From Candidatus Bathyarchaeota archaeon (GTDB taxonomy: Archaea; Thermoproteota; Bathyarchaeia; Bathyarchaeales; Bathycorpusculaceae), in NCBI GenBank assembly GCA_963828195.1, contig CAWHDT010000005.1, positions 320,001-384,000 of the forward strand: a stretch of 64,000 bases of DNA, read 5' to 3'. The notes under the pieces are model-generated. The model was not told the origin of the DNA, made no database searches, and worked only from the letters and a program-made list of their open reading frames with translations. A program made the position numbers and the translations under genes. Shown in pieces: positions 1 through 64,000 of the stretch. How positions within the stretch are numbered: the first letter of the stretch is position 1; each line of letters starts with the position of its first letter.

Positions 1-282
1 TTCAACAATGAGGTTTCCGTAGCCTTTTATGGCGTACAAATCGCAGGTTAAAATTTCATTTAGGGGATATTCAAGTTGGACTTCGTAGCCTTTCTGGATC
101 AGGTATTTGGCGCAGACCAGCTCCATCACGGAATGGTTGATTTTCAAAACGTTTTCTCTCTGCAGCTTCACCAACCAATCTTTCAGCATGTTAAGTTTGT
201 TTTCAGCTTCCTTACCAGAATCTTGAGCCAGCCTTGCCAACAGTACCGTTAAATCCTGCTCGAACTTTAGCCTGTTACTCAT
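1..282 (-). CDS. Conserved archaeal hypothetical protein, runs off the window edge; possible PD-(D/E)XK-like fold
   Basis: Manual translation MSNRLKFEQDL...GYEVQLEYPLNEILTCDLYAIKGYGNLIVE, open to position 1. Confidence 0.65.
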   Translation of the reverse strand, partial: MSNRLKFEQDLTVLLARLAQDSGKEAENKLNMLKDWLVKLQRENVLKINHSVMELVCAKYLIQKGYEVQLEYPLNEILTCDLYAIKGYGNLIVE

Positions 283-411
283 GCTGTTTTCCTTGCCGAT
301 TGACTGGGCGGTTGCTTAAGTTGCATTGACATCAACAATATTATGGATTTCTCCCTTTAATAGCTTCGACGATAGGTTTGAGAAAGCGCCGCAAGCCATA
401 TTCGTCGTTTG

Positions 412-571
412 ATTTTTGTTATTAATTTTAAATTTTGAAAGAACAACAACACTTGGGGAACAACTGTTGTTCTTCTTGGCAATATTTATTTAAAAGAAGA
501 AGCCTAGTGAAACCGTTTTTCTTCTTCTTTGGTCCTGTTTCTTTTTGAAGTTAAATTTTTGTGCAAATAGC
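412..571. repeat. Dispersed ~160 bp double-hairpin element, copy 1
   Basis: Aligns with the reverse complement of 47359-47520; stems GAACAACA/TGTTGTTC and AAGAAGAAG/CTTCTTCTT are conserved while loops differ. Confidence 0.85.
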
Positions 572-950
572 AGGTAGGGCTATAGGTAGCGGCGTCTTAT
601 CAGGGCTTGTTTTAAGCTGATTTTTTTGGTTAGGGTTTTTGGCAACTTTTTAATTAACTAGAGAGCAATTTTTTAAAGTTAACGCGTTATTTCCAAATCG
701 CCGTGAAACGCTTGCTAATTGTCTCTTTCTAAGTTGCAGTTTGATGATTTTGATTTTTAGCACTACTCTCATTCATATCTAATTACCTCGGCTGGTCGCG
801 TTCTGGCTGCTCACCACACAGGGTACAGACTACTCAGGCCCACCCAGCAATAAATTTCTCAAGTTTGCCGCGTTCTAACATGTAGAATTAAATAATGCCA
901 AACATAGATATCGAGACGTTAAAGGTAAATTGCTGAGAGGGGAGGGTTAA

Positions 951-2453
951 GTGAAAAAACGGTTAGCAATAGTTTTATCGCTTGTAGTAATCACCGTTAT
1001 TGTTGTTTCAACGTTTGTTTCCATAGAAATTTACACGCCCTTTTCGACTGCGGTGGCAAGTAAGAAGCCGTTTTACGTCGGCGTCACTTACTGCGGAGAC
1101 TCAAACACCGAAGCAGAACAACTTATCAACAAAGTAAAAAACTACACTAACCTGTTTGCTCTGGATTCTGGACCCTTAATGCAAAACGTTGGCGCAATGG
1201 AGCAGATATGCACTTACGCCGTTAACTCAGGATTAAACGTCATAGCATATTTCAGCACCGCTGGCGCATCAACCAATCAAATAGACTCTTTCCTCAACTT
1301 TTCTCAGACGGGGGGCATTCATTTCTTGGGATTATACTTAAATGATGAACCAGGCGGAAAAATGCTTGATGGACAAGTTTCCCTTTTCGATAGCGACATG
1401 GGAAACAACTTTCTTCCCCAAAATGTTGTTAAAGGTCAAGATGGATCTATTTCGATTAGTGAAGGCAATGGTAGTGAATCGGGCGTTACTTCATCCGAAA
1501 CCACATTTGAACCTTCGGGAACAATTAAAAACGACATTTTAAATATCCAGTTTCCTATTGGGGCGCAATCATCTGCAAACACCACGTATTATCTAAATGG
1601 CACTATTACTTTTGTATCAACTAATGGAAACGTAACCACTGGAACTTTGATGTACCAGCCAGACGGCACCGTGCAAAACCAAAACGGCGCAATAGTAACT
1701 GATGAAGGCAATATTTCTCAGTTCAAACCCTACCAAGAACTCTGGAATTCAAATCCGATTCTGAATTACACTGACGCAGCAAACCTCTATGTAACCAATC
1801 AACAATCTACCCTGAGCGATCTTGGGAATCAATCGTCTGTTAATCTTTTCACTTCAGACTATGGACTTTACTGGTTCGACTACTTAGGCGGTTACAACAC
1901 CGTTTTTGCAGAGTTATTTGGAGCCCAAACCGACCCCCAGACTTTAGCTTTAGTTAGGGGCGCAGCCGACATGCAAGATAAAAGTTGGGGAGCAATGATT
2001 GAATGGGCTAATCGCACGTCGATTACACTGCAAAGCGGCACCCAAATATACAATGAGATGCGGCAAGCTTACGAAGATGGCGCTGAATACACTGTCGTAT
2101 TTAACTACTCGCCAAGCGGCAATGGCACTGGCCTTTTGCAGGACGAGCAGTTCGCCGCGATTCAGAAGTTCTGGACGGATGTTGTGCAGAACCCCAAAAT
2201 AACCAACAATGTAGCAGGACAAGATGCGTTAGTTTTGCCCAACGATTACGGTTGGGGAATGCGGAGCCAGACCGACACGATATGGGGCATATGGCCAGCC
2301 GACAACCAGTCACAGCAAGTTTGGAATAATGTGCAATCCGCTCTTGCCAAATACGGGTCAAAACTAGATATAATCTATGATGACCCATCGTTTCCAAACT
2401 ATACAAGCATGTACTCAAAGGTAATTTACTGGAATGGCACCATTGCACCATAA
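951..2453 (+). CDS. Secreted or membrane-anchored hypothetical protein, possible glycoside-hydrolase-like barrel with a Ser/Thr/Asn-rich insert
   Basis: 500 aa ORF, N-terminal signal/TM segment, GLYLNDEPGG motif, many N-x-S/T sequons. Confidence 0.7.
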   Translation: MKKRLAIVLSLVVITVIVVSTFVSIEIYTPFSTAVASKKPFYVGVTYCGDSNTEAEQLINKVKNYTNLFALDSGPLMQNVGAMEQICTYAVNSGLNVIAYFSTAGASTNQIDSFLNFSQTGGIHFLGLYLNDEPGGKMLDGQVSLFDSDMGNNFLPQNVVKGQDGSISISEGNGSESGVTSSETTFEPSGTIKNDILNIQFPIGAQSSANTTYYLNGTITFVSTNGNVTTGTLMYQPDGTVQNQNGAIVTDEGNISQFKPYQELWNSNPILNYTDAANLYVTNQQSTLSDLGNQSSVNLFTSDYGLYWFDYLGGYNTVFAELFGAQTDPQTLALVRGAADMQDKSWGAMIEWANRTSITLQSGTQIYNEMRQAYEDGAEYTVVFNYSPSGNGTGLLQDEQFAAIQKFWTDVVQNPKITNNVAGQDALVLPNDYGWGMRSQTDTIWGIWPADNQSQQVWNNVQSALAKYGSKLDIIYDDPSFPNYTSMYSKVIYWNGTIAP

Positions 2454-2609
2454 TCCGCCACACTGACTAAAAAAAGTTACAAGTATCATATGTTTACCAA
2501 CGATTTTGCTAAGACCTTTTCCCGAAGCAAGTGAACGCCTACCCCTGCAGAAGAAGAGCGGGATTAAAGCGTTTAAAACTCAACAAAAACAAGATTAGTA
2601 TGGGAAAAA

Positions 2610-3179
2610 TTATCCTTGATTTGGAAGGACTATAATTTCAACCCCTATTGTTAAATAATAATTTGCTCCCGATTGAGTGCTTATCAGTATAGGCCGCCCA
2701 AACTTGAGGTCTAAGTAGTATTGTCCTACAGGAGCGTTACCTGCAAACTTGATTGCAAGCGCGGTAGAATTAGACATGGAAGGCTGTACAACTATCGGGT
2801 TAAGGCTGAAGCTGTAAGTCAAAATGTTATCCTGAATAAAAGATGAATTTCCTGTGTCAGCCCAAACCTTGGGGTTTATTGTATCGCTGTAAGTGCTTAA
2901 TGTTAGGTTTTCAATAGGTATTTCTATCGGCTGATCAGTGATGGACGTGAATGTGAGGTTTATCGGCAAAGTTGCTCCCTGAGTGACATTAAAGTAGATT
3001 CCGTCTTCATTGGGACCGCCGCCATTTATCTGGTAAGAAAACACATACTCTGGACCCGAGAAAGGTGTTGCCTTTGGGAGTTGATTTTGGTACGTTTTAT
3101 AGGCTATTATGCCAAAACCAGCAGCTAAAATAGCGACTAACAGGATAGTTATTGAAACTATTTTTCTGTTCATCACCAT
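2610..3179 (-). CDS. Membrane-anchored Ig-like hypothetical protein
   Basis: N-terminal TM helix, beta-rich body with APVGQY motif; last gene of the ABC operon. Confidence 0.7.
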   Translation of the reverse strand: MVMNRKIVSITILLVAILAAGFGIIAYKTYQNQLPKATPFSGPEYVFSYQINGGGPNEDGIYFNVTQGATLPINLTFTSITDQPIEIPIENLTLSTYSDTINPKVWADTGNSSFIQDNILTYSFSLNPIVVQPSMSNSTALAIKFAGNAPVGQYYLDLKFGRPILISTQSGANYYLTIGVEIIVLPNQG

Positions 3180-3225
3180 TCTTTTTCCTCGGTAACCGCT
3201 TATTTAATTTGTGGAAGCGACCTGC

Positions 3226-4533
3226 TTATTCATAGCGCATTGCCTCCGCTGGCCGCGTTCGAGCTGCTCTCCACGCAGGATACAGGCTGCCAAGGGCTCC
3301 CAGCAATACAGCGACTCCTAATCCGAGCAGTACGAGTTCGGGGGTTATGGTTACGGAGATAGATGCTGACGAAGCCGAGCCTATGGATACGCCTGCTGTT
3401 GATACTGTGCTGTTTCCAGCCTGAGTTGGATGGGGAAGCAGCAGATTAGCAAGCGATGTCGCACCCACAGTACCAATCACTAAACCCACAACGCCCGCGA
3501 TCAAGCACAGCAGCACACCTTCAAGCATAAACTGCCCCAAAACCGCCATGCTGCTGGCACCCAACGCCTTCAGGGTACCAATTTCTCGGGTTCTCTCACG
3601 CACCGTATACAACATAATGAAAAGCACGATTGCCGCAACCACCACAGTAACAACGGCAATCTCCATCGTACCAGTACTCTGGATTTGACTCATAGAAGCC
3701 TGCGCCATCTGCAACTCCTCACTGGTCTGAGTTTGCATTTGAATCACCGAATCCACCAGAGAAGCAGCTATCGAAACCGACAACTTAGGGTACATAATGC
3801 TGATTTTACTAGCAACATCTTCTACATCGGTGACATTGTCGGCAAAAACCTTAAAGTCTGATACCGCTCCCGTGTTATTAGTTATTGCCTGGGCGTCGTT
3901 AAGGTTCATGTAGACAGCGGTTTCGTTGAGCGGCGTGTACCCCTCCATACCGACCACCTGGAAGGTTTGGTTCAAAATGTTAACGGTTCCACCAACAGTG
4001 ATGTTGAAATAATCTGCAACTCGCTCCTGAAGTACAACCACGCCGCTGTCGCCTGCCTGCAGGTTTCGTCCAGCAGTAATGTTCGAGGGCAAAAGCAAAG
4101 AGTACATACTCAGCAAAGACGCATTATCCAAAGAAATCCCATAGACGTTATACGCGAAGTTGCCGTCGTATTCTGTTTGGTCAAAGATGGGTATGACGTT
4201 GGCGACGTCTGGGATCGAGGTGAGATTGGCGTAGTCTGTGATGTTCATAAGTGGCTGCTCAACGAGGGTTTGATTATCAGGCCCTGCATCGGGAACTGAG
4301 ACTGCTGGCAGGTGACAGTTTATTTGGGTTGCTACGGTAGTTACCGTTGCATTAACAGCTTGGGTCGCCTCTGTTAGATCGACAATGGTTTGTTGGGTGG
4401 TGGCTTTGCTTGCGCTGATGCTTGGCGGAATAGAAATCAACATAGCCAAAGCAAAACTCAAAACCACAATTACGAGTAGCGACCTAGTTTTTCTTCTAGA
4501 AATGTTCCTTGACGCTCTACTTAGTATACCCAT
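3226..4533 (-). CDS. ABC transporter permease, MacB/FtsX family
   Basis: VRERTREIGTLKALGAS and YPAWRAARTRPAEAMRYE motifs. Confidence 0.92.
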   Translation of the reverse strand: MGILSRASRNISRRKTRSLLVIVVLSFALAMLISIPPSISASKATTQQTIVDLTEATQAVNATVTTVATQINCHLPAVSVPDAGPDNQTLVEQPLMNITDYANLTSIPDVANVIPIFDQTEYDGNFAYNVYGISLDNASLLSMYSLLLPSNITAGRNLQAGDSGVVVLQERVADYFNITVGGTVNILNQTFQVVGMEGYTPLNETAVYMNLNDAQAITNNTGAVSDFKVFADNVTDVEDVASKISIMYPKLSVSIAASLVDSVIQMQTQTSEELQMAQASMSQIQSTGTMEIAVVTVVVAAIVLFIMLYTVRERTREIGTLKALGASSMAVLGQFMLEGVLLCLIAGVVGLVIGTVGATSLANLLLPHPTQAGNSTVSTAGVSIGSASSASISVTITPELVLLGLGVAVLLGALGSLYPAWRAARTRPAEAMRYE

Positions 4534-4574
4534 CTATTTTAACTCCAAAGCAGGTTTTCAATTTCTGCATTAAA

Positions 4575-5906
4575 TCATTCATACCTCATAGCCTCCGCTG
4601 GATTGGTTCTAGCCGCTTTCAAAGCAGGATACAAACTCCCAAGAACACCCAACAAAACGGCGGCGCCTAATCCTATCAGCGCAATTTCCGGCGTTATAGG
4701 AACAGAGATAACATTTGACCCGTTGCCGAGAAACGGCATCCGTCCATAGATTGTCTTCATTAGAGCTATTGTTCCGTTTGAATTCCCTCCCACAGTAACA
4801 CCAGTCTGCACAGGGGTTGGCAGTAGCAGGCTAGATAGTGTTGGGAGGGCAATTACGCCGACTGCTATGGCAACAAAAGCTGCAATAAGGCTAAGCACGA
4901 CGGCTTCAATCATGAATTGCCCCAGAATGGTTATGTTACCGGCGCCCATTGCTTTAAGCGTCCCTATTTCTTTAGTTCTTTCCCGAACACTGTAAAGCAT
5001 AACAAACAGCACTATTACAGCGTCTGCAACAACTACGATGCTTATTTCGGTTAGACCTGTATCTTGAATTTGACTCAGGTTGTTTTGGGCGGATTGAATC
5101 AGCTCGGTCATTTGGCTTTGCAGTGGTTCAGCCGCGTTAATCTGAGACAGACCAGATGAAACTTGCAAGTTAGGATCTAAACTGCTGATTCGGGATGCAA
5201 CTGTATTGACGTTGTCAAGGTTATCAACAAATACTGTATATAATGATGCCTGACCAGTTGCGTTGGTGATAGCTTGGGCGTCAGCTAAACTCATGCTCGC
5301 AACCAAACCTCCCGGGTCATTGTTGATGCCTACGACCGTGAAGTTTCGCCCCGAAATCGTGAAAGTTCCGCCTACACCTACACTAAAATTCTCTGCGGTT
5401 TGCTTATCCAAAACAACAACGCCGCTATCGCCAACCTGCAAATTTCGTCCCTCAATGATGTTAGCGGGTAGGAGTGATGGAATTTTTGACAAAGAAGCAT
5501 TATCTAAGGGTATACCGTAGATTTGATATGACCGATTGGCTGTAATCAACACGTTAAGTATTGGTATAACGCTGGTGACATCTGGAATTGACGTAATGTT
5601 ATTGTATAATGATTCGTTCATAAGTGGCTGCTGAATATAGCCGTTCGAACTCAACACGTTTTGGGGGCTGAAGGATATCGGATAACTGCACTGTATTTCG
5701 GTTGCCGACAAATTTATAGTTGCATTAAGGGAGCCGTAAGTACTTATTAGATCATCAAATACTTGTCGAGTCATTGCTTCTCTTGCATTGATGCTTGGCG
5801 GCAAAATAATTAGCATCGTCAAGGCAAGGCTTAACGCAATGATCACTATTACGGCGCGAGTTTTTCTTCTCGACAGGTTTCTGGCTGCTCTACTTAGTAT
5901 TCCCAT
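4575..5906 (-). CDS. ABC transporter permease, MacB/FtsX family
   Basis: VRERTKEIGTLKAMGA and YPALKAARTNPAEAMRYE motifs. Confidence 0.92.
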   Translation of the reverse strand: MGILSRAARNLSRRKTRAVIVIIALSLALTMLIILPPSINAREAMTRQVFDDLISTYGSLNATINLSATEIQCSYPISFSPQNVLSSNGYIQQPLMNESLYNNITSIPDVTSVIPILNVLITANRSYQIYGIPLDNASLSKIPSLLPANIIEGRNLQVGDSGVVVLDKQTAENFSVGVGGTFTISGRNFTVVGINNDPGGLVASMSLADAQAITNATGQASLYTVFVDNLDNVNTVASRISSLDPNLQVSSGLSQINAAEPLQSQMTELIQSAQNNLSQIQDTGLTEISIVVVADAVIVLFVMLYSVRERTKEIGTLKAMGAGNITILGQFMIEAVVLSLIAAFVAIAVGVIALPTLSSLLLPTPVQTGVTVGGNSNGTIALMKTIYGRMPFLGNGSNVISVPITPEIALIGLGAAVLLGVLGSLYPALKAARTNPAEAMRYE

Positions 5907-5939
5907 CTACTTTACCACCTGATAAAAAAAAAATAAAGG

Positions 5940-7220
5940 CTACGTCTCTTCATTGGTCAGTCGCGTACCCTCTGGTGTCTGTTTTCCTCGGCTTATTTTT
6001 GCCAAGTTAGCTCTCTCAGCTATTTTCATTGCAATGAGGACAGCAGAGAGAACTATTACGACACAAACAAGCATAACAATCGTTAATAATTGGCCAGAAA
6101 ATTCTGGAACTGCCGGGGATGAAGAATCAGTCGGCGATGCGTTCATGTTCGTGCTAATAACCGAAACTGCACCGATCCAATCAGCCACAGGACTGTTAGT
6201 TGCAACCGAAGCAAGATTTGTAACATAAGCATATTCACCGTTTGGCGTTATAGCTATGCCATAAGGGCTGGATCCGGCACTAACTGTTTTATCCACTGTG
6301 TTTGTGGCTGTGCTTATCACTGAAACTGAATCGTTGAAGTAATTTGTGACGTAGGCGTATTTGCCGTCAGGAGTTATAGCTATACCGTTAGGCTGGTCAA
6401 AACCACCTATTGTCGCTGTCACCGTGTTCGTAGCCGTACTTATCACTGAAACCGCAGTGCTATTCACGCATACATAGGCGTTTTCGCCGTTTGGCGTTAT
6501 AGCCACCGCGTAAGCGTTGTCTCCATCTCCAAGGGTTACCGTTGCCGTCACAGTGTTCGTAGTCGTATTTATCACTGAAACTGTTCCGTCCGAATTTGCA
6601 GCATAAGCGCATTCGCCGTTTGGCGTTATTGCTACAGCTTGAGGTATGATGGGACCTCCAACAGTTATGATGTTCGCTCCTACGTTGGTGACCGGGGATG
6701 CGCTTTGGGTTCCGATAGTTATGTTCGCCGTTACTGTGTGGGTTGCTGTGCTTATCACTGTAACTGCACCGTCGTAATTTGTAACGTAGACGTATTCGCC
6801 GTTAGGAGTTATTGCTACGCCTTGATTGGGATTGCCGCCGATGGTTATCGTCGCAGTCACTGTGTTAGTAGATGTGCTAATGACTGAAACTAAGCCGTCT
6901 TGGTTTGTTGCAGTATTTGTGTCCGTTACATAAGCATATTTTCCGTCGGGCGTTATGGCTACACCAACAGGCCAGTTTTGTCCAGTTACTACAGCCACTA
7001 CCTTATTCGTAGCCGTGTTTATCACTGAAACATTGTCCGTATTTGGAACGTAGGCATAATTGCCGTCAGGCGTAAAAACCACGGAATAAGGAACCCCGCC
7101 GACAGTTACAGTCGCCGAATTTGCCGCTCGAACTGGCTGAGATAATGGTGTCAAAGCACAGAGCAAGATGGCGAAGATGATGCAGCCAACGCCCAAATTC
7201 TTTACTGTTCTCTTAATCAT
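5940..7220 (-). CDS. YVTN/YncE beta-propeller surface protein with PEF-CTERM sorting signal
   Basis: About 7 repeats of VAITPDGKYAYVTN...VSVISTATNTV; signal peptide; C-terminal VPEF, TM helix and basic tail. Confidence 0.92.
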   Translation of the reverse strand: MIKRTVKNLGVGCIIFAILLCALTPLSQPVRAANSATVTVGGVPYSVVFTPDGNYAYVPNTDNVSVINTATNKVVAVVTGQNWPVGVAITPDGKYAYVTDTNTATNQDGLVSVISTSTNTVTATITIGGNPNQGVAITPNGEYVYVTNYDGAVTVISTATHTVTANITIGTQSASPVTNVGANIITVGGPIIPQAVAITPNGECAYAANSDGTVSVINTTTNTVTATVTLGDGDNAYAVAITPNGENAYVCVNSTAVSVISTATNTVTATIGGFDQPNGIAITPDGKYAYVTNYFNDSVSVISTATNTVDKTVSAGSSPYGIAITPNGEYAYVTNLASVATNSPVADWIGAVSVISTNMNASPTDSSSPAVPEFSGQLLTIVMLVCVVIVLSAVLIAMKIAERANLAKISRGKQTPEGTRLTNEET

Positions 7221-7222
7221 TC

Positions 7223-7960
7223 TTAAAGTGCCTCCGTTGATTTTGATTGACGGTTGAAAAGACCTTCTTTTTGAGCCTGTTTATCTTCGCTTATTTTCCC
7301 GCCATTAAGATACAGTGTGCGTTGAGTCTGCGCCGCAACTTGCTCGTCGTGGGTTACCATTATGATTGTTGTGCCCTGTTTCTGGTTGAGGTCCGCCAGA
7401 AGCTTCACGATTTCCTGCTTGTTGGCCACATCTAAGTTTCCTGTGGGTTCGTCAGCCAAAATTATGGCAGGATCCTTGGCTAAGGCGCGGGCGATAGCGA
7501 CTCGCTGCTGTTCACCCTGACTGAGGCGTTGAGGGCTATGTTGCTCGCGTCCAGATAATCCAACTGTGGCAAGAAATTCTTTTGCTCTTTCTCTTCTTTC
7601 ACCTTGGAATTTGCCGGAAAGCTCCATGGATAATTCGACGTTTTCCCGAGCGTTCAGGTACGGTACAAGGTTGAAGTTTTGGAAGATGAAGCCTATTTTG
7701 TCGCGACGGATTTTGTAGAGTTTTGATTCAGGCAGCCTTGCAACGTCTACGTTGTCGATGAGTACTTTTCCGCTTGATGCTTTATCGATGCAGCCGATGA
7801 CGTTGAGGAGGGTGGTTTTGCCGCTGCCTGATGGCCCCATGATTGCTGTGAACTCGCCTTTTTTGACTTCCAGGTTAAGGTCGGTTAGGGGCTGGACGCC
7901 TCGTTTGCCCAGCTTATAGGTTTTAGTTAGGTTTTCGATTTTCAGTACTGAATCACTCAT
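7223..7960 (-). CDS. ABC transporter ATP-binding protein, LolD/MacB type
   Basis: Walker A GPSGSGKT, signature LSQGEQQRV, Walker B ILADEPTG, H-loop VTHD. Confidence 0.95.
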   Translation of the reverse strand: MSDSVLKIENLTKTYKLGKRGVQPLTDLNLEVKKGEFTAIMGPSGSGKTTLLNVIGCIDKASSGKVLIDNVDVARLPESKLYKIRRDKIGFIFQNFNLVPYLNARENVELSMELSGKFQGERRERAKEFLATVGLSGREQHSPQRLSQGEQQRVAIARALAKDPAIILADEPTGNLDVANKQEIVKLLADLNQKQGTTIIMVTHDEQVAAQTQRTLYLNGGKISEDKQAQKEGLFNRQSKSTEAL

Positions 7961-9311
7961 ATCGCATGGCCTCCGCAGGTCTTGTTCTCGCTGCCTTCAA
8001 CGCGGGGTACAGGCTTCCAAGCGCACCCAACAAAACGGCAGCGCCTAACCCCGTCAACACAAACACAGGAGTTACAGGAACAGAGAAAACGTTAGGTCCA
8101 TTGCCAGTCAGAAAGGGCCTTGGTCCGGATGTAATTCTTTCTAGAACCATTGTTCCGTTCGCGTTCGTACCTATGCCTGCTCCGACCTGAGTCGGCGTTG
8201 GCAGCAGGAAACTGGCAAATGTCGGAACCACTAAGGCGCCGACTATTATAGCAATCACGGCAGCTATCACGCTAAGTATTGCACCTTCAAACATAAACTG
8301 CCCCAAAACGGATGCGTTGCTAGCTCCCATTGCTTTGAGTGTACCGATTTCTCTGGTTCGCTCTCGAACGCTGTAGAGCATTATAAACAGGATTATCGCG
8401 CCATCCGCGATGACGGCGATGGCGATTTCAACTATACCAGTAGTCTGGATTTGATTTAGGTTATTTTGGGCAGCTTGAGCCATGTCGTTTAATTGGCTTT
8501 GAAGGGGCGCAGCTGCATTTAGTTGGGATTCGCCGCTTGAAACTTGCATTTTCGGAAAATCGGCTTCGATTCGAGAGGTGATTGTGTTGACGTTATCGAC
8601 GTTGTCAGCGAAGATTTTGAAGTCTGACGCTTGGCCGGTAGTGTTTGTTATGGCTTGGGCGTCAGCTAAACTCATGACAGCGCCATAGTAACCGTCGTAA
8701 TGGCAAATACCTATTACTTTAAGGCTTCTTCCAGACAGGGTTATGGTTCCGCCTACAGTTACGTTAAATAGAGCTGCGTCTTTTTCATCTAAAACTACGA
8801 CGCCTGTGTCGCCAACTTGGAGGTTGCGTCCTTCGGTGATGTTAGCGGGTAAAAGGGATGGATCCATTTGGAAAGAGGCGTTGTTTACGGGTATACCCCA
8901 GACTAATCCATATTTGAGTTGCGGGTCGCTTTGTTCAAGCAATGGAATAACTGTGGTTACATCAGGAATAGAGCTTAATCCTGAGTAATCGGTGATGTTA
9001 ACAGTGATGTACTGGATAAATATCTGGGTACCGCTTATGTTTCCATAGGCTCCGTTTAGAAAGCTTCCAACGCTGAAGTTGGTTCCAAAGTTACCGTCAA
9101 TCTCTGTTGCCGCCAAGGTGACATCTGACTTCAGAATGTTTCCAGCCGAAACAAAATTGTTTATCATATTTTTAGTCGTGTTTTCTCGTGTATTGATGCT
9201 TGGCGGAAGAATGGTTATAAGTGTTAAGGCAAGGCTCATGGCAGCAATTACTATCGCAGCGCGGGTTTTTCGCCTAGATAAATTTTTAGCTGCTCTTGAA
9301 ACTATACCCAT
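7953..9311 (-). CDS. ABC transporter permease, MacB/FtsX family
   Basis: VRERTREIGTLKAMGAS and RPAEAMRYE motifs. Confidence 0.92.
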   Translation of the reverse strand: MGIVSRAAKNLSRRKTRAAIVIAAMSLALTLITILPPSINTRENTTKNMINNFVSAGNILKSDVTLAATEIDGNFGTNFSVGSFLNGAYGNISGTQIFIQYITVNITDYSGLSSIPDVTTVIPLLEQSDPQLKYGLVWGIPVNNASFQMDPSLLPANITEGRNLQVGDTGVVVLDEKDAALFNVTVGGTITLSGRSLKVIGICHYDGYYGAVMSLADAQAITNTTGQASDFKIFADNVDNVNTITSRIEADFPKMQVSSGESQLNAAAPLQSQLNDMAQAAQNNLNQIQTTGIVEIAIAVIADGAIILFIMLYSVRERTREIGTLKAMGASNASVLGQFMFEGAILSVIAAVIAIIVGALVVPTFASFLLPTPTQVGAGIGTNANGTMVLERITSGPRPFLTGNGPNVFSVPVTPVFVLTGLGAAVLLGALGSLYPALKAARTRPAEAMRYE

Positions 9312-9356
9312 TTAATTTATCTCCTGACACCCATTAAAGAACACGTTTGAAAAGTA

Positions 9357-9414
9357 GCTAATAATTCTCCCCGCAGAACACTTTTGTTCCTGAACTGTTC
9401 TCCAAAAGAACAGC
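9357..9414 (-). promoter_or_regulatory. Operator/promoter module for the ABC operon
   Basis: On the minus strand TGTTCT-N5-AGAACA ... TGTTCT-N6-AGAATTATTAG; mirror copy at 9589-9645. Confidence 0.75.
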
Positions 9415-9588
9415 GGTAAAAACCAACGGTTCAGTTACCAGATAGTTGTTAACTATTAAAGATACATTTTCTCTAAGTGCTTGCTTTGAATGCGAGATGT
9501 TCTTCTCCATGGATATTTTTATGAAATGTGTCTTTGTTATTTTTATTCGTTGTATAACCGGGATACTATAATGATGAGCTATTTTGGA

Positions 9589-9645
9589 GCTGTTCTTCTT
9601 GAGAACACTTTGGAACGTCTGTGTTCTTGAGAGAGAATTATTAGG
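9589..9645 (+). promoter_or_regulatory. Operator/promoter module for the 9679-10998 operon
   Basis: TGTTCT-tcttg-AGAACA (9591-9607) then TGTTCT-N6-AGAATTATTAG. Confidence 0.75.
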
Positions 9646-9678
9646 CGCCAAGCTGATTAGCAAAGCAGTGAAAAACCA

Positions 9679-10533
9679 ATGATCGAAAAAAAACTGATAC
9701 TATGCGCAATACTCGCCATAACAATCGGCATAGCGGCAATCGTACCAACTGAATACTTGATGGCTGCCCAAGCCCAAGAATCCACTCAACAACCAAACGC
9801 CCCAGCAACAAATATACAAGTACCCAATGTCGAGCCTATGTCGGATGTTAATATCACATATGCTTATTGTAATTATGACATAACTTTCTCAAACGACACA
9901 ATGGCACTTTACGGAGCTGAAATTGAAATAGTTGTAAATTTCACTTTGAATCCTAACGCCCTAGCAGGTGCGGACGCTCAGATAGAATATTACAACTTCG
10001 CTATCTCCTCAGACCAAGGACCAATCATCAACCTCGGATACTACTTAGCGTTAGCTTCCAACCAAAACATCATAACTGGTATCGGGGGGCCTAACGGAAC
10101 GATCAACTTCGCGAGCGGTCTAAACTTTAATGCACCCACCTTAGGTCAAAACATAAACTACGGCAGCGGCGGGCAAGAGATAAATCTCGATGTATATAGC
10201 CCCACCTACACCATGGGATATGTCAGCAACAACATACTGGGATCTGACCCTAACAATCTACCGCAAGCTGCAACTGAGTTAGGAAACGCCACAACGCTAT
10301 ACATTGATGTATCTAAAATTTGCACCGTCACAGTCAGCGGCAATGTCACCGTTACCACACCGGCAAGCAATCAAGTCCTACAACACGTTGAGTTAACAAA
10401 TGTAGGCAGTGGGCTCGGATTTGTATATGGAACCTATGCAGAAGGAACCCTGCCGCTTCCAATAGATGGACCAACAGCAGGAGTAACTCCAAATAGCGGA
10501 GAAACAGGCAACAATACCCCATCAAGTCCATAG
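9679..10533 (+). CDS. Secreted or membrane-anchored hypothetical protein
   Basis: 284 aa, N-terminal signal peptide, Asn/Thr-rich. Confidence 0.75.
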   Translation: MIEKKLILCAILAITIGIAAIVPTEYLMAAQAQESTQQPNAPATNIQVPNVEPMSDVNITYAYCNYDITFSNDTMALYGAEIEIVVNFTLNPNALAGADAQIEYYNFAISSDQGPIINLGYYLALASNQNIITGIGGPNGTINFASGLNFNAPTLGQNINYGSGGQEINLDVYSPTYTMGYVSNNILGSDPNNLPQAATELGNATTLYIDVSKICTVTVSGNVTVTTPASNQVLQHVELTNVGSGLGFVYGTYAEGTLPLPIDGPTAGVTPNSGETGNNTPSSP

Positions 10534-10545
10534 GTTGCAGCCAAC

Positions 10546-10998
10546 ATGGCTAACGATGAACTCGAAGGCAACACCCTAAACGTCTACGCATACATAGTGC
10601 ACGTTGCAAAGCCAGTGGGAACCAGAGACGTCACAAGAGGCGCAGGCTTAAGCAGCACAAGCGTCGCATTCAGGCACCTGCAGAAACTTGAAGACATGGG
10701 TTTAATCGAGAAAAACAGTTATGGCGACTACATCTTAAAGGAGAAAACAAACATCAACGGGCACGTCTGGGTCGGCAAAAACCTTGTGCCGCGGTTGATG
10801 TTTTACTCCTTCTTTTTTCTTGGCGCTTTCGCAGCCGAGATAACAATTATAATGTTAAGCTTTCTAATAAAAGGTATTGCGATCCAAGTTAGTTTTCTTT
10901 TCTTAACAGGCATGACGGCGGTAGCGATGAGTCTATTCCTAATCGAAGGAATATTACTCTACAGAAAACTTAATCCAAACCATAGAAGCAACGATTAA
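10546..10998 (+). CDS. Winged-helix transcriptional regulator with two C-terminal TM helices
   Basis: GTRDVTRGAGLSSTSVAFRHLQKLEDMGLIEK wHTH followed by two hydrophobic helices. Confidence 0.85.
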   Translation: MANDELEGNTLNVYAYIVHVAKPVGTRDVTRGAGLSSTSVAFRHLQKLEDMGLIEKNSYGDYILKEKTNINGHVWVGKNLVPRLMFYSFFFLGAFAAEITIIMLSFLIKGIAIQVSFLFLTGMTAVAMSLFLIEGILLYRKLNPNHRSND

Positions 10999-11519
10999 AC
11001 TTCTGATTGTTTTTGATGATATATTCTGCTGTGAATGTACAGTGAGGCGGCTCCGGTTATTAGTGCTAATAGGCTTCCGATAAAAAGTGGGAACACAAGC
11101 AGGTTTCCGTAGGTTGCGATTTCTTGCTGCCATGGCCAAGGGTACCCTTGATTGAATAGAGGCCACGCCCCAATTACCTGGTAGGTGAATCCGAGGGCTG
11201 TCACTATTATTGCGGCGTGTTCTTTGTTGTCGGCTCTTTCGGGTTGGATGTCTCTTATGCAGTAAATAGAGAGCATCAGTGTTCCGATTAGGCTGGTTAC
11301 GAGAAGCAGGGGAATAGTGAACTTCCATTGTGGCATGAAAAAAACGAAAACTCTCAAGTTAAGATTCGGGCTGGGCAACAGGCTGTACATGCTTGGGATA
11401 ACAAACCATAAATCTGCCACTCCAAAGAAAACCAGCAGCAAACCGATTGGAAATTGGTGGCGTTTGACAAAATTGGCGACTGCGTAAAGCTGATTTGTTT
11501 GATCCAGAGTTTGATTCAC
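10995..11519 (-). CDS. Hypothetical integral membrane protein (about 4 TM)
   Basis: 174 aa with four hydrophobic segments. Confidence 0.7.
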   Translation of the reverse strand: MNQTLDQTNQLYAVANFVKRHQFPIGLLLVFFGVADLWFVIPSMYSLLPSPNLNLRVFVFFMPQWKFTIPLLLVTSLIGTLMLSIYCIRDIQPERADNKEHAAIIVTALGFTYQVIGAWPLFNQGYPWPWQQEIATYGNLLVFPLFIGSLLALITGAASLYIHSRIYHQKQSEV

Positions 11520-11549
11520 CCATACGTAATATCTATCTGAATTTGTTGG

Positions 11550-11626
11550 TGGTGGGCCCGAGGAGATTTGAACTCCTGACCAACAGATTATGAGTCTGGC
11601 GCTCTACCTAACTGAGCTACGGGCCC
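11550..11626 (-). tRNA. tRNA with CAT anticodon, most likely tRNA-Ile2 (agmatidine type)
   Basis: GGGCCCGTAGCTCAGTTAGGTAGAGCG-CCAGA-CTCATAA-TCTGT-TGGTC-AGGAGTTCAAATCTCCT-CGGGCCC-A-CCA; the GGGCCC acceptor stem is typical of archaeal tRNA-Ile rather than tRNA-Met. Confidence 0.9.
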
Positions 11627-11705
11627 ACATCGAGGTTCTGTCTAATATTGCTGTTTCAAACAACATTTAAACATTTTCCGCATTTCCACAAAGCAACTGC
11701 AAGAT

Positions 11706-12566
11706 TCACCGCTGTGTTCTTTCGTAATGAAAAAGGTATTCTTGAGCGTAACCCGCGTATTGTCCAAAGTAGCTTCTTCCGAAAGCGTTGAGTTTTTCGT
11801 ATTCACTATTAGTTAGGGAATCATTGGTTGACAGCTTTTTCACAAGAATTTCGGGAAGCAGATTTGAATAATGATTTAGAATTACACGTTTAACCCAAAC
11901 GTCCACGGGGAAAGCCTCGGTTTTTTCGAGAGAAAAAAGAAGAACGCAATCCGCCACTTTGAACCCAACGCCTGGAAACTCCACCAGCATCTTCTTGGCT
12001 TCCAGATAGGGCAGGTTTTTCAAACGTTCAAGGTCAATTTTTTCTTCAAATATTTTTTTGGCTGTTGCCTGAACATACTTTGCTCTATAGCCTAAGCCGC
12101 ATTCGCGCAATCCGTTCTCGCTTGCCAAAGCCAGCTTCTCAGGGGACGGAAAAATGTAAAAGTCTTTTTCGTCAAAAACCCGCTTTTCACCATATTTCGC
12201 CGAAATTTTGCTGAGCATCTGCTCGATTGCCGCTATGCTCTTGTAGGTTGCGCAGATGAAGCTGATGAGGCACTCCCAAGAGTCCTGCTGAACAAGCCTT
12301 AGCCCCTTAAACCTGCGTAGGGCAGCCTTAATGTAATCATCCTTGGCGATACAGCGGCTGATCTGCGCTAAATCATCATTCAAACCAAAATAGTGCCTAA
12401 CGAATTCTTCGCCAACACCGTCAAAATCCAACCTGTCACCACATTGCCGAATCTTAAAAATTTTGTCGCGACTAACCCCGTACCACCAGTCGCCGATTTT
12501 TTTACATCTAAAAACTTGCCCGCAGCAAAGAGAAAAATCCAGATCAAAAGGAACATCCAGCTTCAT
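11706..12566 (-). CDS. 8-oxoguanine DNA glycosylase/AP lyase (OGG1-like, HhH-GPD)
   Basis: CGQVFR N-domain, GLGYRAKY, PGVGFKVADCVLLFSL, AFPVDVW, GYAQEYLF. Confidence 0.9.
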   Translation of the reverse strand: MKLDVPFDLDFSLCCGQVFRCKKIGDWWYGVSRDKIFKIRQCGDRLDFDGVGEEFVRHYFGLNDDLAQISRCIAKDDYIKAALRRFKGLRLVQQDSWECLISFICATYKSIAAIEQMLSKISAKYGEKRVFDEKDFYIFPSPEKLALASENGLRECGLGYRAKYVQATAKKIFEEKIDLERLKNLPYLEAKKMLVEFPGVGFKVADCVLLFSLEKTEAFPVDVWVKRVILNHYSNLLPEILVKKLSTNDSLTNSEYEKLNAFGRSYFGQYAGYAQEYLFHYERTQR

Positions 12567-12568
12567 GC

Positions 12569-14701
12569 TTACTGCTCCATGAATTTCTCGGGTTTAGGGA
12601 TTTCGGGCGATAGGCCTTTGCGTTGACGTAAATCCGTGATGACTTGCGTGGCAAGTTTAGGCGGCAGTTTTTCCCAGTGGTCAAAAAAAGATTGCCAAAA
12701 AGCCCGCCCAGATGTGGCAGAGCGAAGTTCTTTTGAGAACCCGAAGGTTTCAGCGACGGGGATAAAGCCGCTGATGGTTGTTAGAAGTCCTTTCTGCTCA
12801 AACGCTGTGACTTTTCCACGTCGGCTGCCAAGTATTCTTGTGGATTCGCCTGTTAATTCAGATGCGACAACTATGATTATTTTGTAAATTGGCTCCAGCA
12901 AAACTGGCTGCGCCGTCAAGAAAGAACCGAAAACTGCCTTGCCTACCCCCCGCATCACCTCAACCGAGCTGAACTCCTCGCCGCTGCTCAGCTGGAAATC
13001 TACCAAGTTTACTTTCAAATGCCGCACTGGTTCGCCGCACAAGGGGCCAGCTTTGCAGGCAAACTCGAAGCCGCCGATGATCGCCTCCAGAGCCTCTTCT
13101 GAAACCTGCTGCGTTTTTCCGCCGCAGTCTAAAAGCACATTTCGATGCTCGTCAACTGAAAGGATGCCCTCTGCCGCTTCTGCCTCAGACGGTTGAGGTT
13201 GTTCTTCCTGCTCGGGCTCAACCTGCACCCAAAAACTGTTTTGTTTATTTGGGCTCTTCGCTAAAGCCACAACGCCTTTTTTCTCGACACTTTCCATGTA
13301 AACAACTCTGGGCGAAGAAACCCCCACTTCTAAGCCGCTGGAAGTTTTTAACTGGTTAATAGCGACTTCCAGATGCAACTCACCCATCCCGCTCAGCAGA
13401 TACTCGCCCGTCTGGGGGTCTGCCATCACCTTAAGATTCGGGTCTTCACTCGCCAGTTTCTCTAAGCCCTCAAGCAAAACGGGGATGTCATGGGGGTTTT
13501 TCGGTTCAACAGCCAAGGTAACAACAGGCTCAGAAACGTAGCTTATGCCTTCAAAAGGAACCATGTTGGCTTTATGTTCAAGGTCGACAAGGGTTTCGCC
13601 AGCCTTTACCTTGCCCATCAAAGTTAAAGATGCCAGGTTGCCTGCGGGAACCCAGCTTACTTCCTCTCTGAACGAACCCATATCGATGGCGGCTTGGTTC
13701 ACAACTGTTTCAGCTAAAGCATCCACCAGATGCAAGCGGTCACCTTTCTGCAGTTTGCCCGAAAACAATCTGCCAGTAGCAACGGTTCCGCCGCTTAAAT
13801 CTGAATGCATGTTGGCGACGTAGAAAACAGCTGGTCCCTCATCGCCGCATTCAAGCAACGCTTTGCCAATCGCCGATTCAACGTGTCCATCCCAAACCTT
13901 CGCAATCCTATACGCTTGTGCCTCTCTTGGGTTTGGAAGCTTCCTAATCGCCATCTCAAAAACCGCCTCGTAAACAGGCAAAGCTTCGCCCAGCTTCTTA
14001 TCGTAGCCCTTTAAGTGGGCTTCTATGATGTCTGAAAACTTTGTGCCTCTCGCCTTTGCCATGTCTAACGTGAAGCCCCAACCGTGAAGCGCTGCTCCGA
14101 AAGCCACGTTGCCTGATGATGCTTCGATTTTCCATTGGTTTTTGAATGGTTCTTCGCAGTAGAGTTCGATGAGGTCGTTGAAGCTGCTGATTATGTGGTT
14201 TAGTTTTTTTTGGATTTGCTCTTCGCCCAGATGCAGTTCAGTGATGAGGCGGTCAAGCTTGTTGATGAAGAGCACCGGTCTGACCCGTTCCTCAAGGGCT
14301 TGCCGAGTGACAATTTCGGTTTGAGCCATAATTTCCTCTACAGCATCCACGACCACGACGGCGCCGTCGATGACGCGCAGGGCTCGGGTGACTTTGCCGG
14401 TGAAATCCACGTGTCCCGGAGTATCCACGAGGTTTATGATGTAGGGGTTTTCGGCGGTTTTGTAGAGCAGGCTGATGTTGGCTGTTTTTATGGTGATTTT
14501 GCGTTTTTGCTCTTCGTCAAGATAATCAAGCACGCGGGCGGTTCCAGCCATCGCCGTTGAAAGCAAGCCTGTGCCCGCCAGAAGGGAGTCGGCAAGAGTG
14601 GTTTTGCCGTGGTCAATATGGGCGATTATGCCTATGTTTCGGATAAGCTCTTTTCTGCTCATAAGCTGTTGAATCTGCGCTATCTGCTTGAATCTCGGCA
14701 T
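12569..14701 (-). CDS. Translation elongation factor EF-2 paralogue (aEF-2p-like)
   Basis: AHIDHGKTT, RKITI, DTPGHVDF, NKLD, GMGELHLE, LRSATSGRA; the diphthamide-loop HRG motif is absent; likely start MPRFKQ at 14701. Confidence 0.9.
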   Translation of the reverse strand: MPRFKQIAQIQQLMSRKELIRNIGIIAHIDHGKTTLADSLLAGTGLLSTAMAGTARVLDYLDEEQKRKITIKTANISLLYKTAENPYIINLVDTPGHVDFTGKVTRALRVIDGAVVVVDAVEEIMAQTEIVTRQALEERVRPVLFINKLDRLITELHLGEEQIQKKLNHIISSFNDLIELYCEEPFKNQWKIEASSGNVAFGAALHGWGFTLDMAKARGTKFSDIIEAHLKGYDKKLGEALPVYEAVFEMAIRKLPNPREAQAYRIAKVWDGHVESAIGKALLECGDEGPAVFYVANMHSDLSGGTVATGRLFSGKLQKGDRLHLVDALAETVVNQAAIDMGSFREEVSWVPAGNLASLTLMGKVKAGETLVDLEHKANMVPFEGISYVSEPVVTLAVEPKNPHDIPVLLEGLEKLASEDPNLKVMADPQTGEYLLSGMGELHLEVAINQLKTSSGLEVGVSSPRVVYMESVEKKGVVALAKSPNKQNSFWVQVEPEQEEQPQPSEAEAAEGILSVDEHRNVLLDCGGKTQQVSEEALEAIIGGFEFACKAGPLCGEPVRHLKVNLVDFQLSSGEEFSSVEVMRGVGKAVFGSFLTAQPVLLEPIYKIIIVVASELTGESTRILGSRRGKVTAFEQKGLLTTISGFIPVAETFGFSKELRSATSGRAFWQSFFDHWEKLPPKLATQVITDLRQRKGLSPEIPKPEKFMEQ

Positions 14702-15031
14702 AGCTAACACACAAACAGAATCCCAAATACGTCGTCGCCCTATTAAATTTATAATTCTTTTTTTCCTTTGATGTAGCAACTTTTCTTAGTTAAATGTATT
14801 AAAATCTAGTTATGGAATTTTTGAACTAAAATTTAGTTAACGCAGTGAATCCGCTTACGTAAAATTGCAATAAAAGCAAAAATAAAATGTTTTTTGTTGT
14901 TGTATCTAGCAAACCACATAGGAATATTAACACTTTTGAGAGTCATTAATTAGCAACAGTATAGCCTGCGATATTCCAGCATGTTATGATTGTTAACTGC
15001 AGGCAGACTAGTTGGCGTGGAGAAATGATTT

Positions 15032-15154
15032 TTGAATCAAATTAAAGTTGCTGTTAAACAAACTTACGAAACTGTCGATGCAATAATATTTGAAGCAGCC
15101 TTAACGCTAAACGCGATAGAAACCAAATACAAACAAAAAGAATATGTCAGTTGA
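15032..15154 (+). CDS. Putative 40 aa small protein
   Basis: TTG start after GTGGAG; MNQIKVAVKQTYETVDAIIFEAALTLNAIETKYKQKEYVS. Confidence 0.35.
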   Translation: MNQIKVAVKQTYETVDAIIFEAALTLNAIETKYKQKEYVS

Positions 15155-15204
15155 CTTCGCCGCCAAACAGCTTTGACTTGCAACAATGAAAATTTGGTAA
15201 TGCA

Positions 15205-15402
15205 TTATTTTATTATTGTTTGCACTCTGCCGACTTTACCATCGGTAAGCCGCACTTTGATTCCGTGGGGATGAGTTGAGCTATTAGTGAGAATATCTTT
15301 CACTGTGCCCTCGGTTAATTTGCCGCTCCGTTGATCTTGCTTCAAGACGATTTTTACGCGGATGCCCGGTTTGATTTGGCTTCTTTGTTGATTAGGTTCC
15401 AC
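15205..15402 (-). CDS. YwbE/DUF2196 family protein
   Basis: IVLKQDQRSGKLTEGTVKDILTNSSTHPHGIKVRLTDGKVGRV; probable GTG start at 15402. Confidence 0.9.
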   Translation of the reverse strand: MEPNQQRSQIKPGIRVKIVLKQDQRSGKLTEGTVKDILTNSSTHPHGIKVRLTDGKVGRVQTIIK

Positions 15403-15466
15403 CCATGCTCTGGACGCTTTGCGGCTTAAGTGCATTCGCATGTAATAATCAAAAAGTGTTGGAATA

Positions 15467-15931
15467 CTACGTGAGTTCCTGCCCTATTTTTTGACCGTAC
15501 TCGTAGCACGCGGACAATTTGCCTGCGTCTACATCTTTGGATTCAAGAGTTATTCCAGGAACCATCTTCATCTTTAGCGCAACCCCAAACGCAAGCTCCA
15601 TCATTCTGACGCACTCTTTTCCATCACTGTACCCCCCGCTGGATGTGAAGCATCCACACACTTTGCCCTTAAGCGAATGCCCCTCTGAGTAGAAAGCCAG
15701 TATGGTTTCATCCATAAACCTCTTGAGCTGCCACGCAATATTGCTGTAACACGTGGGTGAACCAATAGCTAAACCATCAGCTTCAGCTAAGTCGTTTTGC
15801 GTGCAGTCAGCAGCCTTCTTCAGAACCGCATTTGCACCCGCTGCCTCAGCGCCTTTTGCAATCTGAGAAGCCATTTTCTCCGTTCTGCCCGTATCAGAAT
15901 AATAAATGATGAGAAGAGTTTTCGCCAACAC
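15467..15931 (-). CDS. Flavodoxin / WrbA-like flavoprotein
   Basis: YYSDTGRTEKMA and GSPT motifs. Confidence 0.88.
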   Translation of the reverse strand: MLAKTLLIIYYSDTGRTEKMASQIAKGAEAAGANAVLKKAADCTQNDLAEADGLAIGSPTCYSNIAWQLKRFMDETILAFYSEGHSLKGKVCGCFTSSGGYSDGKECVRMMELAFGVALKMKMVPGITLESKDVDAGKLSACYEYGQKIGQELT

Positions 15932-16041
15932 AACGCACCTCTACAAACTTAAATTCAAAGATAACAAGATAATAGCTTTTCCTCTTAGGCGCTAAATTAT
16001 TAACTTCCCCACTCAGTAATCATCCCCGGAGGAAACTTCAG

Positions 16042-16812
16042 ATGCAAAAGCCGCCGATAACAGTCCCAGTGGACCAGCTAAATCAGGAGCCCTTCGCTTC
16101 AGTCATGTGTTTCCCAAAGCCCAGCGAAGCTGAACTGCAAAGCCGCATTGAGGAACTGCGCAGCCACGGCGTCACGGCGCTTGAGTTTTCGGGGGCAGCC
16201 AGCCTCTTCGGCGTTGCGGTTCCAGTTTTAGGCAAGGGCTTCGTCGGCATCGTAGTAGTCGCGCATCTGAATGAGAAGCGGGTGGCGGTTAAAATCCGAA
16301 GGGCAGACGCAGACCGAGCCGACTTGCTTCACGAAGCTCATATGTTGTCGGTGGCGAACTCTGCTGATGTGGCTCCAAAATTGATTGCTGCAAGCAAAAA
16401 TTTCCTTCTTATGCATCTCATTGACGGCGACCTGCTTCCAAACTGGCTCAAAACAAACAAAGATAAAGCAGCGGTGAAGCTGGTTTTGGGGCAAGTTTTG
16501 GAACAGTGCTTTAGACTCGACCACGCGGGTTTGGATCATGGCGAGCTGAGCAAGGCGCCGAAACATTTGCTTGTTGACAAAGCGGGGAAGGTTTTCATTG
16601 TGGATTTTGAAACTGCCAGCATCGAGCGGAGAACGGCGAATGTCACGGCGGTTTGCCAGTACCTTTTTGCTGGAAACAGCTCTGCTTCGAAGATTTTGGC
16701 TGAAATTTTCGGGGAAAGGAACAGATTGGAAATGATCGGTGCGTTGAAGGCGTACAAGAAAAACAGAACAAGAGAGCATTTTGTGGGTTTGCTTGAGTTT
16801 TGCCTTTCTTAG
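16042..16812 (+). CDS. Atypical Ser/Thr protein kinase (RIO/Bud32-like)
   Basis: LGKGFVGIV, VAVK, HGELS, IVDFE. Confidence 0.85.
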   Translation: MQKPPITVPVDQLNQEPFASVMCFPKPSEAELQSRIEELRSHGVTALEFSGAASLFGVAVPVLGKGFVGIVVVAHLNEKRVAVKIRRADADRADLLHEAHMLSVANSADVAPKLIAASKNFLLMHLIDGDLLPNWLKTNKDKAAVKLVLGQVLEQCFRLDHAGLDHGELSKAPKHLLVDKAGKVFIVDFETASIERRTANVTAVCQYLFAGNSSASKILAEIFGERNRLEMIGALKAYKKNRTREHFVGLLEFCLS

Positions 16813-16862
16813 TAAAAAGTATTTTTAAATTTAGGACACTGCATTATTTTTGAGGGTTTCAA

Positions 16863-17096
16863 ATGAGCGTTGATGTCGGAAGAGTAATGGATGAAGTTGA
16901 GGCGAAATACGGTTTGAAGCTGCCACGCACAGTGATAACGATAGATTACGACGAGGACATTGGCGACCTCTACATACGATTCAAAAACGCTGACGTCACC
17001 GAAGGCGAACCAACAAGCGACGGGAAAACGATTGTTCATTACGACAAAAAAGGCAAAATAGCCGCGGTCGAAATTATGGATATAACAACAGTATAA
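16863..17096 (+). CDS. DUF2283 family protein (putative antitoxin)
   Basis: YDEDIGDLYIRF...IVHYDKKGKIAAVEI pattern. Confidence 0.75.
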   Translation: MSVDVGRVMDEVEAKYGLKLPRTVITIDYDEDIGDLYIRFKNADVTEGEPTSDGKTIVHYDKKGKIAAVEIMDITTV

Positions 17097-17344
17097 CCTG
17101 AAGCTCATCCAAAATGTTCTACGTTCTTCTTGCGCTTTTATGCATATACTGCAAAATCTTCAGGCAATTATTTTAAGATACCTCATTCTTCTTTTTTGGC
17201 AATAACAGCCTTAACATTAAAAGAAAGACGAAGACCGAGGATAATATCAACTTAGTTTTGTGGCTCCTTTAAGCACTGTTTTTCCTAGTGCAAACGCTTA
17301 AAACGATCTTAGTTTATACAAACGTAATAAGGGGTTTGGGAAAC

Positions 17345-18397
17345 ATGTCTGCCGTCGGCATTGATTCTGTAAAAATTGAACTGGGTAATCCGCCTAACGT
17401 TTTTGAGGGTCTATTGGGAATCGCTGTTACCTGCAAAGATGAAAACAAGTTTATTGAAACTTACAAAACTTGCATGCCTAAGGCTCTAGAGAACGCAGGG
17501 GCAAAATCTAGCCGCATAGTCCTTAAAGCATATGACATATCTAAGCTAGCACCAACACTGGAAAACAAAGTAATTATCCCTTTAATAGACTGCTTAAATG
17601 GTGAAATAGAGCGAATAGACATTTACTACACTAGATATAATGCTAACAAATTACCAACAATAACGGTATACGGCAAGGAGCAACCAACTACCAAAAATCC
17701 AGTAGAGTTTCTCCGTTTAATTTCAAACGCCTACCCTCATTATGTCAGTTACTACTACATAACCCAATATACTTCTGCAAATGTTTCGAGAATGTACCTA
17801 GATCATTTTGATTCTTGCTTGACACCCTGTTGGGAAACTTTATCGCATTTCAACGGATTAAAAATAATATACAAGGGAGGAAACTGCAATTCCTTAGTAT
17901 CTATTGCGGATATTCTTCTCAGGGTCACAATTATGGAATTAAAAGCAAAACATGAAGATTTCAGATCTGACGGATTAGCACGCATACATTCGCCCTTTTC
18001 GTGGTCCAAAAAAGTATCCGTCCATGAATTAGGCGGCAGTACCGCCATATTAAAAACCATGACACCAATAAGTAGAAGGCCGATTGACCTAACAAATTTT
18101 CTTTCAAGGCCACTAGTTTTTATTCCAGTTGAAAGTTTAGCTGGAATGCAGATTAAAGAAGAAAGAGATATGTTCGAAGAATTGCCAATTTTTGATGATT
18201 TGTCAAACTTTCTGTTCCAAACTAAAGGGAGTTTTAAGTACTTTAGACCCGATTCTGATGTTAAGATAATAAAAAATGGAGACTATTTCCTAGTTATTGG
18301 ACCAAATAGCGAAACTCTATTCAAATACCTAAAAGCTTGTGGAACCACTCTCACTAAAATTACACCTGACGAATTAAAAGAAAAAGCTTCTTCCTAA
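17345..18397 (+). CDS. Hypothetical protein, possible RNase H-like fold (DUF3800/RNase HII-like)
   Basis: N-terminal AVGIDS strand, YLD, and KGGNCNSLVSIADILL; AT-rich; ATG at 17345. Confidence 0.55.
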   Translation: MSAVGIDSVKIELGNPPNVFEGLLGIAVTCKDENKFIETYKTCMPKALENAGAKSSRIVLKAYDISKLAPTLENKVIIPLIDCLNGEIERIDIYYTRYNANKLPTITVYGKEQPTTKNPVEFLRLISNAYPHYVSYYYITQYTSANVSRMYLDHFDSCLTPCWETLSHFNGLKIIYKGGNCNSLVSIADILLRVTIMELKAKHEDFRSDGLARIHSPFSWSKKVSVHELGGSTAILKTMTPISRRPIDLTNFLSRPLVFIPVESLAGMQIKEERDMFEELPIFDDLSNFLFQTKGSFKYFRPDSDVKIIKNGDYFLVIGPNSETLFKYLKACGTTLTKITPDELKEKASS

Positions 18398-18417
18398 ATA
18401 TTCATCAATTAAGACAC

Positions 18418-18448
18418 GAAACACGCCCTTTGGTCTAAGGACATGTTC
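18418..18448 (-). ncRNA. Candidate convergent small-RNA hairpin
   Basis: Minus strand GAACAUGUCCUU-AGACCA-AAGGGCGUGUUU forms 12 bp using G-U pairs that only work on this strand; TATA-like AAAAAATATATTAG upstream (18473-18486). Confidence 0.45.
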
Positions 18449-18572
18449 AATTACCTTAAAAATCTCAACTATCTAATATATTTTTTGTATCTATCTTTCA
18501 TAAATAAAATTAATGCCTTTTAGCTTAAACTTGATGATCTCTATTTTTGTGAAAGAGACTACGACACTATAA

Positions 18573-18701
18573 ATTATTGGCAACGCAATTCCTGCAAGCG
18601 ATTGGACGATTGAACAGGTATTGAATGAATATCCCCAGTTAAAGCGTGAAGATGTCATTGCTGTTTTGAAATACGCAGCTGAAATTGTCAAAGGTAATTA
18701 G
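18573..18701 (+). pseudogene. C-terminal remnant of a DUF433 family antitoxin
   Basis: ASDWTIEQVLNEYPQLKREDVIAVLKYAAEIV* with no start codon or N-terminal half. Confidence 0.7.
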
Positions 18702-19787
18702 TTAAGCTACGACTTCCGAAAGCCTGTTTTGCGTTGCCGCTTGTTTTATCTCCGTGGCTATGCGTCTGCCCATGTACATGTTTTCGCCGTATTTCAGGTA
18801 AGCGTAGGGTGAGGTGCCGATGCCCACGTTTGTCCCCGCAACTATGCGTGCGGAAATCTCGAAGGTGAAGATTTTCAAGTCATCAGTTATGACGGTTTCA
18901 AGGCAGAATGGTCCGATGATTCCGGGCGGCGCGAGTTCTTTGGCTTTCTTGTGCACACTGTCGCCCATACGCATCATTTCAGGAAGCAAAGATTCACGGA
19001 GCACAATGGGAAAGTTGCCGACCACAGTGTACGTTGGATTAACATCAATCTCCAGCTGTTCAGCTGCGGGAATTTTGCCGATTGAATCTACTGCTGATTC
19101 GTAGCGTCTATCCATCGCGAGCAACTCGACATCGTCGTTTAAAATTGAGCTGAAGTAGCTGGGGTAAACATTCACGCCTAACGCGTACTCCTGCAGGTGA
19201 ATACCCGCTAAATCCTCTTCTTTAAGCAATCCGCGTTTCACTAATTCATCGAATTTCTTGTGGAAGGCTTTGGGTGAATTTGCAAGGAAGTATCCTCTGC
19301 CGCCTTTGGCTCCGGGCAGTTTGGCGATGACTAAACGGTCAATATCCGCCGGGGTTTTGAAAGTGGCTGGCAGGCGCAGTCCTGCTTGGCGCAGCCATTC
19401 TTCTTGGGATTTGCGGTTGGCTTCCCAATGGAGCAGCTGGCGGTTTCCAAACATAGGCACCATAAGGCTGTCGGTTAATTCTTCAGTGCTCAGGTAAGCG
19501 GTGAACGACCCATGCGGAATCAAAATGACGTTTAGGCGTCGCAGTTTCTCCTGCATCTGTTCATTCAGAAGCTCCGTGAAGTCCTTGACCAGGATTAGTT
19601 CGTCAACAAGCGGGTACTTCTTGTACATTATCGCGTCTTTTTCTTTGCAAATGCACACTGTGCGGAATCCTTCTTCTCTCGCGCCTTTGAAAATGTTTAG
19701 GGAGCTATGAGAGCCCAAGGTGCCGATGGCTAGTTTTTTCTGGTCGTATTTCGCAACTATTTTGCCGATGTCCTTGGGAGTTATCAT
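18702..19787 (-). CDS. purP: FAICAR synthetase PurP (ATP-grasp)
   Basis: GSHSSLNI, IPHGSF, GAKGGRGYF, FEISARIVAGTN. Confidence 0.92.
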   Translation of the reverse strand: MITPKDIGKIVAKYDQKKLAIGTLGSHSSLNIFKGAREEGFRTVCICKEKDAIMYKKYPLVDELILVKDFTELLNEQMQEKLRRLNVILIPHGSFTAYLSTEELTDSLMVPMFGNRQLLHWEANRKSQEEWLRQAGLRLPATFKTPADIDRLVIAKLPGAKGGRGYFLANSPKAFHKKFDELVKRGLLKEEDLAGIHLQEYALGVNVYPSYFSSILNDDVELLAMDRRYESAVDSIGKIPAAEQLEIDVNPTYTVVGNFPIVLRESLLPEMMRMGDSVHKKAKELAPPGIIGPFCLETVITDDLKIFTFEISARIVAGTNVGIGTSPYAYLKYGENMYMGRRIATEIKQAATQNRLSEVVA

Positions 19788-20881
19788 GTCACCACTTCCG
19801 CAAGCCTGCCTTCTTTAACTGCACGTTTAACTTCCATTGCGACGCGCCTGCCTGGACCAACTTCCACCCCGTACTTGTACTTCATGTACGGCGACGTGGG
19901 TTCAACGCATGGGCATCCTGGCACACGGGGGCTAACATCGAAAACGTAGAACTCCAAATCCTTCGTGACGGCTCCTTGCAAAGCGAATAACCCGATCATT
20001 CCAGGCGGATACTCTTTTTTGCATGTCTCTACGAATTTTTCGGCTGCGTCAAAGATTTTTTCGATTTGGCTCTCCCGCATGGTTGCGCCCATGTGCCCGA
20101 TTTCGATGTTCTGCGTGGGAATGTTTAGCTCAAGCTGCTCCATAGCGGGCAAATCCAACACGCCGTCAAGATCTGTTTGGATACGTCTGTCAAAGCCTAA
20201 AAGATCGATTTCGTCTGTTAAAGGGGACCAGAACAGGTTAGCGTTAAATTTCGCCCCGACTATATACTCTTCTATCAGGGCGTTTTCCAGCCCTTCGCAA
20301 GTAATTATCCCCTGCATTATACGTCTCTGAGACATTTTCACGTACTCCTCAGGAGAAGAAGCAAAGAAAAAAGCGCGTTCAATCGCACGTTCTTTTTCGG
20401 GAACTTTCACGATTGCTAAACGGTCAATTTCTTCTGGTGACTCGAAGGTTTTAGGCGTCGCTATTCCAGCCTTCTGAAGCAGGTACAACTGGTTTCGCGG
20501 CGTGTTTCGTTCCTCTGTCCGCAGCATTGATCGGTTACCCATAAGGGGCACGGCGAACTGGTTCTCTATTGCTTCGTAGCCAGCGTAAACTGAGAATGAT
20601 CGGTTGGGAACAAAAACCGTGTTTAAATCAGCCAGTTTCTTGACGTTGGCGTCACTGGTTATTTCAGAGAATTTATCCAGCATAATTACGTGGTCAAAGA
20701 GGTTTTTGTAGTATTTCATGTAGGTTTTTTCTCTGCCTGTCTGGCAAACAACAACGGTTTCTAACCCCTCTTGCTTTGCGCCAGACGCTATCTCAAGCGC
20801 CGAGTGGGAACCCAAAACGCCAATGCGAATTTCTTTCGAATTGTATTTTTTTATTACTTGCTTAATTTCGTCCCCTAACAT
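19784..20881 (-). CDS. purP: PurP-like ATP-grasp paralogue
   Basis: GSHSALEI, VPNRSF, DRRIQTDLDG, DVSPRVPG. Confidence 0.85.
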   Translation of the reverse strand: MLGDEIKQVIKKYNSKEIRIGVLGSHSALEIASGAKQEGLETVVVCQTGREKTYMKYYKNLFDHVIMLDKFSEITSDANVKKLADLNTVFVPNRSFSVYAGYEAIENQFAVPLMGNRSMLRTEERNTPRNQLYLLQKAGIATPKTFESPEEIDRLAIVKVPEKERAIERAFFFASSPEEYVKMSQRRIMQGIITCEGLENALIEEYIVGAKFNANLFWSPLTDEIDLLGFDRRIQTDLDGVLDLPAMEQLELNIPTQNIEIGHMGATMRESQIEKIFDAAEKFVETCKKEYPPGMIGLFALQGAVTKDLEFYVFDVSPRVPGCPCVEPTSPYMKYKYGVEVGPGRRVAMEVKRAVKEGRLAEVVT

Positions 20882-20883
20882 GC

Positions 20884-21936
20884 TTATTCCTTCATGTATT
20901 TTCTGTATTTCGCAATTACCTCTGACAGCTCAGGGGCACCAAACATTTTGCGGTTTGTCATCGCGTTTGCCGCCGCCATGTACATCTCGCTGATGATTGT
21001 TTTAAGCTCGGGGTCAAGTTTCGGCGGCTGCGACTTGCACAGCGCTTTCCAATATTGGATGCCTTTAGCTTCAGCCTCTTTTTTCGCCGCCTCCAGATCC
21101 GTGTACCAGCGGGTTTTCTTGTAGAATTGACGCGCCACCTCTTTGCTGACATGCACGCCGCCGTAGGTGAACCTGCATTCGTCAAGGGTTCCGACTACGT
21201 CAACTATCATGAGTTGTCTTTTCTCGTCGAAGGCTAACTCGATTTTTCCATCCTCATTCTTGAGCCCAGCTTTCGCAGCAACTTCAGTTATGGTTTCGTC
21301 GGCTTTAAGCAAAATGGCTTTGACATCGGCTAGTTCTTGGTCGGTTAAACCCGCGATTTTCTGCGCTTCAGCCCACGTCACGTAACGGTCAGTTTCTTCA
21401 AGCTTCGTACTCACGTCAAAGATTGGCTTCGCCAAGTTTTCTCCTGGCTTTGGATAGTGTTCTAAGCCGAGGTCTTTTAGCGTTATTTTTCCCTGTTCAA
21501 GCCGTTTGAAAACTGAGGAGCCTTCGGGCAAGCCGTTTCGATAGATTATTTCAAGCGGGATTAGGCAGTTCTTCAATTTGGATGTGTAGATGCTGTAGTC
21601 ATGCAGGATTTTGCCGTTAACTACGCTTGTTTTTGGCTTGTAAACGTTAACTAAACTGACTTCCATGATGCTTGAGGGCTGCTTTAACCCGCTAAACTTG
21701 ACCGCTTTGCCGTCCGAGTCCACTAAGCCTCTATAGTGAGTCCTTACTCCTTTGCGCTCCAATTGTTCAAAACAGTACGCGCCCATAAGGCACAGAGCAG
21801 CGCCTTTGCCGTCGATTAAATCGGGCATTTCTCCCCAGTCAAAAACGCTGTAGCGGTCTGAAAAATGGAATCTGCCGACGCCCATTTGAGTCTGGGTGGG
21901 TTTCTTTGTTACTTCAAGGTCTTTGACGCTGCCCAT
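20884..21936 (-). CDS. purC: SAICAR synthase
   Basis: MGSVKDL, FSDRYSVFDWGEMPD, STKLE, DGKIE, DVVGTLDECRF. Confidence 0.95.
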   Translation of the reverse strand: MGSVKDLEVTKKPTQTQMGVGRFHFSDRYSVFDWGEMPDLIDGKGAALCLMGAYCFEQLERKGVRTHYRGLVDSDGKAVKFSGLKQPSSIMEVSLVNVYKPKTSVVNGKILHDYSIYTSKLKNCLIPLEIIYRNGLPEGSSVFKRLEQGKITLKDLGLEHYPKPGENLAKPIFDVSTKLEETDRYVTWAEAQKIAGLTDQELADVKAILLKADETITEVAAKAGLKNEDGKIELAFDEKRQLMIVDVVGTLDECRFTYGGVHVSKEVARQFYKKTRWYTDLEAAKKEAEAKGIQYWKALCKSQPPKLDPELKTIISEMYMAAANAMTNRKMFGAPELSEVIAKYRKYMKE

Positions 21937-22009
21937 TCTGCAATCCCTATTTCGTCTCTTTTCTATCAGATTTACCTATTTTAGCTTATATCAATATCTA
22001 GAACCGCAA

Positions 22010-22090
22010 TCACATTTTAAAGAATATAAGCAAATGCGCCCAAGCCATCAGACATAGAAGCATCAATGCAAGAAGGATAGTTATCTTCAT
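22010..22090 (-). pseudogene. Signal-peptide-like remnant of a truncated secreted-protein gene
   Basis: MKITILLALMLLCLMAWAHLLIFFKM*. Confidence 0.35.
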
Positions 22091-22228
22091 TCTTCTTCGA
22101 ATTTGCCATTTTGTTGTTAAAGCGATAAAAAGTTTTTCATTAAGGTTTCTTGACTAAGATTGGTTAAAGTTTCCTTACTAAACCTTCACTTTTTTAAGCT
22201 CGAAATTTGGTTCTTAGGGATTTAATTC

Positions 22229-22940
22229 TTAATTTGGCTTATCTCTCTGCTTTTTTATTCTTAGTATGATTGCTATAGAGAGTATTGAAAAGACTAAAAG
22301 CAAAATTACTAGCAATTCCAATTCTGGAACTGTAAGAATGGGTGAAGGAGAAGCTTGGTTAACTAAAAGGTTACGATTGCCTTCTACATTAATATATATT
22401 GGTTGGTTATTGGAACTTTGATCCCAATTTGCATTTGTCGCAAACAGTTGACCACCTTCGGGGTCATTGTCAGTTACGTCATAGGAAAGAACCCCATTAA
22501 ATTCAAGTTTCAAATTAGCAACTTCAGGTTTAAAGCTCATAGAGAGTGTTCCACTGCTATTTTTGGGGTGTTAAGGTAATTTCATAGTTGACTAAATTTT
22601 GTATAACTGAATTAACCGCAGACTCATTAAGCAAAATCGGGTACTCCAAAATATTGAACACAATAGAAAAACCATCGCTATTATAATATTGATTCAGGTA
22701 AGTTATTGATATCAACCAATCAGCTGTGTAAGTATTATTCTGAATCCAAACACCATTAGGGTCCGTCTGAATCGTCGTAGTAACGTCAAATGTACAAATA
22801 ATATTACTACTATCTGCCTCATAGATGTTGGTTTTTCCAAAATCTTCAGTTAAAGTCTGGCCATGAGCGGTCATAGCAATCTCTGAAAAAAGTAACAAGC
22901 ACATGATTGATAGAACAATTATCAATTTTGAAGAGATCAT
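22229..22940 (-). pseudogene. PEF-CTERM surface protein split by a 1-nt frameshift
   Basis: ORF 22557-22940 (signal peptide) and ORF 22229-22540 (VPEL, TM, basic tail) join as LTPQ-NSSGTLSMSFK if one A is removed from CCCCAAAAATAGC near 22560. Confidence 0.75.
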
Positions 22941-23024
22941 GTTTATGCTATTTTATTCCAACTTGGATTTATTACTTTGTGATTTTTTTGTTTGCTTAAC
23001 GCTACAGACTTTGTTCTTAGCAGC

Positions 23025-23129
23025 TTACTTCTTTGTTCGGCTTATTCTCCGCTTTTTTAGTCTCAGTATAAATGCAATGGATAGCATTGAAAGGAACAGG
23101 GGTAAAATGGCTATCAATGGAAACTCTGG
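23025..23129 (-). pseudogene. Orphan PEF-CTERM sorting-signal tail
   Basis: PEFPLIAILPLFLSMLSIAFILRLKKRRISRTKK* with no ectodomain upstream. Confidence 0.75.
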
Positions 23130-23159
23130 AAAAGGCAATAATACCCTAAAAGCATGGGA

Positions 23160-23284
23160 AAGTGTGCAAAATAACTGTGCAATAAGCACGGTAAAGTGTG
23201 CAATAACCGATTAACTGCTATTTCATGATAATATTCAGCATGGACTTATGGTAATATTTGCACACTTGTAATATTACCATGAAA
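23160..23284. repeat. Clustered direct and inverted repeats at the element's left end
   Basis: TGTGCAA three times direct (23163, 23177, 23197) plus one inverted; 11 bp inverted repeat ATGGTAATATT/AATATTACCAT (23248-23280) and a third related copy at 23225. Confidence 0.75.
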
Positions 23285-23881
23285 AAAACGAGTTAATAGT
23301 GATTTTTAGTGCTTTTCAGGTTTAAGGTTGTTAAATCACTGTATACAATGTATGCAGGGTTTTTTGGGGTTGTTTTAGTTAATTTTTGGGCTTTTTCTCC
23401 ATTGAAAAAGACGGTTAAAAGGCGGTGAATTAAAGGTGTAATTTTAAAACTCGGTGTGAATTATAAACTTGGTTTACAAACTAAAATTACTTAAGCGTAA
23501 CCTTTGGTAACTAGTTAATGGGAAAACATGCCCGTTTTTAACTAAAATTCACCGTTTTGTCTTTTATCGGTGAAAACATTATCTATTATCAATAGTTTGG
23601 TAATTATCGCATATTTTTATAGGGAAACTTGTAATTTTTACAAATAACCTTCTCTCCCAGAGAAAAAAGCCCGCGAGCGAACCCAAAAAAGAAATCACAA
23701 AAATCACACCTTGCTCTGCCTTCTAAAGTGGCTATAGCGCTTTGAGTTTTGAAACAATTACCGCTAGCCGTTTCTTAATGTTTTCAATGTAGGTGTTTAA
23801 GTGTAGAACAATATAGGTGGTTAGGTGTAAGAGTAGAAAGGCTTAAAAGCAGATAACAACAATATAGCACTCGTATTTGAG

Positions 23882-23950
23882 GATAGGGTTCCCGTCTACC
23901 ACTCAAGGCGGGAGGCATTGGAAGAGAGAGGTTCCTTCTATGCCTTTATC
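23882..23950 (+). ncRNA. Candidate structured leader RNA (three-way junction)
   Basis: P1 GAUAGG/UUUAUC, P2 UCCCGUCU/AGGCGGGA, P3 GGCAU-GGAAG/CUUCU-AUGCC; lies between a TATA-like CTTAAAAG (~23842) and the RHH gene. Confidence 0.5.
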
Positions 23951-23972
23951 GTAACAAAGGAAGTCGGTCAAT

Positions 23973-24116
23973 GTGGGAAAAATCAACCTTGTAGTTTCTG
24001 ACGAATTAGAAAAACAATTCCGAGAAGCAGTTTTTAAAAAATATGGAATGAAACGCGGCAACATAACGAAAGCCACTGACGAAGCTCTGCAAGATTGGAT
24101 AAAAAAGACCGCTTGA
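23973..24116 (+). CDS. 47 aa ribbon-helix-helix protein (absent from the ORF track)
   Basis: GTG start; MGKINLVVSDELEKQFREAVFKKYGMKRGNITKATDEALQDWIKKTA. Confidence 0.8.
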   Translation: MGKINLVVSDELEKQFREAVFKKYGMKRGNITKATDEALQDWIKKTA

Positions 24117-24230
24117 TTTTTCCCTACTTTTCCCCTTATTTTTGTGTGGAAAACATATTTAAGCAGTAACTTTAGCGTTTGCCGTAACTCTGACTCCTAA
24201 AAGGAGAAAACAAAATGCCTATATTTAGTT

Positions 24231-24434
24231 TTGTTTTTGAGCGCTCGGGGAACTTGCACGGCAAGAATGAACCTGAAACGGTTCGACCCCGACAACCCAT
24301 TAAACCAAAAACAGTACAGCCCAGAAAAGATAGCACAGCTTAAGCGGATGAAGGAAAAACAGGAAGGCGGTCAAAGATGGAAAAACCGACCGTGCTATGA
24401 GCATTGGTCTATCGACCATCGCCAAACCGATTAG
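24231..24434 (+). CDS. Small basic hypothetical protein
   Basis: 67 aa ORF downstream of the RHH gene; start uncertain. Confidence 0.35.
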   Translation: MFLSARGTCTARMNLKRFDPDNPLNQKQYSPEKIAQLKRMKEKQEGGQRWKNRPCYEHWSIDHRQTD

Positions 24435-24455
24435 CCAAAAGATTGTTTTGTGCGC

Positions 24456-25226
24456 TCACACAATACTTTTTCGCCTTTTTCCCAAAACATCCTCAGATTC
24501 TTCTTTGGTTAACAGTTGAAAGTTGCTTTTGCCTTCTTTCAAAACTTTATTGAATACATTTTCGAGCTGTTGAATTTTGTCTTTCCCGAATGCTTTCTCA
24601 AGTGATTTTTTCATGTCAGTTAGAGCGGGTTCCGCTGTTTTGTCTTTGGCTAACGATTTAGAGGGATTTTGATATTCAAAGAGGACTTTAAAGTATTCGT
24701 CATCGCTGAGCGTTCTTGTTTTCGTCATTTCACTAATTATGCTGTGTGCGATTGGTCGTCTTACGAATGCTTGAGCGCCTCCTTGCTGTGTGACGTAAAA
24801 CGCGGGGATCTCCATAAGAGCGTTATGTCCGTCTTTTGCCGCGATAAATGCAGAGTACAAGGAGAGAGCACCTAACCATAGGCTAAGTTCCTTGAAAAGC
24901 TCTTCTTTTGGTCGTTCGCTTCCAAATTTTGTTAGGTTCTCATTGATAAGATTAAGCAGTTCAAGCTTGAGAATTGTTTCTTCCCACATCTCTTTAGGCA
25001 TGTTTTTTGGATTAAGACGATACCGTAAGTCTTTGTAGGCTTTTCTATCCGTCTCTAAGATTCCGTCTTTAGTCATTTTCTTAAGCAAACGAAAAATTGT
25101 CGATTCTGATATGCCTTCTTTTTTTGCTTTTTTTAGTACTTCCGATGCTTTGAGCCATTGCTGAGAAATAAAAATCGCGATGAGCTTTTTCTCTTTTTCT
25201 TTCGCCGAAGAATCAACGCGAGACGT
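24456..25226 (-). CDS. Winged-helix repressor-like protein
   Basis: Frame stays open 46 codons upstream of the tracked TTG and contains ASEVLKKAKKEGISESTIFRLLKKMTKDGIL; SD AAGGAGG precedes an ACG at 25226. Confidence 0.7.
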   Translation of the reverse strand, partial: TSRVDSSAKEKEKKLIAIFISQQWLKASEVLKKAKKEGISESTIFRLLKKMTKDGILETDRKAYKDLRYRLNPKNMPKEMWEETILKLELLNLINENLTKFGSERPKEELFKELSLWLGALSLYSAFIAAKDGHNALMEIPAFYVTQQGGAQAFVRRPIAHSIISEMTKTRTLSDDEYFKVLFEYQNPSKSLAKDKTAEPALTDMKKSLEKAFGKDKIQQLENVFNKVLKEGKSNFQLLTKEESEDVLGKRRKSIV

Positions 25227-25337
25227 CCTATTTCCTCCTTATTTGATAGCAATACTTGACAGAAATCGTTTATAAGCTTTACTGCTTATTGGTGTAATAA
25301 TTACTATCAGTTAGGAGTAATTCCGAGAAAGGTAGTA

Positions 25338-25544
25338 TTGGAGAGAGAAAAGAAAATGGACAAAAAACCGAGTTTCCAAATGGATGCACCAACCCTAAAA
25401 CTTGTTGATGAAACAGCCGAGAAAATAGGCATCTCCCGTTCTGACTTTTTCAGAATGGCAGTCAAAGAAAAACTCTTTCGTCTTGGCGTTCTTCAACAAG
25501 AACAAAGCCTAAGCGTCAATAGCCACATGAGCGGAGGTGCTTAA
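25338..25544 (+). CDS. CopG/ribbon-helix-helix regulator
   Basis: PSFQMDAPTLKLVDETAEKIGISRSDFFRMAVKEKL. Confidence 0.85.
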   Translation: MEREKKMDKKPSFQMDAPTLKLVDETAEKIGISRSDFFRMAVKEKLFRLGVLQQEQSLSVNSHMSGGA

Positions 25545-25919
25545 ATGTCGCAGAAAGAAACAAAAAAAACTGAGCCGCTATCAATCCAACTCCAAGCCAT
25601 AAATATTATGATAAAAGCCTCTGAACATAACGGCATCTTTGATTCAGGTTTTAGTCTCCCTGACTTAGCTCAAAACGCAGAATACCGAGGCATGAAAGGA
25701 GAACAACTTTGGACAGCAGAAATGCTTGAAAAAGTAATAACCCGATTCCGACAACACATCGCCACACATCAGACCGAACCAAAAGACATAGACGCGCTCC
25801 TGACATTGCTATCCACAAAAATTAACGTCAACATCGACCGTATCCGCAGATGCTTTTACGGAATCCCAGAGCCAGCTTCCGAAACTGTCAACCTCTTTCC
25901 AACAGAAGAAACCGAATAA
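25545..25919 (+). CDS. Hypothetical protein
   Basis: 124 aa, SD GGAGGT, abuts the RHH stop codon. Confidence 0.7.
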   Translation: MSQKETKKTEPLSIQLQAINIMIKASEHNGIFDSGFSLPDLAQNAEYRGMKGEQLWTAEMLEKVITRFRQHIATHQTEPKDIDALLTLLSTKINVNIDRIRRCFYGIPEPASETVNLFPTEETE

Positions 25920-25945
25920 ACCAATTCTAAGGAGAAAAAGCCAAA

Positions 25946-26020
25946 ATGTCCGAAAAAACACAAAAAATCTTAGAAATCGCCGCTTTTCTCATAGTGGCGG
26001 TTTTAAGCCTAATCCTATAG
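25946..26020 (+). CDS. 24 aa hydrophobic micro-peptide
   Basis: MSEKTQKILEIAAFLIVAVLSLIL*, AAGGAG upstream. Confidence 0.5.
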   Translation: MSEKTQKILEIAAFLIVAVLSLIL

Positions 26021-26034
26021 AAAAAATCAACGCT

Positions 26035-26265
26035 GTGAATATGATGTCTATAACCTCGCCGTCAAAACTAAGTAAATCTGTTACTGACAACGTTCTAAAG
26101 CAGATGGAAGAAAAAGCAATAGCTTACATCGGAGCTAATAAAAAGGTCGTAATCATCGCGGTCGCTGTAATCTTAGCCTTAATCGTTCTCTATCTGTTGA
26201 CACGTCAACCAAAGCCTAACGCTGAATTTTTATCTTCATTGGGGAAAATAAACGAGCATTCTTAG
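26035..26265 (+). CDS. Small single-TM protein
   Basis: KKVVIIAVAVILALIVLYLL helix. Confidence 0.6.
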   Translation: MNMMSITSPSKLSKSVTDNVLKQMEEKAIAYIGANKKVVIIAVAVILALIVLYLLTRQPKPNAEFLSSLGKINEHS

Positions 26266-26269
26266 GAAG

Positions 26270-27820
26270 GTGTCATTTACGAGTAACCGTCAACTTGCAA
26301 GCCCAAAGACAAGGCATGGCGAAATAAAAACACCTGAAAAAGTTAGCGCTTTATTTAGCCGCTTGAAAAAAGACAAGCCAGAGCCAGCCAACCCCGAAAC
26401 AAACCCGTGGAAGCTGAAACCCTTTAAAGGCATAATTCGCGGGGAATTTCACCAGAGCAGTTTACAACACGACCAAGAAGTAGAAATCCGTAACGGTATG
26501 CAGTACGCGGACTACCTGAACATATCAAAAAGGCAATTCCTCTATTTGATTTACGCCGATTTTCCCAATGGTGCGCCAACAAGCTCACGAACTCTTGCCG
26601 ATGCAAAAGTTGCTGAATACAACAAAACGCTATGCCATCAATATCTCGCTAAGCACTATCAGAACCCCGTAACAGGTGAATGGACAGACGCGGGTAAGAT
26701 GGTTGATGCAAGAGGTCGATACTTATACATGAAATTTGGACAACGTGACCCCGCACTTTTCAGCTTGGAAGATTTTCAAGAAGCAAAGAAAGACGCATCC
26801 TTTTATGACGAGCAAGGGAAACTTAAGTTTTCGCCGCTGTCTCAGCTTCGATGCATTATGCAGTTTACGGCTTTACAGGTTGAGGACTCACCACTATCTC
26901 GAAGGCGTTTTCAATTCGTGGAAGGCGACGAGTGGGATACAACAGGAAAAAAGAAAATAGGCGGTAAAAAAGACGACTATCTCCAAGAGCAAGAGCTAAA
27001 AATTTACGTGGAAAACATCAATGAACCCGACACGCTCGTTCTGCACCGATTAGGCTTAGAAGGCGGGGGGAGAATAAGCAGTGAATTACTTATGGGGCAA
27101 AAACTACTAAATGGCTATCTTTGTCAGGCTTTTTGGGATTTGAATTGCTTAAGCATGTTCGAGCCAAAAGTTGAAGGCAGTAAGACGGGCGGGAAAGTAA
27201 AGAGGTACTTTGCACCTGAAACGATGGCATTTTTCCAGCGGTACGTTACTGACTTCAATATAAAAGGTGCATGGTTTACGCGCTACCCATCAGAGGAACA
27301 CAACTATACAAGCTATGAGAGCAGTCTAAAATCGGCGGGTTATCGAGCAGGGCTTTGGCGTTTTAAGAAGGCTCAGAAGGGGCAAGAACTCGCAGACGGG
27401 GAAAAATTAGCCGCTAATGGACAAGTCTATAGATTAAAAGCAGTTAACAACAACCAAAAAGGCACACAGGACTTTGAAAAACAATGGTTAACCGAGGGCA
27501 AAATGACAACAAGCCACACGGTAATGAAACATACATTCGTGAGTCTCGCAGGACTTCATGGCTTGAGCTTAGACGATTGCGCAGAACAATGCGGAACAGA
27601 CCCAACAACCATACGAGACTTCTATCATGGCACCTTAGGCGACAAACTCCGCTCAGTAATCTTAGGCGAAAAAACATATGAACCGTGGAAAGATTGGATA
27701 ACCCGCTTTGTTGAACCATTATACACCAAGCGCTATAGCGAACTGATAAGCCAAAGTAAGATTGTTGTTGACTTAAAAGCAATCGCCCAAGAAGAGGCAG
27801 AAATGGCAGAGGTTGCGTAA
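26270..27820 (+). CDS. Divergent tyrosine recombinase/integrase
   Basis: YLQEQEL, LGLEGGGRISSELL (Arg), EPKV (Lys), SHTVMKHTFVS, QCGT...TIRDFY (Tyr). Confidence 0.8.
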   Translation: MSFTSNRQLASPKTRHGEIKTPEKVSALFSRLKKDKPEPANPETNPWKLKPFKGIIRGEFHQSSLQHDQEVEIRNGMQYADYLNISKRQFLYLIYADFPNGAPTSSRTLADAKVAEYNKTLCHQYLAKHYQNPVTGEWTDAGKMVDARGRYLYMKFGQRDPALFSLEDFQEAKKDASFYDEQGKLKFSPLSQLRCIMQFTALQVEDSPLSRRRFQFVEGDEWDTTGKKKIGGKKDDYLQEQELKIYVENINEPDTLVLHRLGLEGGGRISSELLMGQKLLNGYLCQAFWDLNCLSMFEPKVEGSKTGGKVKRYFAPETMAFFQRYVTDFNIKGAWFTRYPSEEHNYTSYESSLKSAGYRAGLWRFKKAQKGQELADGEKLAANGQVYRLKAVNNNQKGTQDFEKQWLTEGKMTTSHTVMKHTFVSLAGLHGLSLDDCAEQCGTDPTTIRDFYHGTLGDKLRSVILGEKTYEPWKDWITRFVEPLYTKRYSELISQSKIVVDLKAIAQEEAEMAEVA

Positions 27821-27823
27821 AAA

Positions 27824-28471
27824 TTGACGGCAAGAAGCATCAGATTAAGCGCTGACGAAGAGACTAAAGAGAGCGAAATCTTCGCCTTTTATGGTGTACA
27901 AGGCGAAACCTACAGCGAGCAATACCGCGATTTCATAGTAAAGATCCATAAAGCAATGCGCTTAGACGTAGTGATAGAAACACCCGATAATCCCGCTGTA
28001 CATCCCGCGCCAAACATTACCGTTATGCGCTGTCCATTACGCAAAACTCTTACAGTCGCACACAAAGACAAGAAAACTGGCGCTATCCTTTGGAGCGAGA
28101 AAAAACTCATATGCGTAAACAACCCACCACAAAAGACCTTTCTTGATGGCTCAGAAATATGCGAAGTATGCTTAGCGAAATTTTACGGTTTAGCAAAGAA
28201 ACTACGCGCCGCTAATCCTGACAGTTTGTCAGCACCGAAACAGAAGTCACAGCAAGAAGAAACGCCGATAACACAGCCAATAGACATCCCAGCCGCCACA
28301 CGTCAGCTTTTCTTAGCTCATTATGACGGTAAGAAACATTGCCCTTTCAGTGGTGACCGCATTTTAAGCCAAACTTGCTATGTATGCAGTACGCAAAACT
28401 CTAAACGCTGGAATGAATGCCGAGTGCTTGTCATGTCGATTATAACACCGCAAAAGGCAACAGCAAACTAA
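27824..28471 (+). CDS. Cys-rich hypothetical protein
   Basis: Two Cys clusters including CEVC and CYVC. Confidence 0.7.
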   Translation: MTARSIRLSADEETKESEIFAFYGVQGETYSEQYRDFIVKIHKAMRLDVVIETPDNPAVHPAPNITVMRCPLRKTLTVAHKDKKTGAILWSEKKLICVNNPPQKTFLDGSEICEVCLAKFYGLAKKLRAANPDSLSAPKQKSQQEETPITQPIDIPAATRQLFLAHYDGKKHCPFSGDRILSQTCYVCSTQNSKRWNECRVLVMSIITPQKATAN

Positions 28472-28495
28472 GCCTTCCTTTTTTTAAACCAATAG

Positions 28496-29125
28496 GTGAG
28501 ACGAATGGTAACTACCAAAAAATCTGATAAAAAAGCTAAATTGCTCAATGCAGACCTTGACCTTGAATATTTTGAAATATTGGAAAGGGTTATTGCAGAC
28601 CAAAATCTTAACGGTAGACGAGAAGGTTTAGCCGTTATTTTTAAAGGCTATCTGAAGTCATGTAATCCCTCTGCCGCTGAACATGAACCTACTATTTGCG
28701 AGTTCCTTTCCGACGATAAAACTCTTTGTTGCAAAAATAAGGATAAAATCAAAAAAACAACGATTAAAGAATGCAAAGGCTGTCAGAAAACGCAAGAAGT
28801 CGTCGCAAGAAACCAACGTATGGAAGAGCTAAGATTTCATGGAGAACTTTTAAGACATGATTTGACTGAGCAAATGTGGATTTTTGAACTTGGCATTCCC
28901 TTTGAAAAAACAGGGTATGACACTTTTAACCGTTTGCTTTTCCTCAAAGAAAAACTCGACCAAAAAGAAAGGGAAATTGCAAAGCTTTTGCCGCTCGAAA
29001 TCGAAAACGCTTCCCTAAAACAACAACTAAGCGAAAAAGCAATGGAAATACAGACTTTGAAAGCTGAAAACGCTAAGCAAGAAACCACAATCAATGACTA
29101 TATGTTTCAGAGGAAACCCCAATGA
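28496..29125 (+). CDS. Hypothetical protein: RHH-like N-terminus, Cys cluster, coiled coil
   Basis: CEFL..LCC..CKGC followed by a heptad-rich C-terminus. Confidence 0.7.
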   Translation: MRRMVTTKKSDKKAKLLNADLDLEYFEILERVIADQNLNGRREGLAVIFKGYLKSCNPSAAEHEPTICEFLSDDKTLCCKNKDKIKKTTIKECKGCQKTQEVVARNQRMEELRFHGELLRHDLTEQMWIFELGIPFEKTGYDTFNRLLFLKEKLDQKEREIAKLLPLEIENASLKQQLSEKAMEIQTLKAENAKQETTINDYMFQRKPQ

Positions 29126-30012
29126 AATATCTGCTTTTGGTTCCCATCCGTAACAGTGCTCACCTTCTACCGTTCTTTTTCCAATCGCTTAGAAGCATGA
29201 ACCCAAAACCTGACTATATCGTTTGGTGCACCAATAACAACACCGATAAGACTGTTCAAAAACTGAAAGCTTTCCGCGATATTCCCTCAGAAATCATTGA
29301 ATTGCCCGACTTTCCGAAAGACTTCATCAAGCAGAAAGGAGTTTTTGAGGCGATAAGCATCGTTCGTCAGCGCCTTTGGGAGCGTGCGCGAGAACTTAAT
29401 AGCGAATGGACTTTTATGTGTGACTCAGACCATTTTGTTGTTTCATCTGACATCTTGGAAATACTGAGCACTTGGAACGTGGATTTTGTTGTAACGCCTC
29501 AAATGCGCTTTGTAGAAAATGCACAGAAAAAGGGAGAGTACGCAATAATTTTAACTGCATGGCTGCTTGAAAATGGCAATTGGTGCCGTGTTTTTTCAGA
29601 CTTTTATACTCACGCATTAATTCCCCATCAGCTATTTGTTTGCCGCTCCACTCTAACGCCGCAAAGACCACTCCTTGTTCCTAACATGGCTGTGGCTTAC
29701 GGATTTTATTGCTTTAGCCGTCGCCTTGTTCAAGATTGCCGTTTAAATTGGCATCCGCTCTCAGATTCCACAGCAACTAAAGACCTTCCAATCGGTGAAT
29801 TCCTCGTACTTGCCAGAAACGGGTTAGTCGGCAAAAATGGCATGATTGGTGAGGATATGCAATTTGCTCTGAGTGCGCGAAGGCTTGGTTACATAATACA
29901 TATGGATGGAATAGCCGTTATCGACCATGTGTGCTATGACGAAAAAATTAGCGGAATTAAGGCGTGGGATTTCAACATGAATGCTTTTGTGCCTTCTCAA
30001 AGTATGCGGTAA
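29122..30012 (+). CDS. GT-A fold glycosyltransferase (GT2/Anp1-like)
   Basis: LLVPIRNS, NNNTDKT, CDSD (DxD), GEDMQF..ARRLGY. Confidence 0.85.
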   Translation: MKYLLLVPIRNSAHLLPFFFQSLRSMNPKPDYIVWCTNNNTDKTVQKLKAFRDIPSEIIELPDFPKDFIKQKGVFEAISIVRQRLWERARELNSEWTFMCDSDHFVVSSDILEILSTWNVDFVVTPQMRFVENAQKKGEYAIILTAWLLENGNWCRVFSDFYTHALIPHQLFVCRSTLTPQRPLLVPNMAVAYGFYCFSRRLVQDCRLNWHPLSDSTATKDLPIGEFLVLARNGLVGKNGMIGEDMQFALSARRLGYIIHMDGIAVIDHVCYDEKISGIKAWDFNMNAFVPSQSMR

Positions 30013-30104
30013 GAGCTATTATGACATTTCAACTACAAGAAACGCCTTTTTGGGGTCAATTTACGGCTAAAGTTTTTTAAACCAATCAACCCCTATTTTA
30101 TGTT

Positions 30105-30413
30105 ATGAGTGCTGACGAAAAAGACATTGTTTTTATGGTTAGCTCTGCGTGTAGTGGTTGCGGCTCTTACCTTAGAGCGTACAGTAAAGATTCGCGACTA
30201 ACTCGCTGTTTTGATTGCGGAGCAAGAAAGCCTCATCCAAATATTTTATCCGTTTTCCAATACGAGGAAGAAATGGTCGGCGAGTCAAAAGAACACGGAA
30301 CAATTTTTCAAAATCGTAGACGATGCAAGGAATGTGGTTCTAATAAGTATTTTTACATCATGGAGAACGGTGTTGAAAAACAACGGTGTGATGAATGTGA
30401 GGATTTATTTTAA
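30105..30413 (+). CDS. Double zinc-ribbon protein
   Basis: CSGC/CFDC and CKEC/CDEC. Confidence 0.75.
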   Translation: MSADEKDIVFMVSSACSGCGSYLRAYSKDSRLTRCFDCGARKPHPNILSVFQYEEEMVGESKEHGTIFQNRRRCKECGSNKYFYIMENGVEKQRCDECEDLF

Positions 30414-30431
30414 AAAATGAGGGGATACCCT

Positions 30432-30563
30432 TTAAGCCCTGCGGGGCACTTCATTAGAGTGCTTTTGGTTTAGAAAGTGTTCACCCCGACGCAAAAGAAC
30501 GGTTGTAATTGTCACAATCGCAAAGATGCTTAGAATTGCAAGTGTGCAATTAGGCACTTCTGG
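30432..30563 (-). pseudogene. Second orphan PEF-like sorting-signal tail
   Basis: PEVPNCTLAILSIFAIVTITTVLLRRG...*. Confidence 0.5.
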
Positions 30564-30611
30564 ATTCTCCAAATCTTTCTCGATGCATTTATCCAAGCAC
30601 TTCACCCAACA

Positions 30612-30804
30612 TCATTTGGCGAGTTGCGTTCCTTCTAAATAAACAGGGTATAGCTCTACGCCTTGAGGTGTGGAGGAATCATCAATTAAATGTGCAGTTC
30701 CATCCGGGCAATAGACTTTGTCACCCTTGGAGGCTTTTTTGTAACGCTTGGCACACTCTCTTAATTGAGGGCATCCGTCGCAATCTCGTGATAGTATTTT
30801 TCAT
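30612..30804 (-). pseudogene. Small Cys-rich protein frameshifted just after its start
   Basis: ATGAAAAATA has one extra A; restored MKILSRDCDGCPQLRECAKRYKKASKGDKVYCPDGTAHLID...LAK*. Confidence 0.55.
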
Positions 30805-30817
30805 TATCGCCTCTTTT

Positions 30818-31003
30818 CTATTTTATGAACCCCATGATGTACCTTTTTGTTGAATAAATCATAAGGCTTGGATTCCTTGAAGCTTGATCTTTTATGAACT
30901 TTCGATATTTTATCGCATAATATGCAAATATTGTTATAGATGAACTTGCGCATAATGCGACCAAGGGTATACCGGTTTCTTCCATCATTTTCCACCTAAA
31001 CAT
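30818..31003 (-). CDS. Small single-TM protein
   Basis: 61 aa with a hydrophobic segment; directly downstream of a motif promoter (31097-31135). Confidence 0.5.
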   Translation of the reverse strand: MFRWKMMEETGIPLVALCASSSITIFAYYAIKYRKFIKDQASRNPSLMIYSTKRYIMGFIK

Positions 31004-31096
31004 CGGTCTATTTCATTATTTCTTTTTTTAGTGAACACCTTTTTTGAGTAATATTTTTTATCAGTTTTACTTCGGAAAGAAAATAGTGGCGTTACG

Positions 31097-31135
31097 ATAA
31101 AAGCCTGATTGAGATATATTCATAAAGATTATGAA
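31097..31135 (-). promoter_or_regulatory. Island promoter motif copy 1
   Basis: Perfect TTCATAA-AGA-TTATGAA (31119-31135), ATCTCAA, TATA-like TTTTAT. Confidence 0.7.
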
Positions 31136-31593
31136 AAGTTAAGGTAAAATTATTATTGTGAGGCCGATGCACCCATGCTTAAAAAGCGTAGATACAACAA
31201 ACAACCTGAAACCGAAAAAATAGCGGGTGTAACTTCCAACAGCTTCATTAATTGAAATAGTAACTCTCCGGATATTCGTTTATAAAATTTTTAGTTCCAC
31301 GTGTAAAATATTTCCTTTCCTTGAAGATATTGCACTCACAAAAAGCAAATACAACTTTCCCCACCATGTTTCTCTACCGTGTTTGCGGAAAAACTCACAT
31401 CGCCCTCTCTTTATTTCCTTTCAAACTGTTATCTTTTGGTTGATGACTTTTATTTTACTGAATTTCGTTTCGTATCGTTCTTCGCAGTTCGCTTTTAGTT
31501 CTAGATTCACAAACGTAAACTGTAAAGCAAAATTTGCTTTTTACCATACAACTGTCAAACATATTACAAATATTGTGAGAGTATTTTTGATAA

Positions 31594-31631
31594 TTAAGAA
31601 AAATTCTGAACAAATCATAACCAGATTTAAA
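31594..31631 (+). promoter_or_regulatory. Island promoter motif copy 2 (upstream of Lrp)
   Basis: TTCTGAACAAATCATAA-N5-TTTAAA. Confidence 0.55.
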
Positions 31632-31901
31632 TAAGATGTGAACCGCGTTAACATATCGGAAATCGAAAGAGTGAAACCACAACGATGTTTGACCTCATGA
31701 ATCCTTTGGGGACTAGCACGGCTTCTTTGAAATCGGTTTTTGCGTATAACATGCTGTGGTTTAAGAAGAGTCCCAATGCAGAGACTGATCCAAGCGAAAG
31801 ACACTTGAGAATTGATGATAAAACCAGTTTGGAGAAGCCGAAAAAAATCAGAGCTATTCTAGAAAGTGCTTCTAACGGCATAATATCGAGGCGTACACGA
31901 G

Positions 31902-32381
31902 GTGGTTGCGCTGAAAAACAATGTTGCTGATAATTTGGATAACATAGATATTAAAATTCTCAATTTGCTTCAGGAAGATAGCCGATCAAGTTTTCACGAG
32001 ATCGCGAAAAGCCTCAAAATATCTTTAGGAACAGTTCATAAGCGTGTAGAAGACTTAGAGAATAGAGGGCTCTTGAAGGGATACACCGCAGTTCTGGATC
32101 CAGTCAAGCTTGGGTACGCAATGTCAACTGTTATTTTCATTCAAACTGAGGGTGGGCATCTTGATTATGTTGAAAACATTATTTCAAAGGCAGCTAATGT
32201 AACGTCAATATACGAAATCACTGGGGACTTCGACTTAGTCATAGTTGCAAAGTTTAAAGATAGCGCCGACTTGAGTTCTTTCATCAAACAATTGCTAACA
32301 ATTCGCCATGTCCGAAGAACCGTTACAGACGTAGCCCTCAACATCATAAAAGAAGAAGCCTCTCCAGCGGTGATTGGATAA
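31902..32381 (+). CDS. Lrp/AsnC family transcriptional regulator
   Basis: LDNIDIKILNLLQEDSR HTH and YEITGDFD RAM domain. Confidence 0.95.
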   Translation: MVALKNNVADNLDNIDIKILNLLQEDSRSSFHEIAKSLKISLGTVHKRVEDLENRGLLKGYTAVLDPVKLGYAMSTVIFIQTEGGHLDYVENIISKAANVTSIYEITGDFDLVIVAKFKDSADLSSFIKQLLTIRHVRRTVTDVALNIIKEEASPAVIG

Positions 32382-32778
32382 AATGAATATTCAAAATAAA
32401 TGATAACAAAATTTATGAAACGATGTGAAAAACCTGAAGAACAACTGCAACCTTCAACTCTCAGGCTTGCCCTAAAATGGGTAGAGTCTTAACAGCTAAC
32501 TCAAACGAAATTTTTCGACAAAACTAGCTCGGTTTGCTACCGTTGGGATTGCCAAAGACCAATGGATGATCAAGCGGAAGTCTCCCTTTTTTATGAGAAA
32601 AACGAACCAGGGCATAGAAAAATGGCCTGGCGAAGTTGTTTCGGTGAATTTAGCGGCATTACCTCCGAACTCCTTTTTTACAACATTGCCTTGAATGAAA
32701 TACTTCCAGTGATAAATATGATAAAAATTTATTTCATGCTAACAATAAGGCTGCCAAATGATTCACTATTCATAATTA

Positions 32779-32816
32779 TTCTTAATATTTGTGAACATTT
32801 CTCAAATCGTTTTATA
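32779..32816 (+). promoter_or_regulatory. Island promoter motif copy 3
   Basis: TTCTTAA-TAT-TTGTGAACATTTCTCAA-N5-TTTATA; near-identical inverted copy at 35231-35271. Confidence 0.7.
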
Positions 32817-32869
32817 TTCTTATCCTAACACTCAGATTTCAGAGCAAACAAAAAATAGGATGAAATGGC

Positions 32870-32995
32870 ATGTTGGATTTGGAAACTCCATTATTGGCGC
32901 GTTTAAGCTCGTTCACCTTACCCTTCATGTTTACGGGGTATGACAGTTTGTGCATGCAACAAGCAATAAGAGCAACATCCGGCAAGGTGGATTAA
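32870..32995 (+). CDS. 41 aa micro-ORF, paralogue of 35080-35178
   Basis: MLDLETPLLARLSSFTLPFMFTGYDSLCMQQAIRATSGKVD. Confidence 0.45.
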   Translation: MLDLETPLLARLSSFTLPFMFTGYDSLCMQQAIRATSGKVD

Positions 32996-33211
32996 ACGTG
33001 TATAGTACGATAATTTTGGATTGCCAAACCAAAACAGCCTTCTCCTGCTCGGAGGACTGCATCGCTTTCAAAACATGCACTGCACGCAAGAAGCGTCCAC
33101 CAATCCGCTCTCGCAGACATTTAGTAGTCATTGAAGCTCCAACCGAGAAAACGAGAAAAAACAGGCTGAAAATCTAACAAACAAATTAACTTATGGAAGA
33201 GTAAAAACGAA

Positions 33212-33337
33212 ATGAAAGTTGTTGCTGCATGGAGCGGCGGAAAAGACAGTTGCTACGCGTACTATTTGGCAATGCAACAAGGCCACGAGGTAATCAACCT
33301 TTTAATATATGAGCTTAATACGCTTCAAACTTATTAA
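33212..33337 (+). pseudogene. N-terminal fragment of a diphthine-ammonia-ligase-family (Dph6-like) PP-loop ATPase
   Basis: MKVVAAWSGGKDSCYAYYLAMQQGHEVINLL then truncation. Confidence 0.8.
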
Positions 33338-33540
33338 GAAGACAGATTTAAATAAAATTGCAGGTGAGATTCACCTCATCATTCAAAGGGGTCTTTGGGC
33401 TTTTCAACATTTGATTGGCGACAGACCAGTAACCTCATAAAGCTTCTTCATGTCTATATTTGCTCTTACGATTTCGGCTAACTTATCCAAATTTTCTTCC
33501 CAGATCTTCTGAATGTTTTCTTCACGGTGAAAACTTGTCT

Positions 33541-34962
33541 TTAGCTGTTTTTTTCTAAGAGAAACCCAACTAAAGCCCGCCTTAGCGGTGGATCATCGAA
33601 GAGACCGTGAAGATATGTACCAAAGATAACGCCGGCATTATCACATGCGCCGTCAAGTCTCTCGAATGTGTTGTCGTCACGCTTTACTACCTTAAAGATC
33701 GGACGGGCTTTTTCGCCTAGTACAGTTGAACCCATATGGATTTCGTAACCCACAATCCTTTGCCCCCTCACTTGATCGAATATATGGCCCGATCCTATTA
33801 TCTCGGCCTCAAGCTGATTGGTGGTCTTGCCATAGAAATCGAATTTTGTTGAGACGTCAAGCAGCCCTAGCCCTCTAATAGTTGTGGGAAGGCCACCTTC
33901 AATTCCCTTTTCATCCACCAGCTCTTTACCGAGCATCTGGAATCCGCCACAAACACCAATCACTGGAACACCTTTCCCCGCAAGGTCAACGATTTTTTCT
34001 GCGAACCCAGACTGTTTCAGCCACAGAAAGTCTTGGATAGTGTTCTTGGTTCCAGGTATGACAATGGCATCCGGCGAGCCCAATTCCCGTGTTGACCCGA
34101 CAAAGTTCACTTTTACGTTTGGTTCGATTTCTAACGGGTGGAAATCCGTGAAATTTGAAATCATGGGCAGACGGATAACGGCAATTTCGACATTTGTCCC
34201 AGTGTGCGCAACAGTTTTTTCCATTAGTCCTATTGAATCTTCATCAGGGAGGACAAGTCCTTCAATACGAGGAATTGCTCCAACTATGGGCCATCCAGTT
34301 TTCTCTTCGATGATTGAAGAGCATGGCTTGAGAAAATCTTTTCGTCCCTCCCATTTATTGATTATCACTCCTTTGATTCTGTTTCTGCTGTCTTCGTCAA
34401 GCAACTCATGGATGCCGACGACGGAAGCCATAGCCCCTCCTCTGGCGCAGTTTATATCCGCAACCAATAAAACAGGAGCCTCAGCTATTTCTGCCGTCTT
34501 CATGTTAACAACGCTTACATTAAAGTAATCGTCCGTGGGGCATCCCGCTCCTTCAATGACTACTACGTCAGACTCCGACTTCAGTCGCTCAAGGGATTCC
34601 TCAATCACTTTGGTCAAAAGCGCAGCAAATTTTCCATGCTGCCAGTAGTCATCAACCGCGACATCGCAGTACGGCTTTCCGTGAATTATCAACTGAATGT
34701 CTTTTCCTATTTCCTTCGGTTTCACTAGGATCGGGTTCATGTCAACAGTGGGTTCTACGCAGGCGGCCATTGCCTGCAGAACTTGGATTCTGGCCATTTC
34801 GCCGTCTTTGGCGACGAAGGAATTTAGGGACATGTTCTGCGACTTGAATGGGACGACCTTGTACCCATCTTTGGCGAAAATTCTGCATAACGCTGCAACT
34901 ATTATGCTTTTCCCAACTTGGCTTCCGGTACCTTGAATCATTAGAGTCTTTGCTTTCTTCAT
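33541..34962 (-). CDS. cobQ: Cobyric acid synthase; the C-terminal ~48 aa are out of frame (extend to 33404)
   Basis: GTGSQVGKS, PFKSQNMSLNS, MNPILVKP, ISNFTDF, GVCGGFQMLG, GYEIHMG, GTYLHGLF. Confidence 0.92.
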   Translation of the reverse strand: MKKAKTLMIQGTGSQVGKSIIVAALCRIFAKDGYKVVPFKSQNMSLNSFVAKDGEMARIQVLQAMAACVEPTVDMNPILVKPKEIGKDIQLIIHGKPYCDVAVDDYWQHGKFAALLTKVIEESLERLKSESDVVVIEGAGCPTDDYFNVSVVNMKTAEIAEAPVLLVADINCARGGAMASVVGIHELLDEDSRNRIKGVIINKWEGRKDFLKPCSSIIEEKTGWPIVGAIPRIEGLVLPDEDSIGLMEKTVAHTGTNVEIAVIRLPMISNFTDFHPLEIEPNVKVNFVGSTRELGSPDAIVIPGTKNTIQDFLWLKQSGFAEKIVDLAGKGVPVIGVCGGFQMLGKELVDEKGIEGGLPTTIRGLGLLDVSTKFDFYGKTTNQLEAEIIGSGHIFDQVRGQRIVGYEIHMGSTVLGEKARPIFKVVKRDDNTFERLDGACDNAGVIFGTYLHGLFDDPPLRRALVGFLLEKNS

Positions 34963-35079
34963 TACTAAACCCCGTTCGGTATACTAAACACCTTTTCTAC
35001 ATAACCTTTGAACTTCTACATAGAATTGGCAACCAAAACAATCGTGCTATTTAAGTCAAGCCTCTATTGATCTTTACTC

Positions 35080-35178
35080 TTAGAACTTGTTGCACCCGAA
35101 CGAACTCCTATTCCTCATGAATGTAAAAGGTGTGGTAAACAAGTCTGGACCTGCGCATACAAAGATTCCCAAATTCAA
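35080..35178 (-). CDS. 32 aa micro-ORF, paralogue of 32870-32995
   Basis: TTG start; MNLGIFVCAGPDLFTTPFTFMRNRSSFGCNKF. Confidence 0.35.
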   Translation of the reverse strand: MNLGIFVCAGPDLFTTPFTFMRNRSSFGCNKF

Positions 35179-35230
35179 CTGTCTTTCACCCAATTTTTTG
35201 TTTTGGCTCTAAAATTAAATTGATATTTCA

Positions 35231-35271
35231 TTATATAAGGTGATTTGAGAAATGTTCATAAATATTAAGAA
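35231..35271 (-). promoter_or_regulatory. Island promoter motif copy 4 (upstream of cobQ)
   Basis: Minus strand TTCTTAA-TAT-TTATGAACATTTCTCAA then TTATATA. Confidence 0.7.
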
Positions 35272-35593
35272 TAGTTAAACGATCAAACACCATTTTAAAG
35301 ATTATTTGAATCAACATCTATGTTGCCTGCAACAATTCCCTATCCGACTTGACTTCTCTTGTTGAGAAAAAAATAGGAAAAGTCATAAGGCAATAAGCAA
35401 ATGTAGCTAAAAACATAGTTGTGCATAGTTTGACTAAGGATACTGGTTTCTTAAATCATTTTTCAAAACCTGAACGTGATGTAAATGTTTTCTTTTCCGG
35501 TAAAACTATCTTTAACGGTAATGCTTTTTTCATTTTTAATCAGTATAACTTTTGGAAGAAAACTAGAGTTTTTTTAAAAAAGAAAAGGGGGGA

Positions 35594-37156
35594 TTAAGTT
35601 TTTTTCCAGAACTTGATTGTTCTGGATTTGGTGGTTTTGGTCGCGGTTGTGTCATCTTCGTCTTTGCCTGGGAATGGGAACAAGCCAGAGGGCTTAGATT
35701 TTGAGTTAACGCGGAAATAGACCAAGCCTATTGCCAACCATATTGCGGTGCCGACTATAGCAAAGATACCTTCCGATGACGACGCCCCTCCACCAGCAAA
35801 GCTAAGATACACAATAGTAGCCATCATAACGGCGTTAGCAGCGAAGCCTGCAATTGGAACTACTTTGCGTTTGAAGATGTTACTGCGCTCTTTCGTAAAT
35901 GCGATCAGTGCCACGATGTTTGTTATTGCATAGAGCAGGAAGGTGCCAAAGTTTGATAGCAATGTGATTGATGTTAGGTTTGTGATTGTCAGCACTCCGA
36001 AAGATCCTATAGCTGCTGCAACAGCTGTCATTATCCAAATTCCAATCCCTGGAGTTTGGTATTTTGGGTTTAGCTTGCTTAGGTGATACGGTACTTCAGT
36101 GTCTCGGCTGATTGCGTAGGTTACTCTAACTCCGGTGTTCATGCACGCAAGGGTAGTGCCTAATATTGCAGCGGCCACAATCGCAGCTATTATTAACTCC
36201 AGTGTGAATCCGTTGCCGCCGAGAAATACGTTTCCGAGGTTGCGAACCATATCGCCGATGGGGGCGCTTGAGACTGCGGCAGCGCTAAATCCTCTGTATA
36301 CTTGGCCATTTTGCGTTATGGTGTAGCTGCTGTTCATCCAAGCTTCAGCGCCGAAGTACTCGAACAGATACGCGAAAAGACCTTGGATAACTAGCGATAG
36401 TATGATTGCTTTAGGAACCGTCTTAGGATCTTTGGCTTCTGCGGTGTATGCTGTTGCGGATTCGAATCCGACTAGTACTAAGATAGCGATGGTCGCTTGA
36501 AATAGCACAGTGCTAATGTCATGAGGTGTAACTATTCCGCCTAAGCTCGTGAACGTGAAGCTTACGTGTTGAGGGTTGGTAAAACGGAATGCTAATGCCA
36601 TGCCGGTGATAACGACAAGCATACCGATTTGAACTATGTTGAGGAGCAGGTTTGTTTTTGTTGATCCTTGAATTCCGCGGTAAGCTATCGCGCCTGTGAC
36701 AACAGCAAATAAGCAAGCGATACCAATTTCGCCTAAGGGTGAAATGCTGAAGCCAAGTACCGATAAAATCCATGTGAGCAGGATAGACATAGCTGCAACC
36801 ATGACTCCAGGGTAGACCCAGTAGTAGAGGTGAGAAATCCAGCCGACACCGAACTTTGCGTTTCTCGCTGAAGTGTTGCTTGCACCGTTGTCTAGCAAGG
36901 CTCTTTGAGCAAAGTAATACGAGCTGCCGGGACCTGCATCAGGGTAACGCCGAGCTAGCCACGAATAAGACGCGGCAGTTAGGAACGCCAAAATTAATGC
37001 TAATGTAAGGCCAAAAAATATGTCGTTGGCGGTTGAAGCGCCAGACGGGGTGGTCTGAGCTGCGTTTATCTGGAAAGTGAGCCACAAGAACGCTCCTGGA
37101 GCTATTAAGGCCATGGCGTTTATCGTTATACCGCCTAGGCTGAGAGTTTTTTTCAA
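35594..37156 (-). CDS. APC-family amino acid/amine permease
   Basis: About 12 TM; LIAPGAF, AGPGSSYYF, LVGFES, GVRVTYAI. Confidence 0.92.
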   Translation of the reverse strand: MKKTLSLGGITINAMALIAPGAFLWLTFQINAAQTTPSGASTANDIFFGLTLALILAFLTAASYSWLARRYPDAGPGSSYYFAQRALLDNGASNTSARNAKFGVGWISHLYYWVYPGVMVAAMSILLTWILSVLGFSISPLGEIGIACLFAVVTGAIAYRGIQGSTKTNLLLNIVQIGMLVVITGMALAFRFTNPQHVSFTFTSLGGIVTPHDISTVLFQATIAILVLVGFESATAYTAEAKDPKTVPKAIILSLVIQGLFAYLFEYFGAEAWMNSSYTITQNGQVYRGFSAAAVSSAPIGDMVRNLGNVFLGGNGFTLELIIAAIVAAAILGTTLACMNTGVRVTYAISRDTEVPYHLSKLNPKYQTPGIGIWIMTAVAAAIGSFGVLTITNLTSITLLSNFGTFLLYAITNIVALIAFTKERSNIFKRKVVPIAGFAANAVMMATIVYLSFAGGGASSSEGIFAIVGTAIWLAIGLVYFRVNSKSKPSGLFPFPGKDEDDTTATKTTKSRTIKFWKKT

Positions 37157-37371
37157 TTGAGTTTTGTTTTGCGTCTGTGAACCTGTTGAATCAGTAGAGA
37201 TCTATCTTCCCTCCTCTGAGTGGTAAGCTGGAAATAGTGGAAAATATTTTTTTGCCTTTTTTAACGAGTAGAGTGTCGGGCTTTCTGCTTGATTTGTTTA
37301 CATTTGGAGATTCCATTCTCTTTTTCATCTAGTAACACCGAACTTTTAGTCAATAAAGCAAGTCCAGCGAA

Positions 37372-37410
37372 ATATAAACCTAATTAAGATTTGTTCATAA
37401 CTTTTATGAT
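37372..37410 (-). promoter_or_regulatory. Island promoter motif copy 5 (upstream of the permease)
   Basis: Minus strand ATCATAA-AAG-TTATGAACAAATCTTAA-N5-TTTATA. Confidence 0.7.
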
Positions 37411-37840
37411 AAACAAAAATAATGTTCAATTAAAATAATTTATATTAGACATTTGGCTGGTAATTGCCGCTTTTCTTTGTCACCTTGGTTTGAAACATTT
37501 CGTTGGTGAAGCAGGCTATCGCTCATTTATGAGTTCTTTGATCGGTCAAGGTATTGAAAGTCATCAAGTTGACGTTTGGCAAAGAGGTTGCAAAGAACTT
37601 GTGCCTCTTAAAGGGATAAATCAAATAATGTTGGTAGTGCAGTAATCACAATGAGTTGTTCTCCGTCCGCCGTCTGGAGAAAAATCAAATTTAAGACACC
37701 AGTATCAACTTTGAGCTTTGGGACGGCCAATGAGGTTTTCTGGGGTGTCCAACACTTTCAAGATTTCGAGGGAGAGTTATGATAACGACAATCAAACATT
37801 TAATTGGCTTAAACTACGGTGCGGTGCTATATGTTTCTGT

Positions 37841-40621
37841 TTAAGTGTGGTCGTGCATTTTAAGCATTTCAGGACTGGTTTTAGTGAACTTGCGGCTGAA
37901 GAACTTTCTTATTTCCTCTGCGCAAACAACGATTACTGCTAGTGATACTAGAAATGCCCAGTTGCTGAGGGAGAGAGCAGTTGTTGTGAAGATGTGCTGC
38001 ATAAAAGGAACATAGATGAGTAGTGAGAGGATTCCGATTTGTGCAGTTATGCCGAAGATTATCCATTTGTTTGTTTTCAAGCTTGTTTTAAAGATTGATT
38101 GCTTGCTGGTTCGACATGCTAAGACATTGCCTGCTTGAGCTACTACTATACCAGCAAAAGTCATGGTTACACCTTTGGCGTAAACTCCGCTAGTATAAAA
38201 TGAACTGGTACTTGTTAAGACCATTCCAAAGTGCCATCCACCCGCAATCCAAGCGTTAAGGCACCCAATCATAGCTCCTGTAGCAATGATAACCCCGACG
38301 AACACCGAACGAAGTAGAACTTTACGGGTAAACAGTCTCTCCTTGATGCTTCTGGGTGGCTCTTGCATAATCCCTGCTTCAGGTGGTTCACGGCTTAAAG
38401 CCAAAGAGGGAATAACATCAATCGCAAGGTCAATGGCTAAAACTTGGGGCACAAGCAACGGCAAAGGAATACCTAAAACGGCGAACAATATAAACGGAAT
38501 CAGTTCAGCCCAGTCATGCGAAAACACATAAACAATAAACTTACGAATATTTTCATAAATTGCCCTCCCAGACTCAATGGCTTTCACAATGGATGCAAAG
38601 CTATCATTGAGCAAAACAATGTCGGCGGCTTCACGAGCAACATCAGTACCTGACGCCCCCATGGCAACACCGATGTCAGCTTCCTTAAGCGAAGGCGCAT
38701 CATTTGCTCCGTCACCAGTAACCGCAACAATTTCTCCGCCCTTTTTGACCACTGTAACTATACGAAGTTTCTGTTCAGGTGAAACACGAGCAAAAATCAC
38801 GTTGCCTTTGCGAACTTCATCTACGATTGCTTGGTCGCTTAAATCATCCAAGTCCACCCCGCGAATAATCTGATGACGTTCCTGGTCGACGATTCCAACT
38901 TCTTGAGCAATAGCCTGAGCGGTTGGACCGTAATCCCCCGTGATAATGACGGTTTTCACTCCTGCTCGCTTTGCCTCCAAAACGGCATCTTTAACTTCTA
39001 TTCGTGGAGGATCACGCATTGCGGCCAACCCTACAAAAATTAGGTTTTTTTCTACTTCATCTTTGATGTATGCGCTTTTGGGGATTTCCTTGTATGCTGC
39101 GGCAATGACGCGCAACCCCTCAGTGGCAAACTCATGAATCTTAGCTTCAATAACCTTAATGGTCTCTTCGTTTAATTCTTCAACTTTATCATCAACAAGC
39201 ATTTCGGTACAGATGTCTAAAATGTTTCTTGGAGCACCTTTTGTGTAAATGCAAACGTCACCGTTCATCTTATGAACGGTGCTCATTCGTTTTCGCTCAA
39301 AACTGAACGGTAAAACATGCACAATTGGTTTCTCTTCTAAAGCATTTTGAACGTTCACATTCGATTTTAGCGCAGCAACAAGTAAAGCGCCGTCAGTTGG
39401 GTCACCTATCACACCCCAATTTCTGTTTCTATCTGAAGGAGGATCAAGCTTTGCTCCGTTACAAAGTGCAGTAATCTCAATAAGCTTTTCCAGAGAGCCC
39501 GTTTGCCCCTCTTGTAGTGGCTGACCGTTTTTGGTGAAATCGCCTTCAGGTTTGTAGCCTAAGCCCGAAACGTCCACGACAGAATCGTAAACCCACAGCT
39601 TGTTTACAGTCATTTCGCCCTTCGTTATTGTGCCAGTCTTATCAGTGCAGATTACTGTAACGCTGCCTAAGGTTTGCACAGCTGATAACCGCTTTACCAA
39701 AACGTTCTGTTTTACCATTTTTAGAACGTTGATGGCTAAGGCGCTTGAAACGGTGACTTGTAAACCTTCAGGAACGCAAGCCACCATTACACCAATCATG
39801 AAGAAAATGCCTGTAGCTAAAGTAACATGTAAGAAGAAAAAACTAAAGACAAAAAATATCGTACCCACTGCAACAGCGATTATGAAATCATACTTTGCTG
39901 TTAAAGTGATTTCTTTCTGGAGCGGGCTTTCTTCTTCATGAATTGTCTGAGTTAAACTGGCGATTCTTCCAAACTGGGTATTCATTCCTGTTGAGTAAAC
40001 AACTGCTTTTCCTTGACCTTTGGCGACGCTTGTACTCATGAAAACGAGGTTTGGCGAATACAAGTACGTTTTCTCAGCTGTGTTAACGACCTCGGCAACA
40101 CGCGGTTGCGGTTCCGACTCACCTGTTAAAGGAACGTTATTGGTCCATAAGTCAAAAGCTTCAATTAAGCGTGCGTCCGCCGGTACACGGTCGCCTTCTT
40201 CCAGAGATATAATGTCCCCTGGGACAATTTCTCTGACTGAGATTTTTTTATGTTCTCCGTCTCGGATTACTTTGGCAAACTCGGGCATCCAGCTTTTGAG
40301 GGTTGCCATAGCTTTTTCTGCACGGGACTCTTGAAACATGCTTACAAAAATGTTTACAAAAACAACTGCAAGTATAATTAAGGCAGTTTCTAGACTGCCG
40401 CTTATGTAAGATAAAACGCTTGCAACTAGCAACAAAATGCCGAAAAGGTCGCGAAGGTGATGGATAAATTTGTGGATAAAAGGTATTTGCCTTTTTTCGG
40501 AAAGTTGGTTGTAGCCATATTTCGTCAGACGAAGTTTTGCCTCGTCGCTTGACAGGCCATTGGGTGATGTCTTTAGGTCGTCGAAGACCTCGTTAATTGG
40601 CAAAGAAGCAGCTTTCTCCAA
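37841..40621 (-). CDS. P2-type cation-transporting ATPase
   Basis: TGES, VPEGL, DKTGT, KGAP, DPPR, TGD, GDGAND; IDLAID resembles the Na/K-pump IDLGTD motif. Confidence 0.95.
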   Translation of the reverse strand: MEKAASLPINEVFDDLKTSPNGLSSDEAKLRLTKYGYNQLSEKRQIPFIHKFIHHLRDLFGILLLVASVLSYISGSLETALIILAVVFVNIFVSMFQESRAEKAMATLKSWMPEFAKVIRDGEHKKISVREIVPGDIISLEEGDRVPADARLIEAFDLWTNNVPLTGESEPQPRVAEVVNTAEKTYLYSPNLVFMSTSVAKGQGKAVVYSTGMNTQFGRIASLTQTIHEEESPLQKEITLTAKYDFIIAVAVGTIFFVFSFFFLHVTLATGIFFMIGVMVACVPEGLQVTVSSALAINVLKMVKQNVLVKRLSAVQTLGSVTVICTDKTGTITKGEMTVNKLWVYDSVVDVSGLGYKPEGDFTKNGQPLQEGQTGSLEKLIEITALCNGAKLDPPSDRNRNWGVIGDPTDGALLVAALKSNVNVQNALEEKPIVHVLPFSFERKRMSTVHKMNGDVCIYTKGAPRNILDICTEMLVDDKVEELNEETIKVIEAKIHEFATEGLRVIAAAYKEIPKSAYIKDEVEKNLIFVGLAAMRDPPRIEVKDAVLEAKRAGVKTVIITGDYGPTAQAIAQEVGIVDQERHQIIRGVDLDDLSDQAIVDEVRKGNVIFARVSPEQKLRIVTVVKKGGEIVAVTGDGANDAPSLKEADIGVAMGASGTDVAREAADIVLLNDSFASIVKAIESGRAIYENIRKFIVYVFSHDWAELIPFILFAVLGIPLPLLVPQVLAIDLAIDVIPSLALSREPPEAGIMQEPPRSIKERLFTRKVLLRSVFVGVIIATGAMIGCLNAWIAGGWHFGMVLTSTSSFYTSGVYAKGVTMTFAGIVVAQAGNVLACRTSKQSIFKTSLKTNKWIIFGITAQIGILSLLIYVPFMQHIFTTTALSLSNWAFLVSLAVIVVCAEEIRKFFSRKFTKTSPEMLKMHDHT

Positions 40622-40637
40622 ATAAATTCCGCCAACC

Positions 40638-40850
40638 TCACGATTGACTGCCGCTTAGTCCCATTAAACTCTTAATTAATTTTTTAGTGGTTGGCCCTTG
40701 TATGTTTAAATGAATGAAACAGTATCTTTGTTGCATACCTTGTGAGTTACCTTGTCTTAGTAATATATCCTTCAGAAAATCTTTTGAAAGTCTCCCTTTC
40801 ATCTTCCAGCTTATCGATTTTTTCAAACCATTATGGTGACAGTACGACAT
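40638..40850 (-). CDS. Small hypothetical protein
   Basis: 70 aa ORF co-oriented just upstream of the ATPase. Confidence 0.3.
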   Translation of the reverse strand: MSYCHHNGLKKSISWKMKGRLSKDFLKDILLRQGNSQGMQQRYCFIHLNIQGPTTKKLIKSLMGLSGSQS

Positions 40851-40954
40851 CTAATGTTGTTATTTCTCCTTTCTGTTTAAAGCAATCCGTTAGAGGGATT
40901 ATGTATTGGCTCTTAGTGCAGTATTTCCACTATTTCAGAATACCAGACCAACGC

Positions 40955-41152
40955 TTAGCTTAAGGGAACGCTGCCACTTTCGTGATGAACATTATATGCG
41001 GCTTGTAGCAATCGATTTACACGACAAAGCTCAGGATAGATTTTTTTGTATTCTTCCGATGCATAGTATTCTATTTCACTGGGATAGGCCTTTGCATGTT
41101 GATTTATGTATTTCAGTGCTTCGTGTATGTTCTTGAATTCCAAGTTGCTCAT
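40955..41152 (-). CDS. Small hypothetical protein
   Basis: 65 aa, protein-like composition, co-oriented with the ATPase. Confidence 0.5.
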   Translation of the reverse strand: MSNLEFKNIHEALKYINQHAKAYPSEIEYYASEEYKKIYPELCRVNRLLQAAYNVHHESGSVPLS

Positions 41153-41188
41153 CTTCCAATTTAATGGACATAAAATGGGTTTCTTGTA

Positions 41189-41287
41189 TCAGACTTTGAT
41201 TTTGAGTTCTAACTTGATGCTATAGGCTATAAAGGCAATTGAACCGATTATCGCGGTTATTGAAGCTATATCAATTATTCCAAACAT
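41189..41287 (-). CDS. 32 aa single-TM micro-peptide
   Basis: MFGIIDIASITAIIGSIAFIAYSIKLELKIKV*, SD GGTGA, motif promoter upstream; truncated copy at 46502. Confidence 0.6.
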   Translation of the reverse strand: MFGIIDIASITAIIGSIAFIAYSIKLELKIKV

Positions 41288-41330
41288 ATTTTCACCGTTT
41301 TACTTCTCACTAAGTTAGTTGCTTAGTTAA

Positions 41331-41370
41331 ATATAAATGCAGTTGTGATTTGTTCATAATTTTTCATAAA
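41331..41370 (-). promoter_or_regulatory. Island promoter motif copy 6
   Basis: Minus strand TTATGAACAAATCACAA-N5-TTTATA. Confidence 0.7.
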
Positions 41371-41580
41371 CACTCGACATGCGTCTAAACTATAACAAGA
41401 AAAATTTTTATGAAATAAAGCATTAAAGCGCGCTTGTTGATGTAACTAAAAACGGAACCGTGTTTTATGCTGCGGAAGTACTTGAGCGTACAATCAAACT
41501 AAACAGTTAGCTAACTAATACATTAAGATGCGGTTGCCTGTCCATATTTTTCGGAGCATTACTTTACAAATTTTTTATTT

Positions 41581-41618
41581 TTCATAATTTTTATGAACAA
41601 ATCTCAATTACGTTTAAA
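41581..41618 (+). promoter_or_regulatory. Island promoter motif copy 7 (glnA promoter)
   Basis: Perfect TTCATAA-TTT-TTATGAA then CAAATCTCAA-N5-TTTAAA. Confidence 0.8.
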
Positions 41619-41670
41619 TGTGATCGTTTCTCCCTTTGTCTCAAAATATCTTGAATAAATGGTGAAGTGA

Positions 41671-43137
41671 ATGGAAAAAAATGATTCCGTGAAAAAAGCC
41701 ACAGAGAGCCTAAAAACCAACAATGTTAGGTGGGTGCATTCCGCCTTCGTTGATATTCGTGGAATACTGCAAGACATGGTGCTCCCGGCAAGGGATTATC
41801 TTAGCGGCGAAGCATTTACTGCAGGAGTGGGTTTTGACGGTTCTTCTGTTAGAGGCTTCAAATCCATTGAAGAATCAGACATGATTTTCATGCCTGACGC
41901 AAAAACCCTATCAATAATGCCTTGGGTCACCGATGAAAAGCAAAAAAGTGCTATAATTCTCGGAGACGTCTACGAAGCATTCGGGGGAAAAGAGCCATCA
42001 GTCGTTGACCCAAGAAGCTTTGCAGCAAAAAGAGCCGTAGCAGAAGCCAAAGCAATGGGTTACACAGGATTCTTCGCTCCCGAACTGGAGTTCTTCGTCT
42101 TTTCCTCAATTGACCCAACTAAACTCACTTGGGATCTTTGGGCAGCTCCAAAAAGTGGCGAAGGAGACGCGTGGGGAGCCCCAAGAGTGGTACCTCAGTC
42201 ACCAGAAATTACGCCAGGTAATTACGTGATAAGACCAAAGGAAGCATACTACAGAACCCCGCCCGAAGACACAACCGTCGAATTCAGGAATGAGGTTTCG
42301 CAAGTCCTAGAAGATGACTTTGGATTAACCATTGAAAAGCATCACCATGAGGTAGCCACCGTTGGTCAAGTGGAAATTGACTACAAATACGGAGAACTCT
42401 TAGATACGGCGGATAGGGCGATGTACTACAAATTTGTTGCCAAAAACATCGCTCACAAACATGGCTTAATTGCAACTTTCATGCCAAAACCAGTTTACCT
42501 TGACAATGCAAGCGGGATGCACGTACACCAGTCGATATGGTCTGGAGGAAAAACCGCCATGTACGATGAAGCAGACGGATACGCTGAGCTAAGCCAAACT
42601 GGAAGATACTACGTTGGAGGCCTTTTGGAGCATGCAAAAGCCTTAACCGCGGTCTGCTGCCCAACGGTAAGCTCCTATAAGCGTCTTGTACCAGGTTTTG
42701 AAGCGCCGATTTACGTAGTTTGGTCTAGACGTAACAGGTCAGCATTAGCCCGCATACCAATGTACTACAAAGGACCAGAGTTTGCAGCACAAAAAAGAGT
42801 CGAGTACCGAGGAGTAGACCCTTCATGCAACCCCTACTTGGCGTTTGCATGCCTCTTGACGGCCGGGCTTGATGGCGTCAAAAAGAAGATAGACCCCGGC
42901 GACCCAGTTGACGAAGACATCTACAAGTTATCTCCACAAAAACGCAAATCCCTCGGCATCAAAGAACTCCCAACCACGCTTAAGGACGCATTGGAAGAGC
43001 TAAAAAGCGACGAAGTACTTCAAAAGGCACTTGGAAGCCACATATTCGACGCCTTTATAGATCTTAAAACCAACGATTGGAACCAGTACTGCCTCTACGT
43101 GTCACCATGGGAGATAATGAAATACCTTGACTACTAA
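41671..43137 (+). CDS. glnA: Glutamine synthetase type I
   Basis: FDGSS, PELEFF, HHHEVA, ATFMPKP, SGMHVHQS, SYKRLVPGFEAP, RNRS, NPYLA. Confidence 0.97.
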   Translation: MEKNDSVKKATESLKTNNVRWVHSAFVDIRGILQDMVLPARDYLSGEAFTAGVGFDGSSVRGFKSIEESDMIFMPDAKTLSIMPWVTDEKQKSAIILGDVYEAFGGKEPSVVDPRSFAAKRAVAEAKAMGYTGFFAPELEFFVFSSIDPTKLTWDLWAAPKSGEGDAWGAPRVVPQSPEITPGNYVIRPKEAYYRTPPEDTTVEFRNEVSQVLEDDFGLTIEKHHHEVATVGQVEIDYKYGELLDTADRAMYYKFVAKNIAHKHGLIATFMPKPVYLDNASGMHVHQSIWSGGKTAMYDEADGYAELSQTGRYYVGGLLEHAKALTAVCCPTVSSYKRLVPGFEAPIYVVWSRRNRSALARIPMYYKGPEFAAQKRVEYRGVDPSCNPYLAFACLLTAGLDGVKKKIDPGDPVDEDIYKLSPQKRKSLGIKELPTTLKDALEELKSDEVLQKALGSHIFDAFIDLKTNDWNQYCLYVSPWEIMKYLDY

Positions 43138-43170
43138 AACTAAATGAGCTAAAAAAAAGAAGAACCGAAC

Positions 43171-44151
43171 ATGGCACCAAACAAATCTGAATATGAGAAA
43201 CTGCTTCCAGAAATTCGGGCTCTAACAGACAAAGTGGTCATGCAAAATATGGCTGACGGAATTCTATTCTCAGCTGGAGTCAACACAAGCGTAATTGCCT
43301 ATCACGCAGTCAAATACAAACCTAAAATACCCACTTTGACCATGTCTTTCAAGCATGGCCAACCCAAAGACACTGAATACGTTAAAAAAATGGTGGATTT
43401 CCTCCACCTTCAACATGAATTCCACAGTTTTGACCGCGCCGACATAGTTGCTTCAGTCGAGCAAATTGTTCAGGTCCTAAAGATTTTTGACCCCATGGAA
43501 ATAAGAAACTGTGTTTCGGTTTACATTGGCTTAACTATTGCAAAGATTGAAGGCATAAAAAGCGTTTTCACAGGAGATGGAGTAGATGAGCTTTTCGGTT
43601 ATCCTTGGATGTGGCGCCTATCTGATACTGAACTGACGAAAAAATTCGAGGACATGTGGGGAGAAATGGCTTTCTCTTCTATTCCCATGGGCAAATCATT
43701 AGGCGTTGAAGTGAAGCCGCCTTTTCTTGACTCTAAGTTCATGGAGTACGCAAAGAAACTGCCTAACTATTTGAAGATCAACGAAGAAAACGGCGTGAAA
43801 TACAGCAAATGGATTCTTCGCAAAGCATATGAAGATCTGATTCCAAAAGAAGTAATTTGGCGACCGAAAGCACCATTGGAACAAGGAACTGGCACTACAG
43901 TTCTCACAGATTACTTTGGCAAGGAAATTTCAGACACAGAGTTTGCTGAGAGGCGAAAGCTGATCCTCGAGAAAGATGATGTTTTCATAACAAGCAAAGA
44001 ACAGCTGCTATACTACGACCTTTTCAGAAAACACTTCGCAAAACCATCAAGCGTCTACAGTGAAAAAATAGGCAGGCAATGTCCCAAATGTAAAAGCTAT
44101 GTGAAAACGGAGCTTGGATTCTGCAAGGTTTGCGGGAATTACCCCATTTAA
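43171..44151 (+). CDS. Asparagine-synthase-family synthetase domain only, with C-terminal Zn ribbon
   Basis: TGDGVDELFG, PFLD, KWILRKA, WRPK; no Ntn glutaminase domain; CPKC/CKVC; PP-loop altered to SAGVNTS. Confidence 0.85.
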   Translation: MAPNKSEYEKLLPEIRALTDKVVMQNMADGILFSAGVNTSVIAYHAVKYKPKIPTLTMSFKHGQPKDTEYVKKMVDFLHLQHEFHSFDRADIVASVEQIVQVLKIFDPMEIRNCVSVYIGLTIAKIEGIKSVFTGDGVDELFGYPWMWRLSDTELTKKFEDMWGEMAFSSIPMGKSLGVEVKPPFLDSKFMEYAKKLPNYLKINEENGVKYSKWILRKAYEDLIPKEVIWRPKAPLEQGTGTTVLTDYFGKEISDTEFAERRKLILEKDDVFITSKEQLLYYDLFRKHFAKPSSVYSEKIGRQCPKCKSYVKTELGFCKVCGNYPI

Positions 44152-44212
44152 TTCTCCTTTTTTTGGAAACTATCTTAAAATATATCTTTCAGATTTTTTA
44201 GACGGTGGACTT

Positions 44213-45886
44213 ATGTGTGGAATAGTTGGGATCTTTAATTTGACTGAACCAGTCTCTAGTGCACGGGACAAGGCGCTTAGGATGGCTGCTAAGATAAGGC
44301 ATAGAGGTCCAGACTGGAGTGGCATTTACAGTGATGATAAGGCAATTCTTGCTCATGAAAGACTCTCAATCGTTGACGTTGAACATGGTGCACAACCCTT
44401 GTTCGACAAGCTTAATGGTAACGTTCTGGCTGTGAACGGCGAAATTTACAACCACTTGCTTCTTCGTAATGAATTGAAAAAAAACCATTTGTGGCAGACA
44501 AAATCAGACTGCGAAGTAATCCTGTATCTCTACGATGAGTATGGCCCAGAGTTTTTGAACATGCTAAACGGCATGTTTGCTTTCATCCTCTATGACAAGA
44601 CAAAAGGGCAGTATTTCATTGCGAGAGACCACATTGGAATCATTCCGCTGTACGTAGGGTGGAATAACAAAGGAACTTTTTATGTAGCCAGCGAAATGAA
44701 AGCCCTAAATGATTATTGTACCAATGTCAAAGAGTTCCCTCCGGGACATTATCTAAATGGTAAAGGGAAAGATTTCGTTAGGTGGTATAAACCTGAGTGG
44801 GCTGAGAAAATTCCAACAAAAAAACTTGTTCTTCCAGACTTGAGAAAAGCATTGGAGAAGTCGGTGAAAGGACAAATGATGTCGGACGTGCCCTACGGCG
44901 TTCTTATCTCGGGCGGACTCGATTCTTCGCTAATAGCTGCTATCGCTTCGAAGTTCAGAAAGAAGAGGGTTGAATCTGGCGACAAAGAGGAAGCATGGTG
45001 GCCACGTTTGCACTCATTCGCAGTGGGTTTGACGGACTCGCCTGACCTGAAATACGCAAAGAAGGTTGCCGACTACATTGGAACCGTGCATCATGAAATA
45101 ATTTTCACTATACAGGAAGGTTTTGACGCGATAGAGGATGTAATCTACCATTTGGAAACATTTGATGTTACCACTATTCGTGCTGCTACACCGATGTATT
45201 TGATGGCTAGAAAAATAAAATCTATGGGTATCAAAATGGTCTTATCCGGTGAAGGCGCAGACGAAGTATTTGGCGGATACCTGTATTTCCATAAAGCACC
45301 AAATAAACAGGAATTCTACGAAGAAACAGTAAGAAAACTATTCTTGCTAAGCAAATATGATTGCCTGCGAGCAAACAAAGCAACCGCTGCTTGGGGCGTT
45401 GAAACACGGGTGCCTTTTTTAGATAAGGAGTTTTTGGATTTTGCCATGGGCTTTGATCCACAAGAGAAAATGTGCTCAGGTGGCAAAATCGAAAAATATG
45501 TGTTGAGAAAAGCGTTTGAAGGCTACATTCCTGACGAGATTCTTTGGAGACAAAAAGAGCAGTTCTCCGACGGCGTTGGCTACGGATGGATAGACTACCT
45601 CAAAAAATACGCCGAAAGCGCAGTAACAGATGCAATGATGGCGAACGCTAAACTTAAGTTCTCTACACAAACGCCATCATCAAAAGAGGAATATTACTAC
45701 AGACAGATATTTGACAGCTACTTTACATGTCCCACTGCCGCATTAACTGTTCCTGTGGGTCCAACAATTGCCTGTTCCACCCCAACGGCCTTCAGATGGA
45801 GCAAAGAATTTGCAAAAATGGCCGACCCATCAGGCAGATCCGTCAAAGAACACAACCAAACATTAACCGAAAACAAGAAACAATAA
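44213..45886 (+). CDS. asnB: Asparagine synthetase B (glutamine-hydrolysing)
   Basis: Starts MCGIVG at 44213; RHRGPD, NGEIYN, SGGLDSS, SGEGADE, WRQKEQFSDGVG. Confidence 0.96.
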   Translation: MCGIVGIFNLTEPVSSARDKALRMAAKIRHRGPDWSGIYSDDKAILAHERLSIVDVEHGAQPLFDKLNGNVLAVNGEIYNHLLLRNELKKNHLWQTKSDCEVILYLYDEYGPEFLNMLNGMFAFILYDKTKGQYFIARDHIGIIPLYVGWNNKGTFYVASEMKALNDYCTNVKEFPPGHYLNGKGKDFVRWYKPEWAEKIPTKKLVLPDLRKALEKSVKGQMMSDVPYGVLISGGLDSSLIAAIASKFRKKRVESGDKEEAWWPRLHSFAVGLTDSPDLKYAKKVADYIGTVHHEIIFTIQEGFDAIEDVIYHLETFDVTTIRAATPMYLMARKIKSMGIKMVLSGEGADEVFGGYLYFHKAPNKQEFYEETVRKLFLLSKYDCLRANKATAAWGVETRVPFLDKEFLDFAMGFDPQEKMCSGGKIEKYVLRKAFEGYIPDEILWRQKEQFSDGVGYGWIDYLKKYAESAVTDAMMANAKLKFSTQTPSSKEEYYYRQIFDSYFTCPTAALTVPVGPTIACSTPTAFRWSKEFAKMADPSGRSVKEHNQTLTENKKQ

Positions 45887-46078
45887 TCCAAACTCTCACC
45901 CCAACACGAATGGATCGATGGAATTTTCTCTTGCCTCATTAATTGCTGTCAAAAACGATTAACTTTAGCAACCGCCTGTTTCACTAATTCTTTCGATGTT
46001 CTATAAAAACTATTTTCGTTTTATCTGCTGAAAAGTTAAAAAAAGTTTGAAGTTTTTATAAGTTTCGTGCCCTTGAAG

Positions 46079-46321
46079 CTACATCGGTAATAGCACAATG
46101 GAGGTTTCTGTTCGGATGACGTTGGGGTCTTTTTCAATTATTTTGTAAACGACTTGGTTTATGTCTTCAAGTTCTGGAGCTTCCAAAATTATTATTGCGT
46201 CGTATCGACCGAAGATGGCATCCGCAGATAATATGCAGGTTCCTTTGACTTTGCCTTTTATTCTTTTAACGACTTCTAATGATGTACCTGGTTTGGTGCT
46301 TAATAATATGTAGGCTTTCAA
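46079..46321 (-). CDS. Stand-alone Lrp/AsnC ligand-binding (RAM) domain protein
   Basis: MKAYILL...IFGRYDAII...VIRTETSI. Confidence 0.88.
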   Translation of the reverse strand: MKAYILLSTKPGTSLEVVKRIKGKVKGTCILSADAIFGRYDAIIILEAPELEDINQVVYKIIEKDPNVIRTETSIVLLPM

Positions 46322-46419
46322 TTTTTTTTACCTCTTCGTTTTTAAATACCTGATTAAAGAATAAAGTAAGTAATCTTTTTTCCACACATATAAATCTTGT
46401 TTAGACATATGTTTAACTT

Positions 46420-46457
46420 TTAAGAATAAATATGAACAAAGCACAACTATATTTAAA
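46420..46457 (+). promoter_or_regulatory. Island promoter motif copy 8
   Basis: TATGAACAAAGCACAA-N5-TTTAAA. Confidence 0.6.
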
Positions 46458-46501
46458 TTCAGCTATACATCCATCTCATCATAAAATAAAATGGTGAAAA
46501 A

Positions 46502-46561
46502 ATGTTTGGAATAATTGATATGGCTTCAATAGGCATGATCTTAGAACACAGGGGGGATTAA
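46502..46561 (+). pseudogene. Truncated duplicate of the 41189-41287 micro-peptide
   Basis: MFGIIDMASI..., nucleotide sequence nearly identical including the GGTGAAAA leader. Confidence 0.6.
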
Positions 46562-46588
46562 GCAGCGAATAGGCAAGAGGCAGTTTCG

Positions 46589-46795
46589 TTGTTGAAGGAA
46601 TTAATGACTGATTGTGACTCATTCCATACCGCCAAAGCTGTTTCGGTAGAATCTAACAGGGCAGACGATAATTGGCAACTTAATCTTAGCTGGGTGCCTT
46701 ACCCAACAGAAAACGAGTGCCTCAAAAAAATCGTTACTGAGCACGGTTTAGAAATGCTAACGTCAAATGAAAGAACAATTTTTCGCTCAGTCTAA
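46589..46795 (+). CDS. Small hypothetical protein
   Basis: 68 aa; frame extends upstream to a GCG at 46565 (ANRQEAVSLLKEL). Confidence 0.55.
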   Translation: MLKELMTDCDSFHTAKAVSVESNRADDNWQLNLSWVPYPTENECLKKIVTEHGLEMLTSNERTIFRSV

Positions 46796-47136
46796 CGCTT
46801 TTTTTGAAATTGGTTTTATAACCCGCGAGGTTAACCTTGATAAACGACTCGAGTTTCTATTTAAAAGATATAGTTTCAATAGCGTTTTTTCAAATCTCGT
46901 TTATTGAGGGTTTATACCAACTTTCGGCTGACAACCTCTTTCTCATGTTCAGCAAGATGACGCGCATCCGAATATACCTAAAAAAAAGTTTATTTTAATA
47001 ATTGCGTAGTTACGGGATTCAACCGCTATTTTTTCTGGTTCTGATGGATGAGTTTTAAATAGAACTTGACTTTTCCGTTTTTCTTTAAAGTCCTTCGAAG
47101 ATAGAATCTTAATCAAAGATGATTTAGCACCTCAAA

Positions 47137-47176
47137 TGGAACGGCCCGATGGAATTTGAACCCATCACTTGCAGCC
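47137..47176 (-). other. Degenerate tRNA 3'-half remnant (att-like scar)
   Basis: Minus strand ATGGG-TTCAAAT-TCCAT T-arm, then CGGGCCG and TTCCA; no 5' half. Confidence 0.6.
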
Positions 47177-47358
47177 TTTCATATTTTTCTGCAGACAGCT
47201 TTGGTTTAGATGACAATTCAGCGCCTTGCAATCTCTCGAAACATTTGTTCCCAATTTGAAATTTCACTTTATTTTTGGTGCAAGAAAAAACCACTTGTTA
47301 AACAAAGAATTTAACTTGTCGGAGAAAGCCGCTTGCGAGACAAAATCTCGCCTAATAA

Positions 47359-47520
47359 GCTATTTGCGCCTAAAAACATCCACAAAAAGAAACAGGAAGA
47401 AGAAGAAGAAAAATTGTTTTCACCAGCTTCTTCTTCTTTTAAAAAAATATCGCCGAGAAGAACAACATTTGAATTTCGGGTGTTGTTGTTCTTTCAAAAT
47501 TCAAAATTAATGACAAAATT
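47359..47520. repeat. Dispersed ~160 bp double-hairpin element, copy 2 (inverted)
   Basis: Reverse complement aligns with 412-571. Confidence 0.85.
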
Positions 47521-47780
47521 CCGCTACAAAGAGCGACACGCGACAACATAAAATGGAGCTTATATCGCTCTGGAACAGCTCCGAGTTTTAAGGGTACAAT
47601 TTGGGTATACGTGTCAGTGACCTAAGTTGAACCCGTGTGCTGAGGCTAAGTGGGCAGATTCGGGGCAGCTACAATGGCGCTGGTATATATGAATGTCAAC
47701 CTAAAATTTTAGGTCTAAATAGCACACTGGAGCCTAAAACACCGGTCACTGTGCAGGTTCTAAGCCAATTTAGAAAGCAT

Positions 47781-48260
47781 CTATTTTAGTTTCTTTACTG
47801 ATTCGTTGGCTTTTTCAAGCTCTTTTCTTTTCTGCGCTTGATAACTCTTAACTTTCTCAGCCATCTCGGCATCGCTAAGCGCAAAAATTTTCGCAACCGC
47901 AATCGCCGCTCCTTCAGGCTCAATTGTAACCACGGAGCCTATGCCGCTTGGTACTCTTAGCGAGGAGACGATGTCTGCTCCGCCGAATTTCTCGCTGTAA
48001 GGTGGGCATGCGATGACTGGTTTGGAGGTGTTGCCGTCTATGAATGCGCTCAGCGCGTTTGAGCGTCCTGCGACGGTGACGTAGACTATTTTTTCGTTTT
48101 CGGATTCTTTTATTATTTCAATGACTTTCTCGGGGTTTTTGTGTGCAGAAGCAACTCGGAACTCGTAGCTGACGCCTAAAAGCTTTAGGTATTTGGCTAT
48201 TTCTCGGGAAAAATCCAGATCCCGCTCGGAACCCATAACAATTAACGCTTTTCCAGACAT
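47781..48260 (-). CDS. purE: AIR carboxylase / N5-CAIR mutase family
   Basis: IVMGSERD, VASAHK, VAGRSNALS, PVIACPP, SSLRVPSG; ATG at 48260. Confidence 0.93.
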   Translation of the reverse strand: MSGKALIVMGSERDLDFSREIAKYLKLLGVSYEFRVASAHKNPEKVIEIIKESENEKIVYVTVAGRSNALSAFIDGNTSKPVIACPPYSEKFGGADIVSSLRVPSGIGSVVTIEPEGAAIAVAKIFALSDAEMAEKVKSYQAQKRKELEKANESVKKLK

Positions 48261-48358
48261 AACCGGTTTCCCAATAAACAAACAAAAAACAAGCTAATTA
48301 ACTAAACTGTTTAAACAGCTTCGATAAAACTAACTACCCCCGTTTTTCAAAGAAAAGC

Positions 48359-48847
48359 CTAAGCAAGCAAACCGAGCAAAATCTTCGTTAAACGTTCGGT
48401 AGCCGCTTGAACTTCAGCGGTTAAGCCTTCACCGAACTCTACGCTTTTCGGTTCAATTAATAGTAACGCAATTTTTGCTCCAGTTGCCTGCTTGACGTAA
48501 TCGCAGAAAATCCGCAGAGGCAGATAATGCGTTGTAATAGCCGAAAAATCCGTGAACTTTTCAGCGTCCACAAGGCTGGCTTCCCCAGGCTTTAAACCTA
48601 CAAAGGCAGCGTCAATCAACAGCACATGCGAAGGATGAAACTCCTCTATTTCTAGCAGGTAGCTTTCGGGAACCGTTTCGGCCTCCAGTAGAAGAACAGT
48701 TTCTGGCAACTTACCTTGCAGTTGCTCAACGACTTTCAATCCTACATAATCGTCTAAGCGTATGGGGTTGCCTATTCCAGCTATGACAGTTTTCTTGGCG
48801 TCTGCAAACCAGTTTTTGAGCTTTTTTTCGATTTCCTCAGGCATCAA
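48359..48847 (-). CDS. hycI: Hydrogenase maturation endopeptidase, HycI type
   Basis: GIGNPIRLDDYVG, ETVPE, IDAA, TTHYLPL. Confidence 0.9.
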   Translation of the reverse strand: MMPEEIEKKLKNWFADAKKTVIAGIGNPIRLDDYVGLKVVEQLQGKLPETVLLLEAETVPESYLLEIEEFHPSHVLLIDAAFVGLKPGEASLVDAEKFTDFSAITTHYLPLRIFCDYVKQATGAKIALLLIEPKSVEFGEGLTAEVQAATERLTKILLGLLA

Positions 48848-48924
48848 CGCACCAGCACAATTGAATTAAGGCTTAAAGATAGAAAAAGTTTACCACAGCT
48901 ACATCATGAAAGCTTTAGAGCCGA

Positions 48925-49434
48925 CTAATTGTGGGTTAATGTTTGGCACCACGTAGCGATTTGCTTTTCAGATGCCTCTTTATCAGCCAAAGGGCTGATC
49001 ATCGAGAGTTCGCCGATGCAGGTGGAGTTCGGCATCAAAGCTTTAGTCTGCTCAATACCCTGAGGTTTTTTCCCTCCCTGTGCAAAGAAAACAGCAACCT
49101 TCTTGCCCGAAAAGTCGTTTTTCTTCAAGTAAGTGCGAATGGCAGGGGTTGGTTGACCAGCCCAGACAGGAGTCCCAACGATTACTAAGTCGTAGGCGGC
49201 AGGTAACTTCGCGGTTGGAGCTATCTTGGTTCCTTTGCCAAATCTAGCAGCAAAACCGCTGCTGAGAAAACCGAATGTGCCACTTCGTTTTTTCAGGTTG
49301 ACAACTTCTTCGATGTCAGCACCGACCTCCGCCGCTATGGTTTCAGCGACGAAGCGTGCGTTGCCGGTTCGCGAATAGTAAACGACAAGACTCTTCAATT
49401 TTATTTCCAACCAATAGAGCGTATTGAAAAGCAT
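48925..49434 (-). CDS. Flavodoxin family protein
   Basis: YYSRTGNARFVA and VGTPVWAG; true start probably ~12 codons downstream. Confidence 0.88.
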   Translation of the reverse strand: MLFNTLYWLEIKLKSLVVYYSRTGNARFVAETIAAEVGADIEEVVNLKKRSGTFGFLSSGFAARFGKGTKIAPTAKLPAAYDLVIVGTPVWAGQPTPAIRTYLKKNDFSGKKVAVFFAQGGKKPQGIEQTKALMPNSTCIGELSMISPLADKEASEKQIATWCQTLTHN

Positions 49435-49516
49435 TTGCTTATAAAATTTGCCTCGAATAAAATGTAGCCATCATTCAAATAAACAAAAAAAGATTGCCCG
49501 TGAAAAAAGGGCTAAA

Positions 49517-50971
49517 TTAACGGCTTACTGAACTGACGAGGGTTTTCTGTGCATTGAAGACTTCGACGGTAAGCGGCATTTTTCCGAAGGCAGCGTGTGT
49601 TGCGCATCCGAAGCATGGGTCGTAGGCTCTGAAAGCCATTTCAACCATGTTTAGTATGCCTTGGTTGACTTTGCCGTTGTGGATTAAGCCTTTGGCTGCG
49701 TCACGTATGCTCATGCAGATTGCTGGGTAATTGTTGGTGGTTGCAACGATCAGGTTTACGTCTTTGACCAGTGCGTCTTTGTCGAGTGTGTAGTGGTGAA
49801 TAAGTGTGCCTCTTGCTGCTTCGACGATTCCGACGCCTTCCCCTGGTTCGCCGGGGGTGTTGCGGACGTTTGTGCTGGTGATTTCTGGGTCTTTAACCAG
49901 CTCCATGGTTCTTTCTGTGGCGTAGAGCAACTCAATTAATCGTGCCCAGTGGAAAGCCAATGTGCTGTGAACTGGTTTGCCACCCAGTGTCTTGTACATT
50001 ACTTCATATTCAGCTTGAGCTAAAGGCGTAGCCATGCCTTCAGAAGCGTTTAATCGTCCAAGTGGACCCACACGGTAAACGCCACTGTCTGCGCCTGCGA
50101 CCTGTCCTTTCCAGCCGACTGCTTTGAGGTATGGGAACTTGCTGTATGTCCATTCTTCAACGTGTTCGCCAATGTGTTTAAGGTAATCTTTTGACTCGAA
50201 CTTTAGGAATTCTTTGCCAGATGGATCGACAACGCGGATTTTACCGTCGTAAAAGTTGATTTTGTTGTTTTCGTCAACTGTGCCCATGTAGTAAGTTGGC
50301 ATTGTGTACGCTGGGCTTTTGATCAGGTTGACGTATTGGGTGTTGCCGAGTACGATGTCGTGGAAGATTTTAAGTGTGAACTGTGCAAAGTTTATGCATG
50401 AAACAGTCATTTTCTCTATTTCTTGCCTGTTTTCTTCGCTCAGCGGTTTGGAGATTCCGCCGGGCAGCCCACAGACCGGGTGAGTTGCTTTTCCGCCGAT
50501 GATTTCAGTTATTTTTTGTCCGTATGCTCTGTGTTTTATTACTTCTTTTGCTACTGGCAGACCTGCTTTCTCGATGACGCCGAGTATGTTGCGTTTTTCT
50601 GGCGGTGCGTCTGGTCCAACGATGAAGTCTGGTCCGCCGAGGAAGTAGAAGTGCAGTATGTGGTCGTAGATGTAGTAGCCAGTGTACATTAGTTCGCGGA
50701 GTTTCTTTGCGGCTGAGGGTGGTTCAACATTAAATGCTGCGTCCAAGGCTTTTACTGCTGCGTAATGGTGAGCTACTGGACAAACACCGCAGATTCTTGT
50801 TGTAAGCTGAGGCATGAGTTCTGCTCGTCTGCCAATACAGAATTTTTCGAAGCCTCTTAACTCTGGAATTTTAAGGTATGCGTTTTCTACTTCGCCTTGG
50901 TCATTGAGGAATATGGATACGTTTCCGTGTCCTTCAAGCCGTGTGATTGGGTCTATAACTATTTCTTTCAT
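49517..50971 (-). CDS. mvhA: Group 3c [NiFe]-hydrogenase large subunit
   Basis: TRLEGHG, RICGVC, RAYDPCFGCATH. Confidence 0.9.
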   Translation of the reverse strand: MKEIVIDPITRLEGHGNVSIFLNDQGEVENAYLKIPELRGFEKFCIGRRAELMPQLTTRICGVCPVAHHYAAVKALDAAFNVEPPSAAKKLRELMYTGYYIYDHILHFYFLGGPDFIVGPDAPPEKRNILGVIEKAGLPVAKEVIKHRAYGQKITEIIGGKATHPVCGLPGGISKPLSEENRQEIEKMTVSCINFAQFTLKIFHDIVLGNTQYVNLIKSPAYTMPTYYMGTVDENNKINFYDGKIRVVDPSGKEFLKFESKDYLKHIGEHVEEWTYSKFPYLKAVGWKGQVAGADSGVYRVGPLGRLNASEGMATPLAQAEYEVMYKTLGGKPVHSTLAFHWARLIELLYATERTMELVKDPEITSTNVRNTPGEPGEGVGIVEAARGTLIHHYTLDKDALVKDVNLIVATTNNYPAICMSIRDAAKGLIHNGKVNQGILNMVEMAFRAYDPCFGCATHAAFGKMPLTVEVFNAQKTLVSSVSR

Positions 50972-51957
50972 TTTTTAATCACCTTTCTTTTTAGAATCGA
51001 GTTTGGAAGAGAATACATGTAGAATGTGCCAACGGGATCTTTCACTTGTCTCATCAAAGTCTCAATCTCTTCTTCAGTATATTTTTCTTTCCCTGATTCA
51101 CCATCGTAGCCAAGAATGGAAGCCAGAGCAGAAATCATCGCTGCACCTTGCTCGGGCACATTCGGCGCTGGACCCCCACAACCTGTACAGGGCATATCAA
51201 CTTTTAGGCATTGAGCCCCGCAGCCACTCCGGGTCGCGAGTCCCATGCAGATAATTCCTTGTTCAAGAAGACATTTTTCTGGTTCTGGAGTTTTCTCGTA
51301 GACTCGATAGATTTTGCCGATTTTTTTGTTTTCGCGTTTCCTTGGGCATTCATCACATACTGCTTTTAGTGGAGCGAGCACTGAGCCTTTTGGCGGCAGC
51401 TTGTTGCTTGCTATTGCATCTACTGCGCCTGCAATTAGCTTGACTGGTGGCGGGCAACCTGGGAGGAAATAGTCTACGTCAACTGTTTGCGCCAAGGTTT
51501 TTACTGTGTCGTAAAATTCGGGAATTTTGAGGGTGCCTTCTTTAACTTGGGTTTGAGTTTTAGGTGTGGTAGCTTGCGGATTGATGTTTGATTTGTCCGT
51601 TATGTAGACTTGATCAAAAATTTCTTGTTTATTGTTTAAGTTTGCTAATCCAGGTACGCATCCTTCGTGGGCGCATGATCCGAATGCGACAAGGGTTTTT
51701 GATTTTTCTCTGAGCATTTTAGCCATGTGTTCTTGTTCGGAGTTACGTATTGAACCGTTAAAAAATGTGATGTCAATATATTTGTCAGGCATCGCTTCGA
51801 CATCTTTGTATTTGACGTCGATGGCTACAGGCCAAAACACGATGTCGGCTAATGCTACTACATCAAGGATTCTTTCGTTCAGGTCTAAGACGGCTATTTC
51901 GCAACCGCCGCAACTAGCAGCCCAGTAAAAGGCTATTTTTAACTTGTTTTTACTCAT
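50968..51957 (-). CDS. mvhG: Group 3c [NiFe]-hydrogenase small subunit
   Basis: SCGGCE, GSCA, PGCPP, CLLEQGIICMG, PCTGCGG. Confidence 0.9.
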   Translation of the reverse strand: MSKNKLKIAFYWAASCGGCEIAVLDLNERILDVVALADIVFWPVAIDVKYKDVEAMPDKYIDITFFNGSIRNSEQEHMAKMLREKSKTLVAFGSCAHEGCVPGLANLNNKQEIFDQVYITDKSNINPQATTPKTQTQVKEGTLKIPEFYDTVKTLAQTVDVDYFLPGCPPPVKLIAGAVDAIASNKLPPKGSVLAPLKAVCDECPRKRENKKIGKIYRVYEKTPEPEKCLLEQGIICMGLATRSGCGAQCLKVDMPCTGCGGPAPNVPEQGAAMISALASILGYDGESGKEKYTEEEIETLMRQVKDPVGTFYMYSLPNSILKRKVIKK

Positions 51958-52846
51958 TTTTGTTTGCTCCCTCAGTTACTTGTTTTAGTATTTTTGATGC
52001 ATTTACTCGGAGTTCGTTGAAGGCTAATTCTTCAGGGGTTAAACCCATTGCTAACCCGAGCAGTTGTGGGTAATGAAGAATTGGAATGCCATATGTTTCA
52101 TTAAACGTTTTCTCTATTCTTAACTCGTTAGTATCATACATTATGTGGCAAAACGGGCAAATTGTGATCAATGCTTGAGCATCCACCATTTTTACGTGGT
52201 TTAGCTTGTCTCTTGCAAGTTGCAACGCAATTTTGTCGCTGACTCCCACGCTTGGAGCACCACAGCACTCAGTTTCGTCAATGTAATCCAAGCAGGTGGC
52301 TCCCGTTGCTTCGATAAGAGTTTTTAGTGTTTGCGGGTCTTCTGGGTTATCAAAGCCAATGTATTCCTGTGGTCTCAGAATGTGGCAGCCATTGTGCTCA
52401 GCTACTTTTAGCGAAGTAAGAGGTCTGACGACGGAGGCTCTTATTTTTTCTAAACCCACATCTTCCTTGAGGAACTGCAACAAGTGTTTTGTTTCAATGG
52501 TTCCTTTGAATTCCAATCCTACTTCTTTTAGATGGCAATTAATTTGCTCTTTTAATGCTTTGTCTTCTTTGAGGATTTTATTCACTTTCTTAAGTGTGCC
52601 CGCGCAGCCTGGACACAGAGTAAGTATATTTAGGCCCTGCTGCTCTGCCAACGCCAAATTCTTTGCAGCCAAAATAAGCATAGTTTCATGGCTTACTGGA
52701 TCTAAAGGTAAACCGCAACAGTTGAATTCGGGCATTTCAACAAGTTCAACGCCAAGTTTCGCAAGGACTTTACGGGCAGAAATCTCGTAGGCTGAGACAC
52801 GATAGGGAATAGCACAACCAAGGAAAATCAGGTATTTATTGGGCAT
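51950..52846 (-). CDS. hdrB: Heterodisulfide reductase subunit B
   Basis: Two CCG domains (FLGC, CCG, CPGC; GCH, CCG, CPFC..YD); ATG at 52846. Confidence 0.93.
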   Translation of the reverse strand: MPNKYLIFLGCAIPYRVSAYEISARKVLAKLGVELVEMPEFNCCGLPLDPVSHETMLILAAKNLALAEQQGLNILTLCPGCAGTLKKVNKILKEDKALKEQINCHLKEVGLEFKGTIETKHLLQFLKEDVGLEKIRASVVRPLTSLKVAEHNGCHILRPQEYIGFDNPEDPQTLKTLIEATGATCLDYIDETECCGAPSVGVSDKIALQLARDKLNHVKMVDAQALITICPFCHIMYDTNELRIEKTFNETYGIPILHYPQLLGLAMGLTPEELAFNELRVNASKILKQVTEGANKNE

Positions 52847-53393
52847 TCGGTTGTTCTCCAACTGGTTTTTGGATGGTCTCAACGAATTTTACGCCTTTGA
52901 GCGCTTTACGGACTTTTTCGGCGTCGCCTTTCGGTAGGGGTGGTAAACCTTGGGATTCACGTTTTTTAATTCTTAACTCGGGAATCTTGAAAGCATAGCC
53001 TGATTCGAGAAGACTTGCAGCTTGCTCTTTGAAGACTTGCGGTACGCAGCCTTTTTCTACTGCTAGATTGCGGAAAACTCGGATTACGCTTGCCACTTCA
53101 ACGTCTTGTGGGCAGCGGTCTGTGCATGTGAAGCATGCTGCGCATAACCATAATGTTTCACTTTTGAGCACTCGGTCGCGAAGCCCAAGTTGAGCCATAT
53201 GGATCAGCGTTCGTGGGCGGTAACTGTCGCTGTACCTTGCAACTGGACAGTCTGAGGTGCATGTTCCACATTGGAAGCATTTGAGAATTTTTTCGCTTCC
53301 ATGCATTTTGACCAGTTCATACTTAAATTTCGGGTCTAACTCGGAAGCTCTTATAGGCTCTTTGCCTGATGATGTTTGGGCTGTCTCAGTCAT
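52836..53393 (-). CDS. hdrC: Heterodisulfide reductase subunit C
   Basis: CFQCGTCTSDCP and WLCAACFTCTDRCP. Confidence 0.93.
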   Translation of the reverse strand: MTETAQTSSGKEPIRASELDPKFKYELVKMHGSEKILKCFQCGTCTSDCPVARYSDSYRPRTLIHMAQLGLRDRVLKSETLWLCAACFTCTDRCPQDVEVASVIRVFRNLAVEKGCVPQVFKEQAASLLESGYAFKIPELRIKKRESQGLPPLPKGDAEKVRKALKGVKFVETIQKPVGEQPNAQ

Positions 53394-53674
53394 TTTATAA
53401 TTCGCCTTGACTGGTAAGGAAGCGCCTTACATGCTTATTCACCCAAAATGCCCGACTCAACCATTTAAATCTTCAGTAAACACCGACGTTTTTCTTCCAT
53501 GTTCCCAGTCTTGATGCCTTAAACAAGAAAGCTTGGCATATTGAGCCGTGGGCTAAATCCGAAAGTGCGTTTAACATGCTCTAAAAAGAAGGGTCTACCT
53601 ATGAAGGGGTCTAGTATTTACACCAAAAAACCAACACAAATATGGAACTAAAAGAAAGAGTGAAGGGAAACGGT

Positions 53675-55120
53675 TTATCTGACCTTGCGATCGACCAGTT
53701 TGCCGTCTGAATTGATCAGTTTTATGTCAATCGGCATCTGCCCGACTGCATGCGTCGCACAGCTGAGGCATGGGTCGAATGCTCGGATAACGGCTTCAAC
53801 GCGATTGAGCATGCCTTCTTGAAGTTCTTTTGCTTTTACGTATTTTTTGGCTACTTGTGTTATTGCCATGTTGTAGGCGAGGTTGTTGTGTTCTGTTGCG
53901 ATCATCATTGTGTTGGATATGATTAGTCCTTGCTGGTCTACTTTATAATGGTGGATAAGTGTGCCTCTTGGCGCTTCAGCCACGCCGACACCTTCATACG
54001 CGTTTACCATTGCTTTTGATTCCACGTGCTCCGAGAGAATTTCTGGGTCTTCAAGCAGTTTCTTAGCGGTTTCAACGCAGAACAGCAACTCTACCAAACG
54101 TGCATAATGATAGTGGAAGGTGCTTTGAACAACTCCGTTTCTGCCTAGTTTTTTGAATTCTTTTAGTTCTTGATCTGCAAGCGGTGTATCACAGTGTGAA
54201 GCAACGTTAAGTCTGGCTAACGGTCCAACTCGGTATGCTCCATCTGGGTAACCGACGGCTTTGAAGTAGGGAAACTTCATGTACGACCATGGTTCAACAG
54301 CTTCTCCGATGAATTCGTCATAGTCTGTAGGATCAACACATTCTGCCACTACGTTGCCAGTGTAACCCATTATCCGTATTTTGCCATCATAATGTTCCAA
54401 TCCTCCGTCAGGAGTCACTAAACCCATGTAGTAGGTTGGGAAATTACCGAAGTTTTCAACTTCTTCGCTGAATCCATCCAACATTTTCTTGAACAAAGTT
54501 AGGGTTTTTAATGCACTTTCCTGTGCTTCAGGCAAATTAGCTTTTAGGTAATCAGCTCGCTCTTTTGTAAGTGGCCATTTGGCACCACCGGGGATTATCC
54601 AGTCGGCCGAATGAATTCTTTTGCCAGCAACATTCTCTATGATTTCTTGACCGAATTTCCTCAGCCTGATGCCTTGGCGTACAAGTGCTGGGTCTTTCTC
54701 CATTAAACCGAAAACGTTTCTTGATGCTGGGTCAGAATCCATACCTAAAAGGAGGTCAGGTGAGGACAGGTGGTAAAAGTTTAATGCATGCGATTGAATC
54801 AGTTGCCCCATATGCATTAAGCGTCTTAGCATTATCGCTGTTTTTGGCGGGCTAACTCCCACAATTGCGTCGCAGGCTTTAGCTGAAGCTAACAGGTGGC
54901 TCACTGGACAGATACCGCAAGCTCTTGAAGTGATACTGGGCATTTCGTAAAATGGTCTGCCTTCAGTGAATTTTTCGAAACCTCGGAAGTCAGTTACTTG
55001 AAACCTTGCGTTTTTTACAGTATCGTTCTCGTTGAGGAAGATTGTTACTTGAGCGTGTCCCTCTATTCTTGTGATCGGGGCGATTACAATTTGTTTACTA
55101 TCTTTTTGTTCTTTAACCAT
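53675..55120 (-). CDS. hoxH: Group 3d bidirectional hydrogenase large subunit
   Basis: [26 protein letters not shown]. Confidence 0.9.
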
Positions 55121-55655
55121 ATTTTGTTTTACCCTCCATTCTGGGTGTTCTGCCTGCTAACAGCTCGGTTAACACGTAGTTAATCAGGTCCGCTGGTGGC
55201 GGGCATCCTGGAATATAGAAATCTACTTTGACGGCTTCATGAAGCGGACGAGCCTTAACTAGCAGTTTTGGCACTTGATCTGGTTTCTGAGCGTTTAAGT
55301 CTGACTTATCAAGGTAGGCTCGCTCGATGATTGCTTTGTCGCTGTGGGGCCAAGCGTTTCTTAGAGCAGTTACATTTCCTGTTACAGCGCAGTCGCCAAG
55401 TGAAATTAAGATTTTAGTGTTTGCTCTGGCTTTCTTAAGCATGGTTAACTGTTCCTCATTAGCTAAGGCACCCTCAATCAAGGTTACGTCAACGTTTTCG
55501 GGGAATTCTTTAATGTCAGCAAGTGGACTATAAACTAATTTTATTTTCTGGGCTAAATCAAAAAGTCTCTCATCCAGATCTAGAAATGACATGTGGCAAC
55601 CTGAACAGCCGCTCAGCCAAATAGTAGCTACTCTAACTTTTTCTGATGTTGTCAT
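55113..55655 (-). CDS. hoxY: Group 3d hydrogenase small subunit
   Basis: WLSGCSGCHMS, GDCAVTGNV, PGCPP; 180 aa. Confidence 0.92.
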   Translation of the reverse strand: MTTSEKVRVATIWLSGCSGCHMSFLDLDERLFDLAQKIKLVYSPLADIKEFPENVDVTLIEGALANEEQLTMLKKARANTKILISLGDCAVTGNVTALRNAWPHSDKAIIERAYLDKSDLNAQKPDQVPKLLVKARPLHEAVKVDFYIPGCPPPADLINYVLTELLAGRTPRMEGKTKYG

Positions 55656-56362
55656 TTGCGGTTCCTCCTTGACAGAATAAACTCTGCAACATCTTTATTC
55701 TTAGTATGCCCGATTGGTTCTTCTTCAATATATATTGCTCCCACAGGACAAACTTTCGCGCATTTACGGCAAGAAGTGCAAGAACAAGAATTATCCCAGT
55801 TTTCATCAAGATCCATTATTACTTGAGTGGTTCTTCCTCTTAGTTTGAGGTCAAGTGTATGAACGCCTTCAATTTGGTCGCAGATACGTATGCATCGGGT
55901 GCATAAGATGCAGCGGTTGCGGTCAATAACTAAGAAATCATGGGTGGAATCAACTGGGTCGCAACTCCAGTTTCGTTCAAACATTACATGGTCAACTCCA
56001 AGCTCGTTTGCCAAGGCTTGAAGTTCGCAGTGATCATTGGCAACGCAAACTGAGCATATGTGCGTCCTCTCGGAAAGAAGCATTTGCACCGCCATCTTGC
56101 GGTATTCTTTAAGTCGGTCAGAATTGGTTGTGATTTCCATGTTTGGGCCAACCGGAGTTGTGCAAGCAGGGAAAAGTCTGGATGAACCGCTAATTTCGAC
56201 AAGGCAAAGTCGGCAGCCACCGTAAGGGGTTAAGCCTTCAACATTGCATAAGGTTGGAATCGCGATTCCGTTGTCTTTGGCTGCTTTCAAAATAGTTGTA
56301 CCTTCATTAACGACGACATCTATTCCGTCAATTTTGATGTTAAAAATGGTAATTGAGCCCAT
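55652..56362 (-). CDS. hoxU: Diaphorase Fe-S subunit
   Basis: 2Fe-2S motif, HICSVC, CILCTRC, CTSCRKCAKVCP. Confidence 0.92.
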   Translation of the reverse strand: MGSITIFNIKIDGIDVVVNEGTTILKAAKDNGIAIPTLCNVEGLTPYGGCRLCLVEISGSSRLFPACTTPVGPNMEITTNSDRLKEYRKMAVQMLLSERTHICSVCVANDHCELQALANELGVDHVMFERNWSCDPVDSTHDFLVIDRNRCILCTRCIRICDQIEGVHTLDLKLRGRTTQVIMDLDENWDNSCSCTSCRKCAKVCPVGAIYIEEEPIGHTKNKDVAEFILSRRNRK

Positions 56363-56364
56363 GC

Positions 56365-58020
56365 TTATTCCTCCTCATGCTTTTTGAAACATTTGCCAGC
56401 GTCACATTTCTTGTCCACTATATGTTTAATGTAATCGTCTTTGTAGTATCGAAGCGTGGTTATTACCGGATTAGGCGCTGTTTGCCCAAGACCGCAAAGG
56501 CTTGCATCCCTGATGAAAACACTGGCTTTCTCCAGAGCTGAAATATCATCCATTTTTCCGTCACCAGCCGTAATTCGCTCATATATTTCTAAGACCCTAG
56601 CTAACCCCGATCTGCAAGGTGTGCATTTGCCACATGATTCATCAACACAGAAATCGGTGAAAAACTTCGCTGTATCAACCATGCAAGATTGGTCGTCAAG
56701 CACAACAATTCCGCCTGAACCCATAATTGCTCCTGCTTTGTTTAATGATTCGTAGTCTATCGGCAAATCTAGCATGATATCTGGTAAGCAACCGCCTGAA
56801 GGACCGCCAACCAACACAGATCGAAATGCTCGATTGTTTGGAATACCCCCGCCGATTTCGAATACTACCTCTCGCAAACTAATACCCATCGGAACCTCAA
56901 TAAGACCAGGATTTTTAATCTGACCCGTTAGTGAAAACACTTTTGTCCCTGGACATTTTGGCGTGCCAAGTTTTGCAAACCATGCGCTACCGTTGACTAT
57001 TATTTGCGGTATATTTGCGAGAGTTTCGACATTTTGGATAAGCGTTGGCTTCTTCCATAAACCAGAGTTTGCTGGATACGGCGGACGGGGTCGAGGCATA
57101 GCTCTTTGACCTTCAACAGATGCAAGAATGGCTGTTTCCTCACCTGCAACGAACGCACCTGCACCATATCTAAGCTCAATGTCAAAATCGAACCCCGTTT
57201 CAAGAATGTCCTCACCTAGCAGTGATAGGGCTTTTGCTTGGTTTATAGCGTTCTTTAGCGTTTGAATTGCCAATGGGTATTCTGCCCTGATGTAAATGAA
57301 GCCTTTTTCGGCTCCCACAGAATAAGCTGCGATGAGCATGCCTTCAAGTATGGAGTGTGGGTCAGCCTCAGCTAAAGATCTGTTAGCGAATACTCCCGGG
57401 TCGCCTTCATCTAAGTTGGCAACGATGTATTTGGGTGTTCCATGAGCACGTGCAACTAGGCTCCATTTTTGACCCGTGGGGAAACCCGCTCCGCCTCTGC
57501 CGCGCAATCCGCTTGCAAGAACTTCACTTATTACACCTTGGGGGGTCATTTGGGTTAAGCATTTGATAAATGCATTATATCCGCCGGCATGTATGTAGTC
57601 TTCAATTCTGTGTGGGTCGATTTTTCCCGCATTTTTTAGAACGTGACGTTGTTGTTTCTTAAAGAAGCCTTCATCTTTGTACAACTGTTCTTGCATCGGT
57701 AAGCCTAAAACAATGTGGTCCCGAACTATCTCCCGTGCATTTTGGGGTGTAGCGCTATGATAAAGGTAGTCTCCCGGTTCGATAATTACTGCTGAACACA
57801 ACGAACAGGTGCCTATGCAGCCTGTTTTGGCAACTTTTACTTCTTTTTCAACGCCTAATTCTTTAACCGCGTTTTGAAACGCCTTGAATAGTTGTACAGC
57901 GCCAAATCTCTCGTGGCCACTTGAGCAACATACGTTTATTCTATGCTTATAGGCTCTTTCGTATTCAAGTTCGTTTTCGGCTATTTGTTGTATATCAGCT
58001 GGCTTCAACTTTTTGCTCAC
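56365..58020 (-). CDS. hoxF: Diaphorase flavoprotein subunit (NuoF-like)
   Basis: GLRGRGGAGF, DEGDPG, GEET, ESCGKCTPCR. Confidence 0.92.
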   Translation of the reverse strand: MSKKLKPADIQQIAENELEYERAYKHRINVCCSSGHERFGAVQLFKAFQNAVKELGVEKEVKVAKTGCIGTCSLCSAVIIEPGDYLYHSATPQNAREIVRDHIVLGLPMQEQLYKDEGFFKKQQRHVLKNAGKIDPHRIEDYIHAGGYNAFIKCLTQMTPQGVISEVLASGLRGRGGAGFPTGQKWSLVARAHGTPKYIVANLDEGDPGVFANRSLAEADPHSILEGMLIAAYSVGAEKGFIYIRAEYPLAIQTLKNAINQAKALSLLGEDILETGFDFDIELRYGAGAFVAGEETAILASVEGQRAMPRPRPPYPANSGLWKKPTLIQNVETLANIPQIIVNGSAWFAKLGTPKCPGTKVFSLTGQIKNPGLIEVPMGISLREVVFEIGGGIPNNRAFRSVLVGGPSGGCLPDIMLDLPIDYESLNKAGAIMGSGGIVVLDDQSCMVDTAKFFTDFCVDESCGKCTPCRSGLARVLEIYERITAGDGKMDDISALEKASVFIRDASLCGLGQTAPNPVITTLRYYKDDYIKHIVDKKCDAGKCFKKHEEE

Positions 58021-58489
58021 CTTTAAGTACTTCTTTTATTTTTTGTATAACTTGTTCTTTTGTGGCTTTACCGATAACCTGATCGTCAACAACTATGTTT
58101 GGTGCCATAGCGCATGCGCCGATGCAGCGTGTTAGAAGAAGGGAGAGTTTTCCATCGGCAGTTGAGCCGCCGCGTTTGAGATCAAACTCTTTTTCTATGG
58201 CTGTCATGATTTCATCAACTCCTTTGACGTAGCAGGCGGTTCCTAAGCAGCCGGTTACGACGTGTTGACCTGGCTTTCTAAGCTTAAACAGGCTATAGAA
58301 AGTTGCGACGCCATAAATGTGGCTGGGAGGAAGGTTCAAAGAACCAGCAATATCTGTGAGTAAGTCTTTATCTAGATATCCATAAATTTCTTGGGCTCGA
58401 TTAAGGATTTCTAGAAGGGCGCTTTCTTGATAATTGTGTTCTTTCAAAACTTTTTCAAGCATTAAACGTCTCTCATCATTTTCAACCAA
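57995..58489 (-). CDS. hoxE: Diaphorase 2Fe-2S subunit (NuoE-like)
   Basis: GVATFYSLF, CLGTAC, CIGAC. Confidence 0.9.
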   Translation of the reverse strand: MVENDERRLMLEKVLKEHNYQESALLEILNRAQEIYGYLDKDLLTDIAGSLNLPPSHIYGVATFYSLFKLRKPGQHVVTGCLGTACYVKGVDEIMTAIEKEFDLKRGGSTADGKLSLLLTRCIGACAMAPNIVVDDQVIGKATKEQVIQKIKEVLKGEQKVEAS

Positions 58490-58806
58490 ACTTTGATCCT
58501 CCTTTTAAATTACGGGGAATCATAGGCAATCGGTAGCCATCTCTGAAGACCCTAGTATAAAAGTGTAGAGGGTCGATTCAACAAATTTTAACAAACACCG
58601 AATATAAAACCAGCTTTTTAACAAATGACTCTCAATTTGCTAGGGATTGGAGAATGCAGACATAAACTCACCCCTTTCTGTTTTTAAGACCAATTTATTG
58701 GTCTATTTGTGCGCTTTTGGCAAGAGAATTAGTTACATTAAGCAAATGAACTAAACTAAAGAATGTGCACAGTATCAAGGGAAAACTTTACCAATTCCGT
58801 AAATAG

Positions 58807-61626
58807 TTAGATCGAAGGCACCTTTGGCTTTTCTCGGGCTTTGCTTTTGTTTTCTTCGGAAACCTCAGTTTCAAGCGTTTTTTCTGTTGCTGCTTTTGAA
58901 GAAATCTTAGGTCGAAAACATCGACTATCCGCGTCAATATTTTTGAGGTCTAAAAAGCCTTTTACTGTGCCATCATGTAAGTATTCAAGATTGAAACCCA
59001 TTTTCTTTGTAAGGCTTAAAGCGCGATAATTGTCGCTTAACATTATCGCATAGACATTTTCAACTCCTTTTTCCTTGGCAATATCAAGCACATAATCAAT
59101 CATTTTTGTTCCCAAGCCTAAGCCCTGCCAGTAATCAGTTACGATAAAAGCCATTTCACCGCTTTTTCCGTCAGGCTCTATACTTATACGAGTTACTCCC
59201 AATATTTTTCTTCGCTCACCTTCAGTTAGTTCTGCGACAATGGCTATTTCTCGGTCGTAGTCAATGTTGCAGTAGCGTACTCGAACCTCATGGGGCGTAT
59301 CTTTAAGTATCTGGAAGAAACGGTAGCGGATTGCTTCTTCCGAGAAGCTCTGAAACATTTCAAGCCACATAGGCTCGTCTTCAGGTTTTATAGGTCGCAG
59401 AAGCACTTCTTGACCGCCTTTGAGAGACCAAAGCAACTCGTATTTTTTGGGGTAAGGACTAATCACCATATGTGCATGAGGCTCAAATTTCTTGCAAACG
59501 ATATCTTTGTCAATAACTATCGTTGCATCAAGAATGCTGGCTTCTTTTCCAGTTACCAATAGCGGATTAATCCCGATATTTTTTATCTGTGGAAAATCAA
59601 CGAGAAACTGAGAAAAAAGCAGTACAGTTTCTTCAAGCTGTTTAAGATCAACAGATGGCGCATTACGGTATCCTTTCAGAAGCTGGTAAACCTTTGTTTC
59701 CTCCATCATGCGCCGTAAAAGCGTGGTATTCAACGGTGGAAGCGCTATTGAATAATCCTTAAAAAGTTCCACACCTACACCGCCCATCCCGAAAAGAATC
59801 ACGGGTCCAAAAACAGGATCGGTTTTTCCGCCTATTATTAATTCATACCCATTTTTCGCAATCATAGGTTGAACCAATACGCCGTTTATCTGGGCAGCAG
59901 AATTGTAGGCTTTAGCTCTTTGAATTAATAATTCAAAGGCTTCACGCACTGCATTTGGCGAATGTACATTTAAAATAACTCCGCCTGCGAGGCTTTTGTG
60001 GACAATTTGGGGAGAAAGAATTTTTAATGCTACTGGAAAGCCAATTTCTTGCGCTAAAGTAACTGCTTCGTCAACATTGTGTGCGACAACAGTTTTTAAA
60101 ACTGGAAAATTGTAATATTTAAGTACTTTTTGTGCTTCGCTTTCTGTTAATTCTTCACGGTTTTCAAGTGAGACATTTCTAAATATAGCTAGTATGGGGC
60201 GTTTTGGCGGTGAAGCATCAACGGGTAATTCTTCCGGAGTTTCGTAAAGAAGCTCAAGATTGCGCTGGTAATTGTACATGTACATGTATGTTTTGACCGC
60301 TTGCTCAGGTGTAGAGTAAGTAGGAATTGTGTTGGCATTAAAAATATCATTTGCCTCGTGAACTGCATCAAAACCCATGAATGAGGTAAGAATAGTTTTG
60401 TTCTGGTAAGATTTACTCCGCACAAGTTCCACTATGCCCTTTGCAACCTCTGCGGGCTCTGAACCGGCCTGCTTGGTAAAAATAACTAGTATTCCATCAA
60501 CAGTATCGTCGTTTAGGCAAGCTTCAACCGCAATTCTGTAACGGTCAACCCTTGCATCTCCAAGAACATCAGCCGGATTGCTTTTGCTCCAGAAAGGCGG
60601 CAAAACACTGTTAAGAATATCCATTGTTTTCTTGCTCAACTCAGCCAATTTGCCGCCGCGAGCAATCAAAGCGTCAGTAGCCATAACCCCTGGACCACCC
60701 GCGTTAGTTATTATAGCAAGCCTTGGCCCTTTAGGCAATGGCTGAGTTCCTAAAACCTCGGCAGCATTAAACAAATCAGCTATCTCTTCAACCCGAACAA
60801 TCCCCGCTCGTTTAAACGCCGCATCATAAACGTCATCTTCTCCCGAAATAGACCCTGTGTGAGAAGCGGTCGTTTTTGCGCTTTCAATAAATTTTCCTGA
60901 TTTCACAACGATTATAGGTTTGGTTCTTGCAAAGTGCCTTGCAGCGCTCATAAACTTACGCGCTTCAGTTATTCCCTCAACGAACATGAGTATGCTCTTG
61001 GTTTTTGGGTCTGAACCGAAATAGTCAATTAAATCGCCGAAGTCTACATCAATCATCGATCCAACTGAAACAAAGCTACTGAAGCCAATGTTTTCGTGAA
61101 TCGCCAAATCAAGAATTGCTGAACCCAATGCGCCGCTTTGCGATATAAAAGCGATGTTACCAGATTTCGGCATCTTATCCAGGAAAGTAGCATTGAGACT
61201 TATTTTTGGGTTTATTACACCAATACAGTTGGGACCGACTAATCGAATACCATATTTTTTGGCTATTTCAAGAATTTTATCTTCCAAAGCTTTACCCTCA
61301 GCGCCTGTTTCTTTGAAGCCCCCAGAAACAATAATTACGCCTTTAACAGGTGCCTTCCCACATTCTTCCATTATAGCCGGAACGGTCTTGGCCGGCGTCG
61401 CAATCACGGCTAAATCCACAAGTTCAGGAATATGAGTTACTGTTTTGAATGTTTTAATTCCTAAAATCTCAGGTTTTCGAATGTTCACTAAGTAAACTTT
61501 TCCTGTATAGTCAAGTTGAGTAAAATTTCTTACTAGAGCATATCCAACTGAGCCTTCAACGTCGCTGGCTCCGATAATGGCTACAGTACGAGGGTTGAAA
61601 ATTTTGTCAAGATTCAATGTAACCAT
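58807..61626 (-). CDS. ADP-forming acyl-CoA synthetase alpha/beta fused to a C-terminal GNAT domain (Pat/PatZ-type acetyltransferase)
   Basis: GPNCIG, SQSGA, SHTG, ATP-grasp, RYRFF, WQGLGLG. Confidence 0.9.
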   Translation of the reverse strand: MVTLNLDKIFNPRTVAIIGASDVEGSVGYALVRNFTQLDYTGKVYLVNIRKPEILGIKTFKTVTHIPELVDLAVIATPAKTVPAIMEECGKAPVKGVIIVSGGFKETGAEGKALEDKILEIAKKYGIRLVGPNCIGVINPKISLNATFLDKMPKSGNIAFISQSGALGSAILDLAIHENIGFSSFVSVGSMIDVDFGDLIDYFGSDPKTKSILMFVEGITEARKFMSAARHFARTKPIIVVKSGKFIESAKTTASHTGSISGEDDVYDAAFKRAGIVRVEEIADLFNAAEVLGTQPLPKGPRLAIITNAGGPGVMATDALIARGGKLAELSKKTMDILNSVLPPFWSKSNPADVLGDARVDRYRIAVEACLNDDTVDGILVIFTKQAGSEPAEVAKGIVELVRSKSYQNKTILTSFMGFDAVHEANDIFNANTIPTYSTPEQAVKTYMYMYNYQRNLELLYETPEELPVDASPPKRPILAIFRNVSLENREELTESEAQKVLKYYNFPVLKTVVAHNVDEAVTLAQEIGFPVALKILSPQIVHKSLAGGVILNVHSPNAVREAFELLIQRAKAYNSAAQINGVLVQPMIAKNGYELIIGGKTDPVFGPVILFGMGGVGVELFKDYSIALPPLNTTLLRRMMEETKVYQLLKGYRNAPSVDLKQLEETVLLFSQFLVDFPQIKNIGINPLLVTGKEASILDATIVIDKDIVCKKFEPHAHMVISPYPKKYELLWSLKGGQEVLLRPIKPEDEPMWLEMFQSFSEEAIRYRFFQILKDTPHEVRVRYCNIDYDREIAIVAELTEGERRKILGVTRISIEPDGKSGEMAFIVTDYWQGLGLGTKMIDYVLDIAKEKGVENVYAIMLSDNYRALSLTKKMGFNLEYLHDGTVKGFLDLKNIDADSRCFRPKISSKAATEKTLETEVSEENKSKAREKPKVPSI

Positions 61627-61890
61627 TTCTGAATTTAACCTCTAAGTTAAGGCTCTCACATCGACATAAATAAGTTTGTTGTGTCTTTATTTTTCCGTAA
61701 CGAATTCGGGATTCAAGAGGCAAAACTAAAGTTTCGGAAATTCATTTTTTAAAAACCGCGCCGGACCACAGGTTCCATTGGAAATACTTAAGTGCATCAG
61801 TCGAAAAAATGCAGTGACGTAAGCAATAACATTGCTCTGATTTCTCGAATTATGATGCCTCAATATTGTCACAAATAGACTTGCACTGTT

Positions 61891-62415
61891 CTAATGAATG
61901 GAAGCAACGATGGCAGTTACGGTTCCTTGAATATGTGGAACTTCTTTCTGTATTTTTAAAACAAGTCGTTTGAGATCTTCCTTGTCGCTTGCTTTTACCG
62001 CGCATATTACGTCGTATGGTCCGAATACCGTATCAGCGGACAAAACATTGGGAATACTTTGAAGCTCTTGTTGGACCACTTCAATATTTCTAGGCTGGGT
62101 ATTGAGGAAGAGAAATGCGTATGGCTCCTCCGTGAGCGGCTTGCCTTCGGATATAACAATGAGAGTTTGCGTTTTCTCAATCAGTGGTTCTTGCGGCGTT
62201 ATTGCTCTAATAGGATTGAACCATTTCTTAATGAATTCGTCAAGATCATTAAAATGCAATTGAACCAGAATGTCAACGGGGCCAAAGAGCAAAAAGACAT
62301 CCTGCATTGAAAGACCCATTTTTATTAGCTCATCTAAAACTGTATTGATTGCCAACTCGTCTAAAATTGTGTTAAAAACGCCTGTTTTACACGATAAAAT
62401 CATGTAAGCTTTCAT
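61891..62415 (-). CDS. Tandem Lrp/AsnC ligand-binding (RAM) domain protein
   Basis: Two repeats (LFGPVDIL, VFGPYDVI), no HTH. Confidence 0.82.
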   Translation of the reverse strand: MKAYMILSCKTGVFNTILDELAINTVLDELIKMGLSMQDVFLLFGPVDILVQLHFNDLDEFIKKWFNPIRAITPQEPLIEKTQTLIVISEGKPLTEEPYAFLFLNTQPRNIEVVQQELQSIPNVLSADTVFGPYDVICAVKASDKEDLKRLVLKIQKEVPHIQGTVTAIVASIH

Positions 62416-62477
62416 TGTCGCTCAAGAATTAATAGTGCTCACTGCCTCATAAGTGTTAAGTTCGGCAAATCTTTTCT

Positions 62478-63461
62478 TTATGGTTTCTTTATTTTTCTTC
62501 TGAGAATTGATGAGGGCAGCGAGTACATATAGAATGTTCCGATTGGATCTTTAATTTGGCTTATTAGAGTCTCAACGTCTTGTCCTGGTTGAAGCTCTTG
62601 TTCTCCTTCCAAGCCGAGAATGGAGGCTAAGGCGCTAAGCATAGCTGCACCTTGTTCTATCGAGTTCGGACAAGGTCCTCCGCATCCTGTGCAGGGCATG
62701 TCAACGGTCAAGCATTTAGCCTCGCATCCAGCTCGAGTTGCTGGTCCCATGCATATTATTCCCTGTTCAAGCAAGCACTTTTCCGGTTCAGGAGCCTTCT
62801 CATAAACGCGGTATATCTTTGAAATTCTCTTGTCTTCCTTCTTTCGGGGGCATTCGTCACAAACAGACTTCATCGGTGCAAGAACCGAACCTTTAGGAGG
62901 TAGTGCTTTTTTTGCTATGGCTTCAACGGCGTTACCGATTAATTTAACTGGTGGCGGGCAACCTGGAAGGTAATAGTCCACTTCAACGGTCTGATCTAAA
63001 GTCTTCACGGTGTCGTAGAATTCTGGAAGCTTCAAGAGCCCTTCTTTTGCTTCAGTCTTAGTTTTGGGAATTACATTGCTTGGATTAATGGTCGATTTGC
63101 TTTCCAAGTAGACCTTCTTGAAAATTTCTTTGCGGTCATGAAGATTTGCCAATCCCGGTATACACCCCTCTTGAGCACAGGAACCGAAGGCTACAAGCGT
63201 CTTTGACTTTTGTCTAAGAAGTTTAGCCATGTGTTCTTGCTCTTCGTTTCGAACTGAACCGTTGAAGAAGCATATGTCCATATATTTGTCAGGCATGGCT
63301 TCGAGGTCTTTATACTTGATATCTATGGCTACAGGCCAGAATACTATGTCTGCAATTTGTACGACGTCTAATATTTTCTCGTTTAGATCTAACACCGCGA
63401 TTTCGCAGCCGCCGCAACTTGCAGCCCAATAAAAGCCAATTTTCAGTTTCTCTTCAGCCAT
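62478..63461 (-). CDS. mvhG: Second MvhG-type hydrogenase small subunit
   Basis: Close paralogue of 50968-51957. Confidence 0.88.
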   Translation of the reverse strand: MAEEKLKIGFYWAASCGGCEIAVLDLNEKILDVVQIADIVFWPVAIDIKYKDLEAMPDKYMDICFFNGSVRNEEQEHMAKLLRQKSKTLVAFGSCAQEGCIPGLANLHDRKEIFKKVYLESKSTINPSNVIPKTKTEAKEGLLKLPEFYDTVKTLDQTVEVDYYLPGCPPPVKLIGNAVEAIAKKALPPKGSVLAPMKSVCDECPRKKEDKRISKIYRVYEKAPEPEKCLLEQGIICMGPATRAGCEAKCLTVDMPCTGCGGPCPNSIEQGAAMLSALASILGLEGEQELQPGQDVETLISQIKDPIGTFYMYSLPSSILRRKIKKP

Positions 63462-63468
63462 CTGGTTT

Positions 63469-64000
63469 TCAGCCTTCACAAACTTGCTTTAAAATTTTTG
63501 AACAGTCAACCCGTAATTCGTTGAAGGCTAATTCATTAGGTGGAATTCCCATGGCTAGACCCAGCAATTGAGGATAATGCAGAATAGGTATTCCATAGAC
63601 TTCATTAAACATTTTTTCAATACGTTGCTCATTCGTGTCATACATGATATGACAGAAAGGGCAAATCGTTATCATGGCTTGCGCATTTACTTGTTTGACA
63701 TGGTTCAATTTGTCCCTTGACAGTTGCAGGGCAACTTTGTCGCTTACGCCTGCACTTGGGGCGCCACAGCATTCAGTTTCATCCATGTAATCCAGGCAGG
63801 TTGCACCTGTGGCTTCTATTAGATTTTTGAGTCCTGTTGGGTTTTCCGGGTCCTCGAACCCGATGATGTCTCTAGGCCTCAAAATGTGACAGCCGTTGTG
63901 TTCCGCAACCTTTAGCTTCGACAAGGGTTTCGTCACTGAGCACTTTATTTTCGCTACCCCGATGTCCTCAATGAGCACTTGCATGAGATGTTTTGCATTT
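63469..64000 (-). CDS. hdrB: Second heterodisulfide reductase subunit B, 5' end outside the window
   Basis: AEHNGCHILRP, ECCGAPS, CPFCHIMYD; paralogue of 51950-52846. Confidence 0.88.
   Translation of the reverse strand, partial: NAKHLMQVLIEDIGVAKIKCSVTKPLSKLKVAEHNGCHILRPRDIIGFEDPENPTGLKNLIEATGATCLDYMDETECCGAPSAGVSDKVALQLSRDKLNHVKQVNAQAMITICPFCHIMYDTNEQRIEKMFNEVYGIPILHYPQLLGLAMGIPPNELAFNELRVDCSKILKQVCEG

What the first reader, a model, noticed from the sequence alone, without database searches (positions are those of the whole stretch)
23025..30563. Integrated element bracketed by orphan PEF-CTERM tails: possible targeting of surface-protein sorting signals
Seen: both ends carry a same-orientation, ectodomain-less PE(F/V)P-TM-basic tail (23025-23129 and 30432-30563), and both tails begin at the same hexamer, TCCAGA on the minus strand. 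Between them lie a tyrosine recombinase, a repressor/RHH switch and a glycosyltransferase. Established: PEF-CTERM is an archaeosortase-associated sorting signal, and integrative elements often carry a replacement 3' end of their target gene. Inference: the element may use conserved xPE codons as attB and supply a spare tail, which would give it many targets and let it remodel and glycosylate surface proteins. Caveat: no ectodomain remains upstream of the right tail and the shared core is only 6 bp.
Basis: partly seen in the sequence, partly recalled or inferred. Interest (0 to 1): 0.8.

Follow-up and report, generated by a model that had tools for sequence, protein, structure and literature searches.

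The report
Mobile DNA swapping surface-protein anchors
A family of mobile DNA elements in Bathyarchaeia (sediment archaea) sits at a six-base word found in the anchor-tail codons of many surface-protein genes; about half of the mapped copies split such a gene, and most of those bring their own replacement membrane tail, which likely keeps the protein anchored.

Summary
The stretch 23125-30564 is a 7.4-kb integrative element with a divergent tyrosine recombinase (best fold match Z 16). A second copy in the same genome shares homology that stops at TCCAGA at both ends; it lies in a 455-aa surface-protein gene, supplies that gene's tail and orphans the host tail. In 332 related genomes an arm-only search gave 25 ends, all ending in TCCAGA or TCTGGA; 11 of 24 distinct ends abut a PE[F/L]-TM-basic tail, against 3-22% expected from motif counts. 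Replacement tails (PExx[Y/N]C-TM-basic) are read through the att arm, come in several sequence types, and go with surface-protein linkers (12 of 16, against 1 of 13 for tail-less ends). Integrase-less mini-elements of 0.7-2 kb carry them too. Corrections: the target is a short DNA word, not the tail (half the sites are unrelated). In this window the right flank is a broken zinc-ribbon gene hit at its own NPEF codons, so the ectodomain gene was lost. The spare tail is not canonical PEF-CTERM. The glycosyltransferase is occasional cargo (3 of 13 elements). Excision was not seen.

The parts
23025..23129 (-). Orphaned host PE[F]-TM-basic tail (34 aa): 3' end of the original surface-protein target gene
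   Evidence: scores 52.5 on a PSSM of 35 host tails (leave-one-out range 9.5-54.1)
23125..23130 (-). Crossover core TCCAGA, distal end
   Evidence: homology with the second copy ends just past it; TCCAGA or TCTGGA at 25 of 25 arm matches
23131..23215 (-). Distal att arm: three TGCACA[C/G] repeats (two as TTATTGCACA), then a variable spacer of about 22 nt before the core; likely arm-type binding sites
   Evidence: binding role inferred
23973..24116 (+). 47-aa RHH-like protein, found in 7 of 12 other full elements
   Evidence: weak PHROGs hit of unknown function; RHH label inferred
24231..24434 (+). 67-aa ORF, shared with 2 of 12 other full elements
24456..25088 (-). 210-aa divergently transcribed ORF, putative repressor (position only)
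   Evidence: no significant family hit
25338..25544 (+). RHH (CopG-family) regulator
   Evidence: PF01402 23.4 bits, cut-off 20.5
25545..25919 (+). 124-aa ORF of unknown function
26035..26265 (+). 76-aa single-TM protein
26270..27820 (+). 516-aa tyrosine recombinase; invariant R268, K300, H416, K420, H421, T443, Y452; K and T stand where HxxR and H/W are usual
   Evidence: canonical motif recalled
27824..28471 (+). 215-aa Cys-rich ORF
28496..29125 (+). 209-aa Cys-cluster/coiled-coil ORF, partly shared with 6 of 12 other full elements
29122..30012 (+). GT2-like glycosyltransferase, variable cargo (3 of 13 full elements)
   Evidence: PF13704 E 2.8e-5, below cut-off
30105..30413 (+). Double zinc-ribbon protein
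30432..30563 (-). Element-borne replacement tail PEVPNC-TM-basic, read through the proximal att arm; here fused only to a 14-codon fragment
   Evidence: 96% identical over 106 nt to the tail that completes a 455-aa surface protein in the second copy
30542..30552 (-). Proximal arm motif (T[A/T]ATTGCACAC), source of the [Y/N]C in the tail
30559..30564 (-). Crossover core TCCAGA, proximal end
30565..30620 (-). 5' fragment of a small host zinc-ribbon gene, cut at its NPEF codons (a second target site)
   Evidence: uninterrupted at 4 loci in 3 related genomes; 3' half not found in the own genome
22229..22940 (-). Neighbouring host surface-protein gene with a PEL tail and one frameshift near 22560 (outside the element)
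   Evidence: two independent contigs cover the frameshift without differences

Best explanation
This is an integrated mobile element whose ends lie at the six-base word TCCAGA, and whose tyrosine recombinase likely inserts at that word (preferring TCCAGAR-Y-T) wherever it occurs. The codons for x-Pro-Glu-Phe/Leu in the host's surface-protein sorting tails often spell this word, so that gene family is a large pool of targets. Insertion cuts the gene between ectodomain and tail and leaves the host tail orphaned at the far end (shown). In several lineages the element's proximal arm runs on in frame into a new PExx[Y/N]C-TM-basic tail (shown), which likely keeps the protein membrane-anchored, so that tail-bearing insertions in these genes survive selection (inferred). 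Integrase-less mini-elements with the same ends are likely moved in trans and swap tails the same way (presence shown, mobilisation inferred). In this window the two flanks come from different targets, a surface-protein tail on the left and a zinc-ribbon gene on the right (shown), likely through a deletion between an att end and a second core, or between two neighbouring insertions (inferred).
For: Second copy G000 C7:138323-147159, integrase 80% identical; homology stops at the core on both sides; ectodomain plus element tail at one end, orphan tail at the other. The best outside homologue of that ectodomain (51%) ends in PEFPTWIILPLFAV..., nearly the orphan tail PEFPTLIILPLFAV.... Arm-only search: 25 matches in 20 of 332 genomes; a TC[CT][AG]GA core within 1 nt of the projected place in 23, and 12 and 21 nt off in two; 11 of 24 distinct ends (10 of 23 without this window) abut PE[F/L]-TM tails. 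Background share of such tails among genome sites: 33/1002 for TCCAGAR, 20/169 for TCCAGARYT, 17/77 for TTCCAGARYT; binomial p 1e-9, 1e-4 and 0.02. Non-tail targets still show Y at +8 (13 of 14) and T at +9 (8 of 14). 16 of 29 proximal ends encode a TM tail, against about 1% for random read-through; codon position 2 is 62% T and 3% A in 10 tails, against 29% T and 36% A in 10 tail-less ends. TM tail and upstream P/T/S linker go together: 12/4 against 1/12, Fisher p 0.0005. The same tail and cargo block (76-82% alike) sits at both surface-gene and unrelated sites. Right flank uninterrupted in relatives. Fold: top 13 matches are tyrosine recombinases; best Z 16.1, rmsd 3.9 over 263 residues.
Against: No circular attP or empty-site joint was seen (low-depth contigs), and no same-species empty allele of a surface gene was obtained, so attB is reconstructed, not observed. 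Genomes are related, so p-values overstate; several non-tail ends share a site and many tails belong to one sequence group. With the longest motif the enrichment is only about two-fold. Element tails score low on a host-tail PSSM (0.7-18.2, against 23 or more for 34 of 35 host tails; 7 of 12 exceed the shuffled 95th percentile), so sortase recognition is doubtful. One tail-less element persists in a surface gene (G263), and two tail-bearing targets look broken (G135 linker frameshifted; G424 with only 36 open codons upstream). No replication or transfer gene was identified.
Confidence: 0.78

Rival explanations
1. True targeting of sorting tails: the recombinase, or a helper protein, reads more than the core (longer tail or linker codon context) and prefers PE[F/L] tails at the insertion step; other sites are secondary.
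For: Enrichment stays above background for the motifs tested on 23-24 ends; the nine-member integrase clade holding this element has 6 members at tails, and the six close homologues outside it have none at a mapped tail.
Against: About half of the ends are unrelated sites; non-tail targets show no conservation beyond position +9 or upstream of -3; survival bias explains the same pattern; on the 10 integrase-found ends the longest motif gave p 0.18.
Confidence: 0.12
2. Host-useful diversification system: tail swaps, membrane-protein cargo and the glycosyltransferase are kept because they remodel the cell surface (anchor type, lipid or glycan modification, escape from viruses), much as a shufflon does.
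For: Swapped tails carry a Cys at position 6 that none of 35 host tails has; tails persist on intact genes with no distal arm found nearby (G000 C2); several mini-elements carry what look like membrane or secreted proteins.
Against: The Cys comes from the arm motif TATTGC and is present in tail-less ends too; the glycosyltransferase is in 3 of 13 elements; arms were found in only 20 of 332 genomes; no reversible switching was seen.
Confidence: 0.08
3. Chance or assembly artefact: two unrelated tails and a six-base coincidence.
For: The core is short and occurs 1639 times in the genome; the two flanks in this window do not rebuild one gene.
Against: Second copy and 25 arm matches end at the same word; independent contigs bridge the left junction (records 3 and 10).
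Confidence: 0.02

Closest known systems
Integrases that target a protein-coding gene and replace its end, e.g. dusA-associated integrases (PMC4482086, passages read)
   Same: Tyrosine integrase; intragenic attB; the element supplies a non-identical replacement for the displaced part of the gene
   Different: Those use one gene and a 21-bp consensus; here a 6-9 bp word shared by dozens of unrelated surface genes and by other sites, with a replacement that is optional and of several sequence types
Archaeal tyrosine integrases (SSV1/2, pNOB8, pTN3, SNJ2 types; review PMC8371274, passages and section 19 read)
   Same: Fold; integration that leaves a direct repeat; rare intragenic sites are known
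   Different: Most use tRNA genes; no tRNA lies beside any close homologue here; the integrase gene is intact and central, not split; the review section read lists no multi-gene motif target
R64 shufflon, Rci/PilV (PMC12282955, passages read)
   Same: A tyrosine recombinase changes part of a surface protein (the C-terminal part, recalled)
   Different: Shufflons invert segments at one locus (recalled); here direct-repeat integration at many loci swaps the anchor, not an adhesin tip
Low-specificity tyrosine-recombinase transposons such as Tn916/Tn1549 (recalled; Tn1549 Int is a fold match, Z 13.6)
   Same: Many targets, arm repeats, non-autonomous derivatives
   Different: Both ends keep an identical 6-bp core rather than variable coupling sequences; no conjugation genes found
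PEF-CTERM / archaeosortase C (PMC5244752 passage; tripartite definition recalled)
   Same: Host tails have PE[F/L], a TM segment and basic residues; the genome has two archaeosortase-family genes
   Different: No tail in this genome reaches the TIGR03024 cut-off, and neither sortase reaches the ArtC or ArtA cut-off

Membership tests
Tyrosine recombinase superfamily | Core-binding plus catalytic domain fold | tested here: met
   Model pLDDT 85; residues 116-480 match integron integrase and XerA at Z 16
Tyrosine recombinase superfamily | Catalytic R-K-H-R-H/W-Y set (recalled) | tested here: inconclusive
   R268, K300, H416 and Y452 invariant in 33 sequences; K420 and T443 stand at the second R and H/W places; activity untested
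Site-specific integrative element | Direct-repeat core at both ends with element-specific arms | tested here: met
   Core at both ends in 19 of 20 elements with both ends mapped, allowing one mismatch in two of them; G349 differs only at +7 and G399m and G422m inside the hexamer
Site-specific integrative element | Excision: attP circle and empty attB | tested here: inconclusive
   No joint in four low-depth contig sets; empty site inferred from homologues
tRNA-targeting archaeal integrases | attB in a tRNA gene | tested here: not met
   No tRNA in any close-homologue locus; tRNAs only beside 5 of 10 distant homologues
Provirus (e.g. Huangdivirus- or pleolipovirus-like) | Virion or packaging genes; relatives among viral contigs | tested here: inconclusive
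   No structural PHROG hit; no integrase relative in IMG/VR; divergent capsids could be missed
PEF-CTERM (TIGR03024), host tails | Score above the 23-bit cut-off | tested here: not met
   Best tail in the genome 20.5 bits; control genomes also stayed under the cut-off, so the test is weak
PEF-CTERM (TIGR03024), host tails | Motif, TM, basic tail on many surface proteins, with an archaeosortase in the genome | tested here: met
   35 such genes; two archaeosortase-family genes
PEF-CTERM, element-borne tail | PEF motif and profile match | tested here: not met
   PExx[Y/N]C; no NCBIfam hit; low on host PSSM; TM and basic parts present
PEF-CTERM, element-borne tail | Processing by archaeosortase | not testable with these tools
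   Needs proteomics
Shufflon | Invertible cassettes beside one gene (recalled) | tested here: not met
   Ends are direct repeats at dispersed loci

The most novel reading that the evidence does not exclude
A transposon-like integrase family has specialised on the codons of a protein-sorting signal as a dispersed, many-copy attB, has evolved replacement anchors through its own att arm several times over, and with its mini-elements is permanently changing how Bathyarchaeia surface proteins are anchored: a mobile anchor-swap system that creates a new Cys-bearing tail class with different sortase processing.
Probability: 0.3. Interest if true: 0.9.

Novelty: new variant of a known kind. Interest (0 to 1): 0.76.

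Why it matters
It shows a way for a mobile element to gain dozens of tolerated targets per genome: use a short word fixed by the codons of a shared protein motif, and carry a generic replacement for the displaced part. It gives natural tail-swap alleles for testing what an archaeosortase needs in a sorting signal, it marks PExx[Y/N]C tails as scars of mobile DNA, and it offers a recombinase with a short, well-mapped core in an archaeal class that has few described mobile elements.

Tried and rejected
Reads: four contig sets laid on 19500-35500 showed no attP or empty-site joint at depth about 1-5; no RNA holder listed; reads were not obtained for the second copy. IMG/VR: no relative of the integrase. 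PHROGs: no virion gene. TIGR03024 as a test of the right tail: rejected as non-discriminating. Synonymous against non-synonymous codon counts in the tails (46 against 220) were uninformative at this divergence and give no support. A local HMM run failed and was replaced by a PSSM. tRNA targeting by distant homologues: no direct repeat of 25 nt or more in the two loci tested, so it is not claimed. Glycosyltransferase as a core gene: rejected. Tn916-like mismatched coupling sequences: not seen, both TCTGGA elements have that word at both ends. The 3' half of the zinc-ribbon gene was not found in the own genome (assembly 96% complete). Residues 1-115 of the integrase were barely tested by the fold search. 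Three look-ups of earlier findings returned nothing. Eight paper searches found no description of this system; Haft et al. 2012 was not held.
Full report
Observation. Both tails and the shared hexamer are as described. The window lies in contig C5 of a 2.83-Mb genome; the two records with a related integrase that carry names are labelled Candidatus Bathyarchaeota. The genome has 35 genes ending in a P/T/S linker plus PE[F/L]-TM-basic tail, 15 of them spelled with TCCAGAR, and two archaeosortase-family genes that pass neither the ArtC nor the ArtA cut-off.

The recombinase. The 516-aa protein has no library hit itself. It has 47 homologues, two of which hit integrase families. An alignment of 33 sequences (the query and 32 of the 47) shows invariant R268, K300, H416, K420, H421, T443 and Y452. 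The predicted model (pLDDT 85) matches tyrosine recombinases in its top 13 rows, best Z 16.1 with rmsd 3.9 over 263 residues. K and T stand at two places where R and H/W are usual (canonical motif recalled). Of 401 genomes of the order, 26 had a match; ten near-full-length loci at 66% identity or more lie in nine genomes of one family.

Element ends. A second copy on contig C7 shares homology that ends at the two tails. Alignments place the proximal break at TCCAGA and show the distal match running a few bases into the two host tails. There the proximal end completes a 455-aa surface protein with the element's PEVPNC tail, and the distal end carries an orphan PEFPT tail. Of 24 homologues of that ectodomain, 10 end in PE[F/L] tails and none in the element tail; the best one (51% identical) ends in nearly the orphan tail. 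This supports, but does not observe, the empty site.

Target choice. A search with the distal arm alone, without core or tail, found 25 matches in 20 of 332 genomes. All have TCCAGA or TCTGGA at the end, 23 within 1 nt of the projected place. Twelve abut a TM tail; two are identical copies in one genome, giving 11 of 24, or 10 of 23 without this window; one more looks like a frameshifted tail and was counted as a miss. Among ten ends found through the integrase the count was 5 of 10. Tails make up 3% of TCCAGAR sites, 12% of TCCAGARYT and 22% of TTCCAGARYT sites in the genome, so enrichment is 2- to 14-fold depending on the motif assumed. Non-tail targets keep Y at +8 and mostly T at +9 and nothing further. 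The recognised feature is therefore most simply a DNA word that PE[F/L] codons spell; survival probably adds the rest. Relatedness of genomes inflates all p-values. No tRNA lies in any close-homologue locus.

The spare tail. The proximal arm is core + 5 nt + T[A/T]ATTGCACAC, which always reads PExx[Y/N/C]C. In 13 of 29 ends no TM tail follows; in 16 the frame runs into a TM segment and basic residues, against about 1% for random read-through. Codon-position bias marks these as coding. Pairwise identities of 23-53% between groups suggest about four or five sequence types, and so repeated origin (inferred). Tail-bearing ends follow a P/T/S linker in 12 of 16 cases and tail-less ends in 1 of 13 (one of the 12 is probably a false call, and four of the 29 ends came from a pattern built on known ends). 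For 20 elements with both ends the table is 7/4/1/8, p 0.03. The tails score well below host tails, so they are TM anchors of a different kind; sortase processing is unknown. One tail-less element sits in a surface gene (G263).

Mini-elements. Integrase-less elements of 727-2075 bp with both arms occur in several genomes and in this one (C5, about 163.2-164.3 kb). Two lie cleanly between an ectodomain or linker and an orphan tail (G371, G422) and one between a linker and a frameshifted tail (G424). One tail-plus-cargo block recurs at surface-gene and unrelated sites, which shows that the tail belongs to the mobile unit. Genes with swapped tails and no distal arm found nearby also occur.

This copy. 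The sequence right of the core is the start of a small zinc-ribbon gene that is uninterrupted at four loci in three relatives, three with TCCAGAG at the same place. Its 3' half was not found in the genome. The flanks thus come from two targets; a deletion between an att end and a second core, or between two insertions, would explain the missing ectodomain (inferred). Independent contigs bridge the left junction; no circle or empty-site joint was seen at low depth.

Gene content. Only the integrase and the arms are constant in 13 full elements of 6-14 kb; the glycosyltransferase is in three. No virion, replication or transfer gene was identified, so how the element moves between cells is open. 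In a tree of 22 integrases the tail-targeting members fall in two supported groups within a nine-member clade that also holds three non-tail members; no test of monophyly was run.

Comparison. Replacement of a target gene's end is known for single genes (PMC4482086, passages). Archaeal integrases mostly use tRNA genes, with a few intragenic cases (PMC8371274, passages and section 19). Shufflons vary a surface protein through a tyrosine recombinase (PMC12282955, passages). The Bathyarchaeia virus paper mentions integrases without att sites (PMC10541130, passages; extended data not read and could bear on novelty). The link of PEF-CTERM to archaeosortase C is from PMC5244752 (passage). PMC10111431 was seen only as a listing. 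Eight searches found no report of this system; subscription journals are mostly not covered. Verdict: a real, apparently undescribed variant of integrative element; ends, target word and spare tails are shown, while mobility and anchor function are inferred.

Noticed in passing
window 22561-22583: A 23-nt exact match to the distal arm spacer of the G344 element (L040), on the opposite strand and at the frameshift of the neighbouring surface gene. Could be chance; unexplained.
   Followed up: partly
window 22229-22940: Surface-protein gene with a PEL tail and one frameshift in a short homopolymer region; independent contigs show the same sequence.
   Followed up: partly
window 32773-32817 and 35233-35277: 45-nt inverted repeats (89%) around a cobQ-like gene (name recalled), with a related stretch on contig C8; possibly another mobile unit.
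   Followed up: no
window 21936-22000: In 5 of 6 relatives a purE-like gene (name recalled) lies directly upstream of the purC-like gene; here a variable low-GC block takes its place.
   Followed up: partly
window 30650-30800: Tiny Cys-rich ORF region that accounts for most of the matches found in 100 of 120 genomes of the genus, often in several copies.
   Followed up: no
L035:5985 and 12991; L137:3635 and 12006: Two sister elements have the reverse-complement core TCTGGA at both ends, a likely change of overlap sequence in one lineage.
   Followed up: partly
L002:4122-6096: Cargo that looks like an ATP-grasp ligase with a short precursor peptide (graspetide-like; label recalled, not tested) inside the G044 element.
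   Followed up: no
L041:177-10699: A 42%-identical integrase at the edge of a virus- or plasmid-like gene block with a P-loop ATPase and without the arm motif.
   Followed up: no
G000 C2:26988, C8:13503, C9:2189, C5:163.2-164.3 kb (L140, L141): Further element ends, a mini-element and a swapped-tail gene in the own genome.
   Followed up: partly
L045, L050-L053: Distant integrase homologues of about 420 aa with the same K/T catalytic signature lie near tRNA-His, -Phe or -Val genes; att sites not found.
   Followed up: partly

Follow-up and report, generated by a model that had tools for sequence, protein, structure and literature searches.

The question raised by this locus is whether a tyrosine recombinase that departs from the canonical catalytic signature is still a working enzyme and, if so, what it moves and where. 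The reading frame concerned (516 amino acids, GTG start) lies in a 64,000-nucleotide stretch of a Candidatus Bathyarchaeota archaeon contig (the window; Table 1), and a sequence-only reading had proposed for it either a new subfamily or a recombinase fold repurposed as a resolvase or DNA-binding protein. In our view the gene product is likely to be an active tyrosine integrase from a family of Bathyarchaeia mobile elements, its active site remodelled and its targeting relaxed and multi-site. Our inference of catalysis draws on the recombinase fold, the signature fixed among homologues, the ends of the element, its many target sites and the replacement tail, all described below.

Active site of the integrase family

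The arginine (R268, in GGGRISS), lysine (K300, in EPKV) and tyrosine (Y452, in IRDFY) stand where the sequence-only reading had placed them and, like E298, are each invariant in an alignment of 107 relatives, which took in proteins of at least 330 amino acids and excluded shorter ones. The second box reads H416-T-V-M-K420-H421, and the triplet C441-G442-T443 ends nine residues ahead of the tyrosine. Measured against the canonical RKHRH/WY site, Arg-I, Lys, His-II and Tyr are present, while Arg-II, His/Trp-III and the Glu/Asp at Arg-I+3 are replaced or missing. A homologue search gave 47 proteins of 29-80% identity, two of them named Bathyarchaeia, and a wider search 84 matches; the genome loci with integrase homologues belong to Bathyarchaeia in 14 of 14 cases. 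All 48 close homologues are non-canonical, with R268, E298, K300, H416, K420, H421, G442, T443 and Y452 invariant in every one.

Across the 107 relatives, Arg-II is Lys in 103 and Arg in 3 (one unassigned), and His-II is His in 103, Tyr in 3 and Lys in one. The exchange of Arg for Lys first read from HTVMKH is thus shared by more than 100 proteins, as a new subfamily would have it, whereas the extra residue in that box is no fixed trait: 62 relatives have HxxxK, 41 HxxK and 3 YxxR, with one unassigned. The Lys and Thr whose constancy had been in question do not vary among the 48 close homologues and hardly do so in the wider set (Lys 103 of 107, Thr 104 of 107). Whether that Thr stands in for His/Trp, as had been read from CGT, depends on the alignment register. 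Thr is at Tyr-9, which matches the placement of His in two canonical host integrases, and Gly is at Tyr-10 (Gly 94, His 4 and Trp 2 of 107), a position at which Trp stands in two of the three Arg/Trp relatives closest to the family. In either register (T443 or G442) the family is, by alignment, without the His/Trp side chain, and the residue may have been deleted or swapped for Gly. The third deviation, at Arg-I+3 (Ser 78, Ala 21, Gly 8 of 107), is common to the Arg/Trp outgroup as well. The three Arg-bearing relatives (YxLRHT...GGW) form a single branch with 100% support in a quick version of the tree search.

The dN/dS ratio is 0.08 against the second copy of the same genome, on contig C7, and 0.05 against L004, three further pairs being saturated at synonymous sites. 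Because the signature is invariant among homologues and dN/dS is low, the exchange of Lys for Arg is, to judge from sequence comparison, a lineage trait under purifying selection. The same figures bear on the possibility that the window copy is merely an ordinary integrase in decay. It has no match in Pfam, NCBIfam or PHROGs, and the ATG with which most homologues start reads ACG here, but the frame is intact with an upstream GTG, dN/dS is 0.08, and the same signature recurs in all 48 close homologues and in 103 of the 107 in the wider set, so that decay is hardly conceivable and we regard it as ruled out. PF00589 matches just 2 of the 48 family members, and the sole match in a PDB sequence search was 3nkh (E 0.044).

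In Cre, according to the part of PMC2943603 on which we draw, the role of His/Trp is largely to buttress the tyrosine helix, and a small His/Trp region can be made good by a bulkier residue at Arg-II+4. The present family has Val (94 proteins; V424 here) or Ile (6 proteins) at that position, and each of the 3 Arg/Trp relatives has Ala. The gap where His/Trp is missing may be taken up by Val424, a reading that fits the Cre compensation data, short of proof.

Fold and domains

The integrase model (pLDDT 85.7) is predicted to have the tyrosine-recombinase fold, with core-binding and catalytic domains, a result that agrees with the class named in the sequence-only reading. It matches XerA and the integron integrase IntI (Foldseek E 1.6e-4 and 3.9e-4; VIA Z 16.0, 15.3 and 15.2), and XerH as well, and the best fold match is 2a3v (Z 16.0, rmsd 3.7, 262 aligned). 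Isolated core-binding domains match at Z 4.6-5.5.

The N-terminal region of about 235 amino acids, said at first to be unassignable, is indeed present and can be assigned to a core-binding domain (about 110-230) and a probable helix-turn-helix (about 15-100). When residues 15-118 are folded on their own, the model has three helices and a beta insertion (pLDDT 80), with weak best scores of Z 3.3-3.6 mostly to helix-turn-helix, Myb and homeodomain entries and no Foldseek match at E<=0.001. The shorter integrase relatives have an evident helix-turn-helix-like motif in this region. For a three-stranded arm-binding fold, Atlas leads reach 0.88, under the bar of 0.9, and the domain's own model is mainly three helices.

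The insertion of about 45 amino acids ahead of the His box was correctly recognized: it measures 45-47 amino acids, the distance from the G357 column to His-II being 59 residues as against 12 in 32 short relatives. It is confidently modelled as beta strands, and it occurs in the clade with the element ends described below and is absent from most distant relatives.

Topoisomerase IB (Z 10.4) and the protelomerases TelA and TelK (Z 8.2 and 6.5) also appear in the fold list, and a Lys in the Arg-II position might promote covalent intermediates, as would suit a resolvase, protelomerase or topoisomerase-like enzyme of an extrachromosomal form rather than an integrating enzyme. Recombinases score higher, however, and over both domains (Z 15-16); no replication gene was recognized among the window's ORFs and 53 scanned element and flanking ORFs; and every complete copy of the element is integrated, with cores. 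An extrachromosomal enzyme of this kind is highly improbable.

The element and its relatives

The integrase gene is carried by an element of 7,440 bp (23125-30564, including both 6-bp TCTGGA cores), the cores lying 3.1 kb upstream and 2.7 kb downstream of the intact gene. TGTGCAA-type motifs of the left array are found at 23161, 23174 and 23195, with an inverted copy at 23258. A second recombinase, a transposase or a relaxase was found neither in the window's ORFs nor in the 53 of 119 element and flanking ORFs that were scanned. The L001 element carries one Cas1.

Table 1. Features of the element, its integrase and its insertion site (positions in the window)
Feature	Position	Strand	Basis or remark
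Displaced host sorting tail: PEFP, hydrophobic helix, basic cluster; 34 aa and stop	23025..23129	-	TIGR04296 PEFG-CTERM E 0.0056, 16.3 bits, cut-off 25
Left core TCTGGA, left boundary	23125..23130	+	Comparison of element ends
Left end, conserved repeat array	23131..23270	+	13 aligned left ends
Divergent winged-helix-like ORF, open frame to ~25226	24456..25088	-	FUR-like E 4e-4, below cut-off
Ribbon-helix-helix (CopG) regulator	25338..25544	+	PF01402, above cut-off
124-aa protein, common to related elements	25545..25919	+	Family 11
Small protein with hydrophobic segment, directly upstream of integrase	26035..26265	+	
Tyrosine integrase, site R268-K300-H416-K420-(no His/Trp)-Y452	26270..27820	+	ORF, alignment, fold
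N-terminal domain, aa ~15-100, probable helix-turn-helix	26312..26569	+	Model; putative repeat binding
Core-binding domain, aa ~110-230	26597..26959	+	Full-length recombinases align from residue ~110-120
Catalytic domain, aa ~232-470	26963..27679	+	3nkh Z 14.4, rmsd 3.2, 180 aligned; 5c6k Z 13.8; 1aih Z 13.7
Catalytic codon starts	R268 27071, K300 27167, H416 27515, K420 27527, G442 27593, T443 27596, Y452 27623	+	
Basic beta-rich insertion before His-II, ~47 aa	27353..27493	+	Alignment, model
215-aa Cys-rich protein, found in L011 too	27824..28471	+	
209-aa conserved element gene	28496..29125	+	Family 3
Glycosyltransferase family 2-like cargo gene	29122..30012	+	E 3e-5, below cut-off
Zinc-ribbon protein	30105..30413	+	E 2e-4, below cut-off
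GGGGATACCC motif	30421..30430	+	137-159 bp inside right end in 6/10 complete elements
Element-encoded replacement tail: PEVP, hydrophobic helix, basic residues; 43 aa and stop	30432..30563	-	No NCBIfam match
Lone right-end copy of TGTGCAAT repeat motif	30541..30550	+	
Right core TCTGGA, right boundary	30559..30564	+	Comparison of element ends
5' half of small host zinc-ribbon gene, severed at Pro-Glu codons	30565..30620	-	Intact twice in G004

Ten complete elements of 7.0-12.6 kb share this organization, each with an identical core at both ends, eight reading TCTGGA and two (L002 and L005) the reverse, TCCAGA. Thirteen aligned ends have a sharp, conserved left boundary followed by a repeat array, with a matching right boundary, and the neighbouring genes differ at every site; a tRNA target was found at none of the 15 loci. 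The window's genome holds a second autonomous copy on C7 (79% integrase identity), a 1.1-kb mini-element without integrase (C5:163222-164319) and a further right end on C2. Three more integrase-less mini-elements of 746-904 bp occur in relatives, making four in all (0.7-1.1 kb), with the same ends as the complete elements. In 332 genomes of the family the right-end pattern gave 24 matches, in 18 genomes, versus 4 for a reversed control; a close integrase homologue is present in 14 of the 332, and of its 13 other carriers 8 show the strict right-end pattern. One of the ten complete elements, L012 (12.6 kb), is a provirus whose capsid is of the P2-like double-jelly-roll type (score 0.97); its integrase is 48% identical and, in this one case, CCCCGCAA repeats take the place of TGTGCAA at both ends. 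A search for the ends of the L013 provirus did not find them, and the viral contigs contained neither an integrase relative nor an element left end.

The window's two flanks belong to different genes, a sorting tail on the left and a zinc-ribbon gene on the right. The intact zinc-ribbon gene in G004 likewise has PEF codons, and the 3' half of the split gene was not found in the genome. The simplest account would be that the DNA between two Pro-Glu sites was lost, through the integrase or through recombination between two copies. The left junction is spanned by near-identical contigs from two runs. An exact empty allele was recovered for none of the insertions; paralogous uninterrupted targets are present. 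Five metagenome loci with a left end, searched for a circle or excision joint, all proved to be host junctions, and four runs (contigs only, at a depth too low to argue for absence) gave no end-to-end joint.

The shortness of the direct repeats, just 6-8 bp, together with this lack of a circle among low-depth contigs, would also suit a transposition-like route, with the 6-bp repeat arising by duplication of the target site instead of being the overlap shared by circle and target; in L002 and L005, moreover, TCCAGA is read at both ends, as if the repeat followed the target. Tyrosine recombinases, however, exchange strands without gap filling. The near-palindromic overlap (TC-NN-GA) could flip within a lineage, and L002 and L005 have further genes in common. 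The replacement tail, too, starts inside the core, fitting a core owned by the element. We find target duplication quite unlikely.

Another possibility is that the protein is a weak or dead DNA-binding accessory and that the ends are moved in trans by a different tyrosine recombinase of the host. Of seven canonical active-site positions, three are changed (by the conservation table in the part of PMC2943603 cited here), the host genome has five other PF00589 matches, 9 of 17 other right-end genomes are without a full close integrase match, the recombinase-fold repressors MrpR, YopR and SroF are in the fold lists, and distant relatives of the integrase adjoin a second, canonical-looking integrase, two of these near tRNA-His. 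Two points from the portion of PMC2943603 on which we draw also count against an active integrase, namely the ligation defect of Cre R292K and the fact that Thr is not among the active Trp315 substitutions named there. Yet Tyr, Arg-I and Lys are kept in 107 of 107, and among assigned proteins Arg-II is swapped to Lys alone, the one substitution that Cre tolerates well; the end motif switches with the integrase in L012; and the genomes with ends only are in part those of mini-elements and incomplete assemblies. An accessory role appears very unlikely, and the earlier suggestion of repurposing as a resolvase or DNA-binding protein is disfavoured, the protein being the sole recombinase found among the scanned ORFs of elements that have precise 6-bp cores at many unrelated sites. 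Since distant members adjoin canonical-looking integrases, our conclusions are limited to the clade with these ends; the role of the distant relatives may differ.

Target sites and the replacement tail

On the opposite strand the core reads TCCAGA and overlaps Pro-Glu codons. A displaced tail consisting of PE, hydrophobic and basic segments is found at 7 of 20 distinct left junctions, as against 56 of 1,639 genomic core sites (8 of 20 if the C7 copy and L052 are kept separate and L002 and L048 are counted once); more than half of the junctions lie outside sorting tails. By regular expression the genome has 29 candidate sorting tails, 13 of them containing TCCAGA, and there are two archaeosortase/exosortase matches (PF09721) above cut-off. 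These predicted tails resemble PEF-CTERM (TIGR03024) and PEFG-CTERM (TIGR04296) in having a motif, a transmembrane segment and a basic cluster after Pro/Thr/Ser linkers, and fit the definition of those signals as tripartite (in the part of 10.1101/2023.06.07.544157 cited here), C-terminal and multi-copy. They differ in scoring below both curated cut-offs (TIGR04296 16.3 of 25; TIGR03024 20.5 of 23 at best).

At C7, L001, L006, L009 and L011 a Pro/Thr/Ser linker lies in the right flank, and the tail that naturally belongs to it lies in the left. The genes of uninterrupted relatives carry TCCAGA both at the tail site and at an N-terminal PSVPEFT site, into which L005 has inserted in reverse. The right end of the element reads in frame, giving a new PE-x-x-(Y/N)C motif, a helix and a basic tail. 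Of 9 fusions to long frames that end in a linker, 8 have this replacement tail intact, versus 6 of 16 other junctions (Fisher p 0.033, a significance overstated by the non-independence of junctions from related genomes). The test leaves out four loose right-end matches of the own genome, one of them a mini-element's end; with all four the figures are 8 of 9 versus 6 of 20 (p 0.005).

The tail bias of insertions may in large part be due to survival and not to a preference of the enzyme. In its full form this proposal, which concerns targeting only and is compatible with an active integrase, holds that the enzyme sees little beyond TCCAGAR and that the excess of tails reflects survival by way of the replacement tail. 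On the host side consensus is weak past the core, and many junctions lie elsewhere than in tails; when only TCCAGARYT sites are counted, tails lie at 24 of 169 in the genome, a figure closer to the 7 of 20 at junctions; and the tail is retained mostly when fused. A tendency to G/A-T-T-T-C after the core is seen at non-tail junctions too, however, and N-terminal PSVPEFT sites are used in reverse, where the tail rescues nothing. We regard this as a serious possibility that falls a little short of an even chance.

Paralogous tail-coding segments are 84-92% identical in DNA across species. This identity would reflect shuffling if the system were a dedicated surface-protein editing device, in which a mismatch-tolerant integrase exchanges anchors, adds a tail with a Cys, mobilizes mini-cassettes of one gene each and removes the DNA between Pro-Glu sites, but such a device seems unlikely to us.

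Proposed mode of integration

For the active integrase that we favour, Tyr452 would attack the phosphate, with Arg268, Lys300 and His416 in their usual roles, Lys420 substituting for Arg-II and Val424 perhaps occupying the void left by His/Trp, while the N-terminal helix-turn-helix would bind the repeats inside the element ends. The element would excise as a circle and recombine, via a 6-bp TCTGGA/TCCAGA overlap, with the many chromosomal TCCAGAR sites, presumably common in Pro-Glu-Phe codons and especially where the multi-copy C-terminal sorting signals of the host begin. Insertion would sever the anchor, and because the right end provides a new in-frame tail of Pro-Glu, a transmembrane segment and basic residues, the surface protein would probably stay anchored. 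The integrase-less mini-elements would be moved by the integrase in trans.

Relation to other recombinases and elements

In core-binding and catalytic fold the protein resembles archaeal integrases and XerA (5hxy Z 15.3, 4a8e Z 15.2, 3vcf Z 9.6). The section of an archaeal review on which we draw (PMC8371274) gives KxxR and YxxR as the sole box variants, and both the SSV1-type (KxxR) and the pNOB8-type (YxxR), like XerA, keep Arg-II, where the window integrase has HxxxK. The SSV1-type also has its att site inside the integrase gene, in contrast to the intact gene and outside cores seen here, and XerA is near-universal with one dif site, as compared with an integrase found in 14 of 332 genomes at many unrelated sites. 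In its manner of working the enzyme resembles a relaxed-specificity tyrosine integrase, but it falls outside the canonical, pNOB8, SSV1 and XerA definitions.

Among more than 12,000 natural sequences, according to the portion of Gibb et al. (PMC2943603) cited here, Arg-II is Arg in 99.1% and Lys in 0.5%, and His/Trp-III is His in 92% and Trp in 4%. The same portion describes Cre R292K as active in vivo and in vitro, with moderate activity, an accumulation of covalent intermediate and a ligation defect, and with vaccinia TopIB R223K it offers the closest likeness, Lys at Arg-II with moderate activity kept. These substitutions were engineered, however, while the Lys of the window's family is natural, fixed in 103 proteins and accompanied by loss of His/Trp-III. 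The CTnDOT integrase subgroup (the part of PMC8138268 used here) is likewise a natural, active family with a remodelled catalytic arginine, but IntDOT relocates Arg-I, which the window's family keeps, altering Arg-II and His/Trp-III instead. The family comprises over 100 natural proteins with Lys for the most conserved catalytic arginine and an empty His/Trp position, a lineage in which the roles of Arg-II and His/Trp become directly testable in an enzyme evolved without them.

Tn916/Tn1549-type elements, Cryptons and Starships also use tyrosine recombinases at many sites with short repeats, and Tn1549 Int matches the window integrase at Z 13.4, a comparison of how the enzymes work. The window's family differs in that it has the same core at both ends and no conjugation genes were found in it; its integrase has an N-terminus that is probably helix-turn-helix-like rather than a three-stranded arm-binding fold, and targets DNA coding for sorting signals. 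The thaumarchaeal NitEve-E2, one of the integrated elements that target the 3' ends of protein genes, has a short att in a protein gene whose frame is restored by element DNA (the part of PMC6563490 cited here), but what it replaces amounts to 8 nt and the stop codon of a single gene, as against a sorting/anchor domain of 30-45 amino acids in a multi-copy set. The portions of PMC10541130, PMC11162782, PMC11697101, PMC13573593 and PMC11529989 on which we draw describe neither this family nor the target or the virus, and in the literature covered (main texts, few subscription journals) there was no description of the integrase family, the element or a sorting-signal target.

The integration strategy would use repeated sorting-signal codons as a multi-copy landing site, with the anchor replaced on arrival. 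Standard integrase scans would miss such elements, including the Bathyarchaeia double-jelly-roll provirus, because the integrase has no Pfam, NCBIfam or PHROG match. An integrase with a 6-bp core that moves one-gene mini-elements could serve archaeal genetics.

Proviruses, mini-elements and cargo

The family of tyrosine recombinases with Lys for Arg-II to which the window integrase belongs is also borne by two mutually related proviruses with a double-jelly-roll capsid gene, those of L012 and L013 (see table); the word "jelly" does not occur in the searched text of a published paper on Bathyarchaeia viruses (PMC10541130). The window's own genome (G000) holds an L012-type right end together with a tail-like frame (contig C9, position 2189), but gave no match to the capsid gene; this end is probably a relic. 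At the small extreme are the integrase-less mini-elements, and a homologue of the passenger of one of them, L066, is the gene adjoining the right end on contig C2.

Features of the window and of the compared loci (L-numbers); C2 and C5 are contigs of G000
Feature	Location	Taxon	Remarks
Two neighbouring ORFs (-), apparently one split secreted gene	window 22229-22940		PEL tail
GGGGATACCC + GC-rich stretch	window 30421-30460
Inverted repeat, 45 bp (89%)	window 32773-32817 and 35233-35277		flanks cobQ-like region
Double-jelly-roll (PM2 P2-like capsid) provirus	L012:287-12881	Bathyarchaeia	bears window integrase's family
Double-jelly-roll (PM2 P2-like capsid) provirus	L013:265-11443	Bathyarchaeia	bears window integrase's family
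Mini-elements, 0.7-1.1 kb	L062; L066; L074; C5:163222-164319; C2:26988-27700		short passengers
Cas1 + type ISP restriction-modification fragment	L001:15786-16841 and 19412-21055		element cargo

Element ends and start codons

Six of ten elements have the motif GGGGATACCC with its GC-rich stretch at a distance of 137-159 bp from their right end, and it also occurs in L013; it is possibly an origin or a binding site. Two right ends in another genome (L053 and L071, G119), one of them with the core TATGGA, are 98% identical over 137 bp with different flanks, reflecting either a recent duplication or an assembly artefact. ACG stands at 26279-26281 in the window integrase, as in L009, where most homologues have ATG; the divergent winged-helix ORF of the window element also has ACG, preceded by GGAGG, and these codons may be weak starts.

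Host sorting tails and distant relatives

The 80 bp of PEFP-tail coding DNA in the left host flank of the second autonomous copy in G000 (C7; L042:4248-4326) is 84-92% identical to several loci in many species, which equals or exceeds the identity of the core gene next to it (at most 86%), possibly through gene conversion or shuffling. The displaced host tail beside the window element is 73% similar at the DNA level to the PEL-tail ORF pair.

More distant Lys-for-Arg recombinases (417-427 aa) occur in L046, L047 and L043, whose elements additionally encode a canonical-looking integrase, two of the three loci having a tRNA-His nearby. A copy related to the window's 45-bp inverted repeat is present on contig C8 of G000.
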